Shown here piece by piece: positions 1 through 64,000 of a stretch of 64,000 nucleotides of DNA. The position numbers were made by a program, and so were the translations under genes. Origin of the DNA: an uncultured Pseudobdellovibrionaceae bacterium (lineage in GTDB: Bacteria > Bdellovibrionota > FAC87 > UBA2466); the NCBI GenBank assembly GCA_964653655.1, contig CAZZHG010000012.1, positions 1,116 through 65,115 on the forward strand, written 5' to 3'. Below the pieces are notes generated by a model. It was not told where the DNA came from, made no database searches, and worked only from the letters and a program-made list of their open reading frames with translations. The stretch's first letter is position 1. Every line of letters begins with the position of its first letter.

Positions 1-31
1 GCAGTTTTCTCAAACTGGGTACGGTGACCAC

Positions 32-694
32 GTGATCGGTTTCGTCCGCGGAAAAGTCCTTTCGAAATCCCTGACCAACACGACTTGCGTCGTGCTGGCG
101 GCGAACGTCGGCTACGAGCTGACGGTTTCGGCCCGGCTCTTTGAGGCGCTCCGCCTGGAGCAGGAAGTTTCCCTGTGGCTCCACACCCACGTACGGGAAG
201 ACATTCTCGCCCTCTACGGCTTTCCCTCCGACGAGGAAAAACAATTTTTCCGCGTTCTGCTTTCGGTGAACGGACTCGGCCCGAAGCACGCGCTGTCGCT
301 GCTCTCGGAGCACGGCTGGGAAAAGCTCGCGCACTACATTCTGACGAAAAACACGGCCGCCATCAGCGAAGCCCACGGCGTGGGCAAGACCCTCGCGCAG
401 AGAATCGTGCTCGATCTCTCGGCGAAGATGGAAAAGCTCGCTCTCATCAGCCAGCCGCTGACCGCGCCGATCACCGACCACGGGCCCATCAAGGATCTCG
501 AAGGCTCCCTGCGCGACGATCTGCTGTCGGCGCTCAGCCACTTGGGTTACCTGCCGAACCAGATCAAGGGCACTCTCGATCGTTTGTTCGATGACAAATC
601 CCTGGAGAAGCTCGGCTTCGAAGCTTCCCTGAAGCGCGCGCTCGCCGAGCTCTCCGGCCGCTCGCCCCAGTCGGAAGGAGCGCGCCATGTCTGA
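32..694 (+). CDS. ruvA: Holliday junction branch migration protein RuvA
   Basis: GTG start; MIGFVRG N-terminus, VGYEL, LYGF, HhH motifs VNGLGPK and [11 protein letters not shown]; overlaps the start of ruvB. Confidence 0.96.
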
Positions 695-1745
695 TTTCGA
701 GCAGGAAACTCCCGTCGAAACCGATCGTTTCGTGGATCTCCGCCAGAAGAACGAGGACCTCCACGCGGATCACTCGCTGCGCCCGAAGAGCCTTTCCGAT
801 TTCATCGGCCAAACGGAGTTGAAGGAGAAGCTTTCCATCTTCCTCGGCGCCGCGAAGAACCGCTCGGAAGCCATCGACCACACTTTGTTTTGCGGCCCGC
901 CGGGACTCGGCAAGACGTCTCTCGCCCACGTGATGGCGCAGGAAATGGGCGTGAACATCGTCTCCACATCCGGCCCGGCTTTGGAGAAGTCCGGCGACCT
1001 CGCCGCCATCCTGACGAGCCTCAACGCGCGAGACATCCTCTTTATCGACGAGATCCACCGCCTGAACCGCGTCGTGGAAGAGTCTCTCTATCCGGCGCTG
1101 GAAGACTTCCATCTCGACATCGTGCTGGGCCAGGGCCCGAGCGCGCGCGTGATGAAGCTGAACCTTCCTCCGTTCACCTTGATCGGGGCGACGACCCGCG
1201 CGGGGCAACTCACCTCGCCGCTCATGGGCCGCTTCGGCATGATCCTCCGTCTCGACTACTACGAGCCGCCCGATCTGCAGATGATTCTCGTTCGCTCGGC
1301 CGGAATTTTGAAATGCCGAATCGACATGGACGGAGCGCTGGAAATCGCCCGCCGGTCCCGCGGCACGCCCCGCATCGCCAACCGGCTTCTCCGCCGGGTG
1401 CGCGATTACGCCGAAATGCGGGCGGACGGCGTCATCACCCGCAAGGTGGCGTCCGAAGGGCTTTCGATGCTCGAAGTCGATCACGTGGGACTCGATCAGA
1501 TGGACCGCCTTTTTCTGCGCACCGTCATCGAGAAGTTCGGTGGCGGCCCGGTCGGCATCGAAACGCTCGCGTCCGCCTTGAGCGAAGAGCGGGAGACTCT
1601 TGAAGATGTGTACGAGCCTTTTCTGCTTCAGCGCGGTTTCCTCAACCGCACGCCGAGAGGGCGCGTCGCGACGGAGCGGGCCTACCAGCACCTCAACCTG
1701 GAACCGCCCAAGCGTGGACTAGACCAGCAGCTGCCCATCTTTTAG
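687..1745 (+). CDS. ruvB: Holliday junction branch migration helicase RuvB
   Basis: LRPKSL..FIGQ, Walker [48 protein letters not shown]. Confidence 0.99.
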
Positions 1746-1814
1746 GGTAGGCCCTGTTCCAGACCATGCTAAAATTACTTAACTAGGTCGGCGTCCGCCG
1801 TCCTTCTCCAGCCA

Positions 1815-3707
1815 ATGAACCGAAGCCTCAATATCAGCCTGCCGATGGCAGCGGCCGTCGCCATTTTCACCCTTGCGGGTCACGTCGGCCTGTTCCGCAT
1901 TCTCGGCTACCTTCCCGCCGTCGAATACTCGGCCCTTTTCCTGTGTGTGCTTTCCCAGACGATCGCTATCAGCTGCGCCCTCGTAGTTTTCGCCGGCTGC
2001 TTCACGGAGCGCTGGTCGGCCGCCGCCGCATGGTCCCTCGTGTCGGTGCTGGCGAGTTTCTTTCTGTGGGACAACCTAAGCTACCGATGGGTCGGCCTTC
2101 ATCTCGACGATACGATTCCCCTTCTCTACTGGTCGACGATAACCTCTTTCCGCGCGATGGAACGAAAGAGAAGCGCCGTGTGGATGGGAATCGGCGGAAT
2201 CACGGCCGGCACCGTGGTTCTGATCCTCGCTCTCGCCAAAGCCCACGGCACCCGATTCTTTCGCCCAATACCCGTGGCGCCGTTCGCGAAGATTGGGTTG
2301 TCGTCCCTGCTCGTTCTCGCCCTCGTCGAAGTTTCCTTTCCTAAAACCGTTTCCGAAGGTACCCGCGAGCGCCGGCGCCGTATCCTGCCGCTCCTGCCTC
2401 TACTGATTCCCGCCAAGTCCTCTCTCGTCACTCACCGCGCGAAATTCCAGCTGGAGATGCCCAACCCGGCCCAGGCTTCCATGGTGATCCGCGCTCTTAA
2501 CCCGCCGACGGCGGCCAAACGCCCCGACGTTTACCTTTTCGTCCTCGAGAGTTTCCGCGGCGACCACGTCACGCCCGAAGTGACTCCGAACCTCGTAGCT
2601 TTCGGAGCCGAGGCGCTCGGTACCGCACACGGGACGGCGAGCTCTAACTGTACCCACCTTTCCTGGTACTCCATCTTTCATTCGCGGCTACCTATTTTCT
2701 GGAGCGCCATCGCCCACCAGGCGGATCATCCGTATCAGTCGCTGCCAATCGCGGCTTTCCGGCAGGCGGGCTACCAGATCAAAGTGTTCGCTACGCCGAG
2801 CCTGAACTACTACGCCATCGGGGAGACTCTCTTCGGCCCGAACCGCGCACTCGCTTCCGAGATCTCCGATCAGAAAACCCATCTCGGAAAAGGGCTCAAT
2901 ACCATCGCGGCCATCGATCGCCACGTGATGGATCAGACGTTAGCGACCCTCGACGAAACAGGACCTCCCACCCTCCACTTGGTATTTCTGGACTCCACTC
3001 ACCACGATTACTTTTGGGGGGATCGTTTCGCCCCGCCCTTCAAACCCTTTCTGCCGCTCACGTCGCTCTTGACCGTGCGCTTGGACGAGAACGGCATCGG
3101 GCTTCTGAGGAACCGTTACAAGAACGCGGCCGCTTACCTCGACTCGCTGATGGGAGAGTTCTTCGCCAAGATGAAAAGCGGCGGGCGCGAAAGCATCGTG
3201 GCCATCACGAGCGATCACGGCGAGGAGCTCTTCGAAGCCGGCCACCTAACGCACGCCTCGGAGCTGAATCGGTATCAGCTCGAAGTGCCCATCCTCATTC
3301 GGCTGCCCGGACGCAAAGCGGCCGATGCCGGGCCCACGAAGGTAGCGAGCCATCTCGATCTCTTTCCGACTTTGCTCGATGCCGTCGGGATGTATGCGCC
3401 GATCGCTCCGTTACTCGATGGACGTTCGCTACTCCGGGAAGAGCCGGAACCCAGCGCCATCGCCGCCCAGTGCTCCAACTACACGCCGTACCTCTATCTG
3501 GTGGATGCGGGAGAGCACAAAGCGCTCATAGAGTTCGAGTCAATCGCCAAGTTCGACAGCCGAATCATCGGCCGGGACGCCGCCGTCACCCATCACTACG
3601 ACGCAAGCTTCAACGACGTTCAGCCGGGCCTTCCCCTGCATCCGAGTCTCTTCAAGGGAATGTCGAAACTCACCCCCGGATGGGAAAGAGTAATGCCCTC
3701 CAACTGA
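1815..3707 (+). CDS. Membrane-anchored alkaline-phosphatase-superfamily protein (sulfatase-like; YejM/LtaS type)
   Basis: About five N-terminal TM segments, then VLESFR, SSNCT, DSTHHDY, TSDHGEE, SHLDLFPTLL metal-site motifs. Confidence 0.8.
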   Translation: MNRSLNISLPMAAAVAIFTLAGHVGLFRILGYLPAVEYSALFLCVLSQTIAISCALVVFAGCFTERWSAAAAWSLVSVLASFFLWDNLSYRWVGLHLDDTIPLLYWSTITSFRAMERKRSAVWMGIGGITAGTVVLILALAKAHGTRFFRPIPVAPFAKIGLSSLLVLALVEVSFPKTVSEGTRERRRRILPLLPLLIPAKSSLVTHRAKFQLEMPNPAQASMVIRALNPPTAAKRPDVYLFVLESFRGDHVTPEVTPNLVAFGAEALGTAHGTASSNCTHLSWYSIFHSRLPIFWSAIAHQADHPYQSLPIAAFRQAGYQIKVFATPSLNYYAIGETLFGPNRALASEISDQKTHLGKGLNTIAAIDRHVMDQTLATLDETGPPTLHLVFLDSTHHDYFWGDRFAPPFKPFLPLTSLLTVRLDENGIGLLRNRYKNAAAYLDSLMGEFFAKMKSGGRESIVAITSDHGEELFEAGHLTHASELNRYQLEVPILIRLPGRKAADAGPTKVASHLDLFPTLLDAVGMYAPIAPLLDGRSLLREEPEPSAIAAQCSNYTPYLYLVDAGEHKALIEFESIAKFDSRIIGRDAAVTHHYDASFNDVQPGLPLHPSLFKGMSKLTPGWERVMPSN

Positions 3708-3715
3708 GAGATCTT

Positions 3716-4804
3716 ATGAAAAAGAAACTCGTACCGATCGCAGCCGGACTCGTGGTTCTCGTCGTCACCGCCGGCGCGGCCATCGTCGCCCTCGAAGTCG
3801 GCCTTCGGGTAAAAGAAAAGTTTCCCTCGATCAGCCGGACTCCGGCTCCCACCGGCTCGGCCGGCGTCCCGGGCCCTGAGATCGATCACCACCCCTACCT
3901 CCTTACCTACAGCCGGCCCAATCAGCACAGCGGCAATATGAACACCAATTCCGCCGGCTTCCGGGACACCCGGGAATTCCCGTTCAAGAAAGAGCCCGGA
4001 GTACGGCGAATTGCCCTGACGGGCGGCTCGACAGCGGTGGGCTTTCTCGCCAGCAATGATTCGACCACCATCGCCGGTCGTCTCGAGGAACTTCTCAACG
4101 CCAATTCGTCCAAGTGGCGCTACGAAGTCATGAATGCCTCCGCCTCGGCGTTGCAATCCCACCAGGAGCTGATCCTCCTGGCGCTCGAAGTTTTGCCGAG
4201 GCAGCCGGACATTGTCGTTTCCTTCTCCGGGGGCACCGACTTTTACGCCTCTCTGGATCCTAACTGGCGCAGAAACTACTCCGAGGCCTTACCGGTATTG
4301 GAAGCCTCGCTGAACCACTCCTGGACGAAACACCTTCGCCTGACCGAATTCCTGAAACAGAAGTTCAAGAAACCGGCCGGATCGCACCAGCCGGTGTTTC
4401 ATCCGGAGGCGCTGGAGCATTACGCCCGCAATGTATCCTACATGGCGAATCTCGTGACCGGTACCGGCGCTCGTTTTCTCTCCGTTCTTCAACCCAACAT
4501 CGTCATCTCGACAAAAAAACTCACCGCGCGGGAAATCGCGGGAGAAAAAAGCGTGGGTGCCCTGCCCGGCCACATCGGCGGATACAACGAGATCATGGGG
4601 AAACTATACGAAGGAGCCCGCAAGCAGATGGCTTCGGTCCGGCTTCCGAAGGGAGCCGCCTTCTTGGATGCATCGGACATGTTCGGCCGCGCCGAACCGA
4701 AGGACGAGTTGTTTCAGGATACCGTTCACCTCACGGACGAAGGCTATCGCCGGGCCGCCGTAATGATCCGCGACGAGCTCACCCGCCTTGGCTATCTGAA
4801 TTAA
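3716..4804 (+). CDS. SGNH/GDSL hydrolase family protein with N-terminal membrane anchor
   Basis: Start reassigned to ATG 3716 (MKKKLVPIAAG, 8 nt after upstream stop); motifs NSAGFRD, GGSTA, FSGGTD, DTVHLTDEG. Confidence 0.82.
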   Translation: MKKKLVPIAAGLVVLVVTAGAAIVALEVGLRVKEKFPSISRTPAPTGSAGVPGPEIDHHPYLLTYSRPNQHSGNMNTNSAGFRDTREFPFKKEPGVRRIALTGGSTAVGFLASNDSTTIAGRLEELLNANSSKWRYEVMNASASALQSHQELILLALEVLPRQPDIVVSFSGGTDFYASLDPNWRRNYSEALPVLEASLNHSWTKHLRLTEFLKQKFKKPAGSHQPVFHPEALEHYARNVSYMANLVTGTGARFLSVLQPNIVISTKKLTAREIAGEKSVGALPGHIGGYNEIMGKLYEGARKQMASVRLPKGAAFLDASDMFGRAEPKDELFQDTVHLTDEGYRRAAVMIRDELTRLGYLN

Positions 4805-5955
4805 TTGGACGCGAGCGTTCTGGGGATGGATTTAACCAGCTGAATCAGTTGCTGCTTGTCCCGCACGCCGTGGACGACGATCTCCACGCGCCGGTTCTGT
4901 TCCCACCCTGCGGCGGAATGCCGCTTGTCGATGGGCCTATCCTCGCCGAAACCCCGAGCCTGAAGCTTGGACGATTGAGCGCCCTGCCGAATGAACATCG
5001 CCCGGATGAAAGCGGCACGCCGCTGAGAAAGCCTCCGGTTGTACGGCGCCGAGCCCCGCTCGTCGGCGTGGCCGTCGATGCTGGCACGCTGCCAGTTGGC
5101 ATTGTGATCGGCGAGATAGCCGCCGAGCTGACGGAAGGTCATCTCCGACCCTTCCGATAGAGTCGTACGCGCCGTCAGAAAGTTCAAAGCCGTCGAGTAC
5201 GTCGTGATGATAAGGGTCGAAGCGCCCCGGCTTTCCACCCGGAAAGCCCCGTCATCGAATACCTTCACGCGAGGAGCGAACTCTTCCGGGTCTTCCCACG
5301 CCGTGCTCCGCTCGGGCTGAATGTCGGGCACATTCCTGGTGATCGGCTCGGGTTCGGGCTCGGGTTCCGGCGAAGGCTCCACGGCCGGCACCGGAGTCTC
5401 GTCCGATCCACCCGCGAAGATCCGCGTTCCGATTTGGAAGGTCACGCCTCCAACCCAATGCATCCGATTGACGATGTTGAGGTCGACGCCGCCGCGCACG
5501 CCGAAACGATAACGGGTTTTGTCGTCCCCCCACTCACGAATGAGCTGGCCGCCGAGATAGTAAGCGGTCTTCTGAGATGAGATGAGAAGCTCTCCCATGC
5601 CCACTTCGGACGACATGTGAAAAGCGAACCAAGGGCCGACCTGCCAGTACTCACCGAGGTTTATCCGGGGAGACACTTCGAAATAGAGGTTTCGTGTATT
5701 GATGCTGACCCGCCGGAAAGACGGGCCGCCCGCGACGTAATTGAAACGCCAGCCGATGGCCAAGTCCACCGTGAATTTCTCGAACTCCTGGGAGATGAGC
5801 CCCTTGATCCCGAGATCGAAGCCCAGCTTATCCACCTCATTCGGCACGTAGGTGGTTAGACCGGACATGCCCAGATCGATACCTCCGAAAAGATAGGTTT
5901 CGGCTTTGGCCGACAGGGCTCCGAGGATCAGCAGAATGCCGAGAAACTTACGCAT
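4801..5955 (-). CDS. OmpA-family outer membrane protein (beta-barrel, Pro/Glu linker, peptidoglycan-binding domain)
   Basis: Signal peptide, amphipathic beta-strands, PEPEPEPEP linker, IDGHADERG..YNRRLSQRRA, GFGEDRP, NRRVEI. Confidence 0.9.
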   Translation of the reverse strand: MRKFLGILLILGALSAKAETYLFGGIDLGMSGLTTYVPNEVDKLGFDLGIKGLISQEFEKFTVDLAIGWRFNYVAGGPSFRRVSINTRNLYFEVSPRINLGEYWQVGPWFAFHMSSEVGMGELLISSQKTAYYLGGQLIREWGDDKTRYRFGVRGGVDLNIVNRMHWVGGVTFQIGTRIFAGGSDETPVPAVEPSPEPEPEPEPITRNVPDIQPERSTAWEDPEEFAPRVKVFDDGAFRVESRGASTLIITTYSTALNFLTARTTLSEGSEMTFRQLGGYLADHNANWQRASIDGHADERGSAPYNRRLSQRRAAFIRAMFIRQGAQSSKLQARGFGEDRPIDKRHSAAGWEQNRRVEIVVHGVRDKQQLIQLVKSIPRTLASN

Positions 5956-5969
5956 CTGACTTCAGCGCC

Positions 5970-6569
5970 TCAGTAGTAAGAATAGTAGGAGTTGATGTGC
6001 ACGCTGTCGTAGATCGGCGTGCCGCCGTTGCAGTACAGGCTCGGGTTACGCGCCGACCGCACGGTGAAGGACAGCTGACGCTGGCCGGCCGTGTAGAAGG
6101 TGATCGCGAAGCTCGAGGGCAACGGATACGAAGGCGGCGTCTGCCAGACTTCTCCGCTATCCAGACGAACCACCTGAAGGGGCTCGTTGTTGTCCGCGTA
6201 GAAATCCCACTGCACGGGATAACCCATGTAGTAGTAGCCGCCCGAACGCTGCAGATAGCAGTTCAACGACGTCGGATACTGCGGATACGTGGTGCCCGGC
6301 GGATAGTACGGAGTGTTCAAATCCGTCTGAGGCGAATAGTTGGTGCCTCCCCCGTTCAAAGGCTGTTGGAAAATGTTGGGCGGAAGGTACTGTCCGCCGT
6401 TGTTCGGAACCACCGAGGGCGTGGTGCCCGTCGAGTTTTCCGTATCGACTTTTGTGGAACATCCTGACACCAGTACTGTCAGAGCGACAAAAATCGTCAA
6501 GTACCCGAGATAAGACGCTGAACCGAAAAGTGGACGCTTCGAACCCCTGCTATACAACGAGAATTTCAT
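5970..6569 (-). CDS. Putative lipoprotein, Tyr/Pro/Gln-rich
   Basis: Probable start MKFSLY at 6569; lipobox LVSGC after a hydrophobic stretch. Confidence 0.65.
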   Translation of the reverse strand: MKFSLYSRGSKRPLFGSASYLGYLTIFVALTVLVSGCSTKVDTENSTGTTPSVVPNNGGQYLPPNIFQQPLNGGGTNYSPQTDLNTPYYPPGTTYPQYPTSLNCYLQRSGGYYYMGYPVQWDFYADNNEPLQVVRLDSGEVWQTPPSYPLPSSFAITFYTAGQRQLSFTVRSARNPSLYCNGGTPIYDSVHINSYYSYY

Positions 6570-6668
6570 ACAGCTTCTACTCCGCAAATAGGATTACCCG
6601 GGAGAGAGTTTGCAAACGCGTTGCCAGCGGCGTGAATTCTCGCGGTGCTCGAGAATACCGACAGTATT

Positions 6669-6793
6669 CCCTCACTCATTCTCGATCTCATTCTCATTCT
6701 CGAATCTCATTCTCATTCTCGCTCTCAGATTTCTCCCACGCCTGGCTGGAAACTGAGAATGAGATCGAGAATGGGTCTTAGAATGAGTGAGGG
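6669..6793. repeat. Imperfect palindromic element built from CTCATT/GAGAAT hexamers
   Basis: CCCTCACTCATTCT (6669-6682) inverts AGAATGAGTGAGGG (6780-6793); 20-bp perfect inverted match 6677-6696 vs 6754-6773. Confidence 0.9.
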
Positions 6794-6794
6794 A

Positions 6795-7760
6795 CTAATA
6801 CAGCTGGATATCGATGGTACCGTCGGAGGTGATGGTTCCCCGGTATAGCCCATCGGAATGAAACGCGGAGGCGAAGTTGCCCTTGCGGTCGAGCACGATG
6901 ACCCCGCCCTCGCCGCCGGCGGGAACCACCTTATGATGGATGACTTCCTTCGCGGCGGCGGCGATGGCCATCTTCTTGTACTTCACGAGGGCGTTGATGT
7001 CGGAAGCCACGTGAAAGCGGATGAAGTACTCTCCAGTGCCGGTCGCGGAGACGGCGCAGCCCTCATTGTCCGCATAGGTGCCGGCGCCGATAATGGGGGA
7101 ATCCCCCATGCGGCCGGTCATCTTACCGGTGAGCCCACCCGTGGAAGTGCCGGCGAACAGATTGCCGTCCTTGTCCACGGCGATCGCCCCAACGGTTCCC
7201 CACTGACGCTTCGGAGCAAGCGAAGCCTTCTTCTTTAGATACGCTTGCAGCTCGTTCCATTGCCGATCGGTACGGAAGTAAGAAGGATCCACGATGTCGA
7301 GCCCCGCGTCCTTCGCGACCTGCTCGGCGCCCTTACCCGCGATGAGCACGTGCTTCGTGGTTTCCATCACGGCGCGCGCGGCGCGGATGGGATTTTTGAC
7401 GTTGGTCACTCCGGCGACCGCTCCGGCTTTCTTCGTTTTGCCTTCCATGATGGAAGCATCGAGCTCGTTCTTGCCCTCGCGGGTGAACACGGCGCCCTTG
7501 CCCGCGTTGAACTCCGAATCGTCTTCCAATACCCGGATGGCCGCCTCGATGGCGTCCAGGCCCGAACCGTTTTTCAGCTTTTCGAGGCCCGCCTTGAGGG
7601 CGTTAGTGAGCCCTTCGCGGATTTTCTTTTCCAGCTCGGCGGGAAACTCACTCTTCGGATAGCCGGTTCCGCCGTGAACGGCGAGGAGAATGGGCTTGGC
7701 CCCGGCCAACACGGTGGCCGGGACCATTCCCATGAGTACTAATGTGACAAAGGCTTTCAC
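6795..7760 (-). CDS. iaaA: Isoaspartyl peptidase / L-asparaginase (Ntn hydrolase), secreted
   Basis: AVHGG, LEDDSEFNAGKGAV, ELDASIM, nucleophile GTVGAIAVD, TSTGG, RMGDSPIIGAG, SATGTGE; signal peptide. Confidence 0.93.
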   Translation of the reverse strand: MKAFVTLVLMGMVPATVLAGAKPILLAVHGGTGYPKSEFPAELEKKIREGLTNALKAGLEKLKNGSGLDAIEAAIRVLEDDSEFNAGKGAVFTREGKNELDASIMEGKTKKAGAVAGVTNVKNPIRAARAVMETTKHVLIAGKGAEQVAKDAGLDIVDPSYFRTDRQWNELQAYLKKKASLAPKRQWGTVGAIAVDKDGNLFAGTSTGGLTGKMTGRMGDSPIIGAGTYADNEGCAVSATGTGEYFIRFHVASDINALVKYKKMAIAAAAKEVIHHKVVPAGGEGGVIVLDRKGNFASAFHSDGLYRGTITSDGTIDIQLY

Positions 7761-8101
7761 TGACAGCGAAGCGATTTGGCGATCGCAAGCTCGATCTTGC
7801 CGGGGCCGACGACGACTTTACCCTCGGGCGACTTCACGGCGACCGTGCGGACGTTGATGTCCAGCAAGCAGCGGCCCGTCTGAACGGAATAACGGCTGTA
7901 CTGAGCCGTGTAGCCGAGATAGCGAAGCGAATCGATCTGCCCCGTAGCGTACTGACGGAAGCGGGGATCGGTTACCGCGGTCTCGACACGCTGATCCGCA
8001 ACGATGGCGGTGAAAACGCGGTTGCGCTCGTGATACGGCGGAAGCGCGGCTTGAGCGAGGGAAGCGAAAAGAATTCCAGCGACTGCGAACGACTTGATCA
8101 T
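7757..8101 (-). CDS. Small secreted hypothetical protein
   Basis: GGAGG RBS before ATG 8101; signal peptide MIKSFAVAGILFASLAQA; GTGA overlap with iaaA. Confidence 0.75.
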   Translation of the reverse strand: MIKSFAVAGILFASLAQAALPPYHERNRVFTAIVADQRVETAVTDPRFRQYATGQIDSLRYLGYTAQYSRYSVQTGRCLLDINVRTVAVKSPEGKVVVGPGKIELAIAKSLRCQ

Positions 8102-8228
8102 GAGACCTCCATGTACTTGGGAAATAGCGACGGCTGACACCCCAGGCAAGAGCTAATAACACGGAGTGGTCCAACATTTGACCGTTTCTTTACTTTAGGA
8201 CCCCTCCCGGTTCCGGTATTCGAATTAC

Positions 8229-9824
8229 ATGCACGACAATTTTTCTCGACGGGATTTCCTGGCGTTCCTGGGACGGACCACGATTGGGGCCGAACTGGCC
8301 CTGACCGTGGCCGACGCCGCCTTCGCCGTAGCGGAACCGACGACGGCCTTCACGCCGATCGGTCCCGGCCAAAAGGACGAGTTGGTCATGGCGGAGGGAT
8401 TTCAGTACCACTCCATCCTGAAGTGGGGAGACAGACTCAACGAAAAGGGCGACGAGTTCGGCGCCAATAATGACTATCTGGCCTTTTTGCCCCTCAATCC
8501 GTCCCAACCCACGGATGGGCTTCTTTGGACGAACCACGAAGCCCCGACCCCGCTCTCGCTGATCAGCGGTTTTGAGAAGGGCGGCACGCGCACCGAGGCC
8601 CAAATCGCCGTGGAACAGCGGGCGGTCGGCGGCTCCATCGCCCGGATCCGCAAAAGCCGCGAAGGCCGGTGGGAGCTGGTGCAAAACGATCCCTTGAATC
8701 GCAGGATCTCGGCGCTCACCGAAATTCCCTTCGCCTGGCACGAGCCCATCGCGGACGCGAAAATAGGAGTGGGAACTCTCGGCAACTGCGCCGGCGGAGT
8801 TACCCCATGGGGGACGGTCCTCACCTGCGAGGAAAATTATCAGGACTACTACGGCGAAGTGGGCCGCGACGGAAAGCTCCTACCCGCGGAGTCCCAGTAC
8901 GGGTGGGAACGGTTTCAGAAGCGCGACCCCCGCCACTACGGCTGGGTCGTGGAAATCAACCCGCGCACGGGCGAAGCGAAGAAGCTCATCGCCCTGGGAA
9001 GATTTTCCCACGAGAGCGCGACAGTGGTCGCGGCGAAAGATGGACGCCTCGCCGTCTATATGGGCGACGACGCCGAGGACCGGTGCCTCTACAAGTTCGT
9101 TTCGGCGAAGCCAGGAAATCTGGAAACGGGAACTCTCTACGCCGCGGACACGAAGAATGGCCGCTGGCTCCCCCTAGATCGTGAGAAGAACGCCAAACTC
9201 AAAAAAGAGTTCGCGACGCAGACCGAACTTCTCATTCACACGCGCCTGGCCGCCGAGCTGGCCGGAGCGACGCCCCTTCACCGGCCGGAGGACGTCGCTG
9301 TCGATCCGATCACGGGAGCCGTCTACCTCGCGCTCACGAATTCCGCGAAACACGACGACCCATATGGTTCTCTCGTTAAGCTGCTCGAAAGGAAGAAGGA
9401 TCCCCTCGCGCTGGATTTCGAGTTCTCGACGTTTGCCGCCGGAGGCAAGACGACCGGCTTCGCCTCACCCGACAATCTGGAGTTCGATCGCAAGGGCAAT
9501 CTTTGGATGACGAGCGACATCTCCGGGAAAGTCCTAAATCAGGGGGCGTATGCTTCCTTCGCGAATAACTCGCTCTTCTACATTCCGACCCAGGGGAAAC
9601 TCGCGGGCAAAGCGCACCGGGTGGCCAACGCTCCGGTGGAAGCGGAGTTCACGGGACCGTGCTTTGCTCCCGACGGAGAAACCCTCTTCTTATCCGTGCA
9701 GCATCCGGGAGAACTCTCCCCCTCGAAGGAAAAACCGACGAGCCGATGGCCCGACGGCCCGGGAACGATGCCCCGTTCGGCGGTCGTCGCCGTCAGCGGC
9801 AAGACGCTCAAGACTCTCGTCTAA
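8229..9824 (+). CDS. phoX: PhoX-family alkaline phosphatase (DUF839), Tat-exported
   Basis: Tat motif SRRDFL; NNDYLAF, WTNHE, NCAGGVTPWGTVLTCEEN, LGRFSHE, YMGDD, RPED, SPDNL, EFTGP, SVQHPGE. Confidence 0.93.
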   Translation: MHDNFSRRDFLAFLGRTTIGAELALTVADAAFAVAEPTTAFTPIGPGQKDELVMAEGFQYHSILKWGDRLNEKGDEFGANNDYLAFLPLNPSQPTDGLLWTNHEAPTPLSLISGFEKGGTRTEAQIAVEQRAVGGSIARIRKSREGRWELVQNDPLNRRISALTEIPFAWHEPIADAKIGVGTLGNCAGGVTPWGTVLTCEENYQDYYGEVGRDGKLLPAESQYGWERFQKRDPRHYGWVVEINPRTGEAKKLIALGRFSHESATVVAAKDGRLAVYMGDDAEDRCLYKFVSAKPGNLETGTLYAADTKNGRWLPLDREKNAKLKKEFATQTELLIHTRLAAELAGATPLHRPEDVAVDPITGAVYLALTNSAKHDDPYGSLVKLLERKKDPLALDFEFSTFAAGGKTTGFASPDNLEFDRKGNLWMTSDISGKVLNQGAYASFANNSLFYIPTQGKLAGKAHRVANAPVEAEFTGPCFAPDGETLFLSVQHPGELSPSKEKPTSRWPDGPGTMPRSAVVAVSGKTLKTLV

Positions 9825-9850
9825 GGGGGAGCTTCTCGTTACAATAGCGC

Positions 9851-10294
9851 ATGCCCTCCAAGTACCGATGGGGCGCCTTCGCGCTTACCTTTTCTTCCGT
9901 GGCCTTGGCGCACGACGAAAGCTTCGCCATCGGTATGGTATCCGCCCCGGCGGCCTTCTTGGTTCACCTCGTGGTGCAGATTTTCTCCCGAGACCCCTCG
10001 GAAAAAAGGGCCGGCCTGTTTCGTCGCTTACTTATGGAGTTGTTCCGAATATTGGGAGTACCGGCCGCGGCAATTTTGAGCGTGGTCTTGCTGCAGGACT
10101 ATCTGCCTAAGATGGTGGACCTATACTCAGGGGCCCTGCTCTCCGGTCTGTTTTGCATCGCCTTTATTTTCCCGGACGGAACCCGCAGTCTGAAGCGGTG
10201 GCTGATCGTCTCCTTACCCTTTCCCGTCTCCTTCCAGGTGATCTGGATTGTTTTTTCCTACCAGTATTTCGGAAAGTGGTTCGAGTTCCGGTGA
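9851..10294 (+). CDS. Hypothetical integral membrane protein
   Basis: 147 aa with about five hydrophobic segments; fills the gap between phoX and plsC. Confidence 0.6.
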   Translation: MPSKYRWGAFALTFSSVALAHDESFAIGMVSAPAAFLVHLVVQIFSRDPSEKRAGLFRRLLMELFRILGVPAAAILSVVLLQDYLPKMVDLYSGALLSGLFCIAFIFPDGTRSLKRWLIVSLPFPVSFQVIWIVFSYQYFGKWFEFR

Positions 10295-10999
10295 TCAGGG
10301 CTCTCGGGTAGAGGCGAAAAGCGCGAGCTGGGTGAGCATTTTTTCGCGTACGATTTCCATCAGCTCATCGACGGATTTGTCGGCGACCGAGATCGGAGGC
10401 ATCGCAATCAGCCTCACCCTTCCCGGCTTCAAAGTGCGGGTGGCCAGATTGGCGATTTGCTCGAGCGGCTCGCTGACCGCGACGACGATGTCGGCGCCCG
10501 CTTCCTTTGCCATGTGAAAGGCGCCCTTCTTGAAAGGCAGAAGTCCCTTACCGGCCCGGTTTCGCGTTCCTTCCGGCATGATACCGACGGCGAGCTTTTT
10601 CTTCTTCAAGTGGGCCGCCGCTTCCGAAAGAACGTTTACCGCCTCGTCCCGTTTCTTGCGGTTGATTAGAAAGCCCCCCGACAGAAGAAAATACCAGCCG
10701 ATGAGCGGCATGTAGACGAGCTCACGCTTGGCGATGCCGGTGCACCGATCGGGGATGTATTTTCCGAAGGTCGCGAAGTCGAAAGCGCTCTGATGGTTTC
10801 CGACGATGACGCAGGGGCGCGTGATGCCCATGTTCTCTTTGCCTTCCATGACGGCGTCGATTCCGGCGATCTTCAAAACCCCCGTCGAAACGAAGCGGAC
10901 CCACCGGGAAAAGGCGTTCGGCACCCAGAAGAAAGGAAAAAGCAGGAAGGTCGCGAGTACCGACCAGAGGCACATCAGGGAAAGCTTGATGTAAAACAT
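10295..10999 (-). CDS. plsC: 1-acyl-sn-glycerol-3-phosphate acyltransferase
   Basis: NHQSAFD (HX4D), AKREL, INRKKR, MPEGTRN, PFKKGAF; start MFYIK at 10999. Confidence 0.92.
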   Translation of the reverse strand: MFYIKLSLMCLWSVLATFLLFPFFWVPNAFSRWVRFVSTGVLKIAGIDAVMEGKENMGITRPCVIVGNHQSAFDFATFGKYIPDRCTGIAKRELVYMPLIGWYFLLSGGFLINRKKRDEAVNVLSEAAAHLKKKKLAVGIMPEGTRNRAGKGLLPFKKGAFHMAKEAGADIVVAVSEPLEQIANLATRTLKPGRVRLIAMPPISVADKSVDELMEIVREKMLTQLALFASTREP

Positions 11000-11029
11000 C
11001 GAAGCTCCTACCCTACTCTTGGACGGCCC

Positions 11030-11218
11030 ATGGAGCAAACGGAGCATACATTCACCTGCCCCTATTGTTGGGAAGCCATTTCCATGGTCCTAGACACGTC
11101 GGATCCCGGCAGCCAGACCTATGTCGAGGACTGCGAGAACTGCTGCCATCCCATCAAAATCGAGTATTCCGCCGAGGCGGGGGAGCTTCTCTCCTTTCAA
11201 GCGGACCGGGCACAGTAG
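11030..11218 (+). CDS. CPXCG-motif cysteine-rich small protein
   Basis: MEQTEHTFTCPYCWE...YVEDCENCCHPI (62 aa), the C-terminal part of track ORF 10793..11218. Confidence 0.85.
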   Translation: MEQTEHTFTCPYCWEAISMVLDTSDPGSQTYVEDCENCCHPIKIEYSAEAGELLSFQADRAQ

Positions 11219-11230
11219 TAAATTGTCCGG

Positions 11231-12322
11231 ATGCATCCGTCCTGGCGGTTTCTGCTAAAGCTGCTCGCTCTAAACCTCATCGTCGTGGGAGGGTTTTTCG
11301 CCTACCGCCAGCTCGCCTTCCGCGGTCCAATCCACATGCCCCAGCCCCTCCCCATGGGAGCAATCGTGGACAACCACGTCCACGCGGCGGGGCTCGGCGA
11401 AGACGGAAGCGGCTGCTACGTTTCGGAAGCCATCAAGGACAGCTACAAGCTCACGGAGTACCTGAAGGCGTTCGGCGCCACCCGCGAGGATTTGAAAAAA
11501 TACGGGGACCGCTACTCCATCGAGAAAATCGCAAAGTGGGTGGAGGGATCGGCTACCGTGAAGCAGGCGGTAGTACTCGCGGTGGACGGCGCCGTCGACG
11601 AGAAGGGCGAACTCGATCTAAAGAACACCGAGTTCTACGTTCCGAACGAGTTCGTGTTAAGGGAAACGAAGAAATACCCTCGGCTCAAATGGGGGGCGAG
11701 CATCAACCCCCTCAGAAAAGACGCCATCGAGCGGCTCGACGCCGCGAAGGCGGACGGCGCGGTGCTGATCAAGTGGCTTCCGCCGATTCAGGGATTCGAT
11801 CCGGCGAACCCGAAGCTCACGGAGTTCTACGTGAGGATGCGTTACCACGAGCTTCCGCTGCTTAGCCACACCGGACAGGAAAGATCCTTCACCCGGGCGG
11901 ACGACTCGTTCGCGGATCCGCGGAAGCTAAAACTTGCGCTCAATCTGGGCGTCACGGTGATCGCGGCGCACGCGGCGACGACCGGTGAAACGGACGGGCG
12001 CGAGAATATCGACTGGCTTCTCGAGATGCTTCCCGTCTACCCGAATCTATACGCGGATATTTCGAGCCTCACGCAAATCAACAAGCTCGGGTATCTGCGA
12101 AAGCTGCTTCTCGACAAGCGCAGCCGGGGAAAGCTCATCTACGGATCCGACTTTCCGCTCTCCAATACGAAGCTCGTTTCTCCGTACTACTTCCCGCTCG
12201 ATCTGACCTGGGCCATGATGCGCAAGCTCGCCGGCATCGAGAACCCTTTCGACCGCGATGTCGCCCTGAAACAAGCGCTCGGCGTTCCCGCGGAAGTCTT
12301 CACCCACCCTCTCGGAAAATAG
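11231..12322 (+). CDS. Amidohydrolase family 2 protein
   Basis: DNHVH, IKWLP, LSHTG, IAAHA, LYADISS, YGSDFP. Confidence 0.88.
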   Translation: MHPSWRFLLKLLALNLIVVGGFFAYRQLAFRGPIHMPQPLPMGAIVDNHVHAAGLGEDGSGCYVSEAIKDSYKLTEYLKAFGATREDLKKYGDRYSIEKIAKWVEGSATVKQAVVLAVDGAVDEKGELDLKNTEFYVPNEFVLRETKKYPRLKWGASINPLRKDAIERLDAAKADGAVLIKWLPPIQGFDPANPKLTEFYVRMRYHELPLLSHTGQERSFTRADDSFADPRKLKLALNLGVTVIAAHAATTGETDGRENIDWLLEMLPVYPNLYADISSLTQINKLGYLRKLLLDKRSRGKLIYGSDFPLSNTKLVSPYYFPLDLTWAMMRKLAGIENPFDRDVALKQALGVPAEVFTHPLGK

Positions 12323-12484
12323 CTCTCACCGGGTTAAAATTGTCCCCTTAGGTCGAGTTGCGGAACGTTTTTGAGCGTGGCAAATTGACCTCGAAACCGG
12401 TCTTTTTTGGGGGGCTTTCTTCGGGCGGGTGCCCGGTTATTTTCCCTGAATCCGACCACTAGAAAAAGGACTCCCGGAGCTTCC

Positions 12485-13039
12485 ATGGGTAAGAAAATCT
12501 ACGTGGGCAACCTGCCCTTCTCCATGAGCGACTCGTCGCTCGAACAGCTGTTCACCCCCTTTGGCTCGGTTCAATCGGTTCGGATTATCACCGACCGTGC
12601 GACCGGCCGCTCGAAAGGATTCGGATTCGTCGAGATGTCGTCGGATGAGGAAGCCGAAAACGCCATCAAAAACCTGGACGGCGTTTCCAATGAAGGCCGC
12701 AACCTGAAGGTGAGCGAAGCCCGCCCGATGGAAGAGCGCGGCGGGGGAGGCGGCGGTGGCCGCGGCGGATATAGCAGCGGAGGACGCGGAGGTGGCGGCG
12801 GAGGCGGATACGGCGGTGGTGGCCGGGATGACTACGGCAACAGCGGCGGCGGCGGTTACGGTGGTGGTGGAGGCGGTGGTGGCGGCGGAAGCTACGGCGG
12901 CGGTGGTGGTGGTGGCCGCGGCGGTGGCGGCCGGGATCGCGATCGCGGAGGCCGAGGCGGCGGTGGTGGTGGCCGCGGCGGTGGCGGCGGTGGTTATGGT
13001 GGCGGTGGTGGCGGCGGAAGAGACGACGACTTCTACTGA
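12485..13039 (+). CDS. RRM RNA-binding protein with long Gly/Arg/Tyr-rich tail
   Basis: RNP2 IYVGNL and RNP1 KGFGFVEM; about 100 aa of poly-Gly/RGG; start MGKKIY at 12485. Confidence 0.93.
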   Translation: MGKKIYVGNLPFSMSDSSLEQLFTPFGSVQSVRIITDRATGRSKGFGFVEMSSDEEAENAIKNLDGVSNEGRNLKVSEARPMEERGGGGGGGRGGYSSGGRGGGGGGGYGGGGRDDYGNSGGGGYGGGGGGGGGGSYGGGGGGGRGGGGRDRDRGGRGGGGGGRGGGGGGYGGGGGGGRDDDFY

Positions 13040-13067
13040 GTCCCGTCCCACGAAACGAAATTCAACG

Positions 13068-13105
13068 ACGGCCTGCTCCGAAAGGAGCGGGCCGTTTTAT
13101 TTTTC
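13068..13105 (+). terminator. Rho-independent terminator
   Basis: ACGGCCTGCTCC-GAAA-GGAGCGGGCCGT followed by TTTATTTTTCTT. Confidence 0.85.
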
Positions 13106-13306
13106 TTAAACGGGACGAGTGGCGGGCAAACGTTTTTGGTGTTCGTTCCAGCGGAACGCGCTGAGGATTTTGATCTCGGATCCCAACCGCCGCTTGGCAA
13201 GATTTTTTGCGCGGCGCTTATCAAGGGCACGAACGCGGATGGTCTGTTTGATCTCTCCGCGGTGATACGTAATGACGAACAGATGATAATTGCCGGCGGT
13301 AGCCAT
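13106..13306 (-). CDS. Small basic hypothetical protein (66 aa)
   Basis: MATAGNYHLFVITYHRGEIK...; GAGG about 10 nt upstream; 17 nt after the alkD-like stop on the same strand. Confidence 0.5.
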   Translation of the reverse strand: MATAGNYHLFVITYHRGEIKQTIRVRALDKRRAKNLAKRRLGSEIKILSAFRWNEHQKRLPATRPV

Positions 13307-13323
13307 GGTGTAGGACCTCGTCG

Positions 13324-14025
13324 TTACCGGGACATGTAGTGCCGGCGGATCTTTTCGGGAAAATGCTCCAACGCATAACGGAGCATTGTGCGCGGCATTC
13401 GCTTCGCATGGAGATCCAAGAAAGCGATCTCGGCACTGCGATCTTTCTTGCCGACTTCCCGGAGCATCCAACCGACGGCTTTGTGGATGAGATCATGTTC
13501 GTCGCCGAGGAGCAACTTGGAAATTTTCAGAGTGTCGTCAAAGCTGCCTTTACGAATGAAAGCTTGCGTCGAAAGAATGGAAATGCGCCGCTCCCACAAA
13601 AGTTTCGACCCGCTCCACTTGTAGAGCTGAGCCCGATCTCTTTCCTGAAGGTAAGCGCCCACGATTTGCGGAGCGCTCGTATCGACGAGATCCCAGTTAT
13701 TGATCCATTTCGTCGAGCGGCAATAGACCTTGTAGACGGAAGCCTGAGTCGCCTTGTCCCCTTTGTTGAACTTGTGAATCAAAACGAAGAGCGCGATGAG
13801 CCGCTCCTCGTGAAAAGGCGAGTGAAGCAGCTCTTCGGCTTCCGAAAGAGAAAGCTCCTTGTAGTGTTTCTTCGCGAGGAGCCGGCTTTTTGGAACGATG
13901 ACGCCCAGAAGCTTGTCCCCCTCGCCGTACTCGCCGGGCCCCGACTTGAAAAAGCGCATCAGGAACTTGGCCTTTTCCGGATCGGCCTGGGCACGTATGT
14001 CTTTTTTGAGGGCGGCTAAAGACAT
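13324..14025 (-). CDS. DNA alkylation repair protein (AlkD-like HEAT repeat family)
   Basis: FFKSGPGEYGEGD, HEERLIAL, NNWDLVD, WERR, DLIHKAVGWMLREVGK, MPRTMLRYA; TAATG coupling to fabH. Confidence 0.9.
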   Translation of the reverse strand: MSLAALKKDIRAQADPEKAKFLMRFFKSGPGEYGEGDKLLGVIVPKSRLLAKKHYKELSLSEAEELLHSPFHEERLIALFVLIHKFNKGDKATQASVYKVYCRSTKWINNWDLVDTSAPQIVGAYLQERDRAQLYKWSGSKLLWERRISILSTQAFIRKGSFDDTLKISKLLLGDEHDLIHKAVGWMLREVGKKDRSAEIAFLDLHAKRMPRTMLRYALEHFPEKIRRHYMSR

Positions 14026-15032
14026 TAGTAGCGCATCACCGCCGAGGCCCACGTGAAACCACTGCCGAAAGCGGCCATGGCGACCCGCATGCCGGGTTTT
14101 AATTTCCCCGCCTTGATCGCGTCGTCCATGCCGAGCGGAAGGGTCGCCGCCGTAGTGTTGCCGTACTTCTGGATCGTGTTGAAGACTTTGTCCCAAGGAA
14201 TCTGCAGCTGCTGAGCTACGGCCTCGTTGATGCGAAGATTCGCCTGATGAAAGAGAAACAGGTCGATGTCCTTCAGCCCCAGCTGATTCGCCTGAAGACC
14301 TTCGGCGATGACCTCCGACATGCGGCGCACGGCGGAAGTAAAAACTTTTTTCCCGTTCATCTTCGGATAGTGGAGCCCCTCGTCGAGCATTTTCTGGGAC
14401 ATGCGCTCCGCCCCGTTGGCGCAGCCCGGGGCGGGCAGACAGAGCTCATCGGCAAAAGAGCCTTCGGCGTGCAAGTGCGTCGAGTAAACAAAGGAGTCCT
14501 TCGCGGAATCTTTCACCTCGGCCCGGCTGACGACGACCGCACCCGCCCCGTCGCCAAAGAGCACCGTCACGTCGCGCCCGCGCGTGGACTTATCGAGTCC
14601 CGTCGAATGGATTTCCGAGCCGACGAGCAAAATGTTTTTGTACATGCCGCTCCTGATGAACTGATCGGCGATCGACAAGCCGTACAAAAATCCCGAGCAC
14701 TGCTGGCGGATGTCGAGGGCGGGCACGCCGGGCAACCCCAGCTTCGCCTGAAGGTAGCAGCCGGTGCCCGGGAAATCGTGATCCGGGCTCAGCGTCGCAA
14801 AGACAATCAGATCGATTTGCGACTTATCGAGCTTCGCGGCGGCGAGCGCGCGCTGAGTAGCTTGCAACGCCAAATCGGAACAGGTTTCCCCTTCCGACCA
14901 GCGGCGCTCCTCGATACCGGTGCGCTGGCGGATCCACTCGTCCGAGGTGTCCATGAATTTCTTCAGATCGTCGTTGGTCACCACGCGGGACGGGACGTAA
15001 GAGCCAACGCCGGTAATACGGCTTCGAATCAT
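14025..15032 (-). CDS. fabH: 3-oxoacyl-ACP synthase III
   Basis: TSDEWIRQRTGI, catalytic QCSGF, LFGDGAGA, HQAN, YGNTTAA, FGSGFTW. Confidence 0.95.
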   Translation of the reverse strand: MIRSRITGVGSYVPSRVVTNDDLKKFMDTSDEWIRQRTGIEERRWSEGETCSDLALQATQRALAAAKLDKSQIDLIVFATLSPDHDFPGTGCYLQAKLGLPGVPALDIRQQCSGFLYGLSIADQFIRSGMYKNILLVGSEIHSTGLDKSTRGRDVTVLFGDGAGAVVVSRAEVKDSAKDSFVYSTHLHAEGSFADELCLPAPGCANGAERMSQKMLDEGLHYPKMNGKKVFTSAVRRMSEVIAEGLQANQLGLKDIDLFLFHQANLRINEAVAQQLQIPWDKVFNTIQKYGNTTAATLPLGMDDAIKAGKLKPGMRVAMAAFGSGFTWASAVMRY

Positions 15033-15109
15033 AGGAGTCTTCCTCTGAAAGAAAAAATCCTACCAAAGAGAGGTTTTCTTGTCTCGGGGGTGTTTGATAG
15101 GGTCCGCCC

Positions 15110-15826
15110 ATGTGGGAAACCATCCGAAACGGCAACGTGGACATCACCGCTTACCTGGCCAAGCCATCGGGCAAGGGGACCTTTCCGGCGGTAGTCGTGC
15201 TCCAGGAAATCTTCGGGCTGAACGCGCATATAAGGGATACGGCGGATCGGCTGGCCGCGGCCGGATTCGTGGCTCTCGCCCCGGCGCTCTTTCAGCGCAC
15301 CGCTCCCGGCCTCGATATTGGTTACAGCCCGGAGGACATAAAGCTCGGGCGCTCCCACAAGGATCAGACGACGGCCCCGCAGCTACTATCCGATCTGGAC
15401 GCGTCGATAGCGTTTCTCGAAGAACGCCCTGACGTGCACCCCGGAAAAGTGGGCTGCATCGGATTTTGTTTCGGCGGCCACGTGGCGTTTCTCGCGGCGA
15501 CTCTTCCGAAAGTCGCGGCCACCGCTTCCTTCTATGGAACCAATATCCCGGTGAACACTCCCGGAGGCGGCTCCCCCACGATCACGCGGGCAAAAGACAT
15601 CAAGGGCGAGATTGAGCTGTTCTTCGGAACGAAAGACGCCTCGATTCCGGCGGAGCACGTTTCGCAAATCGAAGACGCTTTGAAAGACGCGGGGGTACCG
15701 CATGCAATCCACCGCTATCCAGCGGGCCACGGCTTCTTCTGCAACTACCGATCGGATTACGACAAACCCAGCGCGGAAGACGCGTGGGAAAAAGTGGTTC
15801 GCCTATTCAAACGAACTCTGGATTAG
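15110..15826 (+). CDS. Dienelactone hydrolase family protein
   Basis: QEIFGLN, GFCFGG nucleophile elbow, YPAGHGF. Confidence 0.92.
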   Translation: MWETIRNGNVDITAYLAKPSGKGTFPAVVVLQEIFGLNAHIRDTADRLAAAGFVALAPALFQRTAPGLDIGYSPEDIKLGRSHKDQTTAPQLLSDLDASIAFLEERPDVHPGKVGCIGFCFGGHVAFLAATLPKVAATASFYGTNIPVNTPGGGSPTITRAKDIKGEIELFFGTKDASIPAEHVSQIEDALKDAGVPHAIHRYPAGHGFFCNYRSDYDKPSAEDAWEKVVRLFKRTLD

Positions 15827-16955
15827 TCCTTAACCCCAATGCTCGGCGAACTCGCGAAAGAGTTCGCACCGCAATATGTCGCGCCCTCAACGCACCATCT
15901 TCTAAGATTTGATCCAACTGGTTCCTGTCATTAATCAAGGCATCGTATTTTTGGCGGAACGGTGCAAGCTCTCTATCCATTGCCGTAAACAAACGCTCCT
16001 TCGCGTAGCCCCAACCCAGGCCCTTGCGAAGATCCGCTCGCATAGACGCCAACTCTTCACTGGTGGCGAAGTATTTATATAACTGGAAGACGATTGAACT
16101 GTCCGGATCCTTGGGTGCACTCTCCGGCGAGGGATCGGTCTTGATCTTCATCACTAATTTACGCAGTTTCGACGAATCCAAGAATATTGGGATAGTGTTT
16201 TGATAACTCTTGCTCATCTTTTGACCATCCAAGCCAGGAACAGTCTGTGGATGAAGCACCCCCGGCAGAGGCATTCTCAAAGTATCGTGCGCTCTGGTTT
16301 CCATGACCTCCCCCAGCGTGGAGAACAACGTCATCCCCTCGAAACGCGCATTCGATAGAACCTCCGGCGGAACACTCTGCGGCTGTAGGAAATCCCCATT
16401 AGGCGAGTTTTTTCGGCAGTGAGCGTTGAGCTTTTGGACAATATCGCGCGCGATTTCTAAGTGCTGAATTTGATCTGGTCCCACCGGAACAATGCTCGCA
16501 TTAAAAAGCACTATGTCAGCGGCCATTAGGACGGGATAAGAGTACAACCCAAAGTTCACGCCTTGATCGGGATCTCTGTTGGCGTTCAGATTTTCCGCCT
16601 GTTTGCTCTTATAAGCGTGCGCCCGATTTACCCAGCCCTTCTCCGTGAAACAAGACAATATCCACGCAAGCTCGAAGGTCTCGGGAACATCAGACTGACG
16701 ATAAACAATCGTTCGTTCCGGTCTCGTACCTAATGCTAACCAGGAAGCGGCCACTTCATAAGTCTGGTTTCGCAACTCGGATGCATCCGGAGTCGATGTC
16801 ATCGCGTGATAGTCCGCGATGAACAGAAGGCTCTTCACTGTTGCCGCGGAATGGTTCGCAAGCTCTATCGCGGGCCGGATTGCACCAATGTAGTTACCGA
16901 TATGCGGAGTCCCAGTGGGCTTAACTCCAGTAAGGATCGTAAATGGAGCGATCAT
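15807..16955 (-). CDS. trpS: Tryptophan--tRNA ligase (low-GC gene, internal insertion)
   Basis: TGVKPTGTPHIGN, ADYHA, YPVLMAADI, VPVGPDQIQH, KMSKS. Confidence 0.93.
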   Translation of the reverse strand: MIAPFTILTGVKPTGTPHIGNYIGAIRPAIELANHSAATVKSLLFIADYHAMTSTPDASELRNQTYEVAASWLALGTRPERTIVYRQSDVPETFELAWILSCFTEKGWVNRAHAYKSKQAENLNANRDPDQGVNFGLYSYPVLMAADIVLFNASIVPVGPDQIQHLEIARDIVQKLNAHCRKNSPNGDFLQPQSVPPEVLSNARFEGMTLFSTLGEVMETRAHDTLRMPLPGVLHPQTVPGLDGQKMSKSYQNTIPIFLDSSKLRKLVMKIKTDPSPESAPKDPDSSIVFQLYKYFATSEELASMRADLRKGLGWGYAKERLFTAMDRELAPFRQKYDALINDRNQLDQILEDGALRARHIAVRTLSRVRRALGLRTNPEFV

Positions 16956-17014
16956 TTCTCAAATATAGCTGTGGATGTGTGGTCAGGCATAGACCAACTT
17001 GACTCGCCTCCCCG

Positions 17015-17422
17015 TTGTTTGGGACGAAGGGCTCCGTGCAAAGAGATTGGAAAAGCGAACTGCAAACAGTGGCCCGCGAAGTAGGATGTGAAGCCGTTGC
17101 CGTCTATTGCAACGCGCCAGAGGACGAGGTCACAAAGCTTGTCGCCCACGTCGGCGAGGAGCCGAGGCTTTCGTGTCCTTTCGGAGTGACCCCGCTGGGC
17201 GAGTGCGCCGCCGGAGGCCCGGCTATCCACCGGGAGGTGAAAAATACAAAGGAATTCAAATACCACAGCCACATCTATCTACCGCTGGACTCCCAAGGGA
17301 AGCGGGTGGGGGTGGCTTGGTTCGCCGCCGTCAAACCGGGCTTTTTTGACGATTTGGAGGCGGTAAAAAGGGCACACGACTGTATCCAATGTCTCACTTT
17401 TGAGTGCGTGGATTCCCGCTAG
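17015..17422 (+). CDS. Stand-alone GAF-like domain protein
   Basis: TTG start; CPFGVTPLGECAA and SHIYLPLDSQGKRVGV...PGFFD resemble GAF core strands. Confidence 0.5.
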   Translation: MFGTKGSVQRDWKSELQTVAREVGCEAVAVYCNAPEDEVTKLVAHVGEEPRLSCPFGVTPLGECAAGGPAIHREVKNTKEFKYHSHIYLPLDSQGKRVGVAWFAAVKPGFFDDLEAVKRAHDCIQCLTFECVDSR

Positions 17423-17502
17423 TGCCAATGGCACTTGACTCATCGTATTAAAAATCACTAAATGCGCCCAACTTATTAACCCCTCTTTCTTGGAGGTCTC
17501 TC

Positions 17503-18150
17503 ATGTTCAATCGTTTCAATACCGCCCTCGTCGCGGCCTTCTTGGTGGTCGTGGCGCCGGCGTTCGGCAAAGACGTCACCAAACAAGCTCGCAGCAACGA
17601 TGTCGCTAGCCAGTACACCCTCGATGACCGCGGCAACTTCTTCCGCCAGGTCGGCCGCAATAAGTGCCAGATCACGAACGACGTCGAAGACTTCAAAGTC
17701 TCGCAGCACCCGAACGACGTCGCGATGGTTTACTTCATCAAGAAGCGCGACCTTTACGTTCTGCACAACACCGTCCGCACGGGTAACTGCCCGAAGGCGA
17801 GCACGAAGGTTCTACAGAACAACATCGCAAAGAAGCACGGCGACTACCGCTACAGCGTCGTCTCCAACACGGACACCACGATTGTGAACGTTGCCCTCGG
17901 CGAAAACGGCCGCTTCACGGCTTGGGACGACACGAAGCTCGTGCTCGACCAGAGCCGCGTCGCGGACTACACGATGCACGGCAAGTTCGGCGTGAAGGGC
18001 GCGCCCTTCAGCAGCTACGCTCTCTTCCTCATCAATGAGACCGGCAACGTGCTCAAGGTGAAGGGTAACAACCCGGCCGGGTCCCTGTGGGACACGAGCG
18101 AGCGGTTCCTCGACCTCGCGGAATTCAAGGCTAAGTACAAGATTCAGTAA
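17503..18150 (+). CDS. Secreted hypothetical beta-rich protein
   Basis: GGAGG RBS, signal peptide ending APAFG, strongly C-ending codons, own terminator. Confidence 0.8.
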   Translation: MFNRFNTALVAAFLVVVAPAFGKDVTKQARSNDVASQYTLDDRGNFFRQVGRNKCQITNDVEDFKVSQHPNDVAMVYFIKKRDLYVLHNTVRTGNCPKASTKVLQNNIAKKHGDYRYSVVSNTDTTIVNVALGENGRFTAWDDTKLVLDQSRVADYTMHGKFGVKGAPFSSYALFLINETGNVLKVKGNNPAGSLWDTSERFLDLAEFKAKYKIQ

Positions 18151-18175
18151 TAGCCTTATCCAAGTTCATCGAGAG

Positions 18176-18212
18176 ATCCCCCGGTGCCTCTGGCATCGGG
18201 GGATTTTTCTTT
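18176..18212 (+). terminator. Rho-independent terminator
   Basis: ATCCCCCGGTGCC-TCT-GGCATCGGGGGAT followed by TTTTCTTTT. Confidence 0.85.
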
Positions 18213-18300
18213 TCCGGAAGGCTTCCTCGGCCACTGTCAGTATTCAGGCACGGGCGATTTTCAAGTGCTCGGATCTCCGCCGCAATTCGGATCTTAAAGA

Positions 18301-18329
18301 CTGTCTAAGATTTAGACAGGTGTCTAAGA
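18301..18329. promoter_or_regulatory. Candidate operator: 8-3-8 inverted repeat plus a third half-site
   Basis: CTGTCTAA-GAT-TTAGACAG (18301-18319); TGTCTAAGA repeated at 18302 and 18321. Confidence 0.5.
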
Positions 18330-18450
18330 AGTTACGTCTGTAAACGGGGTCGACACGCCTGGGACCCCATGGCACACGCGTTGCTCTACTCCCCGTCCGA
18401 AGAGGCCGCGTTTCGACGGGAAGTCGGAGCAGTGGAAAGAACTTTGTTTC

Positions 18451-18888
18451 ATGGGGGTTAGTGTGAGGACGAGCGGTTTGTGTAGATGGATGATGGCGAT
18501 TGGGTTGGCTCTGTTTACGTCCCTGGACGCGCAAGCGCAGGTCGGCGTGAACGTTCAAGGGCCTAACGGCCAAGTCGTGGTTCAGACGGGCGGCATGCAT
18601 GCCGGTCCCGGCGGAGTTTACGGAAATCCGATGTACGGTCCCGGCTACGGCCGCGGAGTACGCGTGCACGTTCACGCGCGCGGACGTTGCGGAAGATTCG
18701 GTTGCCGGGTTCGCGTTCGCGGCCGTTGCGGCGGCGGCGGATGCGGCGGATTCGCCCGCGGCGGAATGGTTCGCGGCGGTTGCGCCGGCGGCGGATGCGG
18801 CATGCCCAGCCGGCGTGGCTTCGCGGTGGTCCGGTTCGGCGGCGGCTGTGGCCCGCGCCGTGGCGGATGCGGCTCGCGCTGCTTCTAA
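18451..18888 (+). CDS. Secreted Gly/Arg/Cys-rich small protein
   Basis: Signal peptide ending AQA; cationic C-terminal half with 9 Cys; followed by a terminator. Confidence 0.65.
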   Translation: MGVSVRTSGLCRWMMAIGLALFTSLDAQAQVGVNVQGPNGQVVVQTGGMHAGPGGVYGNPMYGPGYGRGVRVHVHARGRCGRFGCRVRVRGRCGGGGCGGFARGGMVRGGCAGGGCGMPSRRGFAVVRFGGGCGPRRGGCGSRCF

Positions 18889-18917
18889 GAGTTAGAGAGA
18901 GAGAAGAGAAAAATAAG

Positions 18918-18957
18918 ACGGCCTACCTTCTTGCGAAGGTAGGCCGTGCTTTTTTTA
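18918..18957. terminator. Bidirectional terminator between convergent genes
   Basis: ACGGCCTACCTTC-TTGC-GAAGGTAGGCCGT with A-rich left flank and T7 right flank. Confidence 0.85.
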
Positions 18958-18975
18958 GCAACTTTTAACGGGCGA

Positions 18976-19767
18976 TCAATTCGTTCCCGTTTCCTTCAAA
19001 CGGCGATCGATGATCTCCTCGAAGGCCGGCGTGGGATAAGCCCCTTTGAGGCTGATGCCGCCGACGACGAAGCCGGGCGTTCCGCTGATGCCGAACTTCT
19101 GGGCTTCCGCCATGTCCGCCTGAATCGTGGTCTTCACCCGATCCGACTCCATGTCCTTCTTCATCTTGGCGAGGTCGACGCCGGCCTTCTTGGCCATTTC
19201 GTCGAGGAACTTCTCGTCCTTCATCTCACCCTGCTTTTCGAACACGTAGTCGTGGAACTGATAAGCCTTCTTCGGATTCTGCATCACGATGGCTTCGAAC
19301 CGCTTCGCGGCCGGCATCGCCATCGGGTGGAACTCGAGGGGAAGGTGCTTGAAGACGATCCGGATCTTGTCGCCGTACTTCTTCTCGAGCTCCTTCACCG
19401 TCTGGTAACCACGGCGGCAGTAGGGGCATTGGAAGTCGGAATACTCGACGACAGTGACGGCGGCGTTGGCGTTACCCAAAATCGCGCGGTCCTTGCTGAT
19501 CTCCGGGGACTTCGGATTCTTGTACTCGGCTTCCCGGGTTTCCTTCTCTTCCTTCTCAGCTTGCTCACGGCTTTCCTTCTGAGCCGACTGATGGGCCTTC
19601 ATCATGGCCTGAGTCAGCTTGTAAGGATGCGCTTCGAACGTTTCCGTGAGGATGTCCGGGTTATCCTTCAAAATCTTTTTCAGCTGACTAGGGGTGGGGG
19701 AACAACCGGCGAGAAAAAGAGCGAGCGCCGGGCCCACGATTCCAAAAACGTATTTGACGGTTCTCAT
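18976..19767 (-). CDS. DsbA/Com1-like thioredoxin-fold lipoprotein
   Basis: Lipobox LAGC; EYSDFQCPYC, KHLPL..H, GISGTPGF. Confidence 0.92.
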   Translation of the reverse strand: MRTVKYVFGIVGPALALFLAGCSPTPSQLKKILKDNPDILTETFEAHPYKLTQAMMKAHQSAQKESREQAEKEEKETREAEYKNPKSPEISKDRAILGNANAAVTVVEYSDFQCPYCRRGYQTVKELEKKYGDKIRIVFKHLPLEFHPMAMPAAKRFEAIVMQNPKKAYQFHDYVFEKQGEMKDEKFLDEMAKKAGVDLAKMKKDMESDRVKTTIQADMAEAQKFGISGTPGFVVGGISLKGAYPTPAFEEIIDRRLKETGTN

Positions 19768-19811
19768 GTTGGTCTCCTGATAGGTGGGCTAGCCCACAAA
19801 ATAACCCTGCT

Positions 19812-19841
19812 ATTTTACGCGTACTTTTTCAGAAAAGGCAA
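19812..19841 (-). promoter_or_regulatory. Possible sigma70 promoter for the DsbA-like gene
   Basis: Minus strand TTGCCT-N18-TAAAAT. Confidence 0.4.
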
Positions 19842-19922
19842 CGCTCGGCGGCGGCGCTTTACACTAAACGCACCGTCCTAATTCTGTGTCGGTTTCTTCA
19901 CCGTTCTTTCGCCATCCCAGCC

Positions 19923-19949
19923 TAAGGTCTCTGCGCCACAGACCGATAC
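19923..19949 (+). promoter_or_regulatory. Sigma28 (FliA)-like promoter
   Basis: TAAGGTCT-N11-ACCGATAC versus consensus TAAAGTTT-N11-GCCGATAA. Confidence 0.55.
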
Positions 19950-20000
19950 TCTTCCAGTACCGCAGGATCGGCTCTCCGCCGATCCCCTTAAGGAGGCTAA

Positions 20001-20399
20001 ATGAAGACGAAGAACTACCGCTACGGCAAGACCACCTGCAAAGGCTGGCTCAAGTCGGCGGGCAATGGCTATGAAGTGTGCTTCACGTTCGGACCGAAAA
20101 CCGTTTTCGTGGGCAACTTCATTCACGCCACCGAAGCTAACGCCTGGTGGACCCTCATGAACCGGGAAATCAAGACGTTCGGAACGCGCTACAAAGTCGG
20201 CACCCGGTTTCCGGCCGCCAAGTACAGCCACTTCCTCTCGGCGCATCTCTACACTCGTTACTACAACTTCCTGGATCGGCTGTTCGTGAAACACACGCGT
20301 ACGTGGCATCGCGCGGTCGTGCGGGATCTCCGCTCGTACAAGCGCATGGCGAATCGCGTTCCGTCCAACGAACGCTTCCGCCTGCTCAAAGCGGCGTAA
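20001..20399 (+). CDS. Basic hypothetical protein (132 aa)
   Basis: Strong TAAGGAGG RBS, good codon bias, followed by a terminator. Confidence 0.8.
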   Translation: MKTKNYRYGKTTCKGWLKSAGNGYEVCFTFGPKTVFVGNFIHATEANAWWTLMNREIKTFGTRYKVGTRFPAAKYSHFLSAHLYTRYYNFLDRLFVKHTRTWHRAVVRDLRSYKRMANRVPSNERFRLLKAA

Positions 20400-20415
20400 A
20401 AAGGCCTCGAATGAG

Positions 20416-20449
20416 AGGGGCGGCGCTTCGGCGCCGCCCCTTTTTTTTT
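20416..20449 (+). terminator. Rho-independent terminator
   Basis: AGGGGCGGCGC-TTCG-GCGCCGCCCCT followed by a poly-T run. Confidence 0.92.
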
Positions 20450-20488
20450 GACGTATTATGCCCGCCCTATGTGACGGCCGAAAAAAAA

Positions 20489-20622
20489 AGAGCGACAGCG
20501 AGAGCGAGCGCAAGGAAGACTCCTTGATCTCTTGCACCGCACTTGCAGGCTCACGCCATCGCCACGTATGGGAGAATTTGAGATCGAATAGACTTCCTTG
20601 CGCTCGCTCTCGCTGTCGCTCT
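20489..20622. repeat. 134-bp element with perfect 30-bp inverted arms (MITE/REP-like)
   Basis: AGAGCGACAGCGAGAGCGAGCGCAAGGAAG (20489-20518) is the exact reverse complement of 20593-20622; 74-bp spacer. Confidence 0.92.
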
Positions 20623-20624
20623 AT

Positions 20625-22265
20625 CTAAATGGTTTGCTTCTTCGAGCCCTTCAGAAGACCGGCGGTGTCTTTGCGGACTTCCGGAGTCTGGAACTGAACT
20701 TTCACTTCCCAGGCGCCCTTGGCGTCCTTCTCGTCCAGCTCCCACTTTTTCTCTCCATCCAGATGCCCCATGGACTTGCCGTCCTTGAACCATTCCACCT
20801 TTAGAGGAGAAACGGGCGGCGTGACGACTTCGAGGGAAACGCGGCCGGCCGAAGGACGCGTGAGCTTCAGCTCGTCGATGACGCCGATCTTGCCGAAAAA
20901 TTTGATCCAGTTGTTCTCCTGGCAAACGGGGCAGAAGTGGCGCGAGCTCATGTTGCGCATGAGACACGCTTCGTTCGTCGCCCGGTATCCGCCCACCGCG
21001 CCCGACTTCGTGAAGTTCGGGTGGATGCCGACGTTATCGTCGTCAAAATCGTAGTCCTCGTCGTACTCGTGGATGGTCAGGTTGGAGAGCCAGTTGTTCC
21101 CGTCGGCGATGCCCTCGCTGAACTTCAGCTCGTGGTCACCTTTCGTAAAGCCACCCTTCCAAACCAGGTCAAAGAAAGTGCGGTCTGGACTACCGGGACT
21201 CGTGATGGGAATGAGCCCTCCATCGAGCGACACTTCCAAATCCCTGTCCGTATCGACGCCGGAAGCGCTGAAGCGGATCGAGCGGTGTCCCCACTCACCG
21301 GAACTCGAGAAGTCCGCGGTGAAAGCGCCGGAATGAAGATTCTTCCAGGGCCAGTCGACGAAATGGGCAGCCGCCTTTTCGGGCTTCGCTCCGGGTTTCA
21401 GCCAATGCGACCAAGACACGTTCGAGGAAGAGCTGAAGTTCGCCCCGAAGAAAGTGGCCTCCCCTCCGTCGTACTCCTCGCCGACCCGCCCGAAGTTGTG
21501 ACCGAGCTCGTGGCGCAATACGATCTGGCCGCTTTTCGTCGACGAGGTCGTGATGGCGAACTGCCCGCCCAAGCCGCCGTAATAAGGATCGTTGGCGACG
21601 AGGATCGGATAGTCGCAGTCGGGAGCCTTCTGACAGGAACTGGAAGCGGCGAAAGTATCGCCCGGCATGATCGCCCGCAGGGTGTCGCCGACGCGGTAAA
21701 GCTTGTAGGCGGTGTTCTTGGGCTTGTCGTTCTTGCCGATGCCCGACTCCGTGGAAGCGCGAAACACGGCGTGCACGTTAAAGATGGAACGGTACGAAGC
21801 GTAGGTGTCGCCGGTGAAAATGTCGTCGACGAGCCGGCGCACGTCCGCGAGGAATTTCGGCTTTTCCGCCTCGGTGTAGCCGTCCCCCATGAAAACCAAA
21901 TCGATCCGGTTGGCCGGAGGCCCGTTGGACACGAGGGTGAAAACTTCGTCGGTCGCGCGGCTGGGCCGGCGCGTCGGAGTCGCTACTCCACGGGCCTTCA
22001 ACATGCCGCGCAACATCGAGGAACTCGTGCTCTCGAGGATGACCAGATTGCCGCCTTTGAGGTCTTCATGCTCGGCGACAAAACGCGGGAACGAAGTCTC
22101 CACGGCGGCGCGCGTGATCCGATCCTCGTCGCCCAATTTTTTCCCGAAGAACTCCAGGACCCGCTTCCCTTTGGCGTCTTCGCTGTACTCGGCGCGGTAA
22201 ATGGCGCCGTGGGCGCGAGGCATCACAAAGAAAAACAGCGCAACCCAAAACGTCGCGATTTTCAT
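20625..22265 (-). CDS. Secreted M64-family (IgA peptidase-like) metallopeptidase
   Basis: Signal peptide; NRIDLVFMGDGYT, YYGGLGG, RHELGHNFG..EEY, CLMR...FCPVC. Confidence 0.9.
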   Translation of the reverse strand: MKIATFWVALFFFVMPRAHGAIYRAEYSEDAKGKRVLEFFGKKLGDEDRITRAAVETSFPRFVAEHEDLKGGNLVILESTSSSMLRGMLKARGVATPTRRPSRATDEVFTLVSNGPPANRIDLVFMGDGYTEAEKPKFLADVRRLVDDIFTGDTYASYRSIFNVHAVFRASTESGIGKNDKPKNTAYKLYRVGDTLRAIMPGDTFAASSSCQKAPDCDYPILVANDPYYGGLGGQFAITTSSTKSGQIVLRHELGHNFGRVGEEYDGGEATFFGANFSSSSNVSWSHWLKPGAKPEKAAAHFVDWPWKNLHSGAFTADFSSSGEWGHRSIRFSASGVDTDRDLEVSLDGGLIPITSPGSPDRTFFDLVWKGGFTKGDHELKFSEGIADGNNWLSNLTIHEYDEDYDFDDDNVGIHPNFTKSGAVGGYRATNEACLMRNMSSRHFCPVCQENNWIKFFGKIGVIDELKLTRPSAGRVSLEVVTPPVSPLKVEWFKDGKSMGHLDGEKKWELDEKDAKGAWEVKVQFQTPEVRKDTAGLLKGSKKQTI

Positions 22266-22455
22266 TCAGAGTCCCTCGGGATTTGTGATTGGCCGTAGCC
22301 GACGCTTCTAAAGTACTGCCGTTAGACCCCTGGCGCAATGTCCGGCCGGGGTTCCGTTAGCAGCCGCACACTCGACGCAAGGCAATATCGTCGGAAAACC
22401 TCGTCAAGCCGCCTACCTCGGATACCGAAAAGTATGGGAGGGAATCCGCTCTTAA

Positions 22456-23868
22456 ATGCTCTTCACCGACAAAACTTTCCTCTTCTTCTTTCTGCCCTTC
22501 GCCCTGCTGCTCCACCGCTTTGCATTGCGGAACTCCCCCCAGGGCGCATACGGGAGCCGGGCGAGAGCCGTTCTGTTTCTTCTGACTCTCGTTTTCTACG
22601 GCTGGCACACGCCGTGGTGGCTCATCCCGTTTCTCGCTTCCGTGGGTTTCGACTTTCTCTGGGCCAGGCTCATTCACGAGTCCAAGAACGAAAAGAAACG
22701 CAAAGCGTGGATGTGGACGTCCGTGGTGCAGAACCTGGGGCTTCTCGCGGTGTTCAAGTATTGGAACCTGATCGCGGACGGAGTGGCCTGGATGTCTCCT
22801 TCCGTGGGCGCGATCCTTCCCCGGCACAACCTTGCGCTTCCGGCGGGCATTTCCTTCTACACCTTCGAATCGCTCAGCTTCGTCATCGACGTGTACCGCC
22901 GGGCCGTGACGCCGCCACGGACGCGCATGGAGTTTCTGGCCTTCATCGGGATGTTCCCCCGTTTCATCGCCGGCCCCATCGTCCGCTACAAGGATTTGCG
23001 GAATCAGTTCGATAACTACGGCGGCATGGACGTCAGCGGGGGACTGCGGGTTTTCATTCTCGGGCTTTTCCGCAAGGCGTGCCTCGCCGACAGCTTCGCC
23101 CTGTTCACCGGCTACGCCTTCGATGCGCATTACCCGCTCGACTGCCTGTCGGCGTGGCTAGGGGTCATCGCCTACACGATGCAGATCTACTTCGATTTTT
23201 CGGGATACTCCCTGATGGCGATCGGTCTCGGAAAATGTCTCGGCTTTCAGTTCAACGAGAACTTCAATCAGCCCTACGCCGCCGGATCCTTCAAGGACTT
23301 CTGGCGCCGGTGGCACATCAGCTTGTCGACGTGGCTACGGGATTATCTCTACATTCCGCTCGGAGGGGATCGCAAAGGCCCCGTCCGCACTTACGTGAAT
23401 CTATTTCTGACGATGGTACTCGGAGGACTCTGGCACGGAGCTTCGCTTACGTTCGTCGCGTGGGGAGCGTGGCACGGCGGACTGCTGGCCCTCGAGCGCT
23501 ACACGGGCTTCACGGAAAAAATGCCGAAACCCCTCGCCCGCGTCGTGACCTTCCTCGGAGTCTGCATCGGCTGGGTCTTCTTCCGGGCGAAGGACTTTAC
23601 CGAGGCCTCCGCGATTCTCGGCGCCATGGCTTCGCCGGCGCGCAACTGGCACATGGCTTTCAATCCGTCGGGCCTGCTCGTGTCTCCGGTGGCGGTTTTC
23701 TTTTGTCTCGCCGGGCTCGTCTACTGTTTTACCGGCGAGGGAAGCTGGAAACCCAAGCGGCCGGTGAATCCCCTCGCGTGGGACGCCCTGCCCCTCGCGG
23801 TGGCGGCTCTTTCGCTTCTCGTTCTGTTCAGCAACCAAGTAATCCCGTTCCTCTACTTCCAGTTCTAG
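22456..23868 (+). CDS. MBOAT family O-acyltransferase (AlgI/DltB-like)
   Basis: LPAGISFYTF, FPRFIAGPIVRY, QIYFDFSGYS, ENFNQPY, FWRRWHISLSTWLRDYLYIPLGG, GLWHGA. Confidence 0.95.
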   Translation: MLFTDKTFLFFFLPFALLLHRFALRNSPQGAYGSRARAVLFLLTLVFYGWHTPWWLIPFLASVGFDFLWARLIHESKNEKKRKAWMWTSVVQNLGLLAVFKYWNLIADGVAWMSPSVGAILPRHNLALPAGISFYTFESLSFVIDVYRRAVTPPRTRMEFLAFIGMFPRFIAGPIVRYKDLRNQFDNYGGMDVSGGLRVFILGLFRKACLADSFALFTGYAFDAHYPLDCLSAWLGVIAYTMQIYFDFSGYSLMAIGLGKCLGFQFNENFNQPYAAGSFKDFWRRWHISLSTWLRDYLYIPLGGDRKGPVRTYVNLFLTMVLGGLWHGASLTFVAWGAWHGGLLALERYTGFTEKMPKPLARVVTFLGVCIGWVFFRAKDFTEASAILGAMASPARNWHMAFNPSGLLVSPVAVFFCLAGLVYCFTGEGSWKPKRPVNPLAWDALPLAVAALSLLVLFSNQVIPFLYFQF

Positions 23869-23877
23869 GAGAAGACC

Positions 23878-25044
23878 ATGGCCCGCGCGAGGAAAAAGCA
23901 AACGACTCACCTGGCGCTTTGGGCGCTGGGCGCCGTTCTGCTCTATCACATCGTGAACGTGGTGGGCGTGGCTCTCCAGTTCCGTGGCTTCACCGGCGAG
24001 CCCTATCGCACCCGCGTGCCCGGGCTGATCCTTCCCGGAGTCCGCTGGAGCTCGGAAGCTCCGCTGTTTGATTCGAGCAAGCGATTCCTCCAGGCCATCG
24101 GCTATTCGATCCGCCACTGGCTCGGCCAGGAGAACGACTTCTACTTTTACGGGCCGGCAAAACCCCTTCAGCGGCTCTACGTCCGCATGGACACCGGGCT
24201 GATGGACGCCCGGCTCAACGAGAAAGATCTCAGCTATCCCGCTTTCATCGACAAACTGTTCCAGGACGCCGTCTGCCACGGAGTGCGGCCCTTCGCCGTA
24301 TTCGTCCCCCCGAAAACCGCCATCGAGCGCGAAAGGCTTCCGGCCCGCCTTCCCCTGCCGAAGCTTTGGAAGCCGGACACGGGCTGGGCGGAAGAGACCG
24401 ATGCCGGCCGCCGCCTGCTCGCGGCCCATCCCCCGAAGCATTGGGTGGACCTGTATGGCATTTTCCGCCGGGCCCGCCAGAACGGGGAAGTTTACGTCCC
24501 CTGGGACTATCACCTGACGAACTACGGAATGGCCGTGGTGACCACGGAGATCGTCAATCTGCTCAATTCGGAAGGCGAGTCGCTCGGCGAACCGGAAATC
24601 CGGCAGGTGGGAATGAGGCCTCGGGATTACTCGGACGTCCTTATCTCCATGCTCAACCTGCCCGACATGCTGCTATCGCGCCCCGAGTTCGGCTGGTCGG
24701 AGCCGCTCTACGAAGTTCGTACTCCGGGGCGCCTCACGAAATGGAAACGGGTGGTGCTTGCGGGGACGAGCTTCACCGATCGGCTGGACAAGTTCGGGCA
24801 AGGGCTGCCCACCCTTCTCGAAAAAGCGATGCACGTTCCGGTGAAGTACCTGGCGGCCAACGGATCGACGGCCGATACCATTCTGAAAAAGCTCGTCGAT
24901 AAAGGCGTGAAACTCGAGGCGGGCGATGTCTTCATCCTGGAACAGCCGCTTGATCACATCCTGAGAGAAGCCTCCGCGTATCCTTCTCCCTGGGCCGAGG
25001 AGCGCTCAATATCCTCGACGATCTCCGGCTGTGAGCAACGTTAA
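23878..25044 (+). CDS. AlgJ/AlgX-like SGNH O-acetyltransferase partner
   Basis: N-terminal anchor; VFVPPKT, WDYHLTNYG (DxH), LAGTSF; directly downstream of the MBOAT gene. Confidence 0.75.
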   Translation: MARARKKQTTHLALWALGAVLLYHIVNVVGVALQFRGFTGEPYRTRVPGLILPGVRWSSEAPLFDSSKRFLQAIGYSIRHWLGQENDFYFYGPAKPLQRLYVRMDTGLMDARLNEKDLSYPAFIDKLFQDAVCHGVRPFAVFVPPKTAIERERLPARLPLPKLWKPDTGWAEETDAGRRLLAAHPPKHWVDLYGIFRRARQNGEVYVPWDYHLTNYGMAVVTTEIVNLLNSEGESLGEPEIRQVGMRPRDYSDVLISMLNLPDMLLSRPEFGWSEPLYEVRTPGRLTKWKRVVLAGTSFTDRLDKFGQGLPTLLEKAMHVPVKYLAANGSTADTILKKLVDKGVKLEAGDVFILEQPLDHILREASAYPSPWAEERSISSTISGCEQR

Positions 25045-25066
25045 AGTTAACGTTAACTTTAACGTT
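25037..25066. repeat. Perfect 30-bp AT-rich palindrome between convergent genes
   Basis: AACGTTAAAGTTAACGTTAACTTTAACGTT equals its own reverse complement and includes the upstream TAA stop. Confidence 0.93.
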
Positions 25067-25080
25067 AATGTGAAGTCGGC

Positions 25081-25509
25081 TCAGCCGACGCGCCTGCCTT
25101 GCAGCTGGCCCCAAGTCTCCCTCAGCTTCTTCTCGAACACTTCGATGACGAACGGCTTGGCGAGGTAATTGTTCACGCCCGCCTGGATCGCTTCCATGAC
25201 TTGGTCTTTGCGCGTGTTGGTGGTGAGAAGCAGAAAGGGCGTGCCGGCGATGCGGGCGTCGCCGCGGATCTTCTTCAAGAGCTCCAGGCCCGACATGCCT
25301 GGCATCTTCCAGTCGGCGACGATGAGCTGAAACGGCTTGCTGAGCCGGAGGGACTTTTCGATTTCCGCCCAGGCGATGACGCCGTTCTCCGCTTCGACCA
25401 CGTTGGTGTATCCCATCTTGTAGAGCATCCTATGGATGATCTTGCGGGTAATGTCCGTATCCTCAATCAGCAGGATTTTGGTTTCGTATGGGAAATGATC
25501 GTTTTGCAT
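25081..25509 (-). CDS. Single-domain CheY-like response regulator
   Basis: ILLIED, IVADWKMPGMSGLELL, FLLLT, YLAKPF. Confidence 0.92.
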   Translation of the reverse strand: MQNDHFPYETKILLIEDTDITRKIIHRMLYKMGYTNVVEAENGVIAWAEIEKSLRLSKPFQLIVADWKMPGMSGLELLKKIRGDARIAGTPFLLLTTNTRKDQVMEAIQAGVNNYLAKPFVIEVFEKKLRETWGQLQGRRVG

Positions 25510-25518
25510 GACGGTTCC

Positions 25519-28488
25519 CTAGGCGGCCTTCTCGGTCTGCACCTTCTCCTCGGACTCCAATTCCTTGAGCACCAGCTGGTACTCGGCCCTAAGACTCTTC
25601 AAAGCATTGCGCGCCCGCTCGAAAGCCCGCTTGTCGCCGGCCTTTTCGAGCTTCTTGCACAGCTCGACCATGCCCTTCGCTCCCAGGTTCGCGCAGCCCG
25701 ACTTCAGCTTATGGGCTTCATCCGACACCTCACGCCCGTTCTTGTGGGCGATGCCCTCGGCGATGCGCTCGAGCGAAGGAGGCGTCGTGCGGCGGAACGT
25801 GGCGATGAGATCGGCCACGAAATCCGGGCCCGATCCGTCCTGCAGCAAGCGAAGCGAGAAAATGGCGGAGCGATCGAGCGTATTCGACGAGACCGGCGCC
25901 TCCTTGGGCGTGGCGGCGGCCCCCTGGCCGCGGCCCTTGGACCATTTCTCCAATACTCGGGCGAGCTCCGCCAGCGTGATGGGCTTGGCGAGGTAGTCGT
26001 CCATGCCGGCCGCGAGACATTTTTCCCGGTCGCTGGCCATGGCGTGGGCGGTGAGAGCTACGATGGGCGTTCCTGAGCCCTTTTCTTCCGCGCGGATGCG
26101 CCGAACCGCTTCGTAGCCGTCCACTTCGGGCATCTGGCAGTCGAGGAAAATGATGTCGTACTTTCCCTTGCGGGCCGCGTCCACGGCCTGCTGGCCGCCT
26201 TCGGCGATCTCGACTTGGCATTTGAGCTTTTCCAGAAGGAAGCGCACCACCTTCTGGTTCATGGGATTGTCTTCGGCGACGAGAATTTTGAGATTCGGAA
26301 CCTTGCCCCGGGCCGGCGTTTTGCGATCCGTGCTTCTCGGCGTGATTCGCGAGCGTTCCAGCTCGACGAAGAAGGAGAACGAAGATCCTTTGCCGTGAAC
26401 GCTTTCGACGTGCAGCTCGCCGCCCATCAGATGAACGAGCCGGCGGCTGATCGAAAGGCCGAGCCCCGTGCCGCCGAAGCGGCGGCTCGTGGAGCTATCC
26501 GCCTGCTCGAAACTGTCGAAGATCCGCGCCCGTTGCTCCTCGGTGAGGCCGATGCCGGTGTCGGCGACTTCGAAGTCGACCCGCACCAGACCGCTCTCGG
26601 TGGAACGGCCCGACACGTAAACGTCCACCTCGCCGTCGGAGGCGAATTTGATGGCGTTACCGACGAGATTCACGAGAATCTGGCGCAAGCGGCCCGCGTC
26701 GCCCACCAGGTACTTGGGCGTCTTGGGATCGAGATGGGTCGTCAGCTTGATGTGCTTTTCTTCGGCCAGGCTGAAGAACATCTCGTGAGTGGACTCGAGG
26801 ATTCGGGAGACGTCGAAATCGACGGACTCGAGCTCCAGCTTGTCCGCTTCGATCTTCGAGAAATCGAGAATGTCGCTGATGAGAGACAGCAGCATTCCGG
26901 AGGCGGACTGAATGCCCTTGGCGAACTCGAGCTGCAGCTTGTTCAGCTTCGAATCCAGCAGCAGCTCGCTCATGCCGACCACCGCGTTCAAGGGAGTCCG
27001 GATCTCATGGCTCATGTTCGCCAGAAACTCCGACTTGTGCCGCGAGGCTTCGAGAGCCGACTCCCGGGCGTCCATCAATTCCATCGCCTGGGCGCGGGAT
27101 TGCTCGTCGGAAGCGGCGAGGTATCGGTTCACGGACTCCAGCTCCCTTGCCCGCATTTGAACGGCTTGGGAAAGAAAGACGAGATAAGCGACGACCACGG
27201 CGAGCACGAGCCCGCAGATGAGTACCGCTTCGGGGAGCCAGGAGCGGAATGCGCGGGCGGTCGCTTTCGTCGGCCCGACCACGAGACCCGCGCTCACTCC
27301 GTAGAGCTCCAGCGGAAGCTCGGAGGCGAGCCCTCGCGCCACATTGCCTTCCGCCCGCTCGTACAAAACGTCTTTGCCGTGGTTGAGGCGGATCCCAAAT
27401 CCGGGGGCGACTCTTTCCTGAATGACCGCTTCCATGACGTCGGCGATCTTCAAAAGAGCGACGAGGTAGCCGTCGAACTGATCCCCGCTGTAAACCGGAA
27501 TGTGCACCTGGAAGAGGCTGCCCGGCTGGCGCAAGTCCTTGCCGCGGGTAAAGAGCGGCGTGCCCTGATCCGCATGGCGGGCGAGGGCCGTCCGCCGCAT
27601 GGAATCCATTCCAAAATCGATTTCCTCGTCGTCAAAGGCATCATCGGCGAGCGCGGTCCAGCGGCGGGTAAAGCCGGAATCGAGCCAGCTGACCACGCGA
27701 TAGGATGGAAAATGGCGCATGAACGCGCGCGACTCCGCCTCCCAAGTCCTGGCTTCGGGACGTCCGTTCTCACGCCAGCGGTGGCTCATGCGCTTGAGGG
27801 GAAGAATCTGATCGTCGAGTCTCGCCTCGACCCGGTCGGCCACTTCCTCGGACTGTTCTACGACCTTCTCCCGAAGGAGCGAAGTCTCGCGCGCGGTGAG
27901 TCCCTGCCAGAGAATGAAACTCGCGGTCACCATTCCCGCGAGCGTCGAGGCCGGAATCCAGCGCCACGGGCTCGAACCCATCTCGTGGAATCTGGCCGCC
28001 GCGAAAAAGGCGCAACCCAAAACGAGAAAGCTAGCGGCGAACGCCGGCCCAAGCGGCTCGCCCGAGCCCCAAGTGTAGGCGCCCGGGAAATGGGCCAGGT
28101 GGCCGAACAAAGCCGAGACGGCGGCCGCCGAAAGGAAAGCTCCCGAGAGCCCCAATAGCTTCGAGCGCGCCCGCGGGTTGAAGGTCGAGACGATGGCCAA
28201 AAAGCCGCACACCAGAAATAGCAGGGAGGCGGAGAAAGCGGTCGGAGCGCCGAGGGTGCCGCCGACGAAGCCTTTGATCCCCATCGCGACCGAACAAGCT
28301 CCCGTAAGGAGCGTCAGGTACTTGTTGGTCCACGCCGTGGAGAGCACGGCGAGTGCCAGAAAGAAGATTCCTACCGGGCCGTCCAGGGCGGCCGCCCCCC
28401 TCGTTTCCTGAAGAAAAGGCAGGCCAACCGCGCTAAGTGCCCCGCAGAGAAGGAGAACCCGGCGGGCGAATGTTTTCTCGGAGTCCAT
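25519..28488 (-). CDS. Hybrid sensor histidine kinase (multi-TM, CHASE-like, HisKA, HATPase, REC, Hpt)
   Basis: [51 protein letters not shown]; likely start MDSEK at 28488. Confidence 0.93.
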
Positions 28489-28605
28489 CGCATACTTATC
28501 GGCCGGTCCTAGTCCAGGACTAAGGGCCGGGTAGCGCGGGGCGTTACCTGAGCCTGCCAATGGAGACTTTTGACACGGAAGCCCAGTTAGGGTTTTTTAG
28601 GCGCC

Positions 28606-30510
28606 ATGCGCGCGCAATTGGTGCTGGAAAACGTGGGCGTCCACCTGCCCAACCGGGTTTTATTCGAAAAGATCAACTGGACCCTCTACGAGGGCATGCG
28701 GGTAGCGCTTGCCGGAAGAAACGGCTCGGGCAAGTCCACGCTTCTCAGAATCATGTCGGGGAAACTCGATCCGGTGGACGGCCAGTGCACCATCGTGGGC
28801 AAGCGCAACCTGCGCATCGGGTACCTCGATCAAAGCCTTCTCGATTCCGCGGTTCTGGAAACCAAGCAGCTGAAAGACCAGAGCACCTCGCCCGTGGTGT
28901 TTCTCTCCACGCGGCTCGAAAGCTCCCGGCCCGCCGACGATCACACGGACGACGAGTGGCGGATTCGCAAGATGCTCGCGGGCCTCGGCTTCACCGAGAC
29001 CCAGATGGACGAGCCGATGAACAAGCTGAGCGGAGGCTGGCTGCTTCGCATGTTCATCGCCGGAACGCTGCTCGACACGCCCGACGTTCTTCTTCTCGAC
29101 GAACCGACCAACCATCTGGATCTTTCCTCCATCCAATGGCTCGAGGAGTTTCTGCAGAAGGAATATCAGGGAAGCATCATCCTGGTGACCCACGACGTGG
29201 CTCTTCAGAAGCGCACCACCGATTCGCTTGCGATCGTGCACGGCGGACATTTCTATTTCCGCACGCATCAGCAGGATTACCTGACCTTCCGCGAGTCGCT
29301 GGAAGAGGATAAACGCATTCTGGAAAAGCAGATCGAGGGCCTCACGAAGAAGATCGAGGAAGGCCAGGAGTTCTACGATCGCTTCCGCGCGAACGCCTCG
29401 ATGGCCCCCCGGGCCCAGAGCAAGCTTGCCGACGTAAAGCAGCTCCAGGGCGAGCGCGCCGAGCTCAAAGACCGGCTGCTGCGCATTCAGGGCTTTCATT
29501 ACAATTTGAAGTTCCGCTTCCGCATGGGGGAAGCCGGCGGAAAGTTCCCGCTCGTCGCCAAACACTTAAGCTTCCGTTACAAGGACGGGGATCCGTTCAT
29601 CCTGAAAAACGTGAACCTCGACGTGGCCCGGGGCCAGCGCATCGCCATCATCGGCGACAACGGCGCGGGCAAGACGACTCTGCTCAACGTCCTGGCCGGG
29701 CGCCTGAAACCCACGGAAGGGGAAGTCACTCCCGGTTACGGCGCCCAGATCGGGTATTTCGGCCAGCACCAGCTCGACGAGCTTCAGCTGGAGGCGACCG
29801 TTCTCGACAACTTGCGGGCGAAAGCCACGGCCGCCTCGCACGAGCAGCTGCGATCCTGGCTCGGCGCTTTCGGGTTTCACGGGGATGAGGACACCGGCAA
29901 GAAAGTGAAAGTGCTGAGCGGCGGCGAAAGAGCGCGCCTTGCGCTCCTAAGAATTCTCGTCACGCCCGTGAACACGCTTCTGCTAGACGAACCGACCAAC
30001 CATTTGGACATCGAGACGAAGGAACTTCTGAAAGACGCCATCCGGAACTTCGAAGGAACGGTTCTGATCGTCAGCCATGATCGCGAGTTCATCGGAAGCA
30101 TCGCCGACCGCGTCCTATACATGAGCGTCGATCACAAGATGACCGATCACCTGGGCACGCTCGACTCCTTCTTCCAGAAGTATCCGCAGTTCGTGCGCCA
30201 CCTCGATCCCGGCGCGGTGAAGGAAGCCAAACCCGTCGAGAAAAAGCCGAAGCCGGCCATCACGTTCGAAGAGCGAAAGAAGATGAAGAACCGCATCAAG
30301 TCGCTGGAGCGGTTTCTCGAAGCGAGCGAAGCGAAAGTCGCCGAGCTCACCAAGGAAAAGGAAGCCGCCGAGGCCCAGGCGATGGCCCGCCCGTCCGACG
30401 CCGCTCTCGCGGCGAAGATCGCCGAAGCCGACAAAGCCATTCAGGCCCAAATGATAGAATGGGAAAAATGGGGCCTCGAGATCGAAGACCTCAAGGCCAA
30501 AGTCGACTAA
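28606..30510 (+). CDS. ABC-F family ATP-binding protein (Uup/YheS-like)
   Basis: Two NBDs (GRNGSGKST and GDNGAGKTT), LSGG signatures, LLDEPTNHLD twice, C-terminal coiled coil, no TM segments. Confidence 0.95.
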   Translation: MRAQLVLENVGVHLPNRVLFEKINWTLYEGMRVALAGRNGSGKSTLLRIMSGKLDPVDGQCTIVGKRNLRIGYLDQSLLDSAVLETKQLKDQSTSPVVFLSTRLESSRPADDHTDDEWRIRKMLAGLGFTETQMDEPMNKLSGGWLLRMFIAGTLLDTPDVLLLDEPTNHLDLSSIQWLEEFLQKEYQGSIILVTHDVALQKRTTDSLAIVHGGHFYFRTHQQDYLTFRESLEEDKRILEKQIEGLTKKIEEGQEFYDRFRANASMAPRAQSKLADVKQLQGERAELKDRLLRIQGFHYNLKFRFRMGEAGGKFPLVAKHLSFRYKDGDPFILKNVNLDVARGQRIAIIGDNGAGKTTLLNVLAGRLKPTEGEVTPGYGAQIGYFGQHQLDELQLEATVLDNLRAKATAASHEQLRSWLGAFGFHGDEDTGKKVKVLSGGERARLALLRILVTPVNTLLLDEPTNHLDIETKELLKDAIRNFEGTVLIVSHDREFIGSIADRVLYMSVDHKMTDHLGTLDSFFQKYPQFVRHLDPGAVKEAKPVEKKPKPAITFEERKKMKNRIKSLERFLEASEAKVAELTKEKEAAEAQAMARPSDAALAAKIAEADKAIQAQMIEWEKWGLEIEDLKAKVD

Positions 30511-30519
30511 GATTATCCA

Positions 30520-31497
30520 ATGCGCGTTCTCATCCTAGGCGGGACCACTTTTTTCGGCCGTGAGATCGTGCGCCTCTTTCACGAAGCGGGTCACGAAGTC
30601 ACCGTCTTCACCCGCGGAAATCAAAACCCGGACGACTTGCCGGAAGTGAAACGCGTCACCGGCGATCGCAACCGCGCCGAGGATCTGAAAAAAGCCGCGG
30701 GCCCTTGGGACGTGGTCATCGACAACATCGCGCTCGACGGCCCCGGAGTTCAGGCGGCTCTTTCGGCGTTCAAAGACGTCGGCCGCTATGTGATGACGAG
30801 CACCGTCTCGGTTTACCGTTTCGTCCGCAACGCCTATCCGATTCCGTGGAAGGAGGACGCCGCCGATCTCGACTACCGCCCGAAGGACGAAAATCCATCC
30901 GACATTCACTGGGCCTATGCCCGGGCGAAATTCGAAGCGGAGCGGGCGCTGCGCACGCAAAAGAAATTTCAGTGGACCATCGTGCGGCCCACCGTCGTGT
31001 ACGGTCCCCACGATCCGAAGAACCGCGGCTTCTGGTACCTCGAGCGGATGATCGAGGGGGGCCCGATTCTGATGGCCAACGGGGGCGCGGGAAGCTTCCG
31101 CCTCGTGTACTCCCTCGATGTCGCCCGCTGGATCTTTCAGGCGGCGCTCCTGCCGAAGGCCGCCGGACGCATCTACAACCTAGCCCAGTCGGAGATCGTA
31201 ACCCTCGAACAGTTCCTGAAGGAAAGCGGCCGGGCGCTGGGTTTGACCCCCGATCTCGTGCCCGTCCCCCTTTCGGAATTGGGCGATTTGGGGGGCCCCC
31301 ACGGGAACCTCATCAACATCATCCCGGATGACTCCGCCGCCCGGGAGTTGGGCGTCACCGCCACCCCATTTGCCGACTTCGCCCGCCAAACAGCTCAATG
31401 GTTTCGACAACATTGGAAGGGCGACCGCGCCGAGCTGATGAAGACCCGCCCCCAGGAATTGGCCCTCGCCAAGACCTGGTCCAGGCGAGGCTCTTGA
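30520..31497 (+). CDS. NAD-dependent epimerase/dehydratase family protein
   Basis: ILGGTTFFG, YARAK (YxxxK), RPTVVYGP. Confidence 0.88.
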   Translation: MRVLILGGTTFFGREIVRLFHEAGHEVTVFTRGNQNPDDLPEVKRVTGDRNRAEDLKKAAGPWDVVIDNIALDGPGVQAALSAFKDVGRYVMTSTVSVYRFVRNAYPIPWKEDAADLDYRPKDENPSDIHWAYARAKFEAERALRTQKKFQWTIVRPTVVYGPHDPKNRGFWYLERMIEGGPILMANGGAGSFRLVYSLDVARWIFQAALLPKAAGRIYNLAQSEIVTLEQFLKESGRALGLTPDLVPVPLSELGDLGGPHGNLINIIPDDSAARELGVTATPFADFARQTAQWFRQHWKGDRAELMKTRPQELALAKTWSRRGS

Positions 31498-31553
31498 CAC
31501 TGAACCCCCCGCTCGTGTTCCCTCCGTGCAAACGTCTCGCAAAAGGACTCGGA

Positions 31554-31961
31554 ATGCGCGCACTTGCCCTCGCTTTGACCCTGACCGCCGCCGCTTACGG
31601 CGCCTATGACTCGTGGACCAGCCGCGAGGCCGTGTTGAAGGCGACTCAGGCGTTCTCCCAAAAGCTCGACGTGCTTCAGACCGCGCTTACCCGCGTGAAG
31701 CCGTCCGCCGCGCTTGCCGACCAATGGCGGGCCGTTAAGCAGCAAAGCGACGCCATGGAGGCGCTCGTCTCCACGAACGCGCCGTACGAGGAAGTGGTCG
31801 TGCAGTTCAAGACCCTCGCCATCGCCATCGCGGAAGCGCGCCGTCTGATGTACCTCGAAGGCGTCTGCTACAACCCGGCCGTCGCCGATCGCTACCAGGC
31901 GGTCCGTCTCGCGCACCGGCGGCTCGATCGCAACATGCAAGGTCTTCCGGCCGAAGAATAA
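31554..31961 (+). CDS. Secreted helical hypothetical protein
   Basis: Signal peptide MRALALALTLTAAAYG at ATG 31554. Confidence 0.7.
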   Translation: MRALALALTLTAAAYGAYDSWTSREAVLKATQAFSQKLDVLQTALTRVKPSAALADQWRAVKQQSDAMEALVSTNAPYEEVVVQFKTLAIAIAEARRLMYLEGVCYNPAVADRYQAVRLAHRRLDRNMQGLPAEE

Positions 31962-31964
31962 GAA

Positions 31965-33011
31965 ATGAAAAAATGGATTTGGGCTTTCGCCCTGCTTCTT
32001 GCGTCTACCTCCTACTGTGAACAAAAGGGCACTGGTCTGGATATTTCCGCCGCCGTGGACGGGGTCGGGCAGTTCGGCCCTGAGGGCACGAACCGAATCG
32101 ACGTTCGGGAAGCGGAGTTCCTCTTCTTCGCTCCCATCGATCATCTCTTCGACGGGCAGGTCAGCTTTTCCGCCCACACCGAAACGACGGGCTTGTTCGC
32201 TGAAGTGCACGAGGCGTACCTCGCTTCCACCCGGCTGATTCCCCGCTCGCGCTTTCGCATCGGACAATTCTTTCTGGGATTCGGTCGGCTCAATCAGTTT
32301 CATCGCCACGACTGGCCCTTCACGACGGCGCCGATCGTGCACAACCGTTTCTTCGCGGCGGAAGCGGCGAAGGATACCGGCATCGAGTACAGCTGGCTCA
32401 CGCCTCTGCCTTTCTATTTCGACGTGACGGTCGGCATCACCAACGGCTGGGTGTTCGGCCATGCGCACACGATCGGCACGAAGCCCTACATGCCGACTCA
32501 CTACCTGAGAGCGCTCACTTACTTCGATCTTCCGGGCAAGGGCGGGCTTCAGACGGGATTCAACTACGTCGGACGCAAGAACGACGTGGGCAAGGCGTTC
32601 ACTTATCTGGGCATCGATGCGACCGCGAAGTGGCGGGAAGCCCAGGTGATGAAGTTTCTCGTGCAGAGCGAGCTGTGGCTGCGGCTCGAACGGCCGAAGG
32701 CGGGATCTAACGTCGATACTCTCGGCTTTTATCTCTATCCCGAGTACGCGCTCGGAGACGGTTTCTCGGCGGGGCTGCGCTTCGACTATTTGACGGTGAC
32801 CAACCTTGCGTTCGCCACCGGCGGAAAAGTTTCCAACTTCGAGATCGGGCTCACTCCCCAATTCACCTGGAAGCCGAGTGAGTTCTCGACCGTGCGGCTC
32901 AGCTACACGTACCAGGCCCAGTACCAGGCGACTCGGTACATCGGGTACCAAAGGTACCTCGAGCTGCAGACCATCTTCATTATCGGAGCGCATCCGGCCC
33001 ACGATTTCTAG
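31965..33011 (+). CDS. Outer-membrane beta-barrel, putative metal-uptake porin
   Basis: Signal peptide; EAEF, FGRLNQFHRHDWPF, amphipathic strands, His-containing C-terminus GAHPAHDF. Confidence 0.75.
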   Translation: MKKWIWAFALLLASTSYCEQKGTGLDISAAVDGVGQFGPEGTNRIDVREAEFLFFAPIDHLFDGQVSFSAHTETTGLFAEVHEAYLASTRLIPRSRFRIGQFFLGFGRLNQFHRHDWPFTTAPIVHNRFFAAEAAKDTGIEYSWLTPLPFYFDVTVGITNGWVFGHAHTIGTKPYMPTHYLRALTYFDLPGKGGLQTGFNYVGRKNDVGKAFTYLGIDATAKWREAQVMKFLVQSELWLRLERPKAGSNVDTLGFYLYPEYALGDGFSAGLRFDYLTVTNLAFATGGKVSNFEIGLTPQFTWKPSEFSTVRLSYTYQAQYQATRYIGYQRYLELQTIFIIGAHPAHDF

Positions 33012-33062
33012 ACCGTAACGCACCAGCTAAAGTTTTTGCCGCAGCTTGTCGATACGGCGGGC

Positions 33063-33977
33063 ATGGGTTCCCCCCTTCAAATGCAGTGGCCTCCGCTACC
33101 CGCCGAGGAGTTGCGGCCGGCCGGTCAGATGAGAAGGCTGCTTGCGGGAGTCGTCGACGGCCTGATCCTCTCCGCCGTGGGGGGAGCTTTGTTCGTCGCG
33201 GGGGCGTCGCTTCTATCGATAGCCTACGCGGACTTCTGGGGGATGTTTTACTTCGTATGCATCCTCTACGGGACCGCCTACCACGGGCCGTGGGGACGGG
33301 GCGCGACCATAGGAAAGCGCATCTATTCGTTGAAGCTCGTCGCGATGAACGGGGACTTCCCGCCGACGGGAGAGAGAGTTTTGCGCTCGGCGATTCTTTA
33401 CTCGCCCATTCTGATGGAGGCCCTTCGCACGCGCTCCGGATTTCAAGGAGCCATCATCGGCCTTCTGCTCATCGCCATCGCTGTCTTGAACGGATTGAAG
33501 ATCTGGAAGGATTCCGACGGCCGCGGGATTCACGATCGTTTCGCCTCCACGCTGGTCCACGAAACGAACCGTGAGGAATTTTCCTACAATTCGGCGTACG
33601 GCCCGACGATCGCCGCCTTCGTCGCCGCCTTTCTCGTCGGCAGCGGCGTGCTCGCGAAAGGGCTGCCGCGCGTGATCACTTCCTACGGCGGTCAGCTCAG
33701 CCAGGTGCTCCAGCTGCGAATCCAATTGGCTAAGCGTCTCAATCAGGCCGGCGTCGAAGTGGAACTTCGTATCGATGCCGACCGAACCCAGACTCTCTTC
33801 ATGCGGCTGGACACGCCCTCACCGCTTCGTTCCCTAGGCGCCTTGGCCGCCGAGCGCATCATGCACGAAGCGAAGGAAATCGGATTTCCCGACGGAATCT
33901 CGACGGTCGAGGTGCACCTGCTCCGCCAGGACAAGGAACCTTTGCGGGTCCGCAGGCGCATCGAAGAGATCCCCTAA
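33063..33977 (+). CDS. RDD family membrane protein with C-terminal extension
   Basis: RRLLAGVVD, GATIGKR, RGIHDRFASTLV. Confidence 0.8.
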   Translation: MGSPLQMQWPPLPAEELRPAGQMRRLLAGVVDGLILSAVGGALFVAGASLLSIAYADFWGMFYFVCILYGTAYHGPWGRGATIGKRIYSLKLVAMNGDFPPTGERVLRSAILYSPILMEALRTRSGFQGAIIGLLLIAIAVLNGLKIWKDSDGRGIHDRFASTLVHETNREEFSYNSAYGPTIAAFVAAFLVGSGVLAKGLPRVITSYGGQLSQVLQLRIQLAKRLNQAGVEVELRIDADRTQTLFMRLDTPSPLRSLGALAAERIMHEAKEIGFPDGISTVEVHLLRQDKEPLRVRRRIEEIP

Positions 33978-34084
33978 CCCACTGATCTCCCTAACCTATC
34001 CAGGTCCACATTTCCCTCATAGTCCTAGTCCATAATGAGATGTCTCGGTATTCGTCTTAGCGGAACGTTGGCAAGGGATGGACG

Positions 34085-36139
34085 ATGCCCCACTTCTCCG
34101 GAAAATTCGCGCTCGCGATCTCTTTCTGCCTGGCGTGTTCTCACGCCCTCGCCGACGACATCAAAAAAGCTCTGATGGACACTCTGTTCCCGGTCCCGTG
34201 TCACATGCTGCAGGGGAGAGTTAGCTATGTTTATCCGGTAAACGTAATCATGGGCACGTCGGACCGGCGCCTGCCCGGCTCTCCGGTTCGAGGACTCCGC
34301 TACGACTTGCGCCTGCCGCCCGGATCCCAGGGAATCGAGCGCCAAGTCTATCCGCCGGGCTACAAGACAATTCTTCTGCCTTACAGCGACGCCACGAACG
34401 GTGAGACGGGGCAGATCGACGCCTGGGTAGTCTACGCCGTCGGAAAGGAAATGAAGGTCATCGAAGCCTACTCCCAAGGGCGCGCCTTTTCTCCGGCGAT
34501 AAGGGAGAAAAACGCGGAGGCCCGAAAGGCGTATCGTAAAGCGCGCATGCGCGACAATACGTGGTTTCTTAACGACGGATCCTTGCGCACCGGCAGCGAC
34601 GGCCTTCAAACCCCCTTCCAGGAAGAGGTTCAACAGAAAAACGTCCTCGTCGACGGCGAGTACCACAGCGTCGTGGATTGGCTCCAATACACCTGGGAAA
34701 ACTGCACGCCCATCGACGTTCTCACCACGGCGGAAGCAAACAGCCGATCTCAAGGCCAGGCTGGAACTTTCGGATCCTGCGCGAACGCCGACTACAACTC
34801 CGTCACCAACCCCGGCGGAACAACGAATAATCCCGACTGTCTTGCGAACTACTACATGTCGGAAATGCGCAACCAGATTTCCTGGCAAGAGTACAAGGCG
34901 GTTCGCGGAATGATCCCCATCGTCGGCACCGTCTATAAAGTTCAAGAGTGCTTGGACAGCGCCGATCCGTGGTGCTACGGAGAAGCGGCGGTGGCCGGAG
35001 CGATGGATATCGGAACCATTCTGGTTCCCGTCGCCAAACTCGGGCAAGGGGTCGCGGGGGCGGGACGGATGGCGACGATGGTGCGCGCTTCGGGATCCGT
35101 CATCGGCAAAACGGGACGAGGCATCACCGGGGTGGCCGCCGTCGGTAACACGGCTCTCGCCCTCAAAGATTTGAGCGAAGGAAAAAAGCTCGATGCTGTG
35201 GCCCGCTTCCTCATGGCCTCCGCCGACGTTTACCAGCTCTATGCCTACACGAGCGCGATGGGCAAAATGAGCGCGATAAAGAAACTCTCGAAGGAAGCTC
35301 CCGCCAACAGCCAGTGCTATCCGTATACGAAGTCGGCCGACGCGGGTCTTCCGAGCATATGCCGTCTGGAAGGGCGCAACTCGGGTCTGAACACCGTTGC
35401 GGATGCGGTCGCCCCGGCGGACGTGAAAAAGATCTTCGATGCCGACGGAAATACGACCTTGAAGCTCACCGATCCGTTTTTTGGAGACGGAAACAATATT
35501 TACATTCACGTCGCGGACCCCACCTTGTTCGAGCCGTTCAGTCACTTCCAGCTCATCGTAAAAAACCAGAATACCGGCGTGATGGAAATTCTTACGACGG
35601 CTCCCGGCCTCAAGCTGACGTTCAAGGAAGGCAATCATATATCGGGAGGCTATCTCTTCGCCTTCAAGGACATTCCGGAGGAATCCATCGCGGCTCTCAA
35701 CGCCTATGTGGCCCGGGGACGCAGGGAAGCGAGCTGCGTCGCGGGAGCCTTCAATGCTCTGGACGCCGCGGGAATCTCCCTGAAAGGTCCAACGGGTCGC
35801 GCCGCCCATGTCCTGCCGGGCGCCGCCATGAAAAAGATGATTAAGGACGGATTCAAACTCAGCGACGAAGCCATGCAAAATGTGAGCTTCGAAGTTTACA
35901 GTTTGTCGTCGAAAGACTTGGGAAAGAAACTCCGCTCCGCTCAGCTGGGATCGGCCAATGCCCTGGCCTTTCCGGTCATCGTCGTCACCGGAACCTACGT
36001 TATCTATGTCGGAGGCACCCAAGTCACAAAAGCCCTCTGGGGGGTCTACGTCATGAACGACGAAGGGCCCGAGTGCAACGCGCTCGAGTTGGGCGGTACG
36101 CCCGGCGGAATCGCCCAGCCCGGAGGTGGTTCGCCATGA
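34085..36139 (+). CDS. Large secreted protein, possible polymorphic-toxin architecture
   Basis: Signal peptide ending ALA; central Gly/Ala-rich hydrophobic helices; C-terminal SHFQL...ASCVAG. Confidence 0.7.
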   Translation: MPHFSGKFALAISFCLACSHALADDIKKALMDTLFPVPCHMLQGRVSYVYPVNVIMGTSDRRLPGSPVRGLRYDLRLPPGSQGIERQVYPPGYKTILLPYSDATNGETGQIDAWVVYAVGKEMKVIEAYSQGRAFSPAIREKNAEARKAYRKARMRDNTWFLNDGSLRTGSDGLQTPFQEEVQQKNVLVDGEYHSVVDWLQYTWENCTPIDVLTTAEANSRSQGQAGTFGSCANADYNSVTNPGGTTNNPDCLANYYMSEMRNQISWQEYKAVRGMIPIVGTVYKVQECLDSADPWCYGEAAVAGAMDIGTILVPVAKLGQGVAGAGRMATMVRASGSVIGKTGRGITGVAAVGNTALALKDLSEGKKLDAVARFLMASADVYQLYAYTSAMGKMSAIKKLSKEAPANSQCYPYTKSADAGLPSICRLEGRNSGLNTVADAVAPADVKKIFDADGNTTLKLTDPFFGDGNNIYIHVADPTLFEPFSHFQLIVKNQNTGVMEILTTAPGLKLTFKEGNHISGGYLFAFKDIPEESIAALNAYVARGRREASCVAGAFNALDAAGISLKGPTGRAAHVLPGAAMKKMIKDGFKLSDEAMQNVSFEVYSLSSKDLGKKLRSAQLGSANALAFPVIVVTGTYVIYVGGTQVTKALWGVYVMNDEGPECNALELGGTPGGIAQPGGGSP

Positions 36140-36894
36140 GCCGCCGCTTCCTATACGCGATGCTGCTCGCTTTGTTCGCGGTGAGCGCTTGCCTTGCGCC
36201 TCCGGAGGCGGAGACTCCGCCGCCCATTCTGGGGCCCGTCTGCCAAAAGATGTGGGTCTCGCGGAAGGTGGGCAGTGAGGAATACGTCTCCACTTGCGAT
36301 GGCACGTGCCAGCTCCCCGAGCCGGATCCCCGCTGCGGCGACGGAGTCGTGAACGCGTCGGGCGAAGAGTGCGACGACGGAAATACTGACAACGGCGACG
36401 GCTGCAGCGATGTCTGCTTGAACGAAAGCGAGCATTGCGGAGACGGCTACCAGAACTCGGGTGAGCAATGCGACGACGGGAATAAAGACAACGGCGACGG
36501 CTGCGATTCGACCTGCCACTACGAGCCGACTCCGTCGCCCTCTCCCACGCCCGAACCGGAGGAGGAAGAGGAAGCTTCCGAAGAGCCCTCCGCGACTCCG
36601 ACGGCCACGCCCACGGAGACTCCCACTTCGACTCCGACCACGACTCCAACGGCTACTCCGACCGCGACGCCGACGCCGAGCCTTGCCCCGAGCGACGGCC
36701 CGCAACCGGAAGAGACGGAGACCCCGGCCCCCGCGACACCGACTCCCTCTCCGGTAACGGCTACCGCGACACCGGAACCCTCGCCCGAGCAAACCGGAGC
36801 TCCGGCGGCGAGCCAACCGGCCGCGCCAACGCCGACGCCTTCGCCGGGATCTGCCCAAACTCCGGGTCCGTCCGACTTCCCTTTTTCGACCTGA
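36136..36894 (+). CDS. Lipoprotein with myxobacterial cysteine-rich (DUF4215-like) repeats and Pro/Thr-rich tail
   Basis: Lipobox VSAC; CGDGVVN..EECDDGN..GDGCSDVC and CGDGYQN..EQCDDGN..GDGCDSTC; TPTATP tail; ATGA overlap with the upstream gene. Confidence 0.82.
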   Translation: MSRRFLYAMLLALFAVSACLAPPEAETPPPILGPVCQKMWVSRKVGSEEYVSTCDGTCQLPEPDPRCGDGVVNASGEECDDGNTDNGDGCSDVCLNESEHCGDGYQNSGEQCDDGNKDNGDGCDSTCHYEPTPSPSPTPEPEEEEEASEEPSATPTATPTETPTSTPTTTPTATPTATPTPSLAPSDGPQPEETETPAPATPTPSPVTATATPEPSPEQTGAPAASQPAAPTPTPSPGSAQTPGPSDFPFST

Positions 36895-37266
36895 TTAAAT
36901 GAGTCTGCCGAGATGAAGCCCGCCGAAAGTCGCGAGCACGCCGAGAACCGCGCTTAGCCCGAGGTACGCCGAGGCTTGCAGCAGCTGACCGCCTTCGATG
37001 AGCCGGCTCATCTCGAGCGAGAAGGCGGAAAAAGTAGTGAAGCCGCCGAGCAGCCCCACCATGATTCCCGTCGTGACCTCCGCCGGAAGCCCCGTTCGCT
37101 CGGCGCCGAAAGCGTATGCCACGCCTATCGCAAAAGAGCCCGTCACGTTGATGACTAGAGTCGCGTACGGAAAAGGCGATGCGACGAAATCACTGAAGAA
37201 CACGTTAAGAAAGTAGCGGGCGAAGACACCCACCAAGCCGAATACGCCGATATAGACGAGAGTCAT
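36895..37266 (-). CDS. crcB: Fluoride efflux channel Fluc/CrcB
   Basis: GVFARY, PYATLVINVTGSF, GLLGGFTTFSAF. Confidence 0.95.
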   Translation of the reverse strand: MTLVYIGVFGLVGVFARYFLNVFFSDFVASPFPYATLVINVTGSFAIGVAYAFGAERTGLPAEVTTGIMVGLLGGFTTFSAFSLEMSRLIEGGQLLQASAYLGLSAVLGVLATFGGLHLGRLI

Positions 37267-37289
37267 TTGAAAGGAAGTATACCCCGGCT

Positions 37290-37577
37290 TTACGGCAGCG
37301 AGGTAAAGAGACGGGCGCCGAGACGGAAAATAAAACCGCGCACGCAGCTGGAGTAGAAACCCACCACATCAGTGGAGTCGTCGAGAAGCCGCTTCGCCCC
37401 CACCCGCACCGCTTCCACCCGCCCGCGCACACTCTCGGGAAGATCCCGGACCACTTCATTCACCGAGGGGACATGCAGATCCGGAAGCTGGCCGTAGCCC
37501 GGCGCGATCAGCAGATTCGGAAACGGAAAAAAGAAGAGCGCTCCGAGAAGAAAGGCGGTTCCACAGGCGCGCTTCAT
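37290..37577 (-). CDS. Small hypothetical protein
   Basis: ATGA overlap with the rlmN stop; hydrophobic N-terminus. Confidence 0.5.
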   Translation of the reverse strand: MKRACGTAFLLGALFFFPFPNLLIAPGYGQLPDLHVPSVNEVVRDLPESVRGRVEAVRVGAKRLLDDSTDVVGFYSSCVRGFIFRLGARLFTSLP

Positions 37578-38653
37578 GCGAGCGCCTCCGTCGGAAGGTT
37601 GCCCCTTTGCGCCCTGAGTTTCGCGTACTCGTGTGCCTTGTCCTCTTGGGTACGCAGCTGCCCGCAGGCGCCCGCGATGTCCCGGCCCCGGCTACGCCGG
37701 TAGGTAGCCGTATAACCTTCGTTAAGTAAGATGTTTTGGAACGAGAGCACCCGCGCCTCCGCCGGCCGCTTGAACGAGACGAAAGGATTCTCGTTATAGG
37801 CGAGCAGGTTGATCTTGCTCGGGATGCCCCGGAGCAATTTCACGAGCCGGTGCGCGTCCTCGTCGGAGTCGTTCAAATCCTTGATGAGGATGTATTCGAA
37901 CGTGATGCGGTTCCTGCCCGGGATGCGCACCGTACGGCACGTCTCCATCAGCTCATCCAAAGAATGCTTCTTGTTGATGGGCATCAGCTTCGCGCGCTGC
38001 TCTTCGGTCGTGCCGTGGAGGGAAATCGCGAGCTTCGCGATGTTCGCATCGAGAAAATGCTGAATCTTCGGCGTAAGCCCGACGGTCGACACCGTAATGT
38101 GGCGCTTTCCGATCTGCGCGCCCATGGGATGCGAGAAAATGTGCAAAGCGCGGATGACTTCGTCGTAGTTGTCGAAGGGCTCGCCCATTCCCATCAGCAC
38201 GATGTTGGTGATGGGCGCCGGAAACTCGATCGAGTAGAGCTGATCGACTATCTCCCACGCTTTCAAATCGCGGGTGAACTTCATGTAGCCGGTCGCGCAG
38301 AAGGTGCACGCCATCTTGCAGCCGACCTGCGTGGAAACACAAAGCGTGTTGCGTTCCTCGGACGGAATGAAAACGGACTCCACCGTTTCGCCGTCGGGCA
38401 GGCGCACGAGAAACTTCGCGGTGCCGTCTTCCTTCGAGTGCTCGGCTTTGGCGACGGTTAGTTTTGGAATATCGAACCGCTCGGCCAAAAACTCACGGAA
38501 GGACTTGTGCAGATCGGTCATCTGGTGGAAGTCGGTCTCCCGCCGCAGATGGATCCAGCGAAAGAGCTGACGCCCGCGAAAAGCCGAATGGCCGAGCTCG
38601 ATCATCTTGGCTTCGAGCTCTTCAAGCGTCAGATTTTTCAGGTTTTCCTTCAT
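37574..38653 (-). CDS. rlmN: 23S rRNA/tRNA m2A methyltransferase RlmN (radical SAM)
   Basis: CVSTQVGCKMACTFCATG, MGMGEPFDN, ISLH, SRGRDIAGACGQL. Confidence 0.97.
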   Translation of the reverse strand: MKENLKNLTLEELEAKMIELGHSAFRGRQLFRWIHLRRETDFHQMTDLHKSFREFLAERFDIPKLTVAKAEHSKEDGTAKFLVRLPDGETVESVFIPSEERNTLCVSTQVGCKMACTFCATGYMKFTRDLKAWEIVDQLYSIEFPAPITNIVLMGMGEPFDNYDEVIRALHIFSHPMGAQIGKRHITVSTVGLTPKIQHFLDANIAKLAISLHGTTEEQRAKLMPINKKHSLDELMETCRTVRIPGRNRITFEYILIKDLNDSDEDAHRLVKLLRGIPSKINLLAYNENPFVSFKRPAEARVLSFQNILLNEGYTATYRRSRGRDIAGACGQLRTQEDKAHEYAKLRAQRGNLPTEALA

Positions 38654-38690
38654 CGAACCCGAACCTATACCCCAAATCGCGTTCTGATTG

Positions 38691-39341
38691 CTACCCGAGC
38701 TTCAGGTGAGTCAGTAGCTCCGGGAAAGCGTTGAGAATTTGCCCGGGCGTCCCCTTCACCCGGCCGAAACCGTAGCCGGCGGCGAGAAAGCGCGCCCCGG
38801 CCGCTTCCGCGCATTGGCGGTCCACCTCGTGGTCGCCTACCATCACCATTCCGCCTTTAGAAGGATCCACGCCTACCTTACGGGCGGCCTCCAGAAGATG
38901 AGCCGGGTGCGGCTTGAAGCGCGAGACGCTGTCCAGCCCCGCGATGGCGTCGAAAGTTATCGTCGGTAAATAGTGTTGGAGGGTCAGCTCGGCGACCTTC
39001 GTGTGCTTGTTGGTGACCACGGCCACCTTCAGGCCGGCCTTCGCCCGTAACGTCCGAAGCGTTTCCTCGACCCCGGGGTAAGCCGACCCGCCGGCGTAGG
39101 GCTCTTCCAGGTAGGAGAGCCGGAACGCCTCGATCGCCTTGGGCTGCTCCTCGGCCGGAAGTTCCGGGCAGCCGTGCTGGACAAGATAATTCACCCCATG
39201 GCCGATGCAGGGGCGCAGCTCCTCCGTGGAGCGGATAGGCAGCCCGTAGACCTTATGCCGCACCCGGTTAAGATGGCCGCAGATGTCCTCCAGGCTGTCG
39301 ATCAGAGTACCGTCCAAATCTAGAAAAATAGCTGAAATCAT
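38691..39341 (-). CDS. HAD-family phosphatase (phosphoglycolate phosphatase-like)
   Basis: DLDGTLIDS, VVTNK, KPHP, MVGDHEVD. Confidence 0.9.
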   Translation of the reverse strand: MISAIFLDLDGTLIDSLEDICGHLNRVRHKVYGLPIRSTEELRPCIGHGVNYLVQHGCPELPAEEQPKAIEAFRLSYLEEPYAGGSAYPGVEETLRTLRAKAGLKVAVVTNKHTKVAELTLQHYLPTITFDAIAGLDSVSRFKPHPAHLLEAARKVGVDPSKGGMVMVGDHEVDRQCAEAAGARFLAAGYGFGRVKGTPGQILNAFPELLTHLKLG

Positions 39342-39401
39342 TGGGTAAATATAACCAACCGGGCTCAACCGGTTTTACTTGTACCCGAGCCCGGTTCCTT
39401 T

Positions 39402-39428
39402 TGTCACAACAATCACGGCCGTTCGTCT
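39402..39428 (+). promoter_or_regulatory. Candidate ECF-sigma autoregulatory promoter
   Basis: TGTCACA-N15-CGTCT about 65 nt upstream of the ECF gene; preceded by a 10-bp inverted repeat (39357-39366 / 39387-39396). Confidence 0.5.
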
Positions 39429-39492
39429 ATAACCCTAGAAGACTGGGGTTTTTACCCATCTCAGTCATTTAAAGAGGGGTCAGGGTTCTCGA

Positions 39493-40086
39493 ATGGGCAA
39501 CGAGCTGAAGTCTTGGGTCAAGCGCCTGAGGAAAGGAGACCAGAGTGCCTTTCTTCCGTTCTACGAGAAGACCGCTCCCGGTTTGATGCGGTTCCTTCTT
39601 TGGAAGTCGAACGGAAACAAGGAACTCTCGGAAGACATCCTGCAGGAGAGTTACGTGCGCTTTCTCCTGCACCTCGACCGGCTTGAGTCGGAAGAGGAAA
39701 TCTCGATCCAGTCTTACCTGCTCCGGATCGTGAAACATTGTTTGATCGATAAAGTGGCGAGGAGCCCGCACGCGGCCCGGCACCACATACCGATGGAAGA
39801 CGCACTCCACTTGGCGGAAACCAGAGAGGAAGCCAAGCAGGAGCAAGCGGTGGAACTGAGAGAACTTGCGATTGCCATGAAATCACTGAGTGAAAAAGAT
39901 TCCGAAATCATCTGGCTGAGAGACGCGATGGGAATGTCCCATCGGGAGGTCGCCGAACAGGTCGGCATCTCCGAGCAGGCCTCGCGCCAGGCTTACGTCC
40001 GCGCGAAGCGCTCGCTCCTATCGGAGCTGGCCGCCACCGGAGCCGCGGTTTTCAACGGGGGGGACTATGCTGCTGAATTGTCCTAA
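39493..40086 (+). CDS. ECF sigma-70 factor
   Basis: GDQSAF..FY, SEDILQESY, SYLLRIVKH (region 2); region 4 LSEKDSEIIWLRDAMGMSHREVAEQVGIS. Confidence 0.92.
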   Translation: MGNELKSWVKRLRKGDQSAFLPFYEKTAPGLMRFLLWKSNGNKELSEDILQESYVRFLLHLDRLESEEEISIQSYLLRIVKHCLIDKVARSPHAARHHIPMEDALHLAETREEAKQEQAVELRELAIAMKSLSEKDSEIIWLRDAMGMSHREVAEQVGISEQASRQAYVRAKRSLLSELAATGAAVFNGGDYAAELS

Positions 40087-40606
40087 GCCCGAAAAGCTCC
40101 TCGAGCTGTTCACCATCCCCGACGAGATTTCCTTCAGCCAGCGCGCGGTCACCAAAACCCACGCTTTCTTCTGCGCCGACTGCCAGGCAAAGCTCACGAC
40201 CCTCAAGTCGTCGTGGGAACACTATTTCAAGCCCGAGCCCGACATCACGTCGTCTCTTCTGAAGGTGTACTCGAAGCTTCAGAAGGACGAGACGCTGATC
40301 CTGAAAGGCTGGAAGCTCGGCGACACTCCCAGAAAACGCGGCGCGCGCCACGTTCTGTTCAACGAAGGCTGGCTCTTCCGCGGGAGCGTCGGCCTCGGCA
40401 TGGCGGCCCTCGTCGCGGTAATCGCCGTGGGTCCCCTGAACAAGTCGCAGCCGAGGGAAGACCTCGTAGCGGACGTTTTCAAATCGGCGAAAGCCGAGCT
40501 TCCCCTCATGCAGATTCGCACTGAGGACAAGGACTCGGTGAAGGTGCGTTACCTTCAGCCGGAGCTGCTCCAAACCATCGAATTTGAAACGACGAGCGCC
40601 AGATGA
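40067..40606 (+). CDS. Putative zinc-binding (ZAS) transmembrane anti-sigma factor
   Basis: HAFFCADC (HxxxCxxC), one TM helix GLGMAALVAVIAVG; overlaps the sigma gene. Confidence 0.75.
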   Translation: MLLNCPKPEKLLELFTIPDEISFSQRAVTKTHAFFCADCQAKLTTLKSSWEHYFKPEPDITSSLLKVYSKLQKDETLILKGWKLGDTPRKRGARHVLFNEGWLFRGSVGLGMAALVAVIAVGPLNKSQPREDLVADVFKSAKAELPLMQIRTEDKDSVKVRYLQPELLQTIEFETTSAR

Positions 40607-41418
40607 AACAACGCTTTTTAATGACGGCTTTATTCATGGGCGGGGGTATCGCTGCGAACGCGATGCCTCCGCTCCCTCCTCCTTCCGCGGCGATTTCGCC
40701 GGTACCGGCTCAGTTCATGACCACGGTTCAGTTTTCGGTTCAGGAGCGCACTCCGATGCTCAATCAGCGTGGCCAGCAGCTCGTGGTCGACGAGTTTTCC
40801 GACGTATTCGAGGCCTGGCCCGAGTTCACGGGCAAGCGTTACGAAGTGAAGATGAACGGCCCCGAAGTCGTCTTCTACGTCACCGGCTCCAACGATTTGC
40901 GCCAGCCCATGGAAAAGGCGATGGCCCAGCTCATTCAGGAGCTGAACGGCCGGGTCCGCGCCCGAGGCCGCACTCAGTTTTACCGCACGAGCTTCGAGCA
41001 AGGCGGCGGCGGCTCCCTCGAAGTGCGCACCGACGACTCCCATTCGAAAATCGTTTCCGTCTCCGCCCAGAGCGTTCCCCTTCGCGACATCCTGAAGGAG
41101 ATCAAGACTCAAGTGGGCGGTCTCAGCTACCTCATCCCGGGCGAGTGCGCGGAGCAGCTCGTCGACTGGAGCTACGGCGAGGAAGGCACCTCGGAGCCGA
41201 AAGCCCTCGATGCCGCCATGCGGGAAATCGGAGCCCTCTTCAAGCTAAACCTCCAGAAGCAGAACAACACCTACGTATTCAGCGGCCCGTGCGATGCGGC
41301 CCAGATACCGAAGGTCAAAGGCCGCCCGCTCACCAACGAGCTGTGGACCGACCTTCCCAAGGGCCATGGCGTGCGGCCTACCGCCGTGTTCTTTTCCGTT
41401 CCGCCCATTGCGAGGTAA
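40603..41418 (+). CDS. Secreted periplasmic protein with STN/N0-like domain
   Basis: Signal peptide; VSVSAQSVPLRDILKEIKTQVG.LSYLI...LDAAMREIGALFKL....NTYVF; ATGA overlap with the anti-sigma gene. Confidence 0.6.
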   Translation: MKQRFLMTALFMGGGIAANAMPPLPPPSAAISPVPAQFMTTVQFSVQERTPMLNQRGQQLVVDEFSDVFEAWPEFTGKRYEVKMNGPEVVFYVTGSNDLRQPMEKAMAQLIQELNGRVRARGRTQFYRTSFEQGGGGSLEVRTDDSHSKIVSVSAQSVPLRDILKEIKTQVGGLSYLIPGECAEQLVDWSYGEEGTSEPKALDAAMREIGALFKLNLQKQNNTYVFSGPCDAAQIPKVKGRPLTNELWTDLPKGHGVRPTAVFFSVPPIAR

Positions 41419-41430
41419 ACTCTCTCCCTG

Positions 41431-42102
41431 GTGAGAGTCTCCTTCGGAATCTGCGTATATGAGGATGCCGAGGCCATCGCCTCGGCCATCGAAACCTATC
41501 TGCTTCCTTCCCTGAAGCTCGCCTCTGGAGCCGAAATTCTCTGCGTCGACAACAGCCGCTCCCCTTCGAAACTGGTCGAGGCTCGCCTCGCGGCCTCTGG
41601 CTACCCGTTCCGTTACGACTGGAGCCGGCGCAACCTCAAGTACTCGGCCACTCTCAATCGGCTGGTCGCACAAGCGGGCCACCCGTACTTCGTCTACGTT
41701 TGCCTCGCCCACTGCGAGCTAAGAGACCCCAGCTGGTGGAAAGATCTGCTCGCGCCGCTCGAGGATCCGTCCGTCGGAATGTCGGGCTGCCGGCAGGACG
41801 GGCCGTGGGAGTTTCCGGCCGAGCACATTCAGGGGGGAGTTTTCGCGGCCCGCACCGAGGTGCTTCGCGCGCTTCCTTACTCACCGGCCTACCCTCACGA
41901 TTTTTCCGACATCGACATGAGCCAGCGCCTCGGCGACGAGGGTTACCGCCTGGCCGACGTGACCTCGGTCCGTAATCTTCTTCCGGGGCAGGCGCCGGGG
42001 GAAGGCTGGAAGATCCTTCACCGAAGCCGTCCGCGAACCCGCGCCGGCAAGTTGCTGCGCTTTCTCCGCCACGGTCTGGCTCCCCTGGACATCATCACTT
42101 AA
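41431..42102 (+). CDS. Glycosyltransferase family 2-like protein
   Basis: GTG start; ILCVDNS, NLKYSATLN, GGVFAAR, DFSDIDMSQR. Confidence 0.7.
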   Translation: MRVSFGICVYEDAEAIASAIETYLLPSLKLASGAEILCVDNSRSPSKLVEARLAASGYPFRYDWSRRNLKYSATLNRLVAQAGHPYFVYVCLAHCELRDPSWWKDLLAPLEDPSVGMSGCRQDGPWEFPAEHIQGGVFAARTEVLRALPYSPAYPHDFSDIDMSQRLGDEGYRLADVTSVRNLLPGQAPGEGWKILHRSRPRTRAGKLLRFLRHGLAPLDIIT

Positions 42103-42166
42103 CTGATGGCTTCGCGCCGCTGGAAGTCGTGCCTTACGGGCCTCCATGGCCGGATAATTCCCTTTC

Positions 42167-42955
42167 ATGCTGATGACCGCGCAGATCCGCTCCGGCTGGG
42201 CCTCTCGAAGGGAAGCTCTGGAAGCCTTGTTGCGTTGCCGATTCGCCGAAGGAGAGTACCGCTCGGTGGCGGGGCTTCTGCTGTCGCTCGCCAATCCCCT
42301 TCTCACCCTCGCCATCCTCAACGGCGTTTTCTCCCGTCATTTCAGTGAAGGCGTGCGCGCGTATCCGCTGACTCTGCTCATCGCGATCGTCTGCGTGAAC
42401 TACGTGATTCAAGCGGCCGGTCCCGTCATGCTGGCGCTACGGCAGAACCGTGAAGTGGTTCTGAACTCTCCACTCCACCGGGAATGCCTTCTGCTCGCGG
42501 AATTTCTCTATGCCTCCGTAAAGCTCGGCCTCGAACTGAGTCTGTGCCTCCTTTTTTCGGCCGGTATCGACGAGCTTTCTCTGCTTCGGCTGCCGCTGCT
42601 GGTTCCGGCGGTGCTTGGCCTCGGTGCCTTCGTTTTCGGACTCGGGCTCGGCATGTCGCTTCTCTATTGCCTCTTCCGGGACATGCAACACTTCTGGACT
42701 TTGGGCTCGCGCATTCTGTTCTTCGTCACGCCGGTCTTTTATCCGTTGAGCGCCCTTTCTCCGCAGTCGGCGGCGCTTCTACGCGCGGTAAATCCACTGA
42801 CCTCGTTCGTGATCACCTTCCGATCGATATTCATGAAGAGTCTTCCCCTCGACGGAACCGCGTTCACCCAAAGCCTGCTGTGGGGCCTCCTTTCTCTAAC
42901 GGCGGGCGCTCTGGCCTTTTATTTGTGGCAAGCCCGCTGCTCGGAGAACCTATGA
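42167..42955 (+). CDS. ABC-2 polysaccharide export permease (Wzm-like)
   Basis: LLSLANPLL, FRDMQHFW, FFVTPVFYP, NPLT; about six TM segments. Confidence 0.88.
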   Translation: MLMTAQIRSGWASRREALEALLRCRFAEGEYRSVAGLLLSLANPLLTLAILNGVFSRHFSEGVRAYPLTLLIAIVCVNYVIQAAGPVMLALRQNREVVLNSPLHRECLLLAEFLYASVKLGLELSLCLLFSAGIDELSLLRLPLLVPAVLGLGAFVFGLGLGMSLLYCLFRDMQHFWTLGSRILFFVTPVFYPLSALSPQSAALLRAVNPLTSFVITFRSIFMKSLPLDGTAFTQSLLWGLLSLTAGALAFYLWQARCSENL

Positions 42956-43695
42956 CCGACGTATTCGTCGACGTGCGCGGCCTCTCCAAGTGGTTTCCCA
43001 AGCGAAAGACCTGGCCGACTCTCCTGGGCTGGCTTCCGCGAGTCTTGAAAGGCGAGACGAAGCTCGGTGGTAAGTGGGTGCTGGACGGCGTGGATTTCTG
43101 CTTGGCACGGGGGGAGCGGGTCGCTCTCGTCGGGGACAACGGTTCCGGCAAGACGACACTGCTTCGGATCCTGTCGGGAATCTTTCACCCGACCCGCGGG
43201 CACTTCAGCGTTCGGCAGAAGCCGGCGGCCCTTTTTAGAATTTGGACCGCCGCCGGCCGGGAGCTCACGGTCGCCGAGACGCTTTTTCTTCACGGCGCAG
43301 CCCACGGGCTTGACCGCCGCCAGATGGAATCCCGTTTGGAAACGGCCCTCGAGGCCGCCGGACTCTCCTCCCGCCGGGACGAACCGGCCCGCGCTCTTTC
43401 CGTCGGGCAGAATCAGGCGCTTGCCCTTGCGGCTTTCCTGCAAACCGAGCGCGAGTTTCTGATCTTCGATGAGAGTTTCGTCCACTTGGACGCGGGAGCG
43501 GCCGCGCGCTGCTTCGCCCGCTTCGACGAGCTTCTCACAGGCCGAACCCTGCTGATGACCTCCCACGATCCCGACATCCTGCGCCGTTTCTGCACCCGGG
43601 CCTTGTGCCTGGAAAACGGCCGTATCGCCGACTCCGGTACCGTCGACGAGGTACTCGAACGCCATCAGAGCCGATCCATGGCGCGCCCTAGTTAG
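42952..43695 (+). CDS. Polysaccharide ABC transporter ATPase (Wzt-like, no C-terminal carbohydrate-binding domain)
   Basis: GDNGSGKTT, LSVGQ, FLIFDE, MTSHD; ATGA overlap with the wzm-like gene. Confidence 0.88.
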   Translation: MTDVFVDVRGLSKWFPKRKTWPTLLGWLPRVLKGETKLGGKWVLDGVDFCLARGERVALVGDNGSGKTTLLRILSGIFHPTRGHFSVRQKPAALFRIWTAAGRELTVAETLFLHGAAHGLDRRQMESRLETALEAAGLSSRRDEPARALSVGQNQALALAAFLQTEREFLIFDESFVHLDAGAAARCFARFDELLTGRTLLMTSHDPDILRRFCTRALCLENGRIADSGTVDEVLERHQSRSMARPS

Positions 43696-43732
43696 CCGGG
43701 AACCCGCCGCGGGTGGTAACTTCGCGGAACCG

Positions 43733-44503
43733 ATGGGGCATCGCCTGGAACGCTGGTCGCGGGAAAGTAAGATGCTCGCCTGGCGCGCCTACCTCGCCGG
43801 CCGCTACCACCTCACTTCCGAAAAACGCCGCCCCGATCAGGTGCTCCTGGTGCTCTCCACTTACCGCACCGGCTCCACTTTGCTCATCGACTATTTGAAC
43901 GGCCTGCCCGGCGCCCGCTTCTTCGGAGAGCTGATGCACACGGGACAATGCCGTGGCCCGAAGTCCGGAATGCGAAAGGACCTGCTTCCGTTTCTGCGCG
44001 GGCTCTTCAATGGGCACTCGCTCACCGGGTTCAAGATCCAGCTCGATCAGCTGGAGGCAAGCGACGTCACTCTCACGGATCTGAAGTCTTTATCCCGCGA
44101 CACCCGGTTCCTGCTCCTCTACAGGCGATCGCTTTTTCGTCAGTTCGTTTCCCATAAACACGCCCTCCAAACCGACGTGTGGGAGCTGACTCCGCCCCGA
44201 ACGCCCCTGAAAATCGACGAGACGGAGCTCCTCGCTTACTGCGACGGGATCCGCCGCCGGTACGAAGGGGCCCGCAAGCGGCTCGCCGGGGAACGCTGCT
44301 GGGCGCTCGCCTACGAGGACCTCTGCCGCGCGGGACCCGTGGGATTTTCGGAGGGGCTGCACGCTTTCGCCGGCACCGAGCCCTTTCATCCCGTCTCCCG
44401 CCTTATCAAACAGAGCCGGGACTTGAGAGGCGAAATCTCGAATTACCTTGAGGTGGAACGCTGGATCGATCACCCGAGAACCAAACTGGAGATCGGCGAA
44501 TGA
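43733..44503 (+). CDS. Sulfotransferase (Stf0/NodH-like)
   Basis: PAPS-loop STYRTGSTLL, FFGELM, GFKIQLDQL, LYRRSLFRQFVS, LAYEDL. Confidence 0.8.
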   Translation: MGHRLERWSRESKMLAWRAYLAGRYHLTSEKRRPDQVLLVLSTYRTGSTLLIDYLNGLPGARFFGELMHTGQCRGPKSGMRKDLLPFLRGLFNGHSLTGFKIQLDQLEASDVTLTDLKSLSRDTRFLLLYRRSLFRQFVSHKHALQTDVWELTPPRTPLKIDETELLAYCDGIRRRYEGARKRLAGERCWALAYEDLCRAGPVGFSEGLHAFAGTEPFHPVSRLIKQSRDLRGEISNYLEVERWIDHPRTKLEIGE

Positions 44504-45651
44504 ACGTACTTCTGGTTTCCGCGGCCTATCCGCCCCACGACTCCGGAGAAGCAGCCTATGCCCACCGCATGGCCGAGTGGCTCAAGGAAAGAGGCCACGA
44601 AGTGCGGGTCGCCTCCAACGCCGAAACCCCGGGTGGCCTCGTCGTCAAAAGGTGGGACTGGCAAGGCGGAAGAGACCTGGTCAGCCGGCTCGCGTCCGCT
44701 CCGCCGGAAGCGGTCGTGCTTCACTATACGGATTGGATCTACGGCCACCCCATGGTGCGCTGGCTTCCGACCCTGCTCGGCCATCTGAAACCCAGGCCCA
44801 AGCTTCTCACCCTTTTCCACAATCACGTGAACGGCAAGTTCGAGGGAAATACCGGCTGGTGGGGCCGCGAGCGGGATCGGATCAAGCACGGAACGCTTCT
44901 CCACCAAAGCGATCGCATTGTCGTTCTCGCCGACTGGCACAAGCGGCTATTGACTCGCCTCGAGCCGGGCTGCGCCGAGCGCTGTGAGACGGTGCCGGTG
45001 TTTTCCTTTCTGGAGCCCCGGGGAAAACCCCGCGCCTGGTGCCGAAAGGATCTTGGCCTCGATCCGAAGGCCTTTTGGATCTCGTTTTACGGCTACCTTT
45101 ACGGCGACAAAGACCTACGCACGCTCTTTCGGGCGCTGACGCTGCTGCGGGGACGCGGCGAGGACGCGAGACTCCTTCTCGTCGGAGGGGCGCCGAACGG
45201 GCAGGAGCATTTCGATCGGATCTACCGGCAGGCGGCCGAAGAGGAAGGCATCCTCGATTCGCTGGTATTTCTAGGAAAGCATTCGAGCTCGGAAAAGGCT
45301 CCTTCGCTCGCGCTTTCGGCTTCCGACGTCTGCGCCCTTCCCTTTCTCGGCGGCGCCAGCACGAGGCGAAGCTCTCTCGCGGCGGCTCTAGGCCACGGCC
45401 TTCCGGTGGTTTCCCCCTTCGGTCCCGAAACGAGTGAAATCCTCGTCGATAAAGAAGGCTTGCTCCTGCACCGGCCGGGAGACGCCCAGGACTTGACCAG
45501 AGTTCTGTGGAACCTCGCCCGCGATCCGCAAAGCCGGCAACGCCACGGCGACGCCGCCCGCGAGCTGCACGACGAGATCTTTTCCTTTCAAGGAGCGATG
45601 GAGCGGCTGGAATCCCTAATCGGCCAAGGCGGCGGCCAGACATTCCACTAA
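44500..45651 (+). CDS. Glycosyltransferase family 4
   Basis: VSAAYPP..SGEA, FYGYL..DK, SDVCALPF, ALGHGLPVV. Confidence 0.9.
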   Translation: MNVLLVSAAYPPHDSGEAAYAHRMAEWLKERGHEVRVASNAETPGGLVVKRWDWQGGRDLVSRLASAPPEAVVLHYTDWIYGHPMVRWLPTLLGHLKPRPKLLTLFHNHVNGKFEGNTGWWGRERDRIKHGTLLHQSDRIVVLADWHKRLLTRLEPGCAERCETVPVFSFLEPRGKPRAWCRKDLGLDPKAFWISFYGYLYGDKDLRTLFRALTLLRGRGEDARLLLVGGAPNGQEHFDRIYRQAAEEEGILDSLVFLGKHSSSEKAPSLALSASDVCALPFLGGASTRRSSLAAALGHGLPVVSPFGPETSEILVDKEGLLLHRPGDAQDLTRVLWNLARDPQSRQRHGDAARELHDEIFSFQGAMERLESLIGQGGGQTFH

Positions 45652-46743
45652 TCGGGAGCGGGGCCTCTTCTCCCTTACGGTTTCAAAAGCCGCGCGGCCC
45701 ATCTGTTTGGCGAGCCCCGCGTCTTTCGAGAGCTGAAGGCAGCGGCGGGCGAACTCCGCCCCGTCCTTAACGATGAATCCGTTTTCCCCGTGCACCACCG
45801 GGGCTCCCCGCACGCCGGACTCCATAGCGACGACGGGAACGCCGTGGCTCATCGCCTCGACGATCTTCCACTGCTCTCCCGTGCCGGAGGAAGCGGGACA
45901 AGCTAGAAACCGGGCGTGCCGATAAACTTGGTGGACCTCTTCCACGGCGCCCACTTCCACCAGTTTGGGATGGGACACGGGAGCGTGACCGAAAACTCGA
46001 AGGCTGAAATCGGCCTCCGGCCGGGGAAGCACTTCTTCGGCGAGAAACGAGGCTCCCTGCCGGTTGAAAGGGTTGTCGCTAGCGAACAAAACTCCTTCTC
46101 CCTCTAGATCGGACGTCTCGCTACCCGCGTCCGCGCACATCGGAACGTACAACGTGACGCTTTCGCGAACGTGAAAGGAGATCTCCTCCGCTTCCCGTTC
46201 CGAAAGCGACAGAATGCGGCCAAACCGAGAGAGCGCTTTCCATTCGGCGGGATCCGTGTCGGGAGACTCGTTTCGCTGAAGCGCCTGATTGCGGGATACC
46301 AAATCGTTCGTGTCGACGATCGCTTCCCGCCGATGGCGCCAGGAACGCGGAAGCAAATCGGACCAAAGGCTGTAAAAGATCAGAATCCGGTCCGGATTCA
46401 ACCGGCCGACGAGTCTGTGGAAGTGACGCTTCAAGGGAAGCGGGCACACCGATCTCGCGAGCGCCGCGAACCGGCCCGAATCATCGAAGCGGCGCCGGGC
46501 CCGGCGCTTCGCCCAACCTCTCCAAGGCGTCAGAGGGGGGGCGAGCCAGAGGCGGATGGATTTCGCGTGAAGGGCTTCCACGGCGTCGACCGTCCAAGGC
46601 CTCACCGAAGTGTAGGAGGCGCTCGCAAGGTGAACGTCCCAGCCCAGTTCCGCCAGCGCGGTCGCCACTTCCCAGAAGCGGCGGTCCGAACCGGACCGGA
46701 CCGGCCACGGATTGTTGGGATGAAAAAGCAGAATGCGCGCCAC
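45616..46743 (-). CDS. Glycosyltransferase family 4
   Basis: PWPVRSGSDRR, GEQWKIVEAMSHGVPVV, HGENGFI. Confidence 0.87.
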   Translation of the reverse strand: MARILLFHPNNPWPVRSGSDRRFWEVATALAELGWDVHLASASYTSVRPWTVDAVEALHAKSIRLWLAPPLTPWRGWAKRRARRRFDDSGRFAALARSVCPLPLKRHFHRLVGRLNPDRILIFYSLWSDLLPRSWRHRREAIVDTNDLVSRNQALQRNESPDTDPAEWKALSRFGRILSLSEREAEEISFHVRESVTLYVPMCADAGSETSDLEGEGVLFASDNPFNRQGASFLAEEVLPRPEADFSLRVFGHAPVSHPKLVEVGAVEEVHQVYRHARFLACPASSGTGEQWKIVEAMSHGVPVVAMESGVRGAPVVHGENGFIVKDGAEFARRCLQLSKDAGLAKQMGRAAFETVREKRPRSRLVECLAAALAD

Positions 46744-46879
46744 GGCCCAAGTGTAACCCCGGGCGAGCCGGTCTCAAGACGCGAGAGCCCGGCGAGGCTT
46801 GTAGTGTCCTCGTCGACACGAACGAGTTGCCTCGGCCAAGCGGACGCACGATCGATGCTTGTTCGAATTTGGACCGAAG

Positions 46880-47767
46880 TCAGCGCCGAGAAAGTACGCG
46901 CCAGCCCCACGACGAGAGGCGGGACTTCGCCCTCGCGGGGTCCAGAGTGGCGAGCAACGTGGGGGGTTCCCAGGCGCCGGATGCCGCCTCGTGCGTCAGG
47001 AGTCGGAGACTCGGCCGAAAGAGACCCCGGCCGAGCAGAAAAACGTGGTAGCCGGCGGCCTTCAGAAGCCCTCTCGATTCATCGTGTACCGGGTCATTCT
47101 CCTCGAACAGAATGTCCCGCACTCGACCGGACGCAAGTAAAGTTCGGGCGCCCTTTAGAACGGCCGCCTCGTGTCCTTCGACGTCGAGCTTTAGGAGGGC
47201 CGGAATGGGGCGGGACCGAAAGAACCCATCGAGTGTCGCCGTCCGGACGCTTAGCGAAGAACCCCTCGTGGAGCGGGATAGGCTGCTGAGCCCCGAGTTG
47301 ACGGCGAATGACTCGGGCACATGGAGTTCGGCTTCGCCTTCCCGATCGGAGAGGGCGAGCGCGTGGCACTCGACTCCGGCAACGCACCCGCTTCCCTTCC
47401 AGGAAGCGACATTCGCGGTGAGCTTGGAATAGAGCTCCGGGTGGGGCTCGAAAGCGTGGACCGAGCCTCCGGACGCGGACCGGCGGGCAAGCACGGCGGC
47501 CATCGAGCCGATGTTGGCTCCGACATCGACGGCGGTTTCACCGGGACTGAGAAGCCGATGGAGCGCCTCAGCCACTACCAAATCGTAGATTCCGAGGGTG
47601 ACTATGGCGCGTCCAATATTTTCGGACGGATTCACGCGCAGCGGCCAGCCCCAAGGGAGCCTCACGGTAAGCTCGCGGTCAGGAACGCCCGTTACCGCAA
47701 GGCGAAGACGCCTGGCGAGCTGGTCGGGACGAAACAAATACTCGGCCTTGGCGAGAGATTCACGCAT
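46880..47767 (-). CDS. FkbM-family methyltransferase
   Basis: AGGAG RBS; VDVGANIG, AFEPHP, TATLD, KLDVEGHE. Confidence 0.92.
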   Translation of the reverse strand: MRESLAKAEYLFRPDQLARRLRLAVTGVPDRELTVRLPWGWPLRVNPSENIGRAIVTLGIYDLVVAEALHRLLSPGETAVDVGANIGSMAAVLARRSASGGSVHAFEPHPELYSKLTANVASWKGSGCVAGVECHALALSDREGEAELHVPESFAVNSGLSSLSRSTRGSSLSVRTATLDGFFRSRPIPALLKLDVEGHEAAVLKGARTLLASGRVRDILFEENDPVHDESRGLLKAAGYHVFLLGRGLFRPSLRLLTHEAASGAWEPPTLLATLDPARAKSRLSSWGWRVLSRR

Positions 47768-47883
47768 GAGCTCCTATGAACGCTAACGTATTCGGAAGTA
47801 AAAAAGAATCGCTTTCGGCCGCGGGGTCATTGGTCCGTCGAGAGTTTAAGGAACGACGTTCAGGCTCAACTCCCTGACCAGAC

Positions 47884-48912
47884 CTACGCGAGAGCCCGGC
47901 GCAGACACTGTCCCCAGAGTCTCGCGGACTCGTCCCAGGAATACTCGAGGGCCCGGGCCCGGGAGTGGCCGGAGTGGCGGAGCCGGAAATCGGGCGCCAA
48001 CGCCCCTTGAAGTTTCTCCGCCAGACTGTCCACGGAGGCCGGGTCGAAATAGTGGCCGGCGGAACCCGCGACCTCACGGAAAATTTCCGTGTCGGAAAGA
48101 AGGACCGGGCAACCACAGGCCATCGCCTCCAACGTGGGAAACCCGAACCCCTCGTGAAGCGACGGAAACACGAAGGCCGCGGCACCGGAGTAAAGCTTCC
48201 TAAGCCCCTCGTGATCGGGAAGCGGCCTCAGCTCCACCCGATCCTGAATGGCGAGGTGATGGAGATTCTCCCGCTCGGAAATCGTCCACGGTTTTCCGGC
48301 GACGATGAGCCTCGCGTTTCTTTGGAGAGCGAAAGCCCGAAGCAGAAAGTTGAAATTCTTGTAGTGCTGCCGCCCGCCCACGTAGAGAAAATAAGGCGCC
48401 TTGCCATCGGAAACCTGCTTTTCCGGAAAAAAGTGAGAGTGGCTCACCGCGGGTTTGGCGACATCCACGCGAGAAGGCTCGAGACCATAACAGGCAAGCA
48501 CATCTTTCCTCGTTTTCTCGGACAGCGCTACGACTCTCGCCGCGTGCCGAAGGTAAACCGGATAACGGCGGCGCAGCCACCGTCCCCACGGACCCTGGTA
48601 ATACTCGGGGAAAAGCTCGTGATTCAGATCGTAGACGACCGCCACCGCCACCGCGCGCGGCGCCCTTGTTTCCGTGAAATACGTCGAGAGAAAGACGAAG
48701 GGATCTTTGGCGAGGAGTCCCGCGGCGAAAGTAAACGGCGCCACTTTCCTCCGGACGTCCTCGGGCACCCCTCCGCGCGGTGGACCCGACAGCAGAAGCT
48801 CGACGTCGCAGTCCTCCTGGCGCGCGATGCGCGGAAGAAGCTCGTTGAAAAGCGTGTTGATGCCGCCGTGCTGTTGCAGCCGGTAAATCCTTCCGTCGAC
48901 GAGAATCCGCAT
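47884..48912 (-). CDS. Glycosyltransferase family 4 (mannosyltransferase-like)
   Basis: VVYDLNHE, YVGGRQHYKN, FVFPSLHEGFGFPTLEAMACGCPV. Confidence 0.93.
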   Translation of the reverse strand: MRILVDGRIYRLQQHGGINTLFNELLPRIARQEDCDVELLLSGPPRGGVPEDVRRKVAPFTFAAGLLAKDPFVFLSTYFTETRAPRAVAVAVVYDLNHELFPEYYQGPWGRWLRRRYPVYLRHAARVVALSEKTRKDVLACYGLEPSRVDVAKPAVSHSHFFPEKQVSDGKAPYFLYVGGRQHYKNFNFLLRAFALQRNARLIVAGKPWTISERENLHHLAIQDRVELRPLPDHEGLRKLYSGAAAFVFPSLHEGFGFPTLEAMACGCPVLLSDTEIFREVAGSAGHYFDPASVDSLAEKLQGALAPDFRLRHSGHSRARALEYSWDESARLWGQCLRRALA

Positions 48913-49043
48913 CGGGAAATCTTACCCGTCGTCTAGGCCTTCTGGAAACGAGAGAAACCTAGACAAGGCGCATCTCAGGGCTAGGTGCTGGGCCGAGCCC
49001 ACGGCCCCCGAATTCACCGGGAATACGGGCCCCGGAACGCGAG

Positions 49044-50027
49044 TTGCATTCTTTCAGTGGGATGGGGGGAAATCGAGGCACAACTCTGCGCCTGGGGCTC
49101 GTTATTTGGCTTTGTTGCCAAATCGCCGTCGCCGGCCCATGCGAGCGCGCTTACCGGGGACTTGGCTCGACGATAGCCCAGGAAGCAAAGAACCTGGCGC
49201 TTGCGACCATGTGGGGTCCCATCACTCTCGGCCTCGGCGTCTATCACTACCCGAAACTTTTCTCGGCCGAGGGGCGCAAATCCATCAAGCAATACCTGAG
49301 CGATACCCTGCCCCAGCTTCTGGTGTGGCTCGGCCTCATCGCGCTCGGTAACCTGGGGCACGTCGACCACGACGAGTTTTTCGACGAGACAAAGGACTTC
49401 GACGTACCGAGGGACGATGACGTAATCGTCGTCGTGAACGCGGGGACCGGGAAAGACCGAGCTTTAATCGACCGCACCATCAAGAGGCATTTCGGAAAGA
49501 ATCCTCGAGTGATCGTGCTCCACCCCGCGAACTACGAAGAAATGGTGGCGGGGCTCGAGAAAGCCAGGAGAGACTTTGGCCCCATCACGAAATTGAACGT
49601 TCTCGGCCACGGCGGCCCGGGCAGCTTCGATATCGCTAATGCAGGCGACAACGTCGCAAGGGATTCCGCCCATCCCGACTTGATGGCGAAGGACGCGAAG
49701 GTCCGGCTGATCGCCTGCCTCACGGGTTCGGGAGAACGGGGCGATGCATTTCTGGAAACCTTCGCCGACAAGTTCCTGCTGAGGGGCGGAGAGATTGCGG
49801 CGAGCCGGGTGCTTGTCATGGGATCGCCGAGTGACGGCATTTCGGTGGAAAGCGGGTGGGACGTGCCCGAAGGACTCGCGTACGAAAGCACGAACCTCGC
49901 AGTGAAAGCGGTGCAAACCCCCGTCCGAGTCATGGCCCCGATCTTCGCGGGAATAGACTCCAAAGTCGCCTGGAACGAGATGTTCGCCTGGAATCAAATC
50001 AAGCGGGTGAAGCGGAAGGCTCAGTAA
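49044..50027 (+). CDS. Exported protein with DUF4347-like (caspase/hemoglobinase-fold) domain
   Basis: Hydrophobic N-terminus; LNVLGHGGPG and VRLIACLTG; exact start uncertain. Confidence 0.6.
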   Translation: MHSFSGMGGNRGTTLRLGLVIWLCCQIAVAGPCERAYRGLGSTIAQEAKNLALATMWGPITLGLGVYHYPKLFSAEGRKSIKQYLSDTLPQLLVWLGLIALGNLGHVDHDEFFDETKDFDVPRDDDVIVVVNAGTGKDRALIDRTIKRHFGKNPRVIVLHPANYEEMVAGLEKARRDFGPITKLNVLGHGGPGSFDIANAGDNVARDSAHPDLMAKDAKVRLIACLTGSGERGDAFLETFADKFLLRGGEIAASRVLVMGSPSDGISVESGWDVPEGLAYESTNLAVKAVQTPVRVMAPIFAGIDSKVAWNEMFAWNQIKRVKRKAQ

Positions 50028-50059
50028 CTTACTATTTTGTGAGTTGGGGGTCTTTCTAA

Positions 50060-50135
50060 TGGAGCGGGAGACGGGGCTCGAACCCGCTACCTTCTCGTTG
50101 GCAACGAGATGCTCTACCAAATGAGCTACTCCCGC
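50060..50135 (-). tRNA. tRNA-Gly (anticodon GCC)
   Basis: 76-nt cloverleaf GCGGGAG...TCTCG-TTGCCAA-CGAGA...TTCGAGC...CTCCCGC-TCCA with encoded CCA. Confidence 0.98.
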
Positions 50136-50332
50136 ATCAGAAAAACCAGCGACCAAAGAGAGTTAGTTCAACCTCGCGACTTTGGCAATGGTTTCTTGCG
50201 GCGGGCCGAGGAGGGCTTGCGGCCGCCCGCACCAGCCCATTTATATGAAATCACTAACAAATTAGGCCAACATAGTTCGTTAACCGTCATCGAGTAACAT
50301 CTGATTACCGCCCAGCCAATCGGAGTCTTCGT

Positions 50333-52663
50333 ATGTACCGCTCTATCTACGCGTTCGCGTTCTTGGTAGTCCTTCTCTGCTCGGGTTTCGCGCAAGCCGA
50401 GCGCTCTCCGACCGGAACCGTGGACATCCCGCCGGCCGCCGATCGAATCTACGGCTGGGCCTACGATCCGGATCGCCCCGACGCGAGCTTGGCCATTCAC
50501 GTGTACTACGGCGGGCCCGCCGGCAGCGGAACCGGCAAGATTTACACCGCCGATTTCGCCCGGCCCGACGTAAACGCCGCTTTCAAGATCAACGGCAACC
50601 ACGGCTTCAACGTTCCCTTCGACGATGCCTTCCGCACCGGCTCGCCCGTGGGAATCTGGGTCTACGCCATAGATGCGAACGGAAATCCGAACGTCCTGAT
50701 CGGGACGAGGACCTATACGGTTAGCCCGCCGCAAGTCGCCGGCGGAAAAGTCGGCATCCTCTACCAAATCGCACAGAGCTTCGCGTGGCGAAACAATACA
50801 TTCGGCGACGCCAACTTCAGAACCATGCAAGACGTGCTTCAAGATCCGAACCTGTCGGTCGGCGACCTATATCCGCCCGTGGGTACGGGGACCTGGCCGT
50901 TCGCCAATCCCATCGACTTCGTCACCCAGACGAACCCGGTCGATACCGACGGCAAGTCTCAGCTTTACTGTTTCTTCGACGGTCAGCCGAACCGAGCCCC
51001 CTTTTTCAACGTCATTTGCCGTGACGACCGGATGCTGGCGGTAGCCAAGCGTCATGTCCGTCAGCTGACCGATCTCGGCGTGGACTTTCTGCTCATCGAC
51101 AACACGAACGCCTTCCTCGACAACTTGGATTACGGGTCGGAGGTCACCTACTTCCGTCCGATTGAGGTCTTCTTCGCAAAGTGGAAGGCGGCGGTCGCGG
51201 CCGTCCGGGCGGAGAGAAACAATCCGAATCTCCAGGTCCCGAAACTTGCGATCTGGGGCGCGGTTCCCGGCAACTCCACCTACCATACGAGGATGCTGCG
51301 CCTCTACGACGACAGCCAATACGACTCCGTCCTTTACCGCCACAACGGAAAGAAAGTCTTCTTCTACGTGGACCCGTCGGCCGGCGATCCCAACGAGAAG
51401 CGGTATCCGAGCGCGGGCGTACTCAACGAAATCGCTTCTCATAACATTTTACCCGTTCCTATGTGGACCCACTTCGGCCCGAACGGATTCGACGGCACTG
51501 CCACCCACAAATGGGATTTCGTCTCACCCTGCTTCGCCCCGGGCTCCACCACCCGCGCGACGACCAGCGTGGCGAGCGTGACGAGCTGTAACCAGTTCAT
51601 GTCGACGAATACTCCCATGGGCTCGGTGATCACGGCGACTCCGAGTTACAACATCCCGGGAGCGGTCGCGAGTCAGGCGTTCGGTTCGAGCGGAAGGCTC
51701 GGCGGCCTGACGCTGAAAAAGCAGTTCGATGCGGTATTCGCGCGCCGGCCGGATTACGTTTTCATCTCCTCCTGGAACGAGCACGGAGCCGGACCAAGCT
51801 TGTCGCCGTCCCGAGGCAGAGCGGTCGGCCTGGGAGATAAACTTCCCGCGGTCCCGACCGCGCAGTACCTGCTCGCTGAGCGGATGGTGAAGGAAGCCGC
51901 CGGGGATATATCGGCGCTCATTTACTTTCCCGCCAGCCCGGAAGCGGCGTCTGGACGGAGCAACCTTCAACGCAACTTCGGCGTCAGCTTCACCGACTAC
52001 GCGGATCTCAACCGCCAATACCCGGTGGAAGCCGCGAGACTGCGCTATTCCCATTACGTCGACGACTATGCCGCGGAATTCTCGAAAGACCTGGAACCCA
52101 CGAGAGAATACGGAACCGCTTTGTACGAAAAAGCGAAAACGCTGATTCAGCTCTACAAGAGCGGAGCTCGGAGCTGCCCGGCTACGTTGCCGGCCTGCCG
52201 AAGCGCTTCCGACTACCGCCCCGTAGCGGCCCTCCGGGATCCGGCGGGACGCTACTGGTACGGCCCGGTGTCGGCGAAGGCACCTCTGGTTTCAGCCGGT
52301 TACCGGGAAATCTGCGCTCCCAACGCCTTTCAAAGCGACTTCTGTTCCAATCCCGCCGACCCTTACGTGGCCCAAGGCCCATTCCTCGCATACGAAACGA
52401 ACCTGCCAGGTACCCAACCCCTCACTCGCTGCCGCAACACCAACAACGGCGCGTATTGGTTCACCGCAAACTCCGCCGAGTGCGGCATCAATCCCGCATA
52501 CAGAAACGACGGGGTAATCGGATACGTGGCGATAACCAAGTCGAAAGAGATGACCCGCGTTCTCAACCGCTGCTACAAGCCCGGGGGATTTCACTTCATC
52601 GCGGTCGACGAACCTTGCCCCGTGGGTACAAACGGGGAAGGCGTCCTCGGCTACGTTCACTGA
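50333..52663 (+). CDS. Large secreted multidomain protein with GH99/GH71-like TIM barrel
   Basis: Signal peptide; N-terminal GWAYDPD Ig-like module; GVDFLLIDNTN and FISSWNEH; Cys-rich C-terminal repeats (PLTRC, VLNRC..HF). Confidence 0.72.
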   Translation: MYRSIYAFAFLVVLLCSGFAQAERSPTGTVDIPPAADRIYGWAYDPDRPDASLAIHVYYGGPAGSGTGKIYTADFARPDVNAAFKINGNHGFNVPFDDAFRTGSPVGIWVYAIDANGNPNVLIGTRTYTVSPPQVAGGKVGILYQIAQSFAWRNNTFGDANFRTMQDVLQDPNLSVGDLYPPVGTGTWPFANPIDFVTQTNPVDTDGKSQLYCFFDGQPNRAPFFNVICRDDRMLAVAKRHVRQLTDLGVDFLLIDNTNAFLDNLDYGSEVTYFRPIEVFFAKWKAAVAAVRAERNNPNLQVPKLAIWGAVPGNSTYHTRMLRLYDDSQYDSVLYRHNGKKVFFYVDPSAGDPNEKRYPSAGVLNEIASHNILPVPMWTHFGPNGFDGTATHKWDFVSPCFAPGSTTRATTSVASVTSCNQFMSTNTPMGSVITATPSYNIPGAVASQAFGSSGRLGGLTLKKQFDAVFARRPDYVFISSWNEHGAGPSLSPSRGRAVGLGDKLPAVPTAQYLLAERMVKEAAGDISALIYFPASPEAASGRSNLQRNFGVSFTDYADLNRQYPVEAARLRYSHYVDDYAAEFSKDLEPTREYGTALYEKAKTLIQLYKSGARSCPATLPACRSASDYRPVAALRDPAGRYWYGPVSAKAPLVSAGYREICAPNAFQSDFCSNPADPYVAQGPFLAYETNLPGTQPLTRCRNTNNGAYWFTANSAECGINPAYRNDGVIGYVAITKSKEMTRVLNRCYKPGGFHFIAVDEPCPVGTNGEGVLGYVH

Positions 52664-52672
52664 AATGGAAGT

Positions 52673-53968
52673 CTAAACCTGAACCCTGGGAAGGCGGAGC
52701 ACGAACCGGGGAAAGGGCGAACGCTTGTCCAGAAATAATTTCCCGCCGTGGTCCTCGGCGATTCCTTTCGAAATACTGAGGCCGAGCCCGGTTCCCTTGC
52801 CCACCGTCTTGGTCGTGAAGAATGGCTCGAAAAGGCGGTCCTGAATCGAGGGGGCGATCGGCGGCCCCGAATTGGAAACGGAGATTTCCACGTAAGAGGA
52901 CTGCTCCAGAACCGAGAGGCGAATCCATTTCGTGGAAAGCTTGGCCACCGCGTCGTGAGCGTTACCGAGCAGGTTGAGAAGGATTTGCGAAACCTGGATC
53001 GCCCGGCACTCCAGGCTGAGCGCCTCGGGAATCTCGTCGGTAAGAAGCCGTACCTGATGAAACGCGAGCTTTTCGGAGCACAGAGTAAGCGTGTCGTCGA
53101 TAATCCGGCGCAAGTCTTCCTTCTGAAACGAGTCCCGGCTTCCGTCCCGGGAAAAGGCCCGCAGGCCGCTGACGATCTTGGAAATGCGCTTCACCGTGCG
53201 CTCGATCTTCTGATTGAACTCGATGATGCGCTCCCTATCGATGGGTTCGGTCATCACGAGATGGGGAATCTTCTCGGAAGCAAGCCCGATGATGGCAAGC
53301 GGAGTGTTGATCTCGTGGGCGATGCCCCCCGCCATTTCGCCGAGGGCGGCCATCTTGGACGCGGCGACTCCGCGCTGAAACTGGGCCGCAAGTTTCTTTT
53401 CGGCTTCCTCGCGCGAATGCACTTCCCCCTGCAGCCGGTCGCAGAACTCCAGCATGCTGTTCTCGAGACCCTGTTTGAGAGTGATGTCTTGAACCACGCA
53501 GACCGTGCCGCGGGTCTCCCCGGACTCCGTCAGCAAGGGCGACAACGCCACGTTGTAGGTGCGCACGAGCGGCGGACAGAGAAATTCGCGTACCTCGATC
53601 TCTTTCAAGGACTGCGCGGGCTTAAGAAATCCGTTCTCCGAGAGCAGATCAAAGGGCTCTTTGCCAGGCGAGTCCGCCTGCAGGACGGAGAGAATCTGTT
53701 TCGCGGCCGAATTCAGGTAAATGATGCGGTCGTTTTCGTCGGTGATTACCTGAGCGGAGCCCGCGAGCAGAATGGAGTTGCAAGACCCGAGGCTCATAGC
53801 GAGCTTCGGGTCCAAGTCCTGGCGGATGAGACTCACGAGCTCGACGGGCGTGATCTTATCCAAAGTCAGACCACGTTCTTTCAGGGAGACCTCGAGGAGC
53901 GCCTTGGCGAACAGAGGGGTGATCGTGGAGAGCTTGGTAAGCAGCGACTGGTATAGAGCCTCGATCAT
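52673..53968 (-). CDS. Cytoplasmic PAS sensor histidine kinase (NtrB-like)
   Basis: PAS (ITDENDRIIYLN), GEMAGGIAHEINTPL, NLLGNAHDA, FEPFFTTK..GKGTGLGL; no TM segments. Confidence 0.93.
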   Translation of the reverse strand: MIEALYQSLLTKLSTITPLFAKALLEVSLKERGLTLDKITPVELVSLIRQDLDPKLAMSLGSCNSILLAGSAQVITDENDRIIYLNSAAKQILSVLQADSPGKEPFDLLSENGFLKPAQSLKEIEVREFLCPPLVRTYNVALSPLLTESGETRGTVCVVQDITLKQGLENSMLEFCDRLQGEVHSREEAEKKLAAQFQRGVAASKMAALGEMAGGIAHEINTPLAIIGLASEKIPHLVMTEPIDRERIIEFNQKIERTVKRISKIVSGLRAFSRDGSRDSFQKEDLRRIIDDTLTLCSEKLAFHQVRLLTDEIPEALSLECRAIQVSQILLNLLGNAHDAVAKLSTKWIRLSVLEQSSYVEISVSNSGPPIAPSIQDRLFEPFFTTKTVGKGTGLGLSISKGIAEDHGGKLFLDKRSPFPRFVLRLPRVQV

Positions 53969-54657
53969 TTAACCCGGCCCTCGAAAAGTCCGGCGTGCTC
54001 CTTCTTGTAGTCGCGGATGAATCCCTGAAGGCGATTCGGATGCGCCATGATGAACCGGCAGTAGGCGTCGCCCTTCGCACGACAGAGGATTTCCTCCGCC
54101 ACGAGCGGGACGCCGAAACTTTCCGCGCACCAGCCCGAGGAATAGCCTGCGTTCATGAAGCAGGCGCAGAAGGAAGTCTTTCGTCCTATCGCCAGCCAGG
54201 AGTCGGCCTCGAAGGACTGGGGATGATCGTAGAGGAGATAGAAGTCTTCGTCCGGGGTAGGCTTACTCTTCTCGGAAATATCGACAAAGGCCCAGCCGGC
54301 GTAGGCGAAATGAACGGGACCAGCCGACAGCTTCGCAATCGGATCCGAGACACCGGTCACGGCGTGAAAACGAAGGGCGTCCGCCCGGCCCATGCTATGA
54401 GCCATGTCGAACAACACGATGGACGACGCTTGCTGCGCCTCGCTCTCCACGAGACCGGGATACATCGCCCTGATGAAATCGAAAAAATTCACGGACAGAG
54501 AGGCCGCCCGCATGAGTACGTAGCGCTCTCCATTTATGTTGATGGTTCCCTTGGAAGGATCTTCCTGCCTCGTCTCGAAATAGCGGCTCACGAACGTTTC
54601 GGCCGTCTGAAACAGCGGCTCGAAGGACGGAGGGACTCGAACGGTCTTCAAATTCAT
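53965..54657 (-). CDS. XylR_N/V4R (4VR) ligand-binding domain protein
   Basis: GERYVL, GPVHFAYAGWA, SFEA, C..NAGYSSGWC..SFG..LVAEEILCRAKGDAYCRF; ATGA overlap with the kinase. Confidence 0.88.
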   Translation of the reverse strand: MNLKTVRVPPSFEPLFQTAETFVSRYFETRQEDPSKGTININGERYVLMRAASLSVNFFDFIRAMYPGLVESEAQQASSIVLFDMAHSMGRADALRFHAVTGVSDPIAKLSAGPVHFAYAGWAFVDISEKSKPTPDEDFYLLYDHPQSFEADSWLAIGRKTSFCACFMNAGYSSGWCAESFGVPLVAEEILCRAKGDAYCRFIMAHPNRLQGFIRDYKKEHAGLFEGRVK

Positions 54658-54727
54658 GGTGCTCCCCGGTGCGGGCCCATTTTAGTCCGGGGAATCCGAA
54701 CGCCTAGTCAATTTTGTCGGAAATGAG

Positions 54728-55378
54728 TTAGAAAAACTTCAGTGTGACGCGGCGATTCTTACTCTGATTTTCGGGTATTGGCCGGCCGCTTTTATCCCGA
54801 TTGGCGACCAGAGGCTGAGTTTGGCCGTAGGCGAGAATCACGGTCCGCTGTTCGACTTCCGGAGGAAGGCTCAAGGACCCTAGAACGGACAGAGCCCGCT
54901 TCGCCGACAGGTCCCAGTTGCTGCCCACCGAGCTGGTGTGGATCGGAGTGTCGTCCGTATGCCCTTCGATGCCGATGCGGTAAGGAGCCGGGACTTTTCC
55001 GAGGGCTTTGGCGAGGGAGCCCATCAGCTTGCGGCCGCGGTCGTGAAGCTGAAACTTGCCGCTGGAAAAGAACACCTGGTCCTTGATCTCGACCAGAAGC
55101 TCTCCGCCTTTTCGTTTCACGACGATCTGATCCTGAAGCCCGCTCTTGGTCACCCACTGGGTGACGCTTCCCTGGATGTCGCCCACGGGATCCTTCACCC
55201 GCCGGTTTCCGAGGGCGGAGAGAATGTTCATGATGTCGGCCTGCTTCATCTGCTTGGCCGCGAAGCTGTACAGGGTTACAAAGAAGATGAAGAGCAGAAT
55301 CATCAGATCGCTCAAGCTCACGAGCCAGAGAAACTCTCCGCTTTCACCTTGGCGCCTTCTTCGAAAATAGCGTCGCAT
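54728..55378 (-). CDS. motB: MotB/PomB-type stator B subunit with OmpA-like peptidoglycan-binding domain
   Basis: TM WLVSLSDLMILLFIFFV with the conserved Asp; IEGHTDDTPI, NWDLSAKRA, AYGQTQP, NRRV. Confidence 0.9.
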   Translation of the reverse strand: MRRYFRRRRQGESGEFLWLVSLSDLMILLFIFFVTLYSFAAKQMKQADIMNILSALGNRRVKDPVGDIQGSVTQWVTKSGLQDQIVVKRKGGELLVEIKDQVFFSSGKFQLHDRGRKLMGSLAKALGKVPAPYRIGIEGHTDDTPIHTSSVGSNWDLSAKRALSVLGSLSLPPEVEQRTVILAYGQTQPLVANRDKSGRPIPENQSKNRRVTLKFF

Positions 55379-56157
55379 CAGGCAACCCGTTTGAGCTTAG
55401 GCTTGGCGTCGTCGGCGATTTCCGCCGTATCGGCGAAGTAAGAAGTGGGCTTACGCTTCTCGAGCAGCTCGAGCCAGCGAAGCGTCTGATCGAAACCATG
55501 CATTTCGAGAGACAGAAGCTTTTCGATCTTCTGCTGAATCGGCGTCCAGACCGCGAGCGAGAAGAAAAGACCGTAGAACGTGGTGAGCAGCGCAAGTCCC
55601 ATGGCGGATCCGATTTTGGAGGGGTCCTCCAAAGTCGAGAGCAAGCGCACCATGCCCATGATGGTCCCGAGCATGCCGATGGACGGAGTGAGACGAACCG
55701 CGGAGCTGACGACATTTACCGCCTGCACCAGCTCGGATTCCCGACGGCCCTGATCAATCGAAGAGAGATCGCGGATGTCGGCGGTGGGCATTCGCAGAGA
55801 AAGCCGCTCCACCACCTTCTCCACGAAAGGCGTGAGCCCTCCGGCCTTGGCCGAGTCGAAAGCCTTCTGGCCGCCGTCGTAGAAACTCTTTCCCAGCTCG
55901 TGCAAGAACATCGCTTCTTTCGTCGACTTCTTCTTTAGACGCCCGGGCGAACGGAACATCGCCATTCCGAAAGCACGGAAAACTTCCCCCGCGTCGAAGC
56001 ACAGAAAAAGAAGGGCGATGGGACCGAGTCCCGTCAGTACCATGGCGGGCCAGTGAAAGAGGCGCAAGAGCCCCACGGCTTCCGAGGTGCCTTCGTACTC
56101 GAAGACGATCCACAGACAGGCCACCACTCCGGCAAATCCGAACAAACGCGTAATCAT
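55378..56157 (-). CDS. motA: MotA/PomA-type stator A subunit
   Basis: Four TM segments with a large cytoplasmic loop; PSIGMLGTIMGMV, LEDPSKIGSAMGLALLTTFYG; TGATG coupling to motB. Confidence 0.9.
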   Translation of the reverse strand: MITRLFGFAGVVACLWIVFEYEGTSEAVGLLRLFHWPAMVLTGLGPIALLFLCFDAGEVFRAFGMAMFRSPGRLKKKSTKEAMFLHELGKSFYDGGQKAFDSAKAGGLTPFVEKVVERLSLRMPTADIRDLSSIDQGRRESELVQAVNVVSSAVRLTPSIGMLGTIMGMVRLLSTLEDPSKIGSAMGLALLTTFYGLFFSLAVWTPIQQKIEKLLSLEMHGFDQTLRWLELLEKRKPTSYFADTAEIADDAKPKLKRVA

Positions 56158-57839
56158 TGGGCCATCGCCTCCCGGATCCGTTTCGTGAAGGTATTGCGTG
56201 CCCGCTGAGCCTTATCTCTCGGCGCCGAGCGGGCGGAATTCAATTGACCCTGAAGGAGATTAGCCCGGCGTTCCGGCAGAGAGCCCATGACCACTTCGGC
56301 CACGTCGGCGCTGCAGGTGCTGATGGCGAGCGCGAGCTCTTCGTTGTCCATCTCCGAGGTGACCTTCTTGAGGAAATCGTCGGGCAGCGTGGCCGCGTCC
56401 TCGAGGGAGAACTTGAACTTCTGCAGCGACGGGGAGATCCCGGGGTTCGTAGCCTCCAGGTCCCGAAGAATCTCCGCCTGTCTCGTCGACTCGCTGAGAA
56501 CGCTGGACCAGAAATCGACTTGAGAGGGTCCGGGGCCGATGGCATACGCGGGCAACCGGCGGACGGCTTCCCGGATGTCGCGCTCTATGGTCGCGATTTC
56601 CGAAAGCGGAATCTGCTGGGCCTCGTCGAGACGGCTCAGCACCGCGTGGCGGCGCTGGGCCGGCAGGCCGTCGAGAACCGCCGCGCATTGAACCGGCTTC
56701 ATGAAGCGCATCATCAGACAAACGGTGAGATCGCTCTCGAACGTCATCAGGGAAGCGAGCTGCTCGCGAGTGAGCTGGTTCAGGAACCCAAAGAACTGCT
56801 TGTCCTGACTCAGCTTCGCGTTCACGAACTCGTTGAACTGCGCTTCATAGGCAGCCGCCATGTCCTCCAAGTCCCCCGAGGGACCGGAAGGTTGTGGGCG
56901 ATCGAAATGAAAATTCTCCATCAGACTCTCGAAAGCGGGGCCGCCGAGAACGGTTTCAATTTCGCCGCGCAGCTCGGGAGTCAGCATTTCGTAATAGGCC
57001 CGAAACGCGTTGGCATTCGAGACGGCTCTCTCGAGAAAGCGCGTGCGGGCGGAGCCCGAAACGGGAGCGGACGGGGCAAGCGCGGCCGTGGCCGCGGCCT
57101 GTTGGGGTGCCGGCGCATAGGGCGCGGCCATCATGGGAGCGGCGACCTGAGGCGGCTGGCTCCATCTCGGGCGCGACTGGCTTCTCGCCGGCTTCGGGGC
57201 TTCCACGGGGGCGCGGCGGCGCAAGACCAAATAAAGGCCGATGGCAGCGAGCGCGATCCAAGGGAAGTACTTCGTCGCCAAGTCCGCGAGCGATTCCTCT
57301 TCTTCCACCGCGTCGGCCGGGTTCTGCGGCAGAACCGGCGCGTCCTTGTCCTTCTTCGGCGCCTTTAGCATCGCGACGTCCAGAAAGCTCAAGCGAACGA
57401 CGTCCGGATAGTTCGCGAAGAGATAAGTCTGAATCAAATTCTTCGTCTGCGCCGTAACTTTTTGCGGAAGCTCTTGATCGAACCCGATGTTCACCCGTAT
57501 CGCCGTCAAAACCGGAGTCTCCACGGACCGATAGGTGTGGCGCAGGTGCTTGTCGGCGGCCGGCACCGGATCCGGTGTCTCGGGAACAAAACCTGGAAGC
57601 GGATCCGGCGGCGTGATCTTCGCCGCGGCTTCCACGTCCTGGCTTTCCTCGCCTTCGACCACTTTTCTCTGCTCGTCCACGCGGACTTCCGCGTTCACCT
57701 GGAGCAGGTATTGATCGGAGGGAATCAACCGGGAGAGCAAGCCTTCGAGATCGGTGCGGACCCGCGCCTCGACGAGATAAGGGGACTCCGCCGCGAAGGC
57801 GGTGGAGGCGGCAAGCAACAATGTGATCAGAATCTTCAT
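56154..57839 (-). CDS. FliF-like ring-building domain fused to FliG middle and C-terminal domains
   Basis: Signal peptide; RBM3-like periplasmic domain; one TM (YFPWIALAAIGLYLV); FliG-M (FFGFLNQLTREQL..FESDLTVCLMM) and FliG-C (FKFSLED..LPDD....NEELALAI..LPERRA). Confidence 0.8.
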   Translation of the reverse strand: MKILITLLLAASTAFAAESPYLVEARVRTDLEGLLSRLIPSDQYLLQVNAEVRVDEQRKVVEGEESQDVEAAAKITPPDPLPGFVPETPDPVPAADKHLRHTYRSVETPVLTAIRVNIGFDQELPQKVTAQTKNLIQTYLFANYPDVVRLSFLDVAMLKAPKKDKDAPVLPQNPADAVEEEESLADLATKYFPWIALAAIGLYLVLRRRAPVEAPKPARSQSRPRWSQPPQVAAPMMAAPYAPAPQQAAATAALAPSAPVSGSARTRFLERAVSNANAFRAYYEMLTPELRGEIETVLGGPAFESLMENFHFDRPQPSGPSGDLEDMAAAYEAQFNEFVNAKLSQDKQFFGFLNQLTREQLASLMTFESDLTVCLMMRFMKPVQCAAVLDGLPAQRRHAVLSRLDEAQQIPLSEIATIERDIREAVRRLPAYAIGPGPSQVDFWSSVLSESTRQAEILRDLEATNPGISPSLQKFKFSLEDAATLPDDFLKKVTSEMDNEELALAISTCSADVAEVVMGSLPERRANLLQGQLNSARSAPRDKAQRARNTFTKRIREAMAQ

Positions 57840-58477
57840 TGGTATCGGCTAAGGACGCTTTGGACTTCCGGGTTCGCCGGTTCCAGCTCCTGAGCTTTCT
57901 TCCAGGCCTTCATGGCCAAATCCTTGTGTCCCTGAACGAGCAGAAGGCTACCCTTCATGAGCCAGCCCCGCGTGAACTCCGGACGCTTGCGAAGCAGCTG
58001 ATCCACCACCGTAAGCGCTTCGTAGAAGCGGCGGCGGTTGAAGAGCCGGTTCGCGTCCACGACGAGAGAATCGGCATCGTCGATGAGTACAGTCGGAACC
58101 TGGGAACCCGGCTGGTTCGGAAGGAATTTTCCCGTCGGAAGAAGCGGAACGGAGTCCGTCTGCCGCGCGGCCTCCGGCGCCTTCGCGTCGGTTTCCGGAT
58201 TCAAATTCGCCACCGGACCCGCGCCCTTTTTCAGCTGATCGACGGGAATCGAAAGACGGTAAGGCACGTTCTGGCCGAAACCCGTCGGAATGTGAATGGT
58301 GCCGTAAGGAGTTTTCAGCTCGACTTGATTGTCCGTCTCGTTCACGGAATAGAAACCGGGGGGCGCTTCCGAATCCGGCGGCGGCACGATGGGCACGATG
58401 GGGGTGTCCGCGCCGGACAAACTGACGCCGAGGATGGCCGCAATCACCCAGCTGAAATGTAGAAACGCGCGTTTCAT
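57836..58477 (-). CDS. Periplasmic TPR protein
   Basis: Signal peptide MKRAFLHFSWVIAAILG; C-terminal TPRs (RRFYEALTVVD, WLMKGSLL..QG...AMKAWKKAQELEP); ATGA overlaps at both ends. Confidence 0.82.
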   Translation of the reverse strand: MKRAFLHFSWVIAAILGVSLSGADTPIVPIVPPPDSEAPPGFYSVNETDNQVELKTPYGTIHIPTGFGQNVPYRLSIPVDQLKKGAGPVANLNPETDAKAPEAARQTDSVPLLPTGKFLPNQPGSQVPTVLIDDADSLVVDANRLFNRRRFYEALTVVDQLLRKRPEFTRGWLMKGSLLLVQGHKDLAMKAWKKAQELEPANPEVQSVLSRYQ

Positions 58478-59439
58478 CTTCCCAAGGCCAGCCCTATGTG
58501 CACTCCGCCGTAGCCGCTGAGGGTTCCGGCGGGAGCGGTGCTGGGGACGAAAAAGTAGACGCCGTCGACTCCGGCCACCGCCCACGAACCGAGAAAGAGC
58601 TCGTAGGAGAATCTGGCGACCGGGCCCTTGAAGCTGCTCAGCATGCCGTAGCCAACCCCGACGTTCACCGACCAGCCTAGAGACGAGTGACCGTAACGTC
58701 CGCGGAACGAAATCGTCGGATCAAGGTGGATCAGGGTATTTCCGGGAGCAGAAACCATGCCGAGGTTCAAACCGCCCTTGGCGAAGCCCAGCTCTTCGGC
58801 GAGCTGGACGTTGAGAGAAGTGGTGATTCCGCTCTGAGAGCTTCCGCCCGAGTACATGCCGATGCCGGAACCGAAAGTAATGAGTAACTGCACGGAACTG
58901 TCGGAGAAGTTGACGGCGGGCACTTGAAACCGCTCCGCGCCCATTAGGCTTCCGTCGGTGTTCGAGTAAAGAGTCGCCTGCGCGAGCAGCGAAAGTTTCG
59001 TGCGGTAGATCTCGGCGACGAGCAACGAGTCCGCCGGAAGTTTCTTGCCGGCTTTCTTCACGGCCTCCACGTCGGACGCGCCCTTCGTCACGATGACTTC
59101 GTTGCCTTGGATCTCGACCTTCGCCGTTTTGCATTCCGCGCAGGTGGTGACCCGGTGGATCCCCTGCTTGGCGAGATACTTCATGATTTCGGTTTCGATG
59201 ACGGTGCTGAACGTGCCGTCGAAGGGCTCGTTGGCGTTCACGGAGAAGAGAGCGACCGAGTCGACTTTCTTTTCCTCGGTTTCGAGCTTCTTGATCCAGC
59301 GGGCGATGTCCTCGCCGATGACGGCGGCCGCGCCGAACTCGGCTTCGTCGGGAGGCCTGGCGAATGCGCAAGACGCCCACGCGAAGATCGCGCAGCCCGT
59401 CAGAACACCGAGTGAGAAGAGGGGATTCCTCGCTGACAT
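58474..59439 (-). CDS. Outer-membrane protein: FlgO/CsgG/TolB_N-like domain plus C-terminal beta-barrel
   Basis: Likely start MSARN at 59439; signal peptide; alpha/beta domain with CAEC; about eight amphipathic strands ending GGVHIGLALGR. Confidence 0.65.
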   Translation of the reverse strand: MSARNPLFSLGVLTGCAIFAWASCAFARPPDEAEFGAAAVIGEDIARWIKKLETEEKKVDSVALFSVNANEPFDGTFSTVIETEIMKYLAKQGIHRVTTCAECKTAKVEIQGNEVIVTKGASDVEAVKKAGKKLPADSLLVAEIYRTKLSLLAQATLYSNTDGSLMGAERFQVPAVNFSDSSVQLLITFGSGIGMYSGGSSQSGITTSLNVQLAEELGFAKGGLNLGMVSAPGNTLIHLDPTISFRGRYGHSSLGWSVNVGVGYGMLSSFKGPVARFSYELFLGSWAVAGVDGVYFFVPSTAPAGTLSGYGGVHIGLALGR

Positions 59440-59522
59440 ATATCCCGTCCGTGGTTCGAAAGCCCTGCGGCGCCTTATGCGTCGCAGCAATGCACACTGG
59501 CCCATAGGGGCCATCAGCGATC

Positions 59523-59549
59523 CAATCGGCCAAAAATGGCGAAACCTTA
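59523..59549 (-). promoter_or_regulatory. Sigma28 (FliA) promoter of the motor-like operon
   Basis: Minus strand TAAGGTTT-N11-GCCGATTG (7/8 and 6/8 matches to TAAAGTTT-N11-GCCGATAA), about 85 nt upstream of ATG 59439. Confidence 0.72.
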
Positions 59550-59588
59550 ACATTTGGAAATTACGGATCGGCGCCGATAGGAGGATCG

Positions 59589-60317
59589 ATGCGCTCCCCT
59601 CTCAAATGGCTGACGCTTGCCGTCTTAATCGCCGGCAAAAGCTCGTTCGCCCTTCCCGAGCGCGTGCTTTCTTTCGACGTGGGAACGGGATCTCCGGAGC
59701 TCGTGTTCGTTCACGGGCAGGTTCAGGTTTGGAAACGCTGGCAGCTCGGAGTGGGCTACTCCTACATCCCCAACGTTCCGCCGCTCGGCCAGGCGATGCA
59801 GGGGCCGGCGACTACGCTTACCCTCGCCGACGGAATGGCCTACCAGACGAATCCGACCATCGTGCCGCGGGCGAACTTCATCTCCGCCTACATTAGATAT
59901 TTCCCGGCGGAGAATAACTTCTACTTCCAGCTCGCCTATTCGTTGGCGCAGATGACGGCTCACGTTACGACGGGACTGGAAAACACCGCGCTCGCCACTT
60001 CCCTAACCGGCGCCCTCATCACGGCGGACCTAACCTTCCGCCAAGCCATCCCGGCGCTGTCGATCGGATACTTGTTCACCGGAAAATTCTTTTTCGCCAA
60101 CATCAGTCTCGGCGCGGCGTGGGTCGGCGCGTTCACCTCCTCAATGACGGTAAACGCTCTTATCCCCGATTTGGTAGGCGGAGCCGCCGGCAACCAGGCC
60201 GCCCTCGATCAGCTTCAGCAAGATCTGCAATCCCAGGGCGTAGCGGCCGCCGCCTCGCTGCGCAAACAGTACCCCATCCTTCCCTCGCTTCTGATTTCCT
60301 TCGGTTTTCAGTTTTGA
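59589..60317 (+). CDS. Outer-membrane beta-barrel protein
   Basis: AGGAGG RBS; signal peptide; alternating strands; BAM-type C-terminus ISFGFQF. Confidence 0.8.
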   Translation: MRSPLKWLTLAVLIAGKSSFALPERVLSFDVGTGSPELVFVHGQVQVWKRWQLGVGYSYIPNVPPLGQAMQGPATTLTLADGMAYQTNPTIVPRANFISAYIRYFPAENNFYFQLAYSLAQMTAHVTTGLENTALATSLTGALITADLTFRQAIPALSIGYLFTGKFFFANISLGAAWVGAFTSSMTVNALIPDLVGGAAGNQAALDQLQQDLQSQGVAAAASLRKQYPILPSLLISFGFQF

Positions 60318-60343
60318 CCCCCGTGGGTTACCCTTAGCTTCTT

Positions 60344-61507
60344 GTGATTCAAATTCCCTTCAGCCGACCCGCGGTCGCGAAAAACCAGGAACGCTACGCG
60401 CTCCAGGCCCTTCGCTCGGGTGAGCTGGGCGGAGACAAGGCGTTCACAAAGCGCTGTCAGCGTTGGATCGAAAAGAAAACGGGATGCCCGAAGGCTTTCC
60501 TCACACCGTCGGCGACCCACGCGCTCGAGATAGCGGCACTGCTATCTAAAGTGAGACCGGGCGATGAGGTCATCCTGCCCTCCTTCACCTTTCCGTCGAC
60601 CGCGAACGCCTTCGTGCTGAGAGGGGCTCAGCCGGTTTTCGTCGATATCCGGCCCGATACGCTGAACCTCGACGAGTCTCTCGTGGAAGCCGCCATCACG
60701 GGGCGCACCAAAGCCATCATCCCCGTTCATTACAATGGGGTCGCCTGCGAGATGACGGTACTGAACGACATCGCCACCCGCCACGGGCTCCTAATGGTGG
60801 AAGATGCGGCATCGGCGATGCTTTCCCGGTATCGGGGCGTCCCCGTCGGTACTCTCGGGGATTTAGGTTGTTTCAGCTTTCACGAAACTAAGAACTTCAG
60901 CGCCGGAGAGGGAGGCGCCCTTCTCCTCAACCGCGAGGAACTGGTCCCCCGCGCGGAAATATTGCGGGAGAAAGGAACGAACCGCGCCCAGTTTTTCCGA
61001 AAGGAAGTGGAGAAATACACCTGGATGGATTGCGGCTCGTCCTATCTTCCAAGCGATTTCACGGCGGCGCTGCTCTTCAGCCAATTCGAGGAGGCCGAAC
61101 GCATCCGATTCAGCCGCCTTCAAGCTTGGGACCACTACTTTCGCTGCTTGTCCGATCTACCGCTGACGCTTCCTTACGTGCCCGCGCATTGCGAGCATAA
61201 CGGCCATGCGTTCGCGGTTCGCCTGTCGAGTGCTAAGCAAAGAGCGGATTTCCAGCGTCAGCTCGCGCGCAAAGGAATCCAGACCGCTTTTCATTATCAG
61301 CCGCTGCATTCGAGCCCGGCTGGGCGAAAGTTCGGCCGCTTTCACGCCAAGGACAAGTACACGACGGCGGAAAGCGCGAAACTGGTGAGGCTCCCCCTCT
61401 ATCCGGGGCTCGCGGAAAAAGACCTGATCCGGGTCGTCGAGACGATTCGGGCCTTCTTCCGGCGCAAGACGAAATCAAAAACTTCCGAGCGCCGATTAAC
61501 CGGTTAA
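60344..61507 (+). CDS. wecE: dTDP-4-amino-4,6-dideoxygalactose transaminase (DegT/DnrJ/EryC1/StrS family)
   Basis: GDKAFTKRC, TPSATHALE, PSFTFPSTANAF, SFHETKN..AGEGG, EKGTNR, GSSYLP, FHYQPLHSSPAG. Confidence 0.9.
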   Translation: MIQIPFSRPAVAKNQERYALQALRSGELGGDKAFTKRCQRWIEKKTGCPKAFLTPSATHALEIAALLSKVRPGDEVILPSFTFPSTANAFVLRGAQPVFVDIRPDTLNLDESLVEAAITGRTKAIIPVHYNGVACEMTVLNDIATRHGLLMVEDAASAMLSRYRGVPVGTLGDLGCFSFHETKNFSAGEGGALLLNREELVPRAEILREKGTNRAQFFRKEVEKYTWMDCGSSYLPSDFTAALLFSQFEEAERIRFSRLQAWDHYFRCLSDLPLTLPYVPAHCEHNGHAFAVRLSSAKQRADFQRQLARKGIQTAFHYQPLHSSPAGRKFGRFHAKDKYTTAESAKLVRLPLYPGLAEKDLIRVVETIRAFFRRKTKSKTSERRLTG

Positions 61508-62739
61508 TTCTCTTCCATCAACGCCGGCGGGTAGATCGTGCCGTCTTTCTGATTTCTCACCACCGGAATTCCGAAGGACGCCATGGGGTGCTGCTCGTCG
61601 TTGCGTACGAAGGAAGCTTCCAAGGGAGAGCGGTTGTCCGGCCAGTCGCTTTGGCAGCTGGCCATGTTGTACTCGAGAATCATCATGCCGGAGACTTTCA
61701 GCGCGGGGACCTCAAACAAGGTCGAATATTGAATGAGCGACACATCGCCTCGGGTGAAGACCTGGTCCCCCTGCACTATCTTGAAGGTGGCCGCGCCGCT
61801 CGAGTGAACGGGACGGGAGGTGCGGTTGGCCAGAAGGAACTTGGCATACCCGTAGGGTTTCAGCTCGGGCTCGATGACCACCATGCCGAGAAAATTTCCG
61901 ACGAAGTTGCGAGAGACCCCGATGAAGAAGTCTCCCTTGCTCTTCACGCCCAAACTCTCGAAAAAGCCCGCCTGACTCTCGTCCTGGAACACGGAATGGA
62001 CCCGCGCATAGTAATCGCAGTCGTAGCAGGGCGTAAGCTCCCGGCAGTGATCGATTCTCGCCAGATACTCACCCGCCCAGTTTCCTGCGAGTAGCTCACT
62101 GATTCCTTGGGCCATGATGGTTCCCGGCACGTGATCGTTGCCGTAGATGTGCCCGATCTCGTGAAGCAGCATCGCCTCAAGCCGCCCTTCCCGTTTCCAA
62201 TCCGGAAAATTGGCGCGAACGGATCCCGCGGGACTCACGTAAATAAAGCCGCGGCCAAGCCCGGTCGCGGGATCGTAGTGGGTGCGCTGCACGAACGCCG
62301 TCGGATTGTCGAACTGCCCCTTCGCCGCCTTAACCACCGCGTTTTCGACGCCGAGATAGACAGCCAACTCCTGTTTCCCGTCGCAAACGTCGCTTAGGGT
62401 GAGCTTCGTCGAAAGCTTCGGAGCCTTCTCTTCAGGATAGAGATTGTGTCCCTTGATGTAGTTTCCCCATTGGGCGAAAGCGGACTCGAGGATCTTGCGG
62501 ACGGTTTCCTTGTCAGCGCCGAACTCGGGCCCGATCTCGAAGCACACAGCAATGGGACGGTCCTCCCCTAGAAACCAGGCCGCTAAGTGGTCCTTCGCGT
62601 GGTTGTCGCCGCCGCTGCCCACATCCGTGCCTCCGCCCGACATCTGTTGAGCCGGAAGATCGGAAGGCGCGGGAGCCTGAACCACGAGCTGCCGCTGACA
62701 ACCGGCGAGGACGAGCATCGAAACGAGCCACTTCTTCAT
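61504..62739 (-). CDS. Lipoprotein with zinc-metalloprotease motif
   Basis: MKKWLVSMLVLAGC lipobox; HEIGHIYGNDH and Met-turn GTIM; ATGA overlap with the upstream gene. Confidence 0.8.
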   Translation of the reverse strand: MKKWLVSMLVLAGCQRQLVVQAPAPSDLPAQQMSGGGTDVGSGGDNHAKDHLAAWFLGEDRPIAVCFEIGPEFGADKETVRKILESAFAQWGNYIKGHNLYPEEKAPKLSTKLTLSDVCDGKQELAVYLGVENAVVKAAKGQFDNPTAFVQRTHYDPATGLGRGFIYVSPAGSVRANFPDWKREGRLEAMLLHEIGHIYGNDHVPGTIMAQGISELLAGNWAGEYLARIDHCRELTPCYDCDYYARVHSVFQDESQAGFFESLGVKSKGDFFIGVSRNFVGNFLGMVVIEPELKPYGYAKFLLANRTSRPVHSSGAATFKIVQGDQVFTRGDVSLIQYSTLFEVPALKVSGMMILEYNMASCQSDWPDNRSPLEASFVRNDEQHPMASFGIPVVRNQKDGTIYPPALMEEN

Positions 62740-63548
62740 GAGCGCCTCCGTCTTTTCGTAAGGGGGAAAACCTGCACGTTCATCTGATAAAGTTCGGTGC
62801 ACTCGCCACGGGTCAGGTATCTCAATAGAGAACGGCGAAACTTCTGAATCCGCTTCTTCGCTTCCGCGAGACGGGCCGGGTTGATGGCCATCGTCATCCC
62901 CGTGATGTCGCGGGCGGCGAAATCCTCCGGATCGCCCGATTCCAAGGCGGCGAGCGCTTTGCCGATCATCTGCCCGTGAAACTTTCGCACGGCTTCGTTG
63001 GCTTCTCCCGGAAGAAACTCCGCCTTGGCGTGGGTCTTCTTCCATTTGCCGCGCGAAACCGTGAGCAGCCCGAGACGTTTGAGGCGCGAGACCGCCGCCC
63101 TTACCTCTTCCAGCGTGAGACCCAAGCGATCGGCGACCCACCGATCGCTGGATTCGAAGCAATCCAAGGTGGTCAGATCCAAGATGGCGACGTGGTACCA
63201 CTCGGACAGGTATTTGAACTGGTCGAGACGCACGCTGAAAAACTCTTCGCCGGACTTCGCCTTCGGCTCCACCGGAGACGAGATTTTCCGGTCGAATTGA
63301 GCTCGCCGGCAGGAGTCCAGAAATCCGAGGGATGCCTTCTGATCGAGACCGACGGCCTGGCTGAAATGAAGGGCGCGCTTCACCGGAATGGGGCGCTTGC
63401 CGCTCAAGACGAGACTGAGATAAGCGTGGCTGATTCCGAGATCGCGCGCGAACGCGCGTAACGAATACGAGGGATTACGGGAAACCCGTTCCACGAGGGC
63501 CCGCCTCAAAACATCCGAAGGCGCGGCGCTTTGGGCGGAAGTTTCCAT
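62736..63548 (-). CDS. TIGR02147 family protein (N-terminal HTH plus DUF4423)
   Basis: RNPSYSLRAFARDLGIS..LS.VLSGKR, LSEWYHVAI, AVRKFHGQM, RDITGMTMAI, ELYQMNVQVFPLT. Confidence 0.92.
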   Translation of the reverse strand: METSAQSAAPSDVLRRALVERVSRNPSYSLRAFARDLGISHAYLSLVLSGKRPIPVKRALHFSQAVGLDQKASLGFLDSCRRAQFDRKISSPVEPKAKSGEEFFSVRLDQFKYLSEWYHVAILDLTTLDCFESSDRWVADRLGLTLEEVRAAVSRLKRLGLLTVSRGKWKKTHAKAEFLPGEANEAVRKFHGQMIGKALAALESGDPEDFAARDITGMTMAINPARLAEAKKRIQKFRRSLLRYLTRGECTELYQMNVQVFPLTKRRRRS

Positions 63549-63588
63549 TCGCGCGGATCTACCATTTTGGCGAACGCCGAATCAAGAC

Positions 63589-63631
63589 TTGTAACCACCT
63601 CGGCCGGATTTGGTAACAAAATGGTAACCAC
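63589..63631. promoter_or_regulatory. Helically phased GTAAC direct repeats in a divergent intergenic region
   Basis: TTGTAACCAC (63589), TGGTAACAAA (63611), TGGTAACCAC (63622); GTAAC cores 22 and 11 bp apart. Confidence 0.5.
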
Positions 63632-63724
63632 TCCGAATCGCTGAGGATTGATCCGGAAGTTCGCCGAAAGCTAGAAACCACCCACTTCGGCGGCAATTAC
63701 GCCGCGAAAAATTGGAGCTTCCCC

Positions 63725-64000
63725 ATGAAGTTTTTCTCTCTCGTTCTGTTACTCGGTCTCTCGGTGAATCAGGCACACGCCACCCCGCCGCCTCAAGACG
63801 GACACGGGCTTCCGCCCGGACTCGGGGTATTCGTCCCGCACGGAGGCGGCATCAAGGGAACCGCGAGAATGTTCCCGCTCACGATCGACCCCCAGCCGTG
63901 CGACAGAGGGTACCGTGTACAGCTGATCAAGATGCCCGGTATCGCCCAGCTCTATAGAACCATCGTGAAGGAAATCAGGCGCGACGGTTGCACGGAGCCG
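63725..64000 (+). CDS. Secreted hypothetical protein, truncated by window end (not in ORF track)
   Basis: ATG 63725 after GGAG; MKFFSLVLLLGLSVNQAHA signal peptide; frame open to 64000. Confidence 0.72.
   Translation, partial: MKFFSLVLLLGLSVNQAHATPPPQDGHGLPPGLGVFVPHGGGIKGTARMFPLTIDPQPCDRGYRVQLIKMPGIAQLYRTIVKEIRRDGCTEP

Follow-up and report, generated by a model that had tools for sequence, protein, structure and literature searches.

The flagellar motor is usually seen as inseparable from the type III export apparatus. In the TolQRA-Pal/CpoB, ExbBD-TonB, AglRQS-Glt and GldLM/T9SS systems, an ion motor is combined with a single-pass adaptor, TPR proteins and outer-membrane partners. The A subunits of such non-flagellar envelope motors are of the ExbB/TolQ/GldL type, and their B subunits have neither a plug nor an OmpA-like domain (PMC12505986). 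In the flagellar rotor, approximately 33-34 FliF subunits make up the ring, two TMs of FliF flank RBM1-RBM2-RBM3, with RBM1 and RBM2 housing the export gate, and FliG is a separate, soluble protein. RBM3 alone forms rings in Salmonella (PMC11739650), and engineered or mutant FliF-FliG fusions assemble MS-ring-like rings (PMC6079021, PMC11481574). In the Salmonella and Vibrio alginolyticus fusions, both FliF and FliG are full-length, and the flagellum around them is complete.

The locus described here encodes a natural fusion with FliF-like and FliG-like parts in one polypeptide, which we call memFliG. As in the Salmonella and V. alginolyticus fusions, the stoichiometry of the two parts is fixed at 1:1 by the covalent link, but the FliF part appears cut down to RBM3, and the gene lies outside any flagellar gene set. 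We found no description of such a fusion or module in the literature. Within the window, i.e., the whole 64-kb stretch of DNA that was analysed, memFliG stands at the centre of a conserved module of five to six genes, which are the following:

54728..55378, minus strand: MotB-type stator B subunit, 216 aa, with plug, channel Asp and OmpA-like peptidoglycan-binding domain
55378..56157, minus strand: MotA/PomA-type stator A subunit, 259 aa, matching Pfam MotA_ExbB (PF01618) at E 8.5e-18
56154..57839, minus strand: memFliG, predicted FliF(RBM3)-TM-FliG fusion, 561 aa, ATG start
57836..58477, minus strand: periplasmic TPR protein, 213 aa, real start at M37, with signal peptide
58474..59439, minus strand: p320, secreted 321-aa protein, real start at M39 of the listed ORF
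59589..60317, plus strand: candidate outer-membrane beta-barrel, secreted, 242 aa, divergently transcribed, ending in ...SFGFQF

Five of these genes, those for p320, the TPR protein, memFliG, MotA and MotB, are translationally coupled through four consecutive start/stop overlaps. The overlap is ATGA at the p320 stop/TPR start, TPR/memFliG and memFliG/motA junctions, and TGATG where the motA stop meets the motB start. The identical six-gene arrangement was present in 15 group-1 loci, and the module as a whole was found in approximately 18 loci of uncultured bacteria, with GC contents of 30-59% and three gene orders. The memFliG family forms at least 80 clusters at 50% identity, none of them named, and all of its members come from uncultured organisms. 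Because the fusion comes with its own MotA and MotB and has no flagellar export or switch genes nearby, we read the locus as an undescribed rotary machine made of flagellar motor parts. The best reading, to which we assign a probability of roughly 55%, is a flagellum-independent rotor without export gate or switch that is driven by its own stator.

The sequence-only reading had placed the gene at 56154-57839, and we recovered an ORF of 561 aa there on the minus strand, with an ATG start. Its GC3 is 0.77, similar to that of the neighbour genes, and a public protein collection holds an identical copy of the protein (P0001). The elements that the sequence-only reading had named were all found again independently, and none of these results is at the level of chance. 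memFliG is a type-I inner-membrane protein with, in order, a Sec signal peptide, a periplasmic alpha-beta-beta-alpha-beta domain, one TM, a Pro/Ala linker and the FliG M and C domains. Its features, all on the minus strand, are as follows:

57789..57839, minus strand: putative signal peptide, residues 1-17, MKILITLLLAASTAFA followed by AE, from the AxA-site sequence rule; AF2 helix 2-14
57360..57788, minus strand: periplasmic FliF-RBM3-like domain, residues 18-160, with RBM core alpha1, beta1, beta2, alpha2, beta3
57588..57599, minus strand: LPGF motif, residues 81-84, at the tip of the collar-like hairpin loop
57216..57290, minus strand: single TM helix, residues 184-208 (AF2), then RRR (positive-inside)
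56799..57056, minus strand: family-specific cytoplasmic helical domain in FliG_N position, residues 262-347; AF2 helices 264-347
56550..56798, minus strand: FliG middle (ARM) domain, residues 348-430, with a QFFGFL motif and ESDL in place of EHPQ
56160..56462, minus strand: FliG C-terminal domain, residues 460-560, Pfam FliG_C
56229-56273, minus strand: torque helix ERRANLLQGQLNSAR, residues 523-537, within FliG_C

The signal peptide had been proposed from the sequence, and by sequence rules MKILITLLLAASTAFA followed by AE indeed has an n-region that is short and basic, as well as a hydrophobic core and an AxA site. Throughout the memFliG family the N-terminus contains a hydrophobic segment, and nearly all members have a second one between approximately residues 160 and 240. 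The single TM and the Pro/Ala linker that had also been proposed correspond in the AlphaFold2 model to helix 184-208, followed by RRR, and to a disordered segment covering residues 209-261. The full-length model has a pLDDT of 66 and a pTM of 0.27.

We examined the periplasmic domain by structure prediction and profile comparison. The AF2 model shows helix 20-38, strand 44-61, a disordered segment from 62 to 101, strand 102-121, helix 126-143 and strand 148-155. This order matches the succession of elements that had been read from the letters, namely helix EARVRTDLEGLL, strand YLLQVNAEV, an insertion, PVLTAIRVNIGFD, another helix and strand VVRLSF. In the prediction, beta1 and beta2 are lengthened into a long hairpin that bears a 40-residue Pro-rich loop. 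Modelled alone, the domain reached a pLDDT of 75 and a pTM of 0.55. The top 17 Foldseek matches of that model in the PDB were FliF RBM3/S-ring chains throughout, with E values of 8e-4 to 6e-3, probabilities of 0.94-1.0 and TM scores of approximately 0.4, and they ranked above PrgK (E 1e-2) and SpoIIIAG (E 8e-2). In hhalign, the comparison with FliF RBM3 gave P 2e-4 in the right register, against P 0.04-0.42 for eight controls, at an hhalign probability of 46%. Confident alignment was confined to alpha1-beta1, and the extended alignment was colinear across the entire periplasmic domain. Pfam PF08345 matched distant memFliG members only, below threshold (E 7e-4; 20.4 bits versus a cutoff of 23.8), in the RBM3b part immediately before the TM.

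Since AF2 topology, Foldseek, hhalign and PF08345 agree, we propose with moderate confidence that this domain is a homologue of RBM3, the part of FliF that builds the ring and the beta-collar, as the sequence-only reading had claimed. The likeness to FliF extends to the extended hairpin with its conserved PG loop and to the TM that directly follows. Unlike in FliF, a signal peptide takes the place of TM1 and only one TM is present. The absence of RBM1, RBM2 and the first FliF TM, anticipated by the earlier reading, is borne out: the mature protein begins with the RBM3-like domain, and a Pfam search of memFliG gave no match to PF01514. The alpha-beta-beta-alpha-beta ring-building fold is also that of SpoIIIAG, from the sporulation channel, and of SctJ/PrgK, from the injectisome, and SpoIIIAG even has a collar-forming beta insertion. 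However, those proteins are neither fused to FliG nor linked to MotAB.

The most conserved segment of memFliG is LPGFxPE, with 3.0 bits per column versus at most 2.0 elsewhere. Among 91 members, P82 is found in 90 and G83 in all, and the extended hhalign alignment places LPGF on VPGALSNQP of FliF. More generally, conservation is higher in the periplasmic domain, with its loop motif, than on the cytoplasmic side. That the top-conserved element is a loop motif fit for partner binding also suits another explanation, in which memFliG would be a force transducer. Single copies or small oligomers would then dock on MotA5B2 via FliG_C and relay pull or twist to the TPR protein and outer-membrane partners, by analogy with TonB, TolA and GltG/J as used by ExbBD, TolQR and AglRQS. 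Against this, the motif that the periplasmic domain matches is one that builds rings and is able to do so alone (PMC11739650).

The cytoplasmic part of memFliG is a FliG-like torque receiver, in which a family-specific helical domain precedes FliG_M and FliG_C. The two FliG domains, already named in the sequence-only reading, both score above their Pfam cutoffs: FliG_M (PF14841) matches residues 359-427 with 28.1 bits (cutoff, 25; E 2.5e-6) and FliG_C (PF01706) residues 460-560 with 56.7 bits (cutoff, 23.3; E 3e-15). In the family, 76 of 84 members match PF14841 and 83 of 84 match PF01706. A sequence search of the PDB aligned T. maritima FliG-MC with residues 351-556 (E 4e-16), and hhalign against FliG yielded a probability of 99.9 and an E value of 7e-32, with an alignment that spans residues 99-319 of E. 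coli FliG. When the full model was searched with Foldseek, the 13 top matches were FliG throughout, and the superposition on the FliG_C chain of a MotAB-FliG complex (8ucs_H) had a TM score of 0.78 and an rmsd of 1.7 Å.

The resemblance to flagellar FliG is partial. The FliG equivalog model TIGR00207 gave memFliG 49.4 bits versus a cutoff of 226.7. The helical domain at residues 262-347 is conserved in 63 family members; a Pfam search of the window protein found no FliG_N (PF14842) and hhalign of this region to FliG_N gave no confident alignment, with weak FliG_N Pfam matches at this place in two distant members only. As had been noted from the sequence, the MFxF motif is changed, aligning to KFSL (476-479), and the FliM-binding motif EHPQ is degraded to ESDL, which the alignment puts at residues 368-371. 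Across 91 members, E is kept at this site in 57 and P in 44; neither H nor Q is conserved.

A weak match to MgtE_N (E 6e-5) might point to a protein that is not part of a motor, such as a protein with an MgtE-like Mg2+-sensing domain. MgtE has nothing that corresponds to FliG_C, and no MgtE appeared among the PDB sequence or fold matches, so the C-terminal part is better described as FliG than as MgtE_N. The MgtE_N score of 23.9 bits is below the cutoff of 25.9, and memFliG contains neither a CBS nor an MgtE channel domain. The other non-motor possibility, a Zorya-like anti-phage module, draws on the resemblance of MotB to ZorB and on a weak match of MotA to ZorA (E 0.002), the only match when the operon proteins were searched with PADLOC; the other four proteins had none. 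ZorAB is likewise a 5:2 motor that resembles MotAB, and its B subunit also binds peptidoglycan. However, the module has no ZorC or ZorD, its MotA has the size of PomA, lacks the long tail of ZorA and matches PomA at 2.4e-17 versus 0.002 for ZorA, and its partner is FliG-like. We give next to no credence to either non-motor explanation.

The adjacent stator appears complete and flagellar-type. In the flagellar class of stators, MotA has four TMs, a large cytoplasmic loop, conserved prolines in TM3 and TM4 and the rotor-contact charges R90/E98 (PMC12505986). PomA was the top NCBIfam model for MotA (2.4e-17), MotP was also among the best models, equivalog cutoffs were not attained, and the PDB search returned PomA at E 1e-12. 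MotA retains residues that correspond to P173 and P222 of E. coli. MotB matches MotB_plug (PF13677; E 3.6e-9) and OmpA (PF00691; E 6.6e-12); its top NCBIfam models were MotD, MotB and MotS, and a PDB search gave MotB at E 2e-21. The channel Asp in SLSDLM is kept in all homologues. The pair thus resembles MotAB/PomAB in its PomA-like A subunit and in the plug, channel Asp and OmpA-like domain of its B subunit. A MotB plug and peptidoglycan-binding domain are hallmarks of wall-fixed stators around a rotor (PMC12505986), and known non-flagellar 5:2 motors have ExbB/TolQ-type rather than MotA/PomA-type subunits; both argue against a force transducer.

In E. coli, MotA R90 contacts FliG D288/D289, and E98 contacts R281 (PMC12505986). 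We aligned 10 group-1 MotA proteins, from the window and nine loci. The position of E98 corresponds to D/E101, acidic in all 10, and on the FliG side an Arg (R525) is found in 80 of 91 members, so that an E98/R281-type charge pair is retained, as in the flagellar rotor with its torque helix. By hhalign, E. coli R281 itself aligns to R524, one residue ahead of the conserved R525. The other pair is changed on both sides, unlike in the flagellum. An invariant Tyr93 occupies the position of R90, and G531 and Q532 stand opposite D288 and D289 in the alignment, leaving the torque helix of the window protein without the acidic pair. This lack and the one-residue offset of R281 weigh against the rotor reading. 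Acidic residues occur at these two positions in 15/91 and 5/91 members, and some distant subfamilies retain D/E.

This partly altered torque helix, together with the lack of a switch motif in the FliG part, would be compatible with a decoy or regulator of stators, a membrane-tethered FliG mimic that parks or sequesters them as a brake or clutch without mechanical output of its own. Such a role seems very improbable to us: memFliG is translationally coupled to its own dedicated MotAB, the periplasmic domain and loop motif are conserved above the cytoplasmic part, and secreted partners are co-conserved. The rotor reading, in turn, is strengthened because a dedicated MotA/MotB pair is translationally coupled to the fusion and linked to it in approximately 18 loci.

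The remaining genes of the module encode Sec-exported proteins of unfamiliar families, unlike the partners of the flagellar rotor. The signal peptide of p320 is predicted to be cleaved at AFA/RPPDEAEF; an N-terminal alpha/beta domain with an invariant CxxC is followed by approximately 140 C-terminal residues that are Gly-rich and beta-strand-like and end in ...GLALGR. Its homologues, of 310-323 aa, conserve the A-x-A/RPPEEAEF junction and are present in every group-1 locus; p320 had no matches in Pfam or the PDB. In the TPR protein, the N-terminal domain is small and conserved, and a low-complexity linker separates it from approximately two C-terminal TPR repeats, with weak Pfam TPR matches and only generic TPR matches in a PDB profile search. 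The divergent secreted protein of 242 aa, which by its sequence may be a beta-barrel of the outer membrane, was found at the same position in 11 group-1 loci by tblastn. In its homologues, a hydrophobic-alternating strand leads up to a terminal F or L, and searches of Pfam and PDB sequences with it gave no matches. The sequence-only reading had not noted this operon.

A single-pass inner-membrane protein with periplasmic TPR and OMP-like partners is a layout like that of envelope-spanning systems, in favour of the force transducer. By analogy, the overall logic would be the same as in TolQRA-Pal/CpoB, ExbBD-TonB, AglRQS-Glt and GldLM/T9SS; unlike here, however, the driven element of TolQRA-Pal, ExbBD-TonB, AglRQS-Glt and GldLM/T9SS is neither FliG nor an RBM ring. 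FliM and FliN, which would scaffold a C-ring, are absent from the inspected neighbourhoods, which also favours this explanation. Considering both sides, we regard a force transducer as unlikely. The missing FliM/FliN nevertheless counts against the rotor reading, as the register of the FliG ring is then not explained by them.

Bacteria of the Bdellovibrionales and Pseudobdellovibrionaceae are usually flagellated, with several motAB pairs, and several of the source MAGs were given one of these labels by their submitters. As the three core proteins are all homologous to flagellar motor parts, the module might be a flagellum-associated accessory or alternative rotor-stator set, for instance an extra ring or a second motor, with the other flagellar genes located elsewhere. 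We found no flagellar Pfam families among approximately 150 called genes around eight loci (8-10 kb on each side), no flagellar genes in the remainder of the 64-kb window, and no fliF, fliH, fliM or fliN in the memFliG neighbourhoods inspected. In contrast to the flagellum, genes for type III export, rod, hook and filament are lacking from the memFliG neighbourhood. The missing RBM1 and RBM2, conserved partners that are unrelated to known flagellar proteins, the 30-59% GC range of the family, the position of one locus beside a gene with a faint T9SS-tail match and the TIGR00207 score (49 bits versus 227) also argue against such an association, which we consider quite unlikely.

We propose the following working scheme for a flagellum-independent rotor. 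The RBM3-like domains, whose fold has moderate support from sequence and modelling, would form a ring resembling the S-ring immediately outside the inner membrane, and this would position a ring of FliG_C torque helices beneath the membrane. Stators of the MotA5B2 type, encoded by the neighbouring genes and anchored to peptidoglycan, would rotate this ring by ion flow. With RBM1 and RBM2 missing, a type III export gate would lack its housing, and the occupant of the collar would therefore have to come via Sec; p320 or the TPR protein would be the obvious candidates. The degenerate FliM-binding motif indicates that there is probably no switch, and the rotor might, as the sequence-only reading supposed, turn only one way. 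At the collar tip, the invariant LPGF loop may grip a partner and relay torque or force toward the outer membrane, with surface movement, the turning of an outer-membrane component and envelope remodelling as candidate outputs.

More tentatively, with the odds somewhat below even, the module might represent an unrecognised rotary organelle of diderms, i.e., a minimal flagellar-type motor without type III core, switch or filament. With a similar degree of reserve, that organelle might consist of an RBM3 ring-FliG rotor, its own MotAB and Sec-exported partners, and load or turn a component of the periplasm or the outer membrane. As to its descent, it could be a sister lineage that survived alongside the proto-flagellar rotor-stator module, or that module could have been put to a new use later. 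If the rotor reading is true, the torque core of RBM3 ring, FliG and MotAB would be an independent, reusable unit, and the module offers a natural test of whether the flagellum began with the rotor or with secretion, or whether the rotor was taken up again later for another purpose. A candidate rotary machine of five to six genes is of a size that suits heterologous expression, cryo-EM and single-molecule work. The module also hints at a novel function of the envelope in uncultured bacteria that are widespread; submitters had labelled several of these as Bdellovibrionales.

Outside group 1, the module varies in arrangement. The divergent subfamily L011 has five co-directional genes in unchanged order, and other subfamilies have the same components in two further gene orders. 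In every subfamily examined, the TPR gene adjoins the fusion gene or shares its module, and in three distant loci the TPR protein carries a lipobox. Profile matches to p320 extended to the distant loci L011 (E 2e-17) and L012 (E 5e-7), where the L012 copy ends in ...LQYLF, and a profile search recovered the OMP-like gene in L015. One locus adjoins the gene with the faint T9SS-tail match.

The fusion is encoded at 56154-57839 on the minus strand by an ORF of 561 aa with an ATG start, whose third-position GC content (0.77) is similar to that of the neighboring genes. We read the module to which it belongs as, more likely than not, a flagellar-type rotor-stator used outside a flagellum. A full-length AlphaFold2 model run on the family alignment (pLDDT 66), together with Pfam, recovered in place all the elements that a sequence-only reading had named, from the signal peptide through the RBM3-like domain and single TM to the FliG domains.

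Features of the fusion (residues) in the AlphaFold2 model
2-14: helix, signal peptide
20-38 and 126-143: helices of the N-domain
44-61, 102-121 and 148-155: strands of the N-domain
62-101: disordered loop of the N-domain
184-208: TM helix
209-261: disordered stretch after the TM
after 261 to the C-terminus: all-helical region

The cytoplasmic part matches FliG. Pfam detected FliG_M on residues 359-427 (28.1 bits; cutoff, 25) and FliG_C on residues 460-560 (56.7 bits; cutoff, 23.3). A PDB search with a six-sequence family profile returned FliG as the sole kind of match, with Thermotoga FliG-MC at E 4e-16 (residues 351-556). When the cytoplasmic regions of 63 family members were compared with FliG by hhalign, the match had a probability of 99.9 and an E value of 7e-32 and spanned E. 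coli FliG 99-319. MgtE_N, which had been named as the competing identity of the C-terminal part, scored more weakly than FliG and below the Pfam cutoff; given that and the FliG-only PDB matches, an MgtE-type reading was rejected. Comparison with defence systems led us to discard a Zorya or other defence reading of the module as well. The helical domain that precedes FliG_M (262-347) is conserved in the family and has no confident alignment to FliG_N; most FliG_N Pfam matches in relatives, as far as checked, were cross-hits on the M domain. The proposed degradation of the EHPQ motif to ESDL agrees with the alignment, the family retaining only the Glu (57 of 91 members) and the Pro (44 of 91), and the MFxF motif, also noted as altered, aligns with KFSL.

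By sequence alone, the N-domain matched nothing in the PDB, and Pfam found no match for it on the window protein. Its relationship to FliF surfaced only in fold matches, in profile-profile comparison and among the more distant relatives. Modelled on its own, the domain (residues 18-160; pLDDT 75, pTM 0.55) has the alpha-beta-beta-alpha-beta order of the ring-building motif, with the first two strands lengthened to 18-20 residues. Its 17 top PDB fold matches were FliF RBM3/S-ring chains of Salmonella and Vibrio (E 8e-4 to 6e-3, probability 0.94-1.0), OsmC, PrgK and SpoIIIAG being placed lower, and the full-length model matched FliG folds first, followed by the same FliF RBM3 pattern. When 80 family N-domains were compared by hhalign with 75 FliF RBM3 sequences, gathered with E. 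coli FliF 225-433, the score was 30.8 (P 2e-4), versus 12-19 (P 0.04-0.42) for eight controls with reversed or unrelated profiles. The alignment paired VEARVRTDLEGLLSRLIP...LLQVNAEV of the family with VEGRIQRRIEAILSPIV...HAQVTAQL of FliF, and at a relaxed threshold it was colinear across all RBM3 elements. The Pfam model of FliF RBM3, PF08345, matched the segment immediately before the TM in 4 of 84 family members, all distant ones (best E 7e-4, 20.4 bits versus a cutoff of 23.8), and reciprocal HMM searches gave weak, register-consistent matches in 113 of 120 FliF sequences. The RBM fold initially suggested for this domain was predicted by the model, and its homology with FliF RBM3 is probable, on statistics that are moderate and fall short of proof.

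The loop between the two long strands is variable apart from LPGFxPE (residues 81-87), the most conserved segment of the whole fusion (3.0 bits per column, versus at most 2.0 elsewhere). P82 is found in 90 of 91 family members and G83 in all 91, across all subfamilies. In the extended alignment, LPGF falls on VPGALSNQP of FliF (E. coli 309-317). In Salmonella FliF the corresponding region is the flexible chain that tops the beta-collar (residues 305-354), where the N318T substitution causes the rod to detach from the MS-ring (PMC11739650). Judging from the numbering offset, N318 would be the Asn of VPGALSNQP. The analogy makes the LPGF loop a good candidate to grip whatever occupies the collar.

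Genes accompanying the fusion
54728-55378, minus strand: MotB-type gene, with plug, channel Asp and OmpA-like domain
55378-56157, minus strand: MotA/PomA-type gene, downstream of the fusion (best NCBIfam match PomA, 2.4e-17; PDB PomA, 1e-12)
57836-58477, minus strand: TPR protein gene, upstream of the fusion (true start from homologue comparison)
58474-59439, minus strand: gene of p320, a secreted 321-aa protein, upstream (true start from homologue comparison)
59589-60317, transcribed divergently from the module: OMP-like 242-aa gene (p242)

The four junctions between the five module genes read ATGA, ATGA, ATGA and TGATG, start/stop overlaps indicating that the genes are translationally coupled. 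Neither p320 nor p242 has sequence relatives in Pfam or the PDB, and the two are mutually unrelated; for the TPR protein, the PDB gave only generic TPR matches. In p320 a periplasmic CxxC pair (C100 and C103) is invariant; in one homologous locus, L015, four DsbA-like thioredoxin genes flank the module (2779-5017 and 13561-15047). After motB and a 70-bp gap, the same strand carries genes for a V4R/XylR_N-like protein (230 aa) and a PAS histidine kinase (431 aa) at 52673-54657 (-). They overlap mutually by ATGA and may be co-transcribed with the module in the window. This pair is missing in a 69%-identical relative (L001/L003), where the next gene is an opposite-strand DUF1579.

In E. coli, MotA R90 pairs with FliG D288/D289, and MotA E98 with FliG R281 (PMC12505986). 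On the torque helix of the fusion, R281 aligns with R524, next to R525, present in 80 of 91 members, and D288/D289 align with G531/Q532, so that the Arg is retained and the acidic pair lost. Among the 10 aligned MotA proteins of loci with the six-gene arrangement (the window and nine others), the E98 equivalent is always Asp or Glu and the R90 equivalent always Tyr, in a loop alignment that is of low confidence outside the GG anchor. One contact therefore appears preserved and the other changed on both partners, which, if the MotA alignment holds, would show the pattern expected of co-evolving partners. That a FliG-like face next to its own MotA and MotB serves as a stator decoy seems very improbable to us.

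A word-index search found six relatives, and no more when rerun with the 91-sequence alignment; an exhaustive HMMER search yielded 84 representatives at E < 1e-30. About 100 proteins of 520-680 aa share the fusion architecture, recorded only as 'hypothetical protein' or, automatically, 'FliG'. Seven species-representative MAGs carry the identical six-gene arrangement, as do one other MAG and six metagenome contigs. Carriers of the module include GCA_043767805.1, GCA_964396165.1 and the 2.98-Mb contig CAVZSV010000004.1. The divergent subfamily of L011 retains all five co-directional genes with their order unchanged, and its p320 and TPR copies are detectably homologous. The order is fusion-p320-TPR-MotA-MotB in L012, p320 and TPR homology being confirmed, and 360-aa protein (in p320's position)-TPR-MotA-MotB-fusion in L016, homology being detected there for the TPR copy alone. 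One subfamily has TPR-fusion-OMP-like only, with no adjacent stator. An apparent tblastn frameshift in the L009 homologue (around 4040-4060) proved to be a masked run of N.

In L011, the module is directly preceded, at 4479-5739, by genes for an ECF sigma factor and for a protein of 255 aa, possibly an anti-sigma factor, which hints at envelope-stress-type regulation; the window's ECF sigma gene (39493-40086) is far from the module. In the stator-less loci L010 and L013, the gene after the fusion (L010, 9912-10535; L013, 7914-8549) encodes an OMP-like protein of about 210 aa with ...YVNF or ...YINFF at its C-terminus, and the TPR partner is a lipoprotein. About 2.6 kb upstream, L013 also carries an ExbB-ExbD-ExbD set.

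No flagellar Pfam families were found among about 150 called neighbor genes of the loci or in the window. The module could still serve as an accessory to an ordinary flagellum whose genes lie elsewhere, which we regard as improbable. GC contents of the loci range from 30 to 59%. In L016, a contig of 38% GC, a gene near the module (3028-3723) has a faint match to Por_Secre_tail, a T9SS sorting domain, which suggests that the T9SS-bearing FCB group is represented among the carriers. Bacteroidota within that group are not known to be flagellated.

Beyond the observed domain homologies, topology features, operon coupling, synteny and residue conservation, we propose that the RBM3-like domains would assemble a ring, and that wall-anchored MotA5B2 units would rotate the FliG_C ring. 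Published work makes these two steps plausible: RBM3 by itself builds both S-ring and collar (PMC11739650), and rings also arise from FliF-FliG fusions (PMC6079021, PMC11481574). The same proteins might instead transduce force in the manner of TonB/TolA, with no full ring, an unlikely reading that we nonetheless favor over the other two alternatives. In the rotor-stator reading, the ring would lack an export gate and probably also a switch, and the LPGF loop would hand torque to a Sec-exported partner and then to the outer membrane. Our literature search found engineered FliF-FliG fusions and stator surveys, and no description of a natural membrane-anchored FliG family or of the module. There is a substantial chance that the module represents a new organelle.

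Elsewhere in the window, a DegT aminotransferase gene (60344-61507) directly adjoins the module. A surface-polysaccharide gene set (40603-48912 and 22456-25044) includes several GT4 and GT2 glycosyltransferases, a sulfotransferase-like protein, an FkbM methyltransferase and an ABC ATPase, and these regions hold a separate MBOAT and AlgX-like O-acetylation pair. A 1013-aa hybrid histidine kinase (25519-28560, minus strand; HisKA, HATPase, receiver, Hpt) has no evident link to the module. Immediately after tRNA-Gly(GCC) (50060-50135, minus strand) lies the gene of a 776-aa secreted protein with no Pfam match (50333-52663, plus strand). A DUF4423/HTH protein (62736-63548, minus strand; E 4e-38) belongs to a paralogous family common to the window and its relative L001, two paralogues lying near the homologous module in L001.
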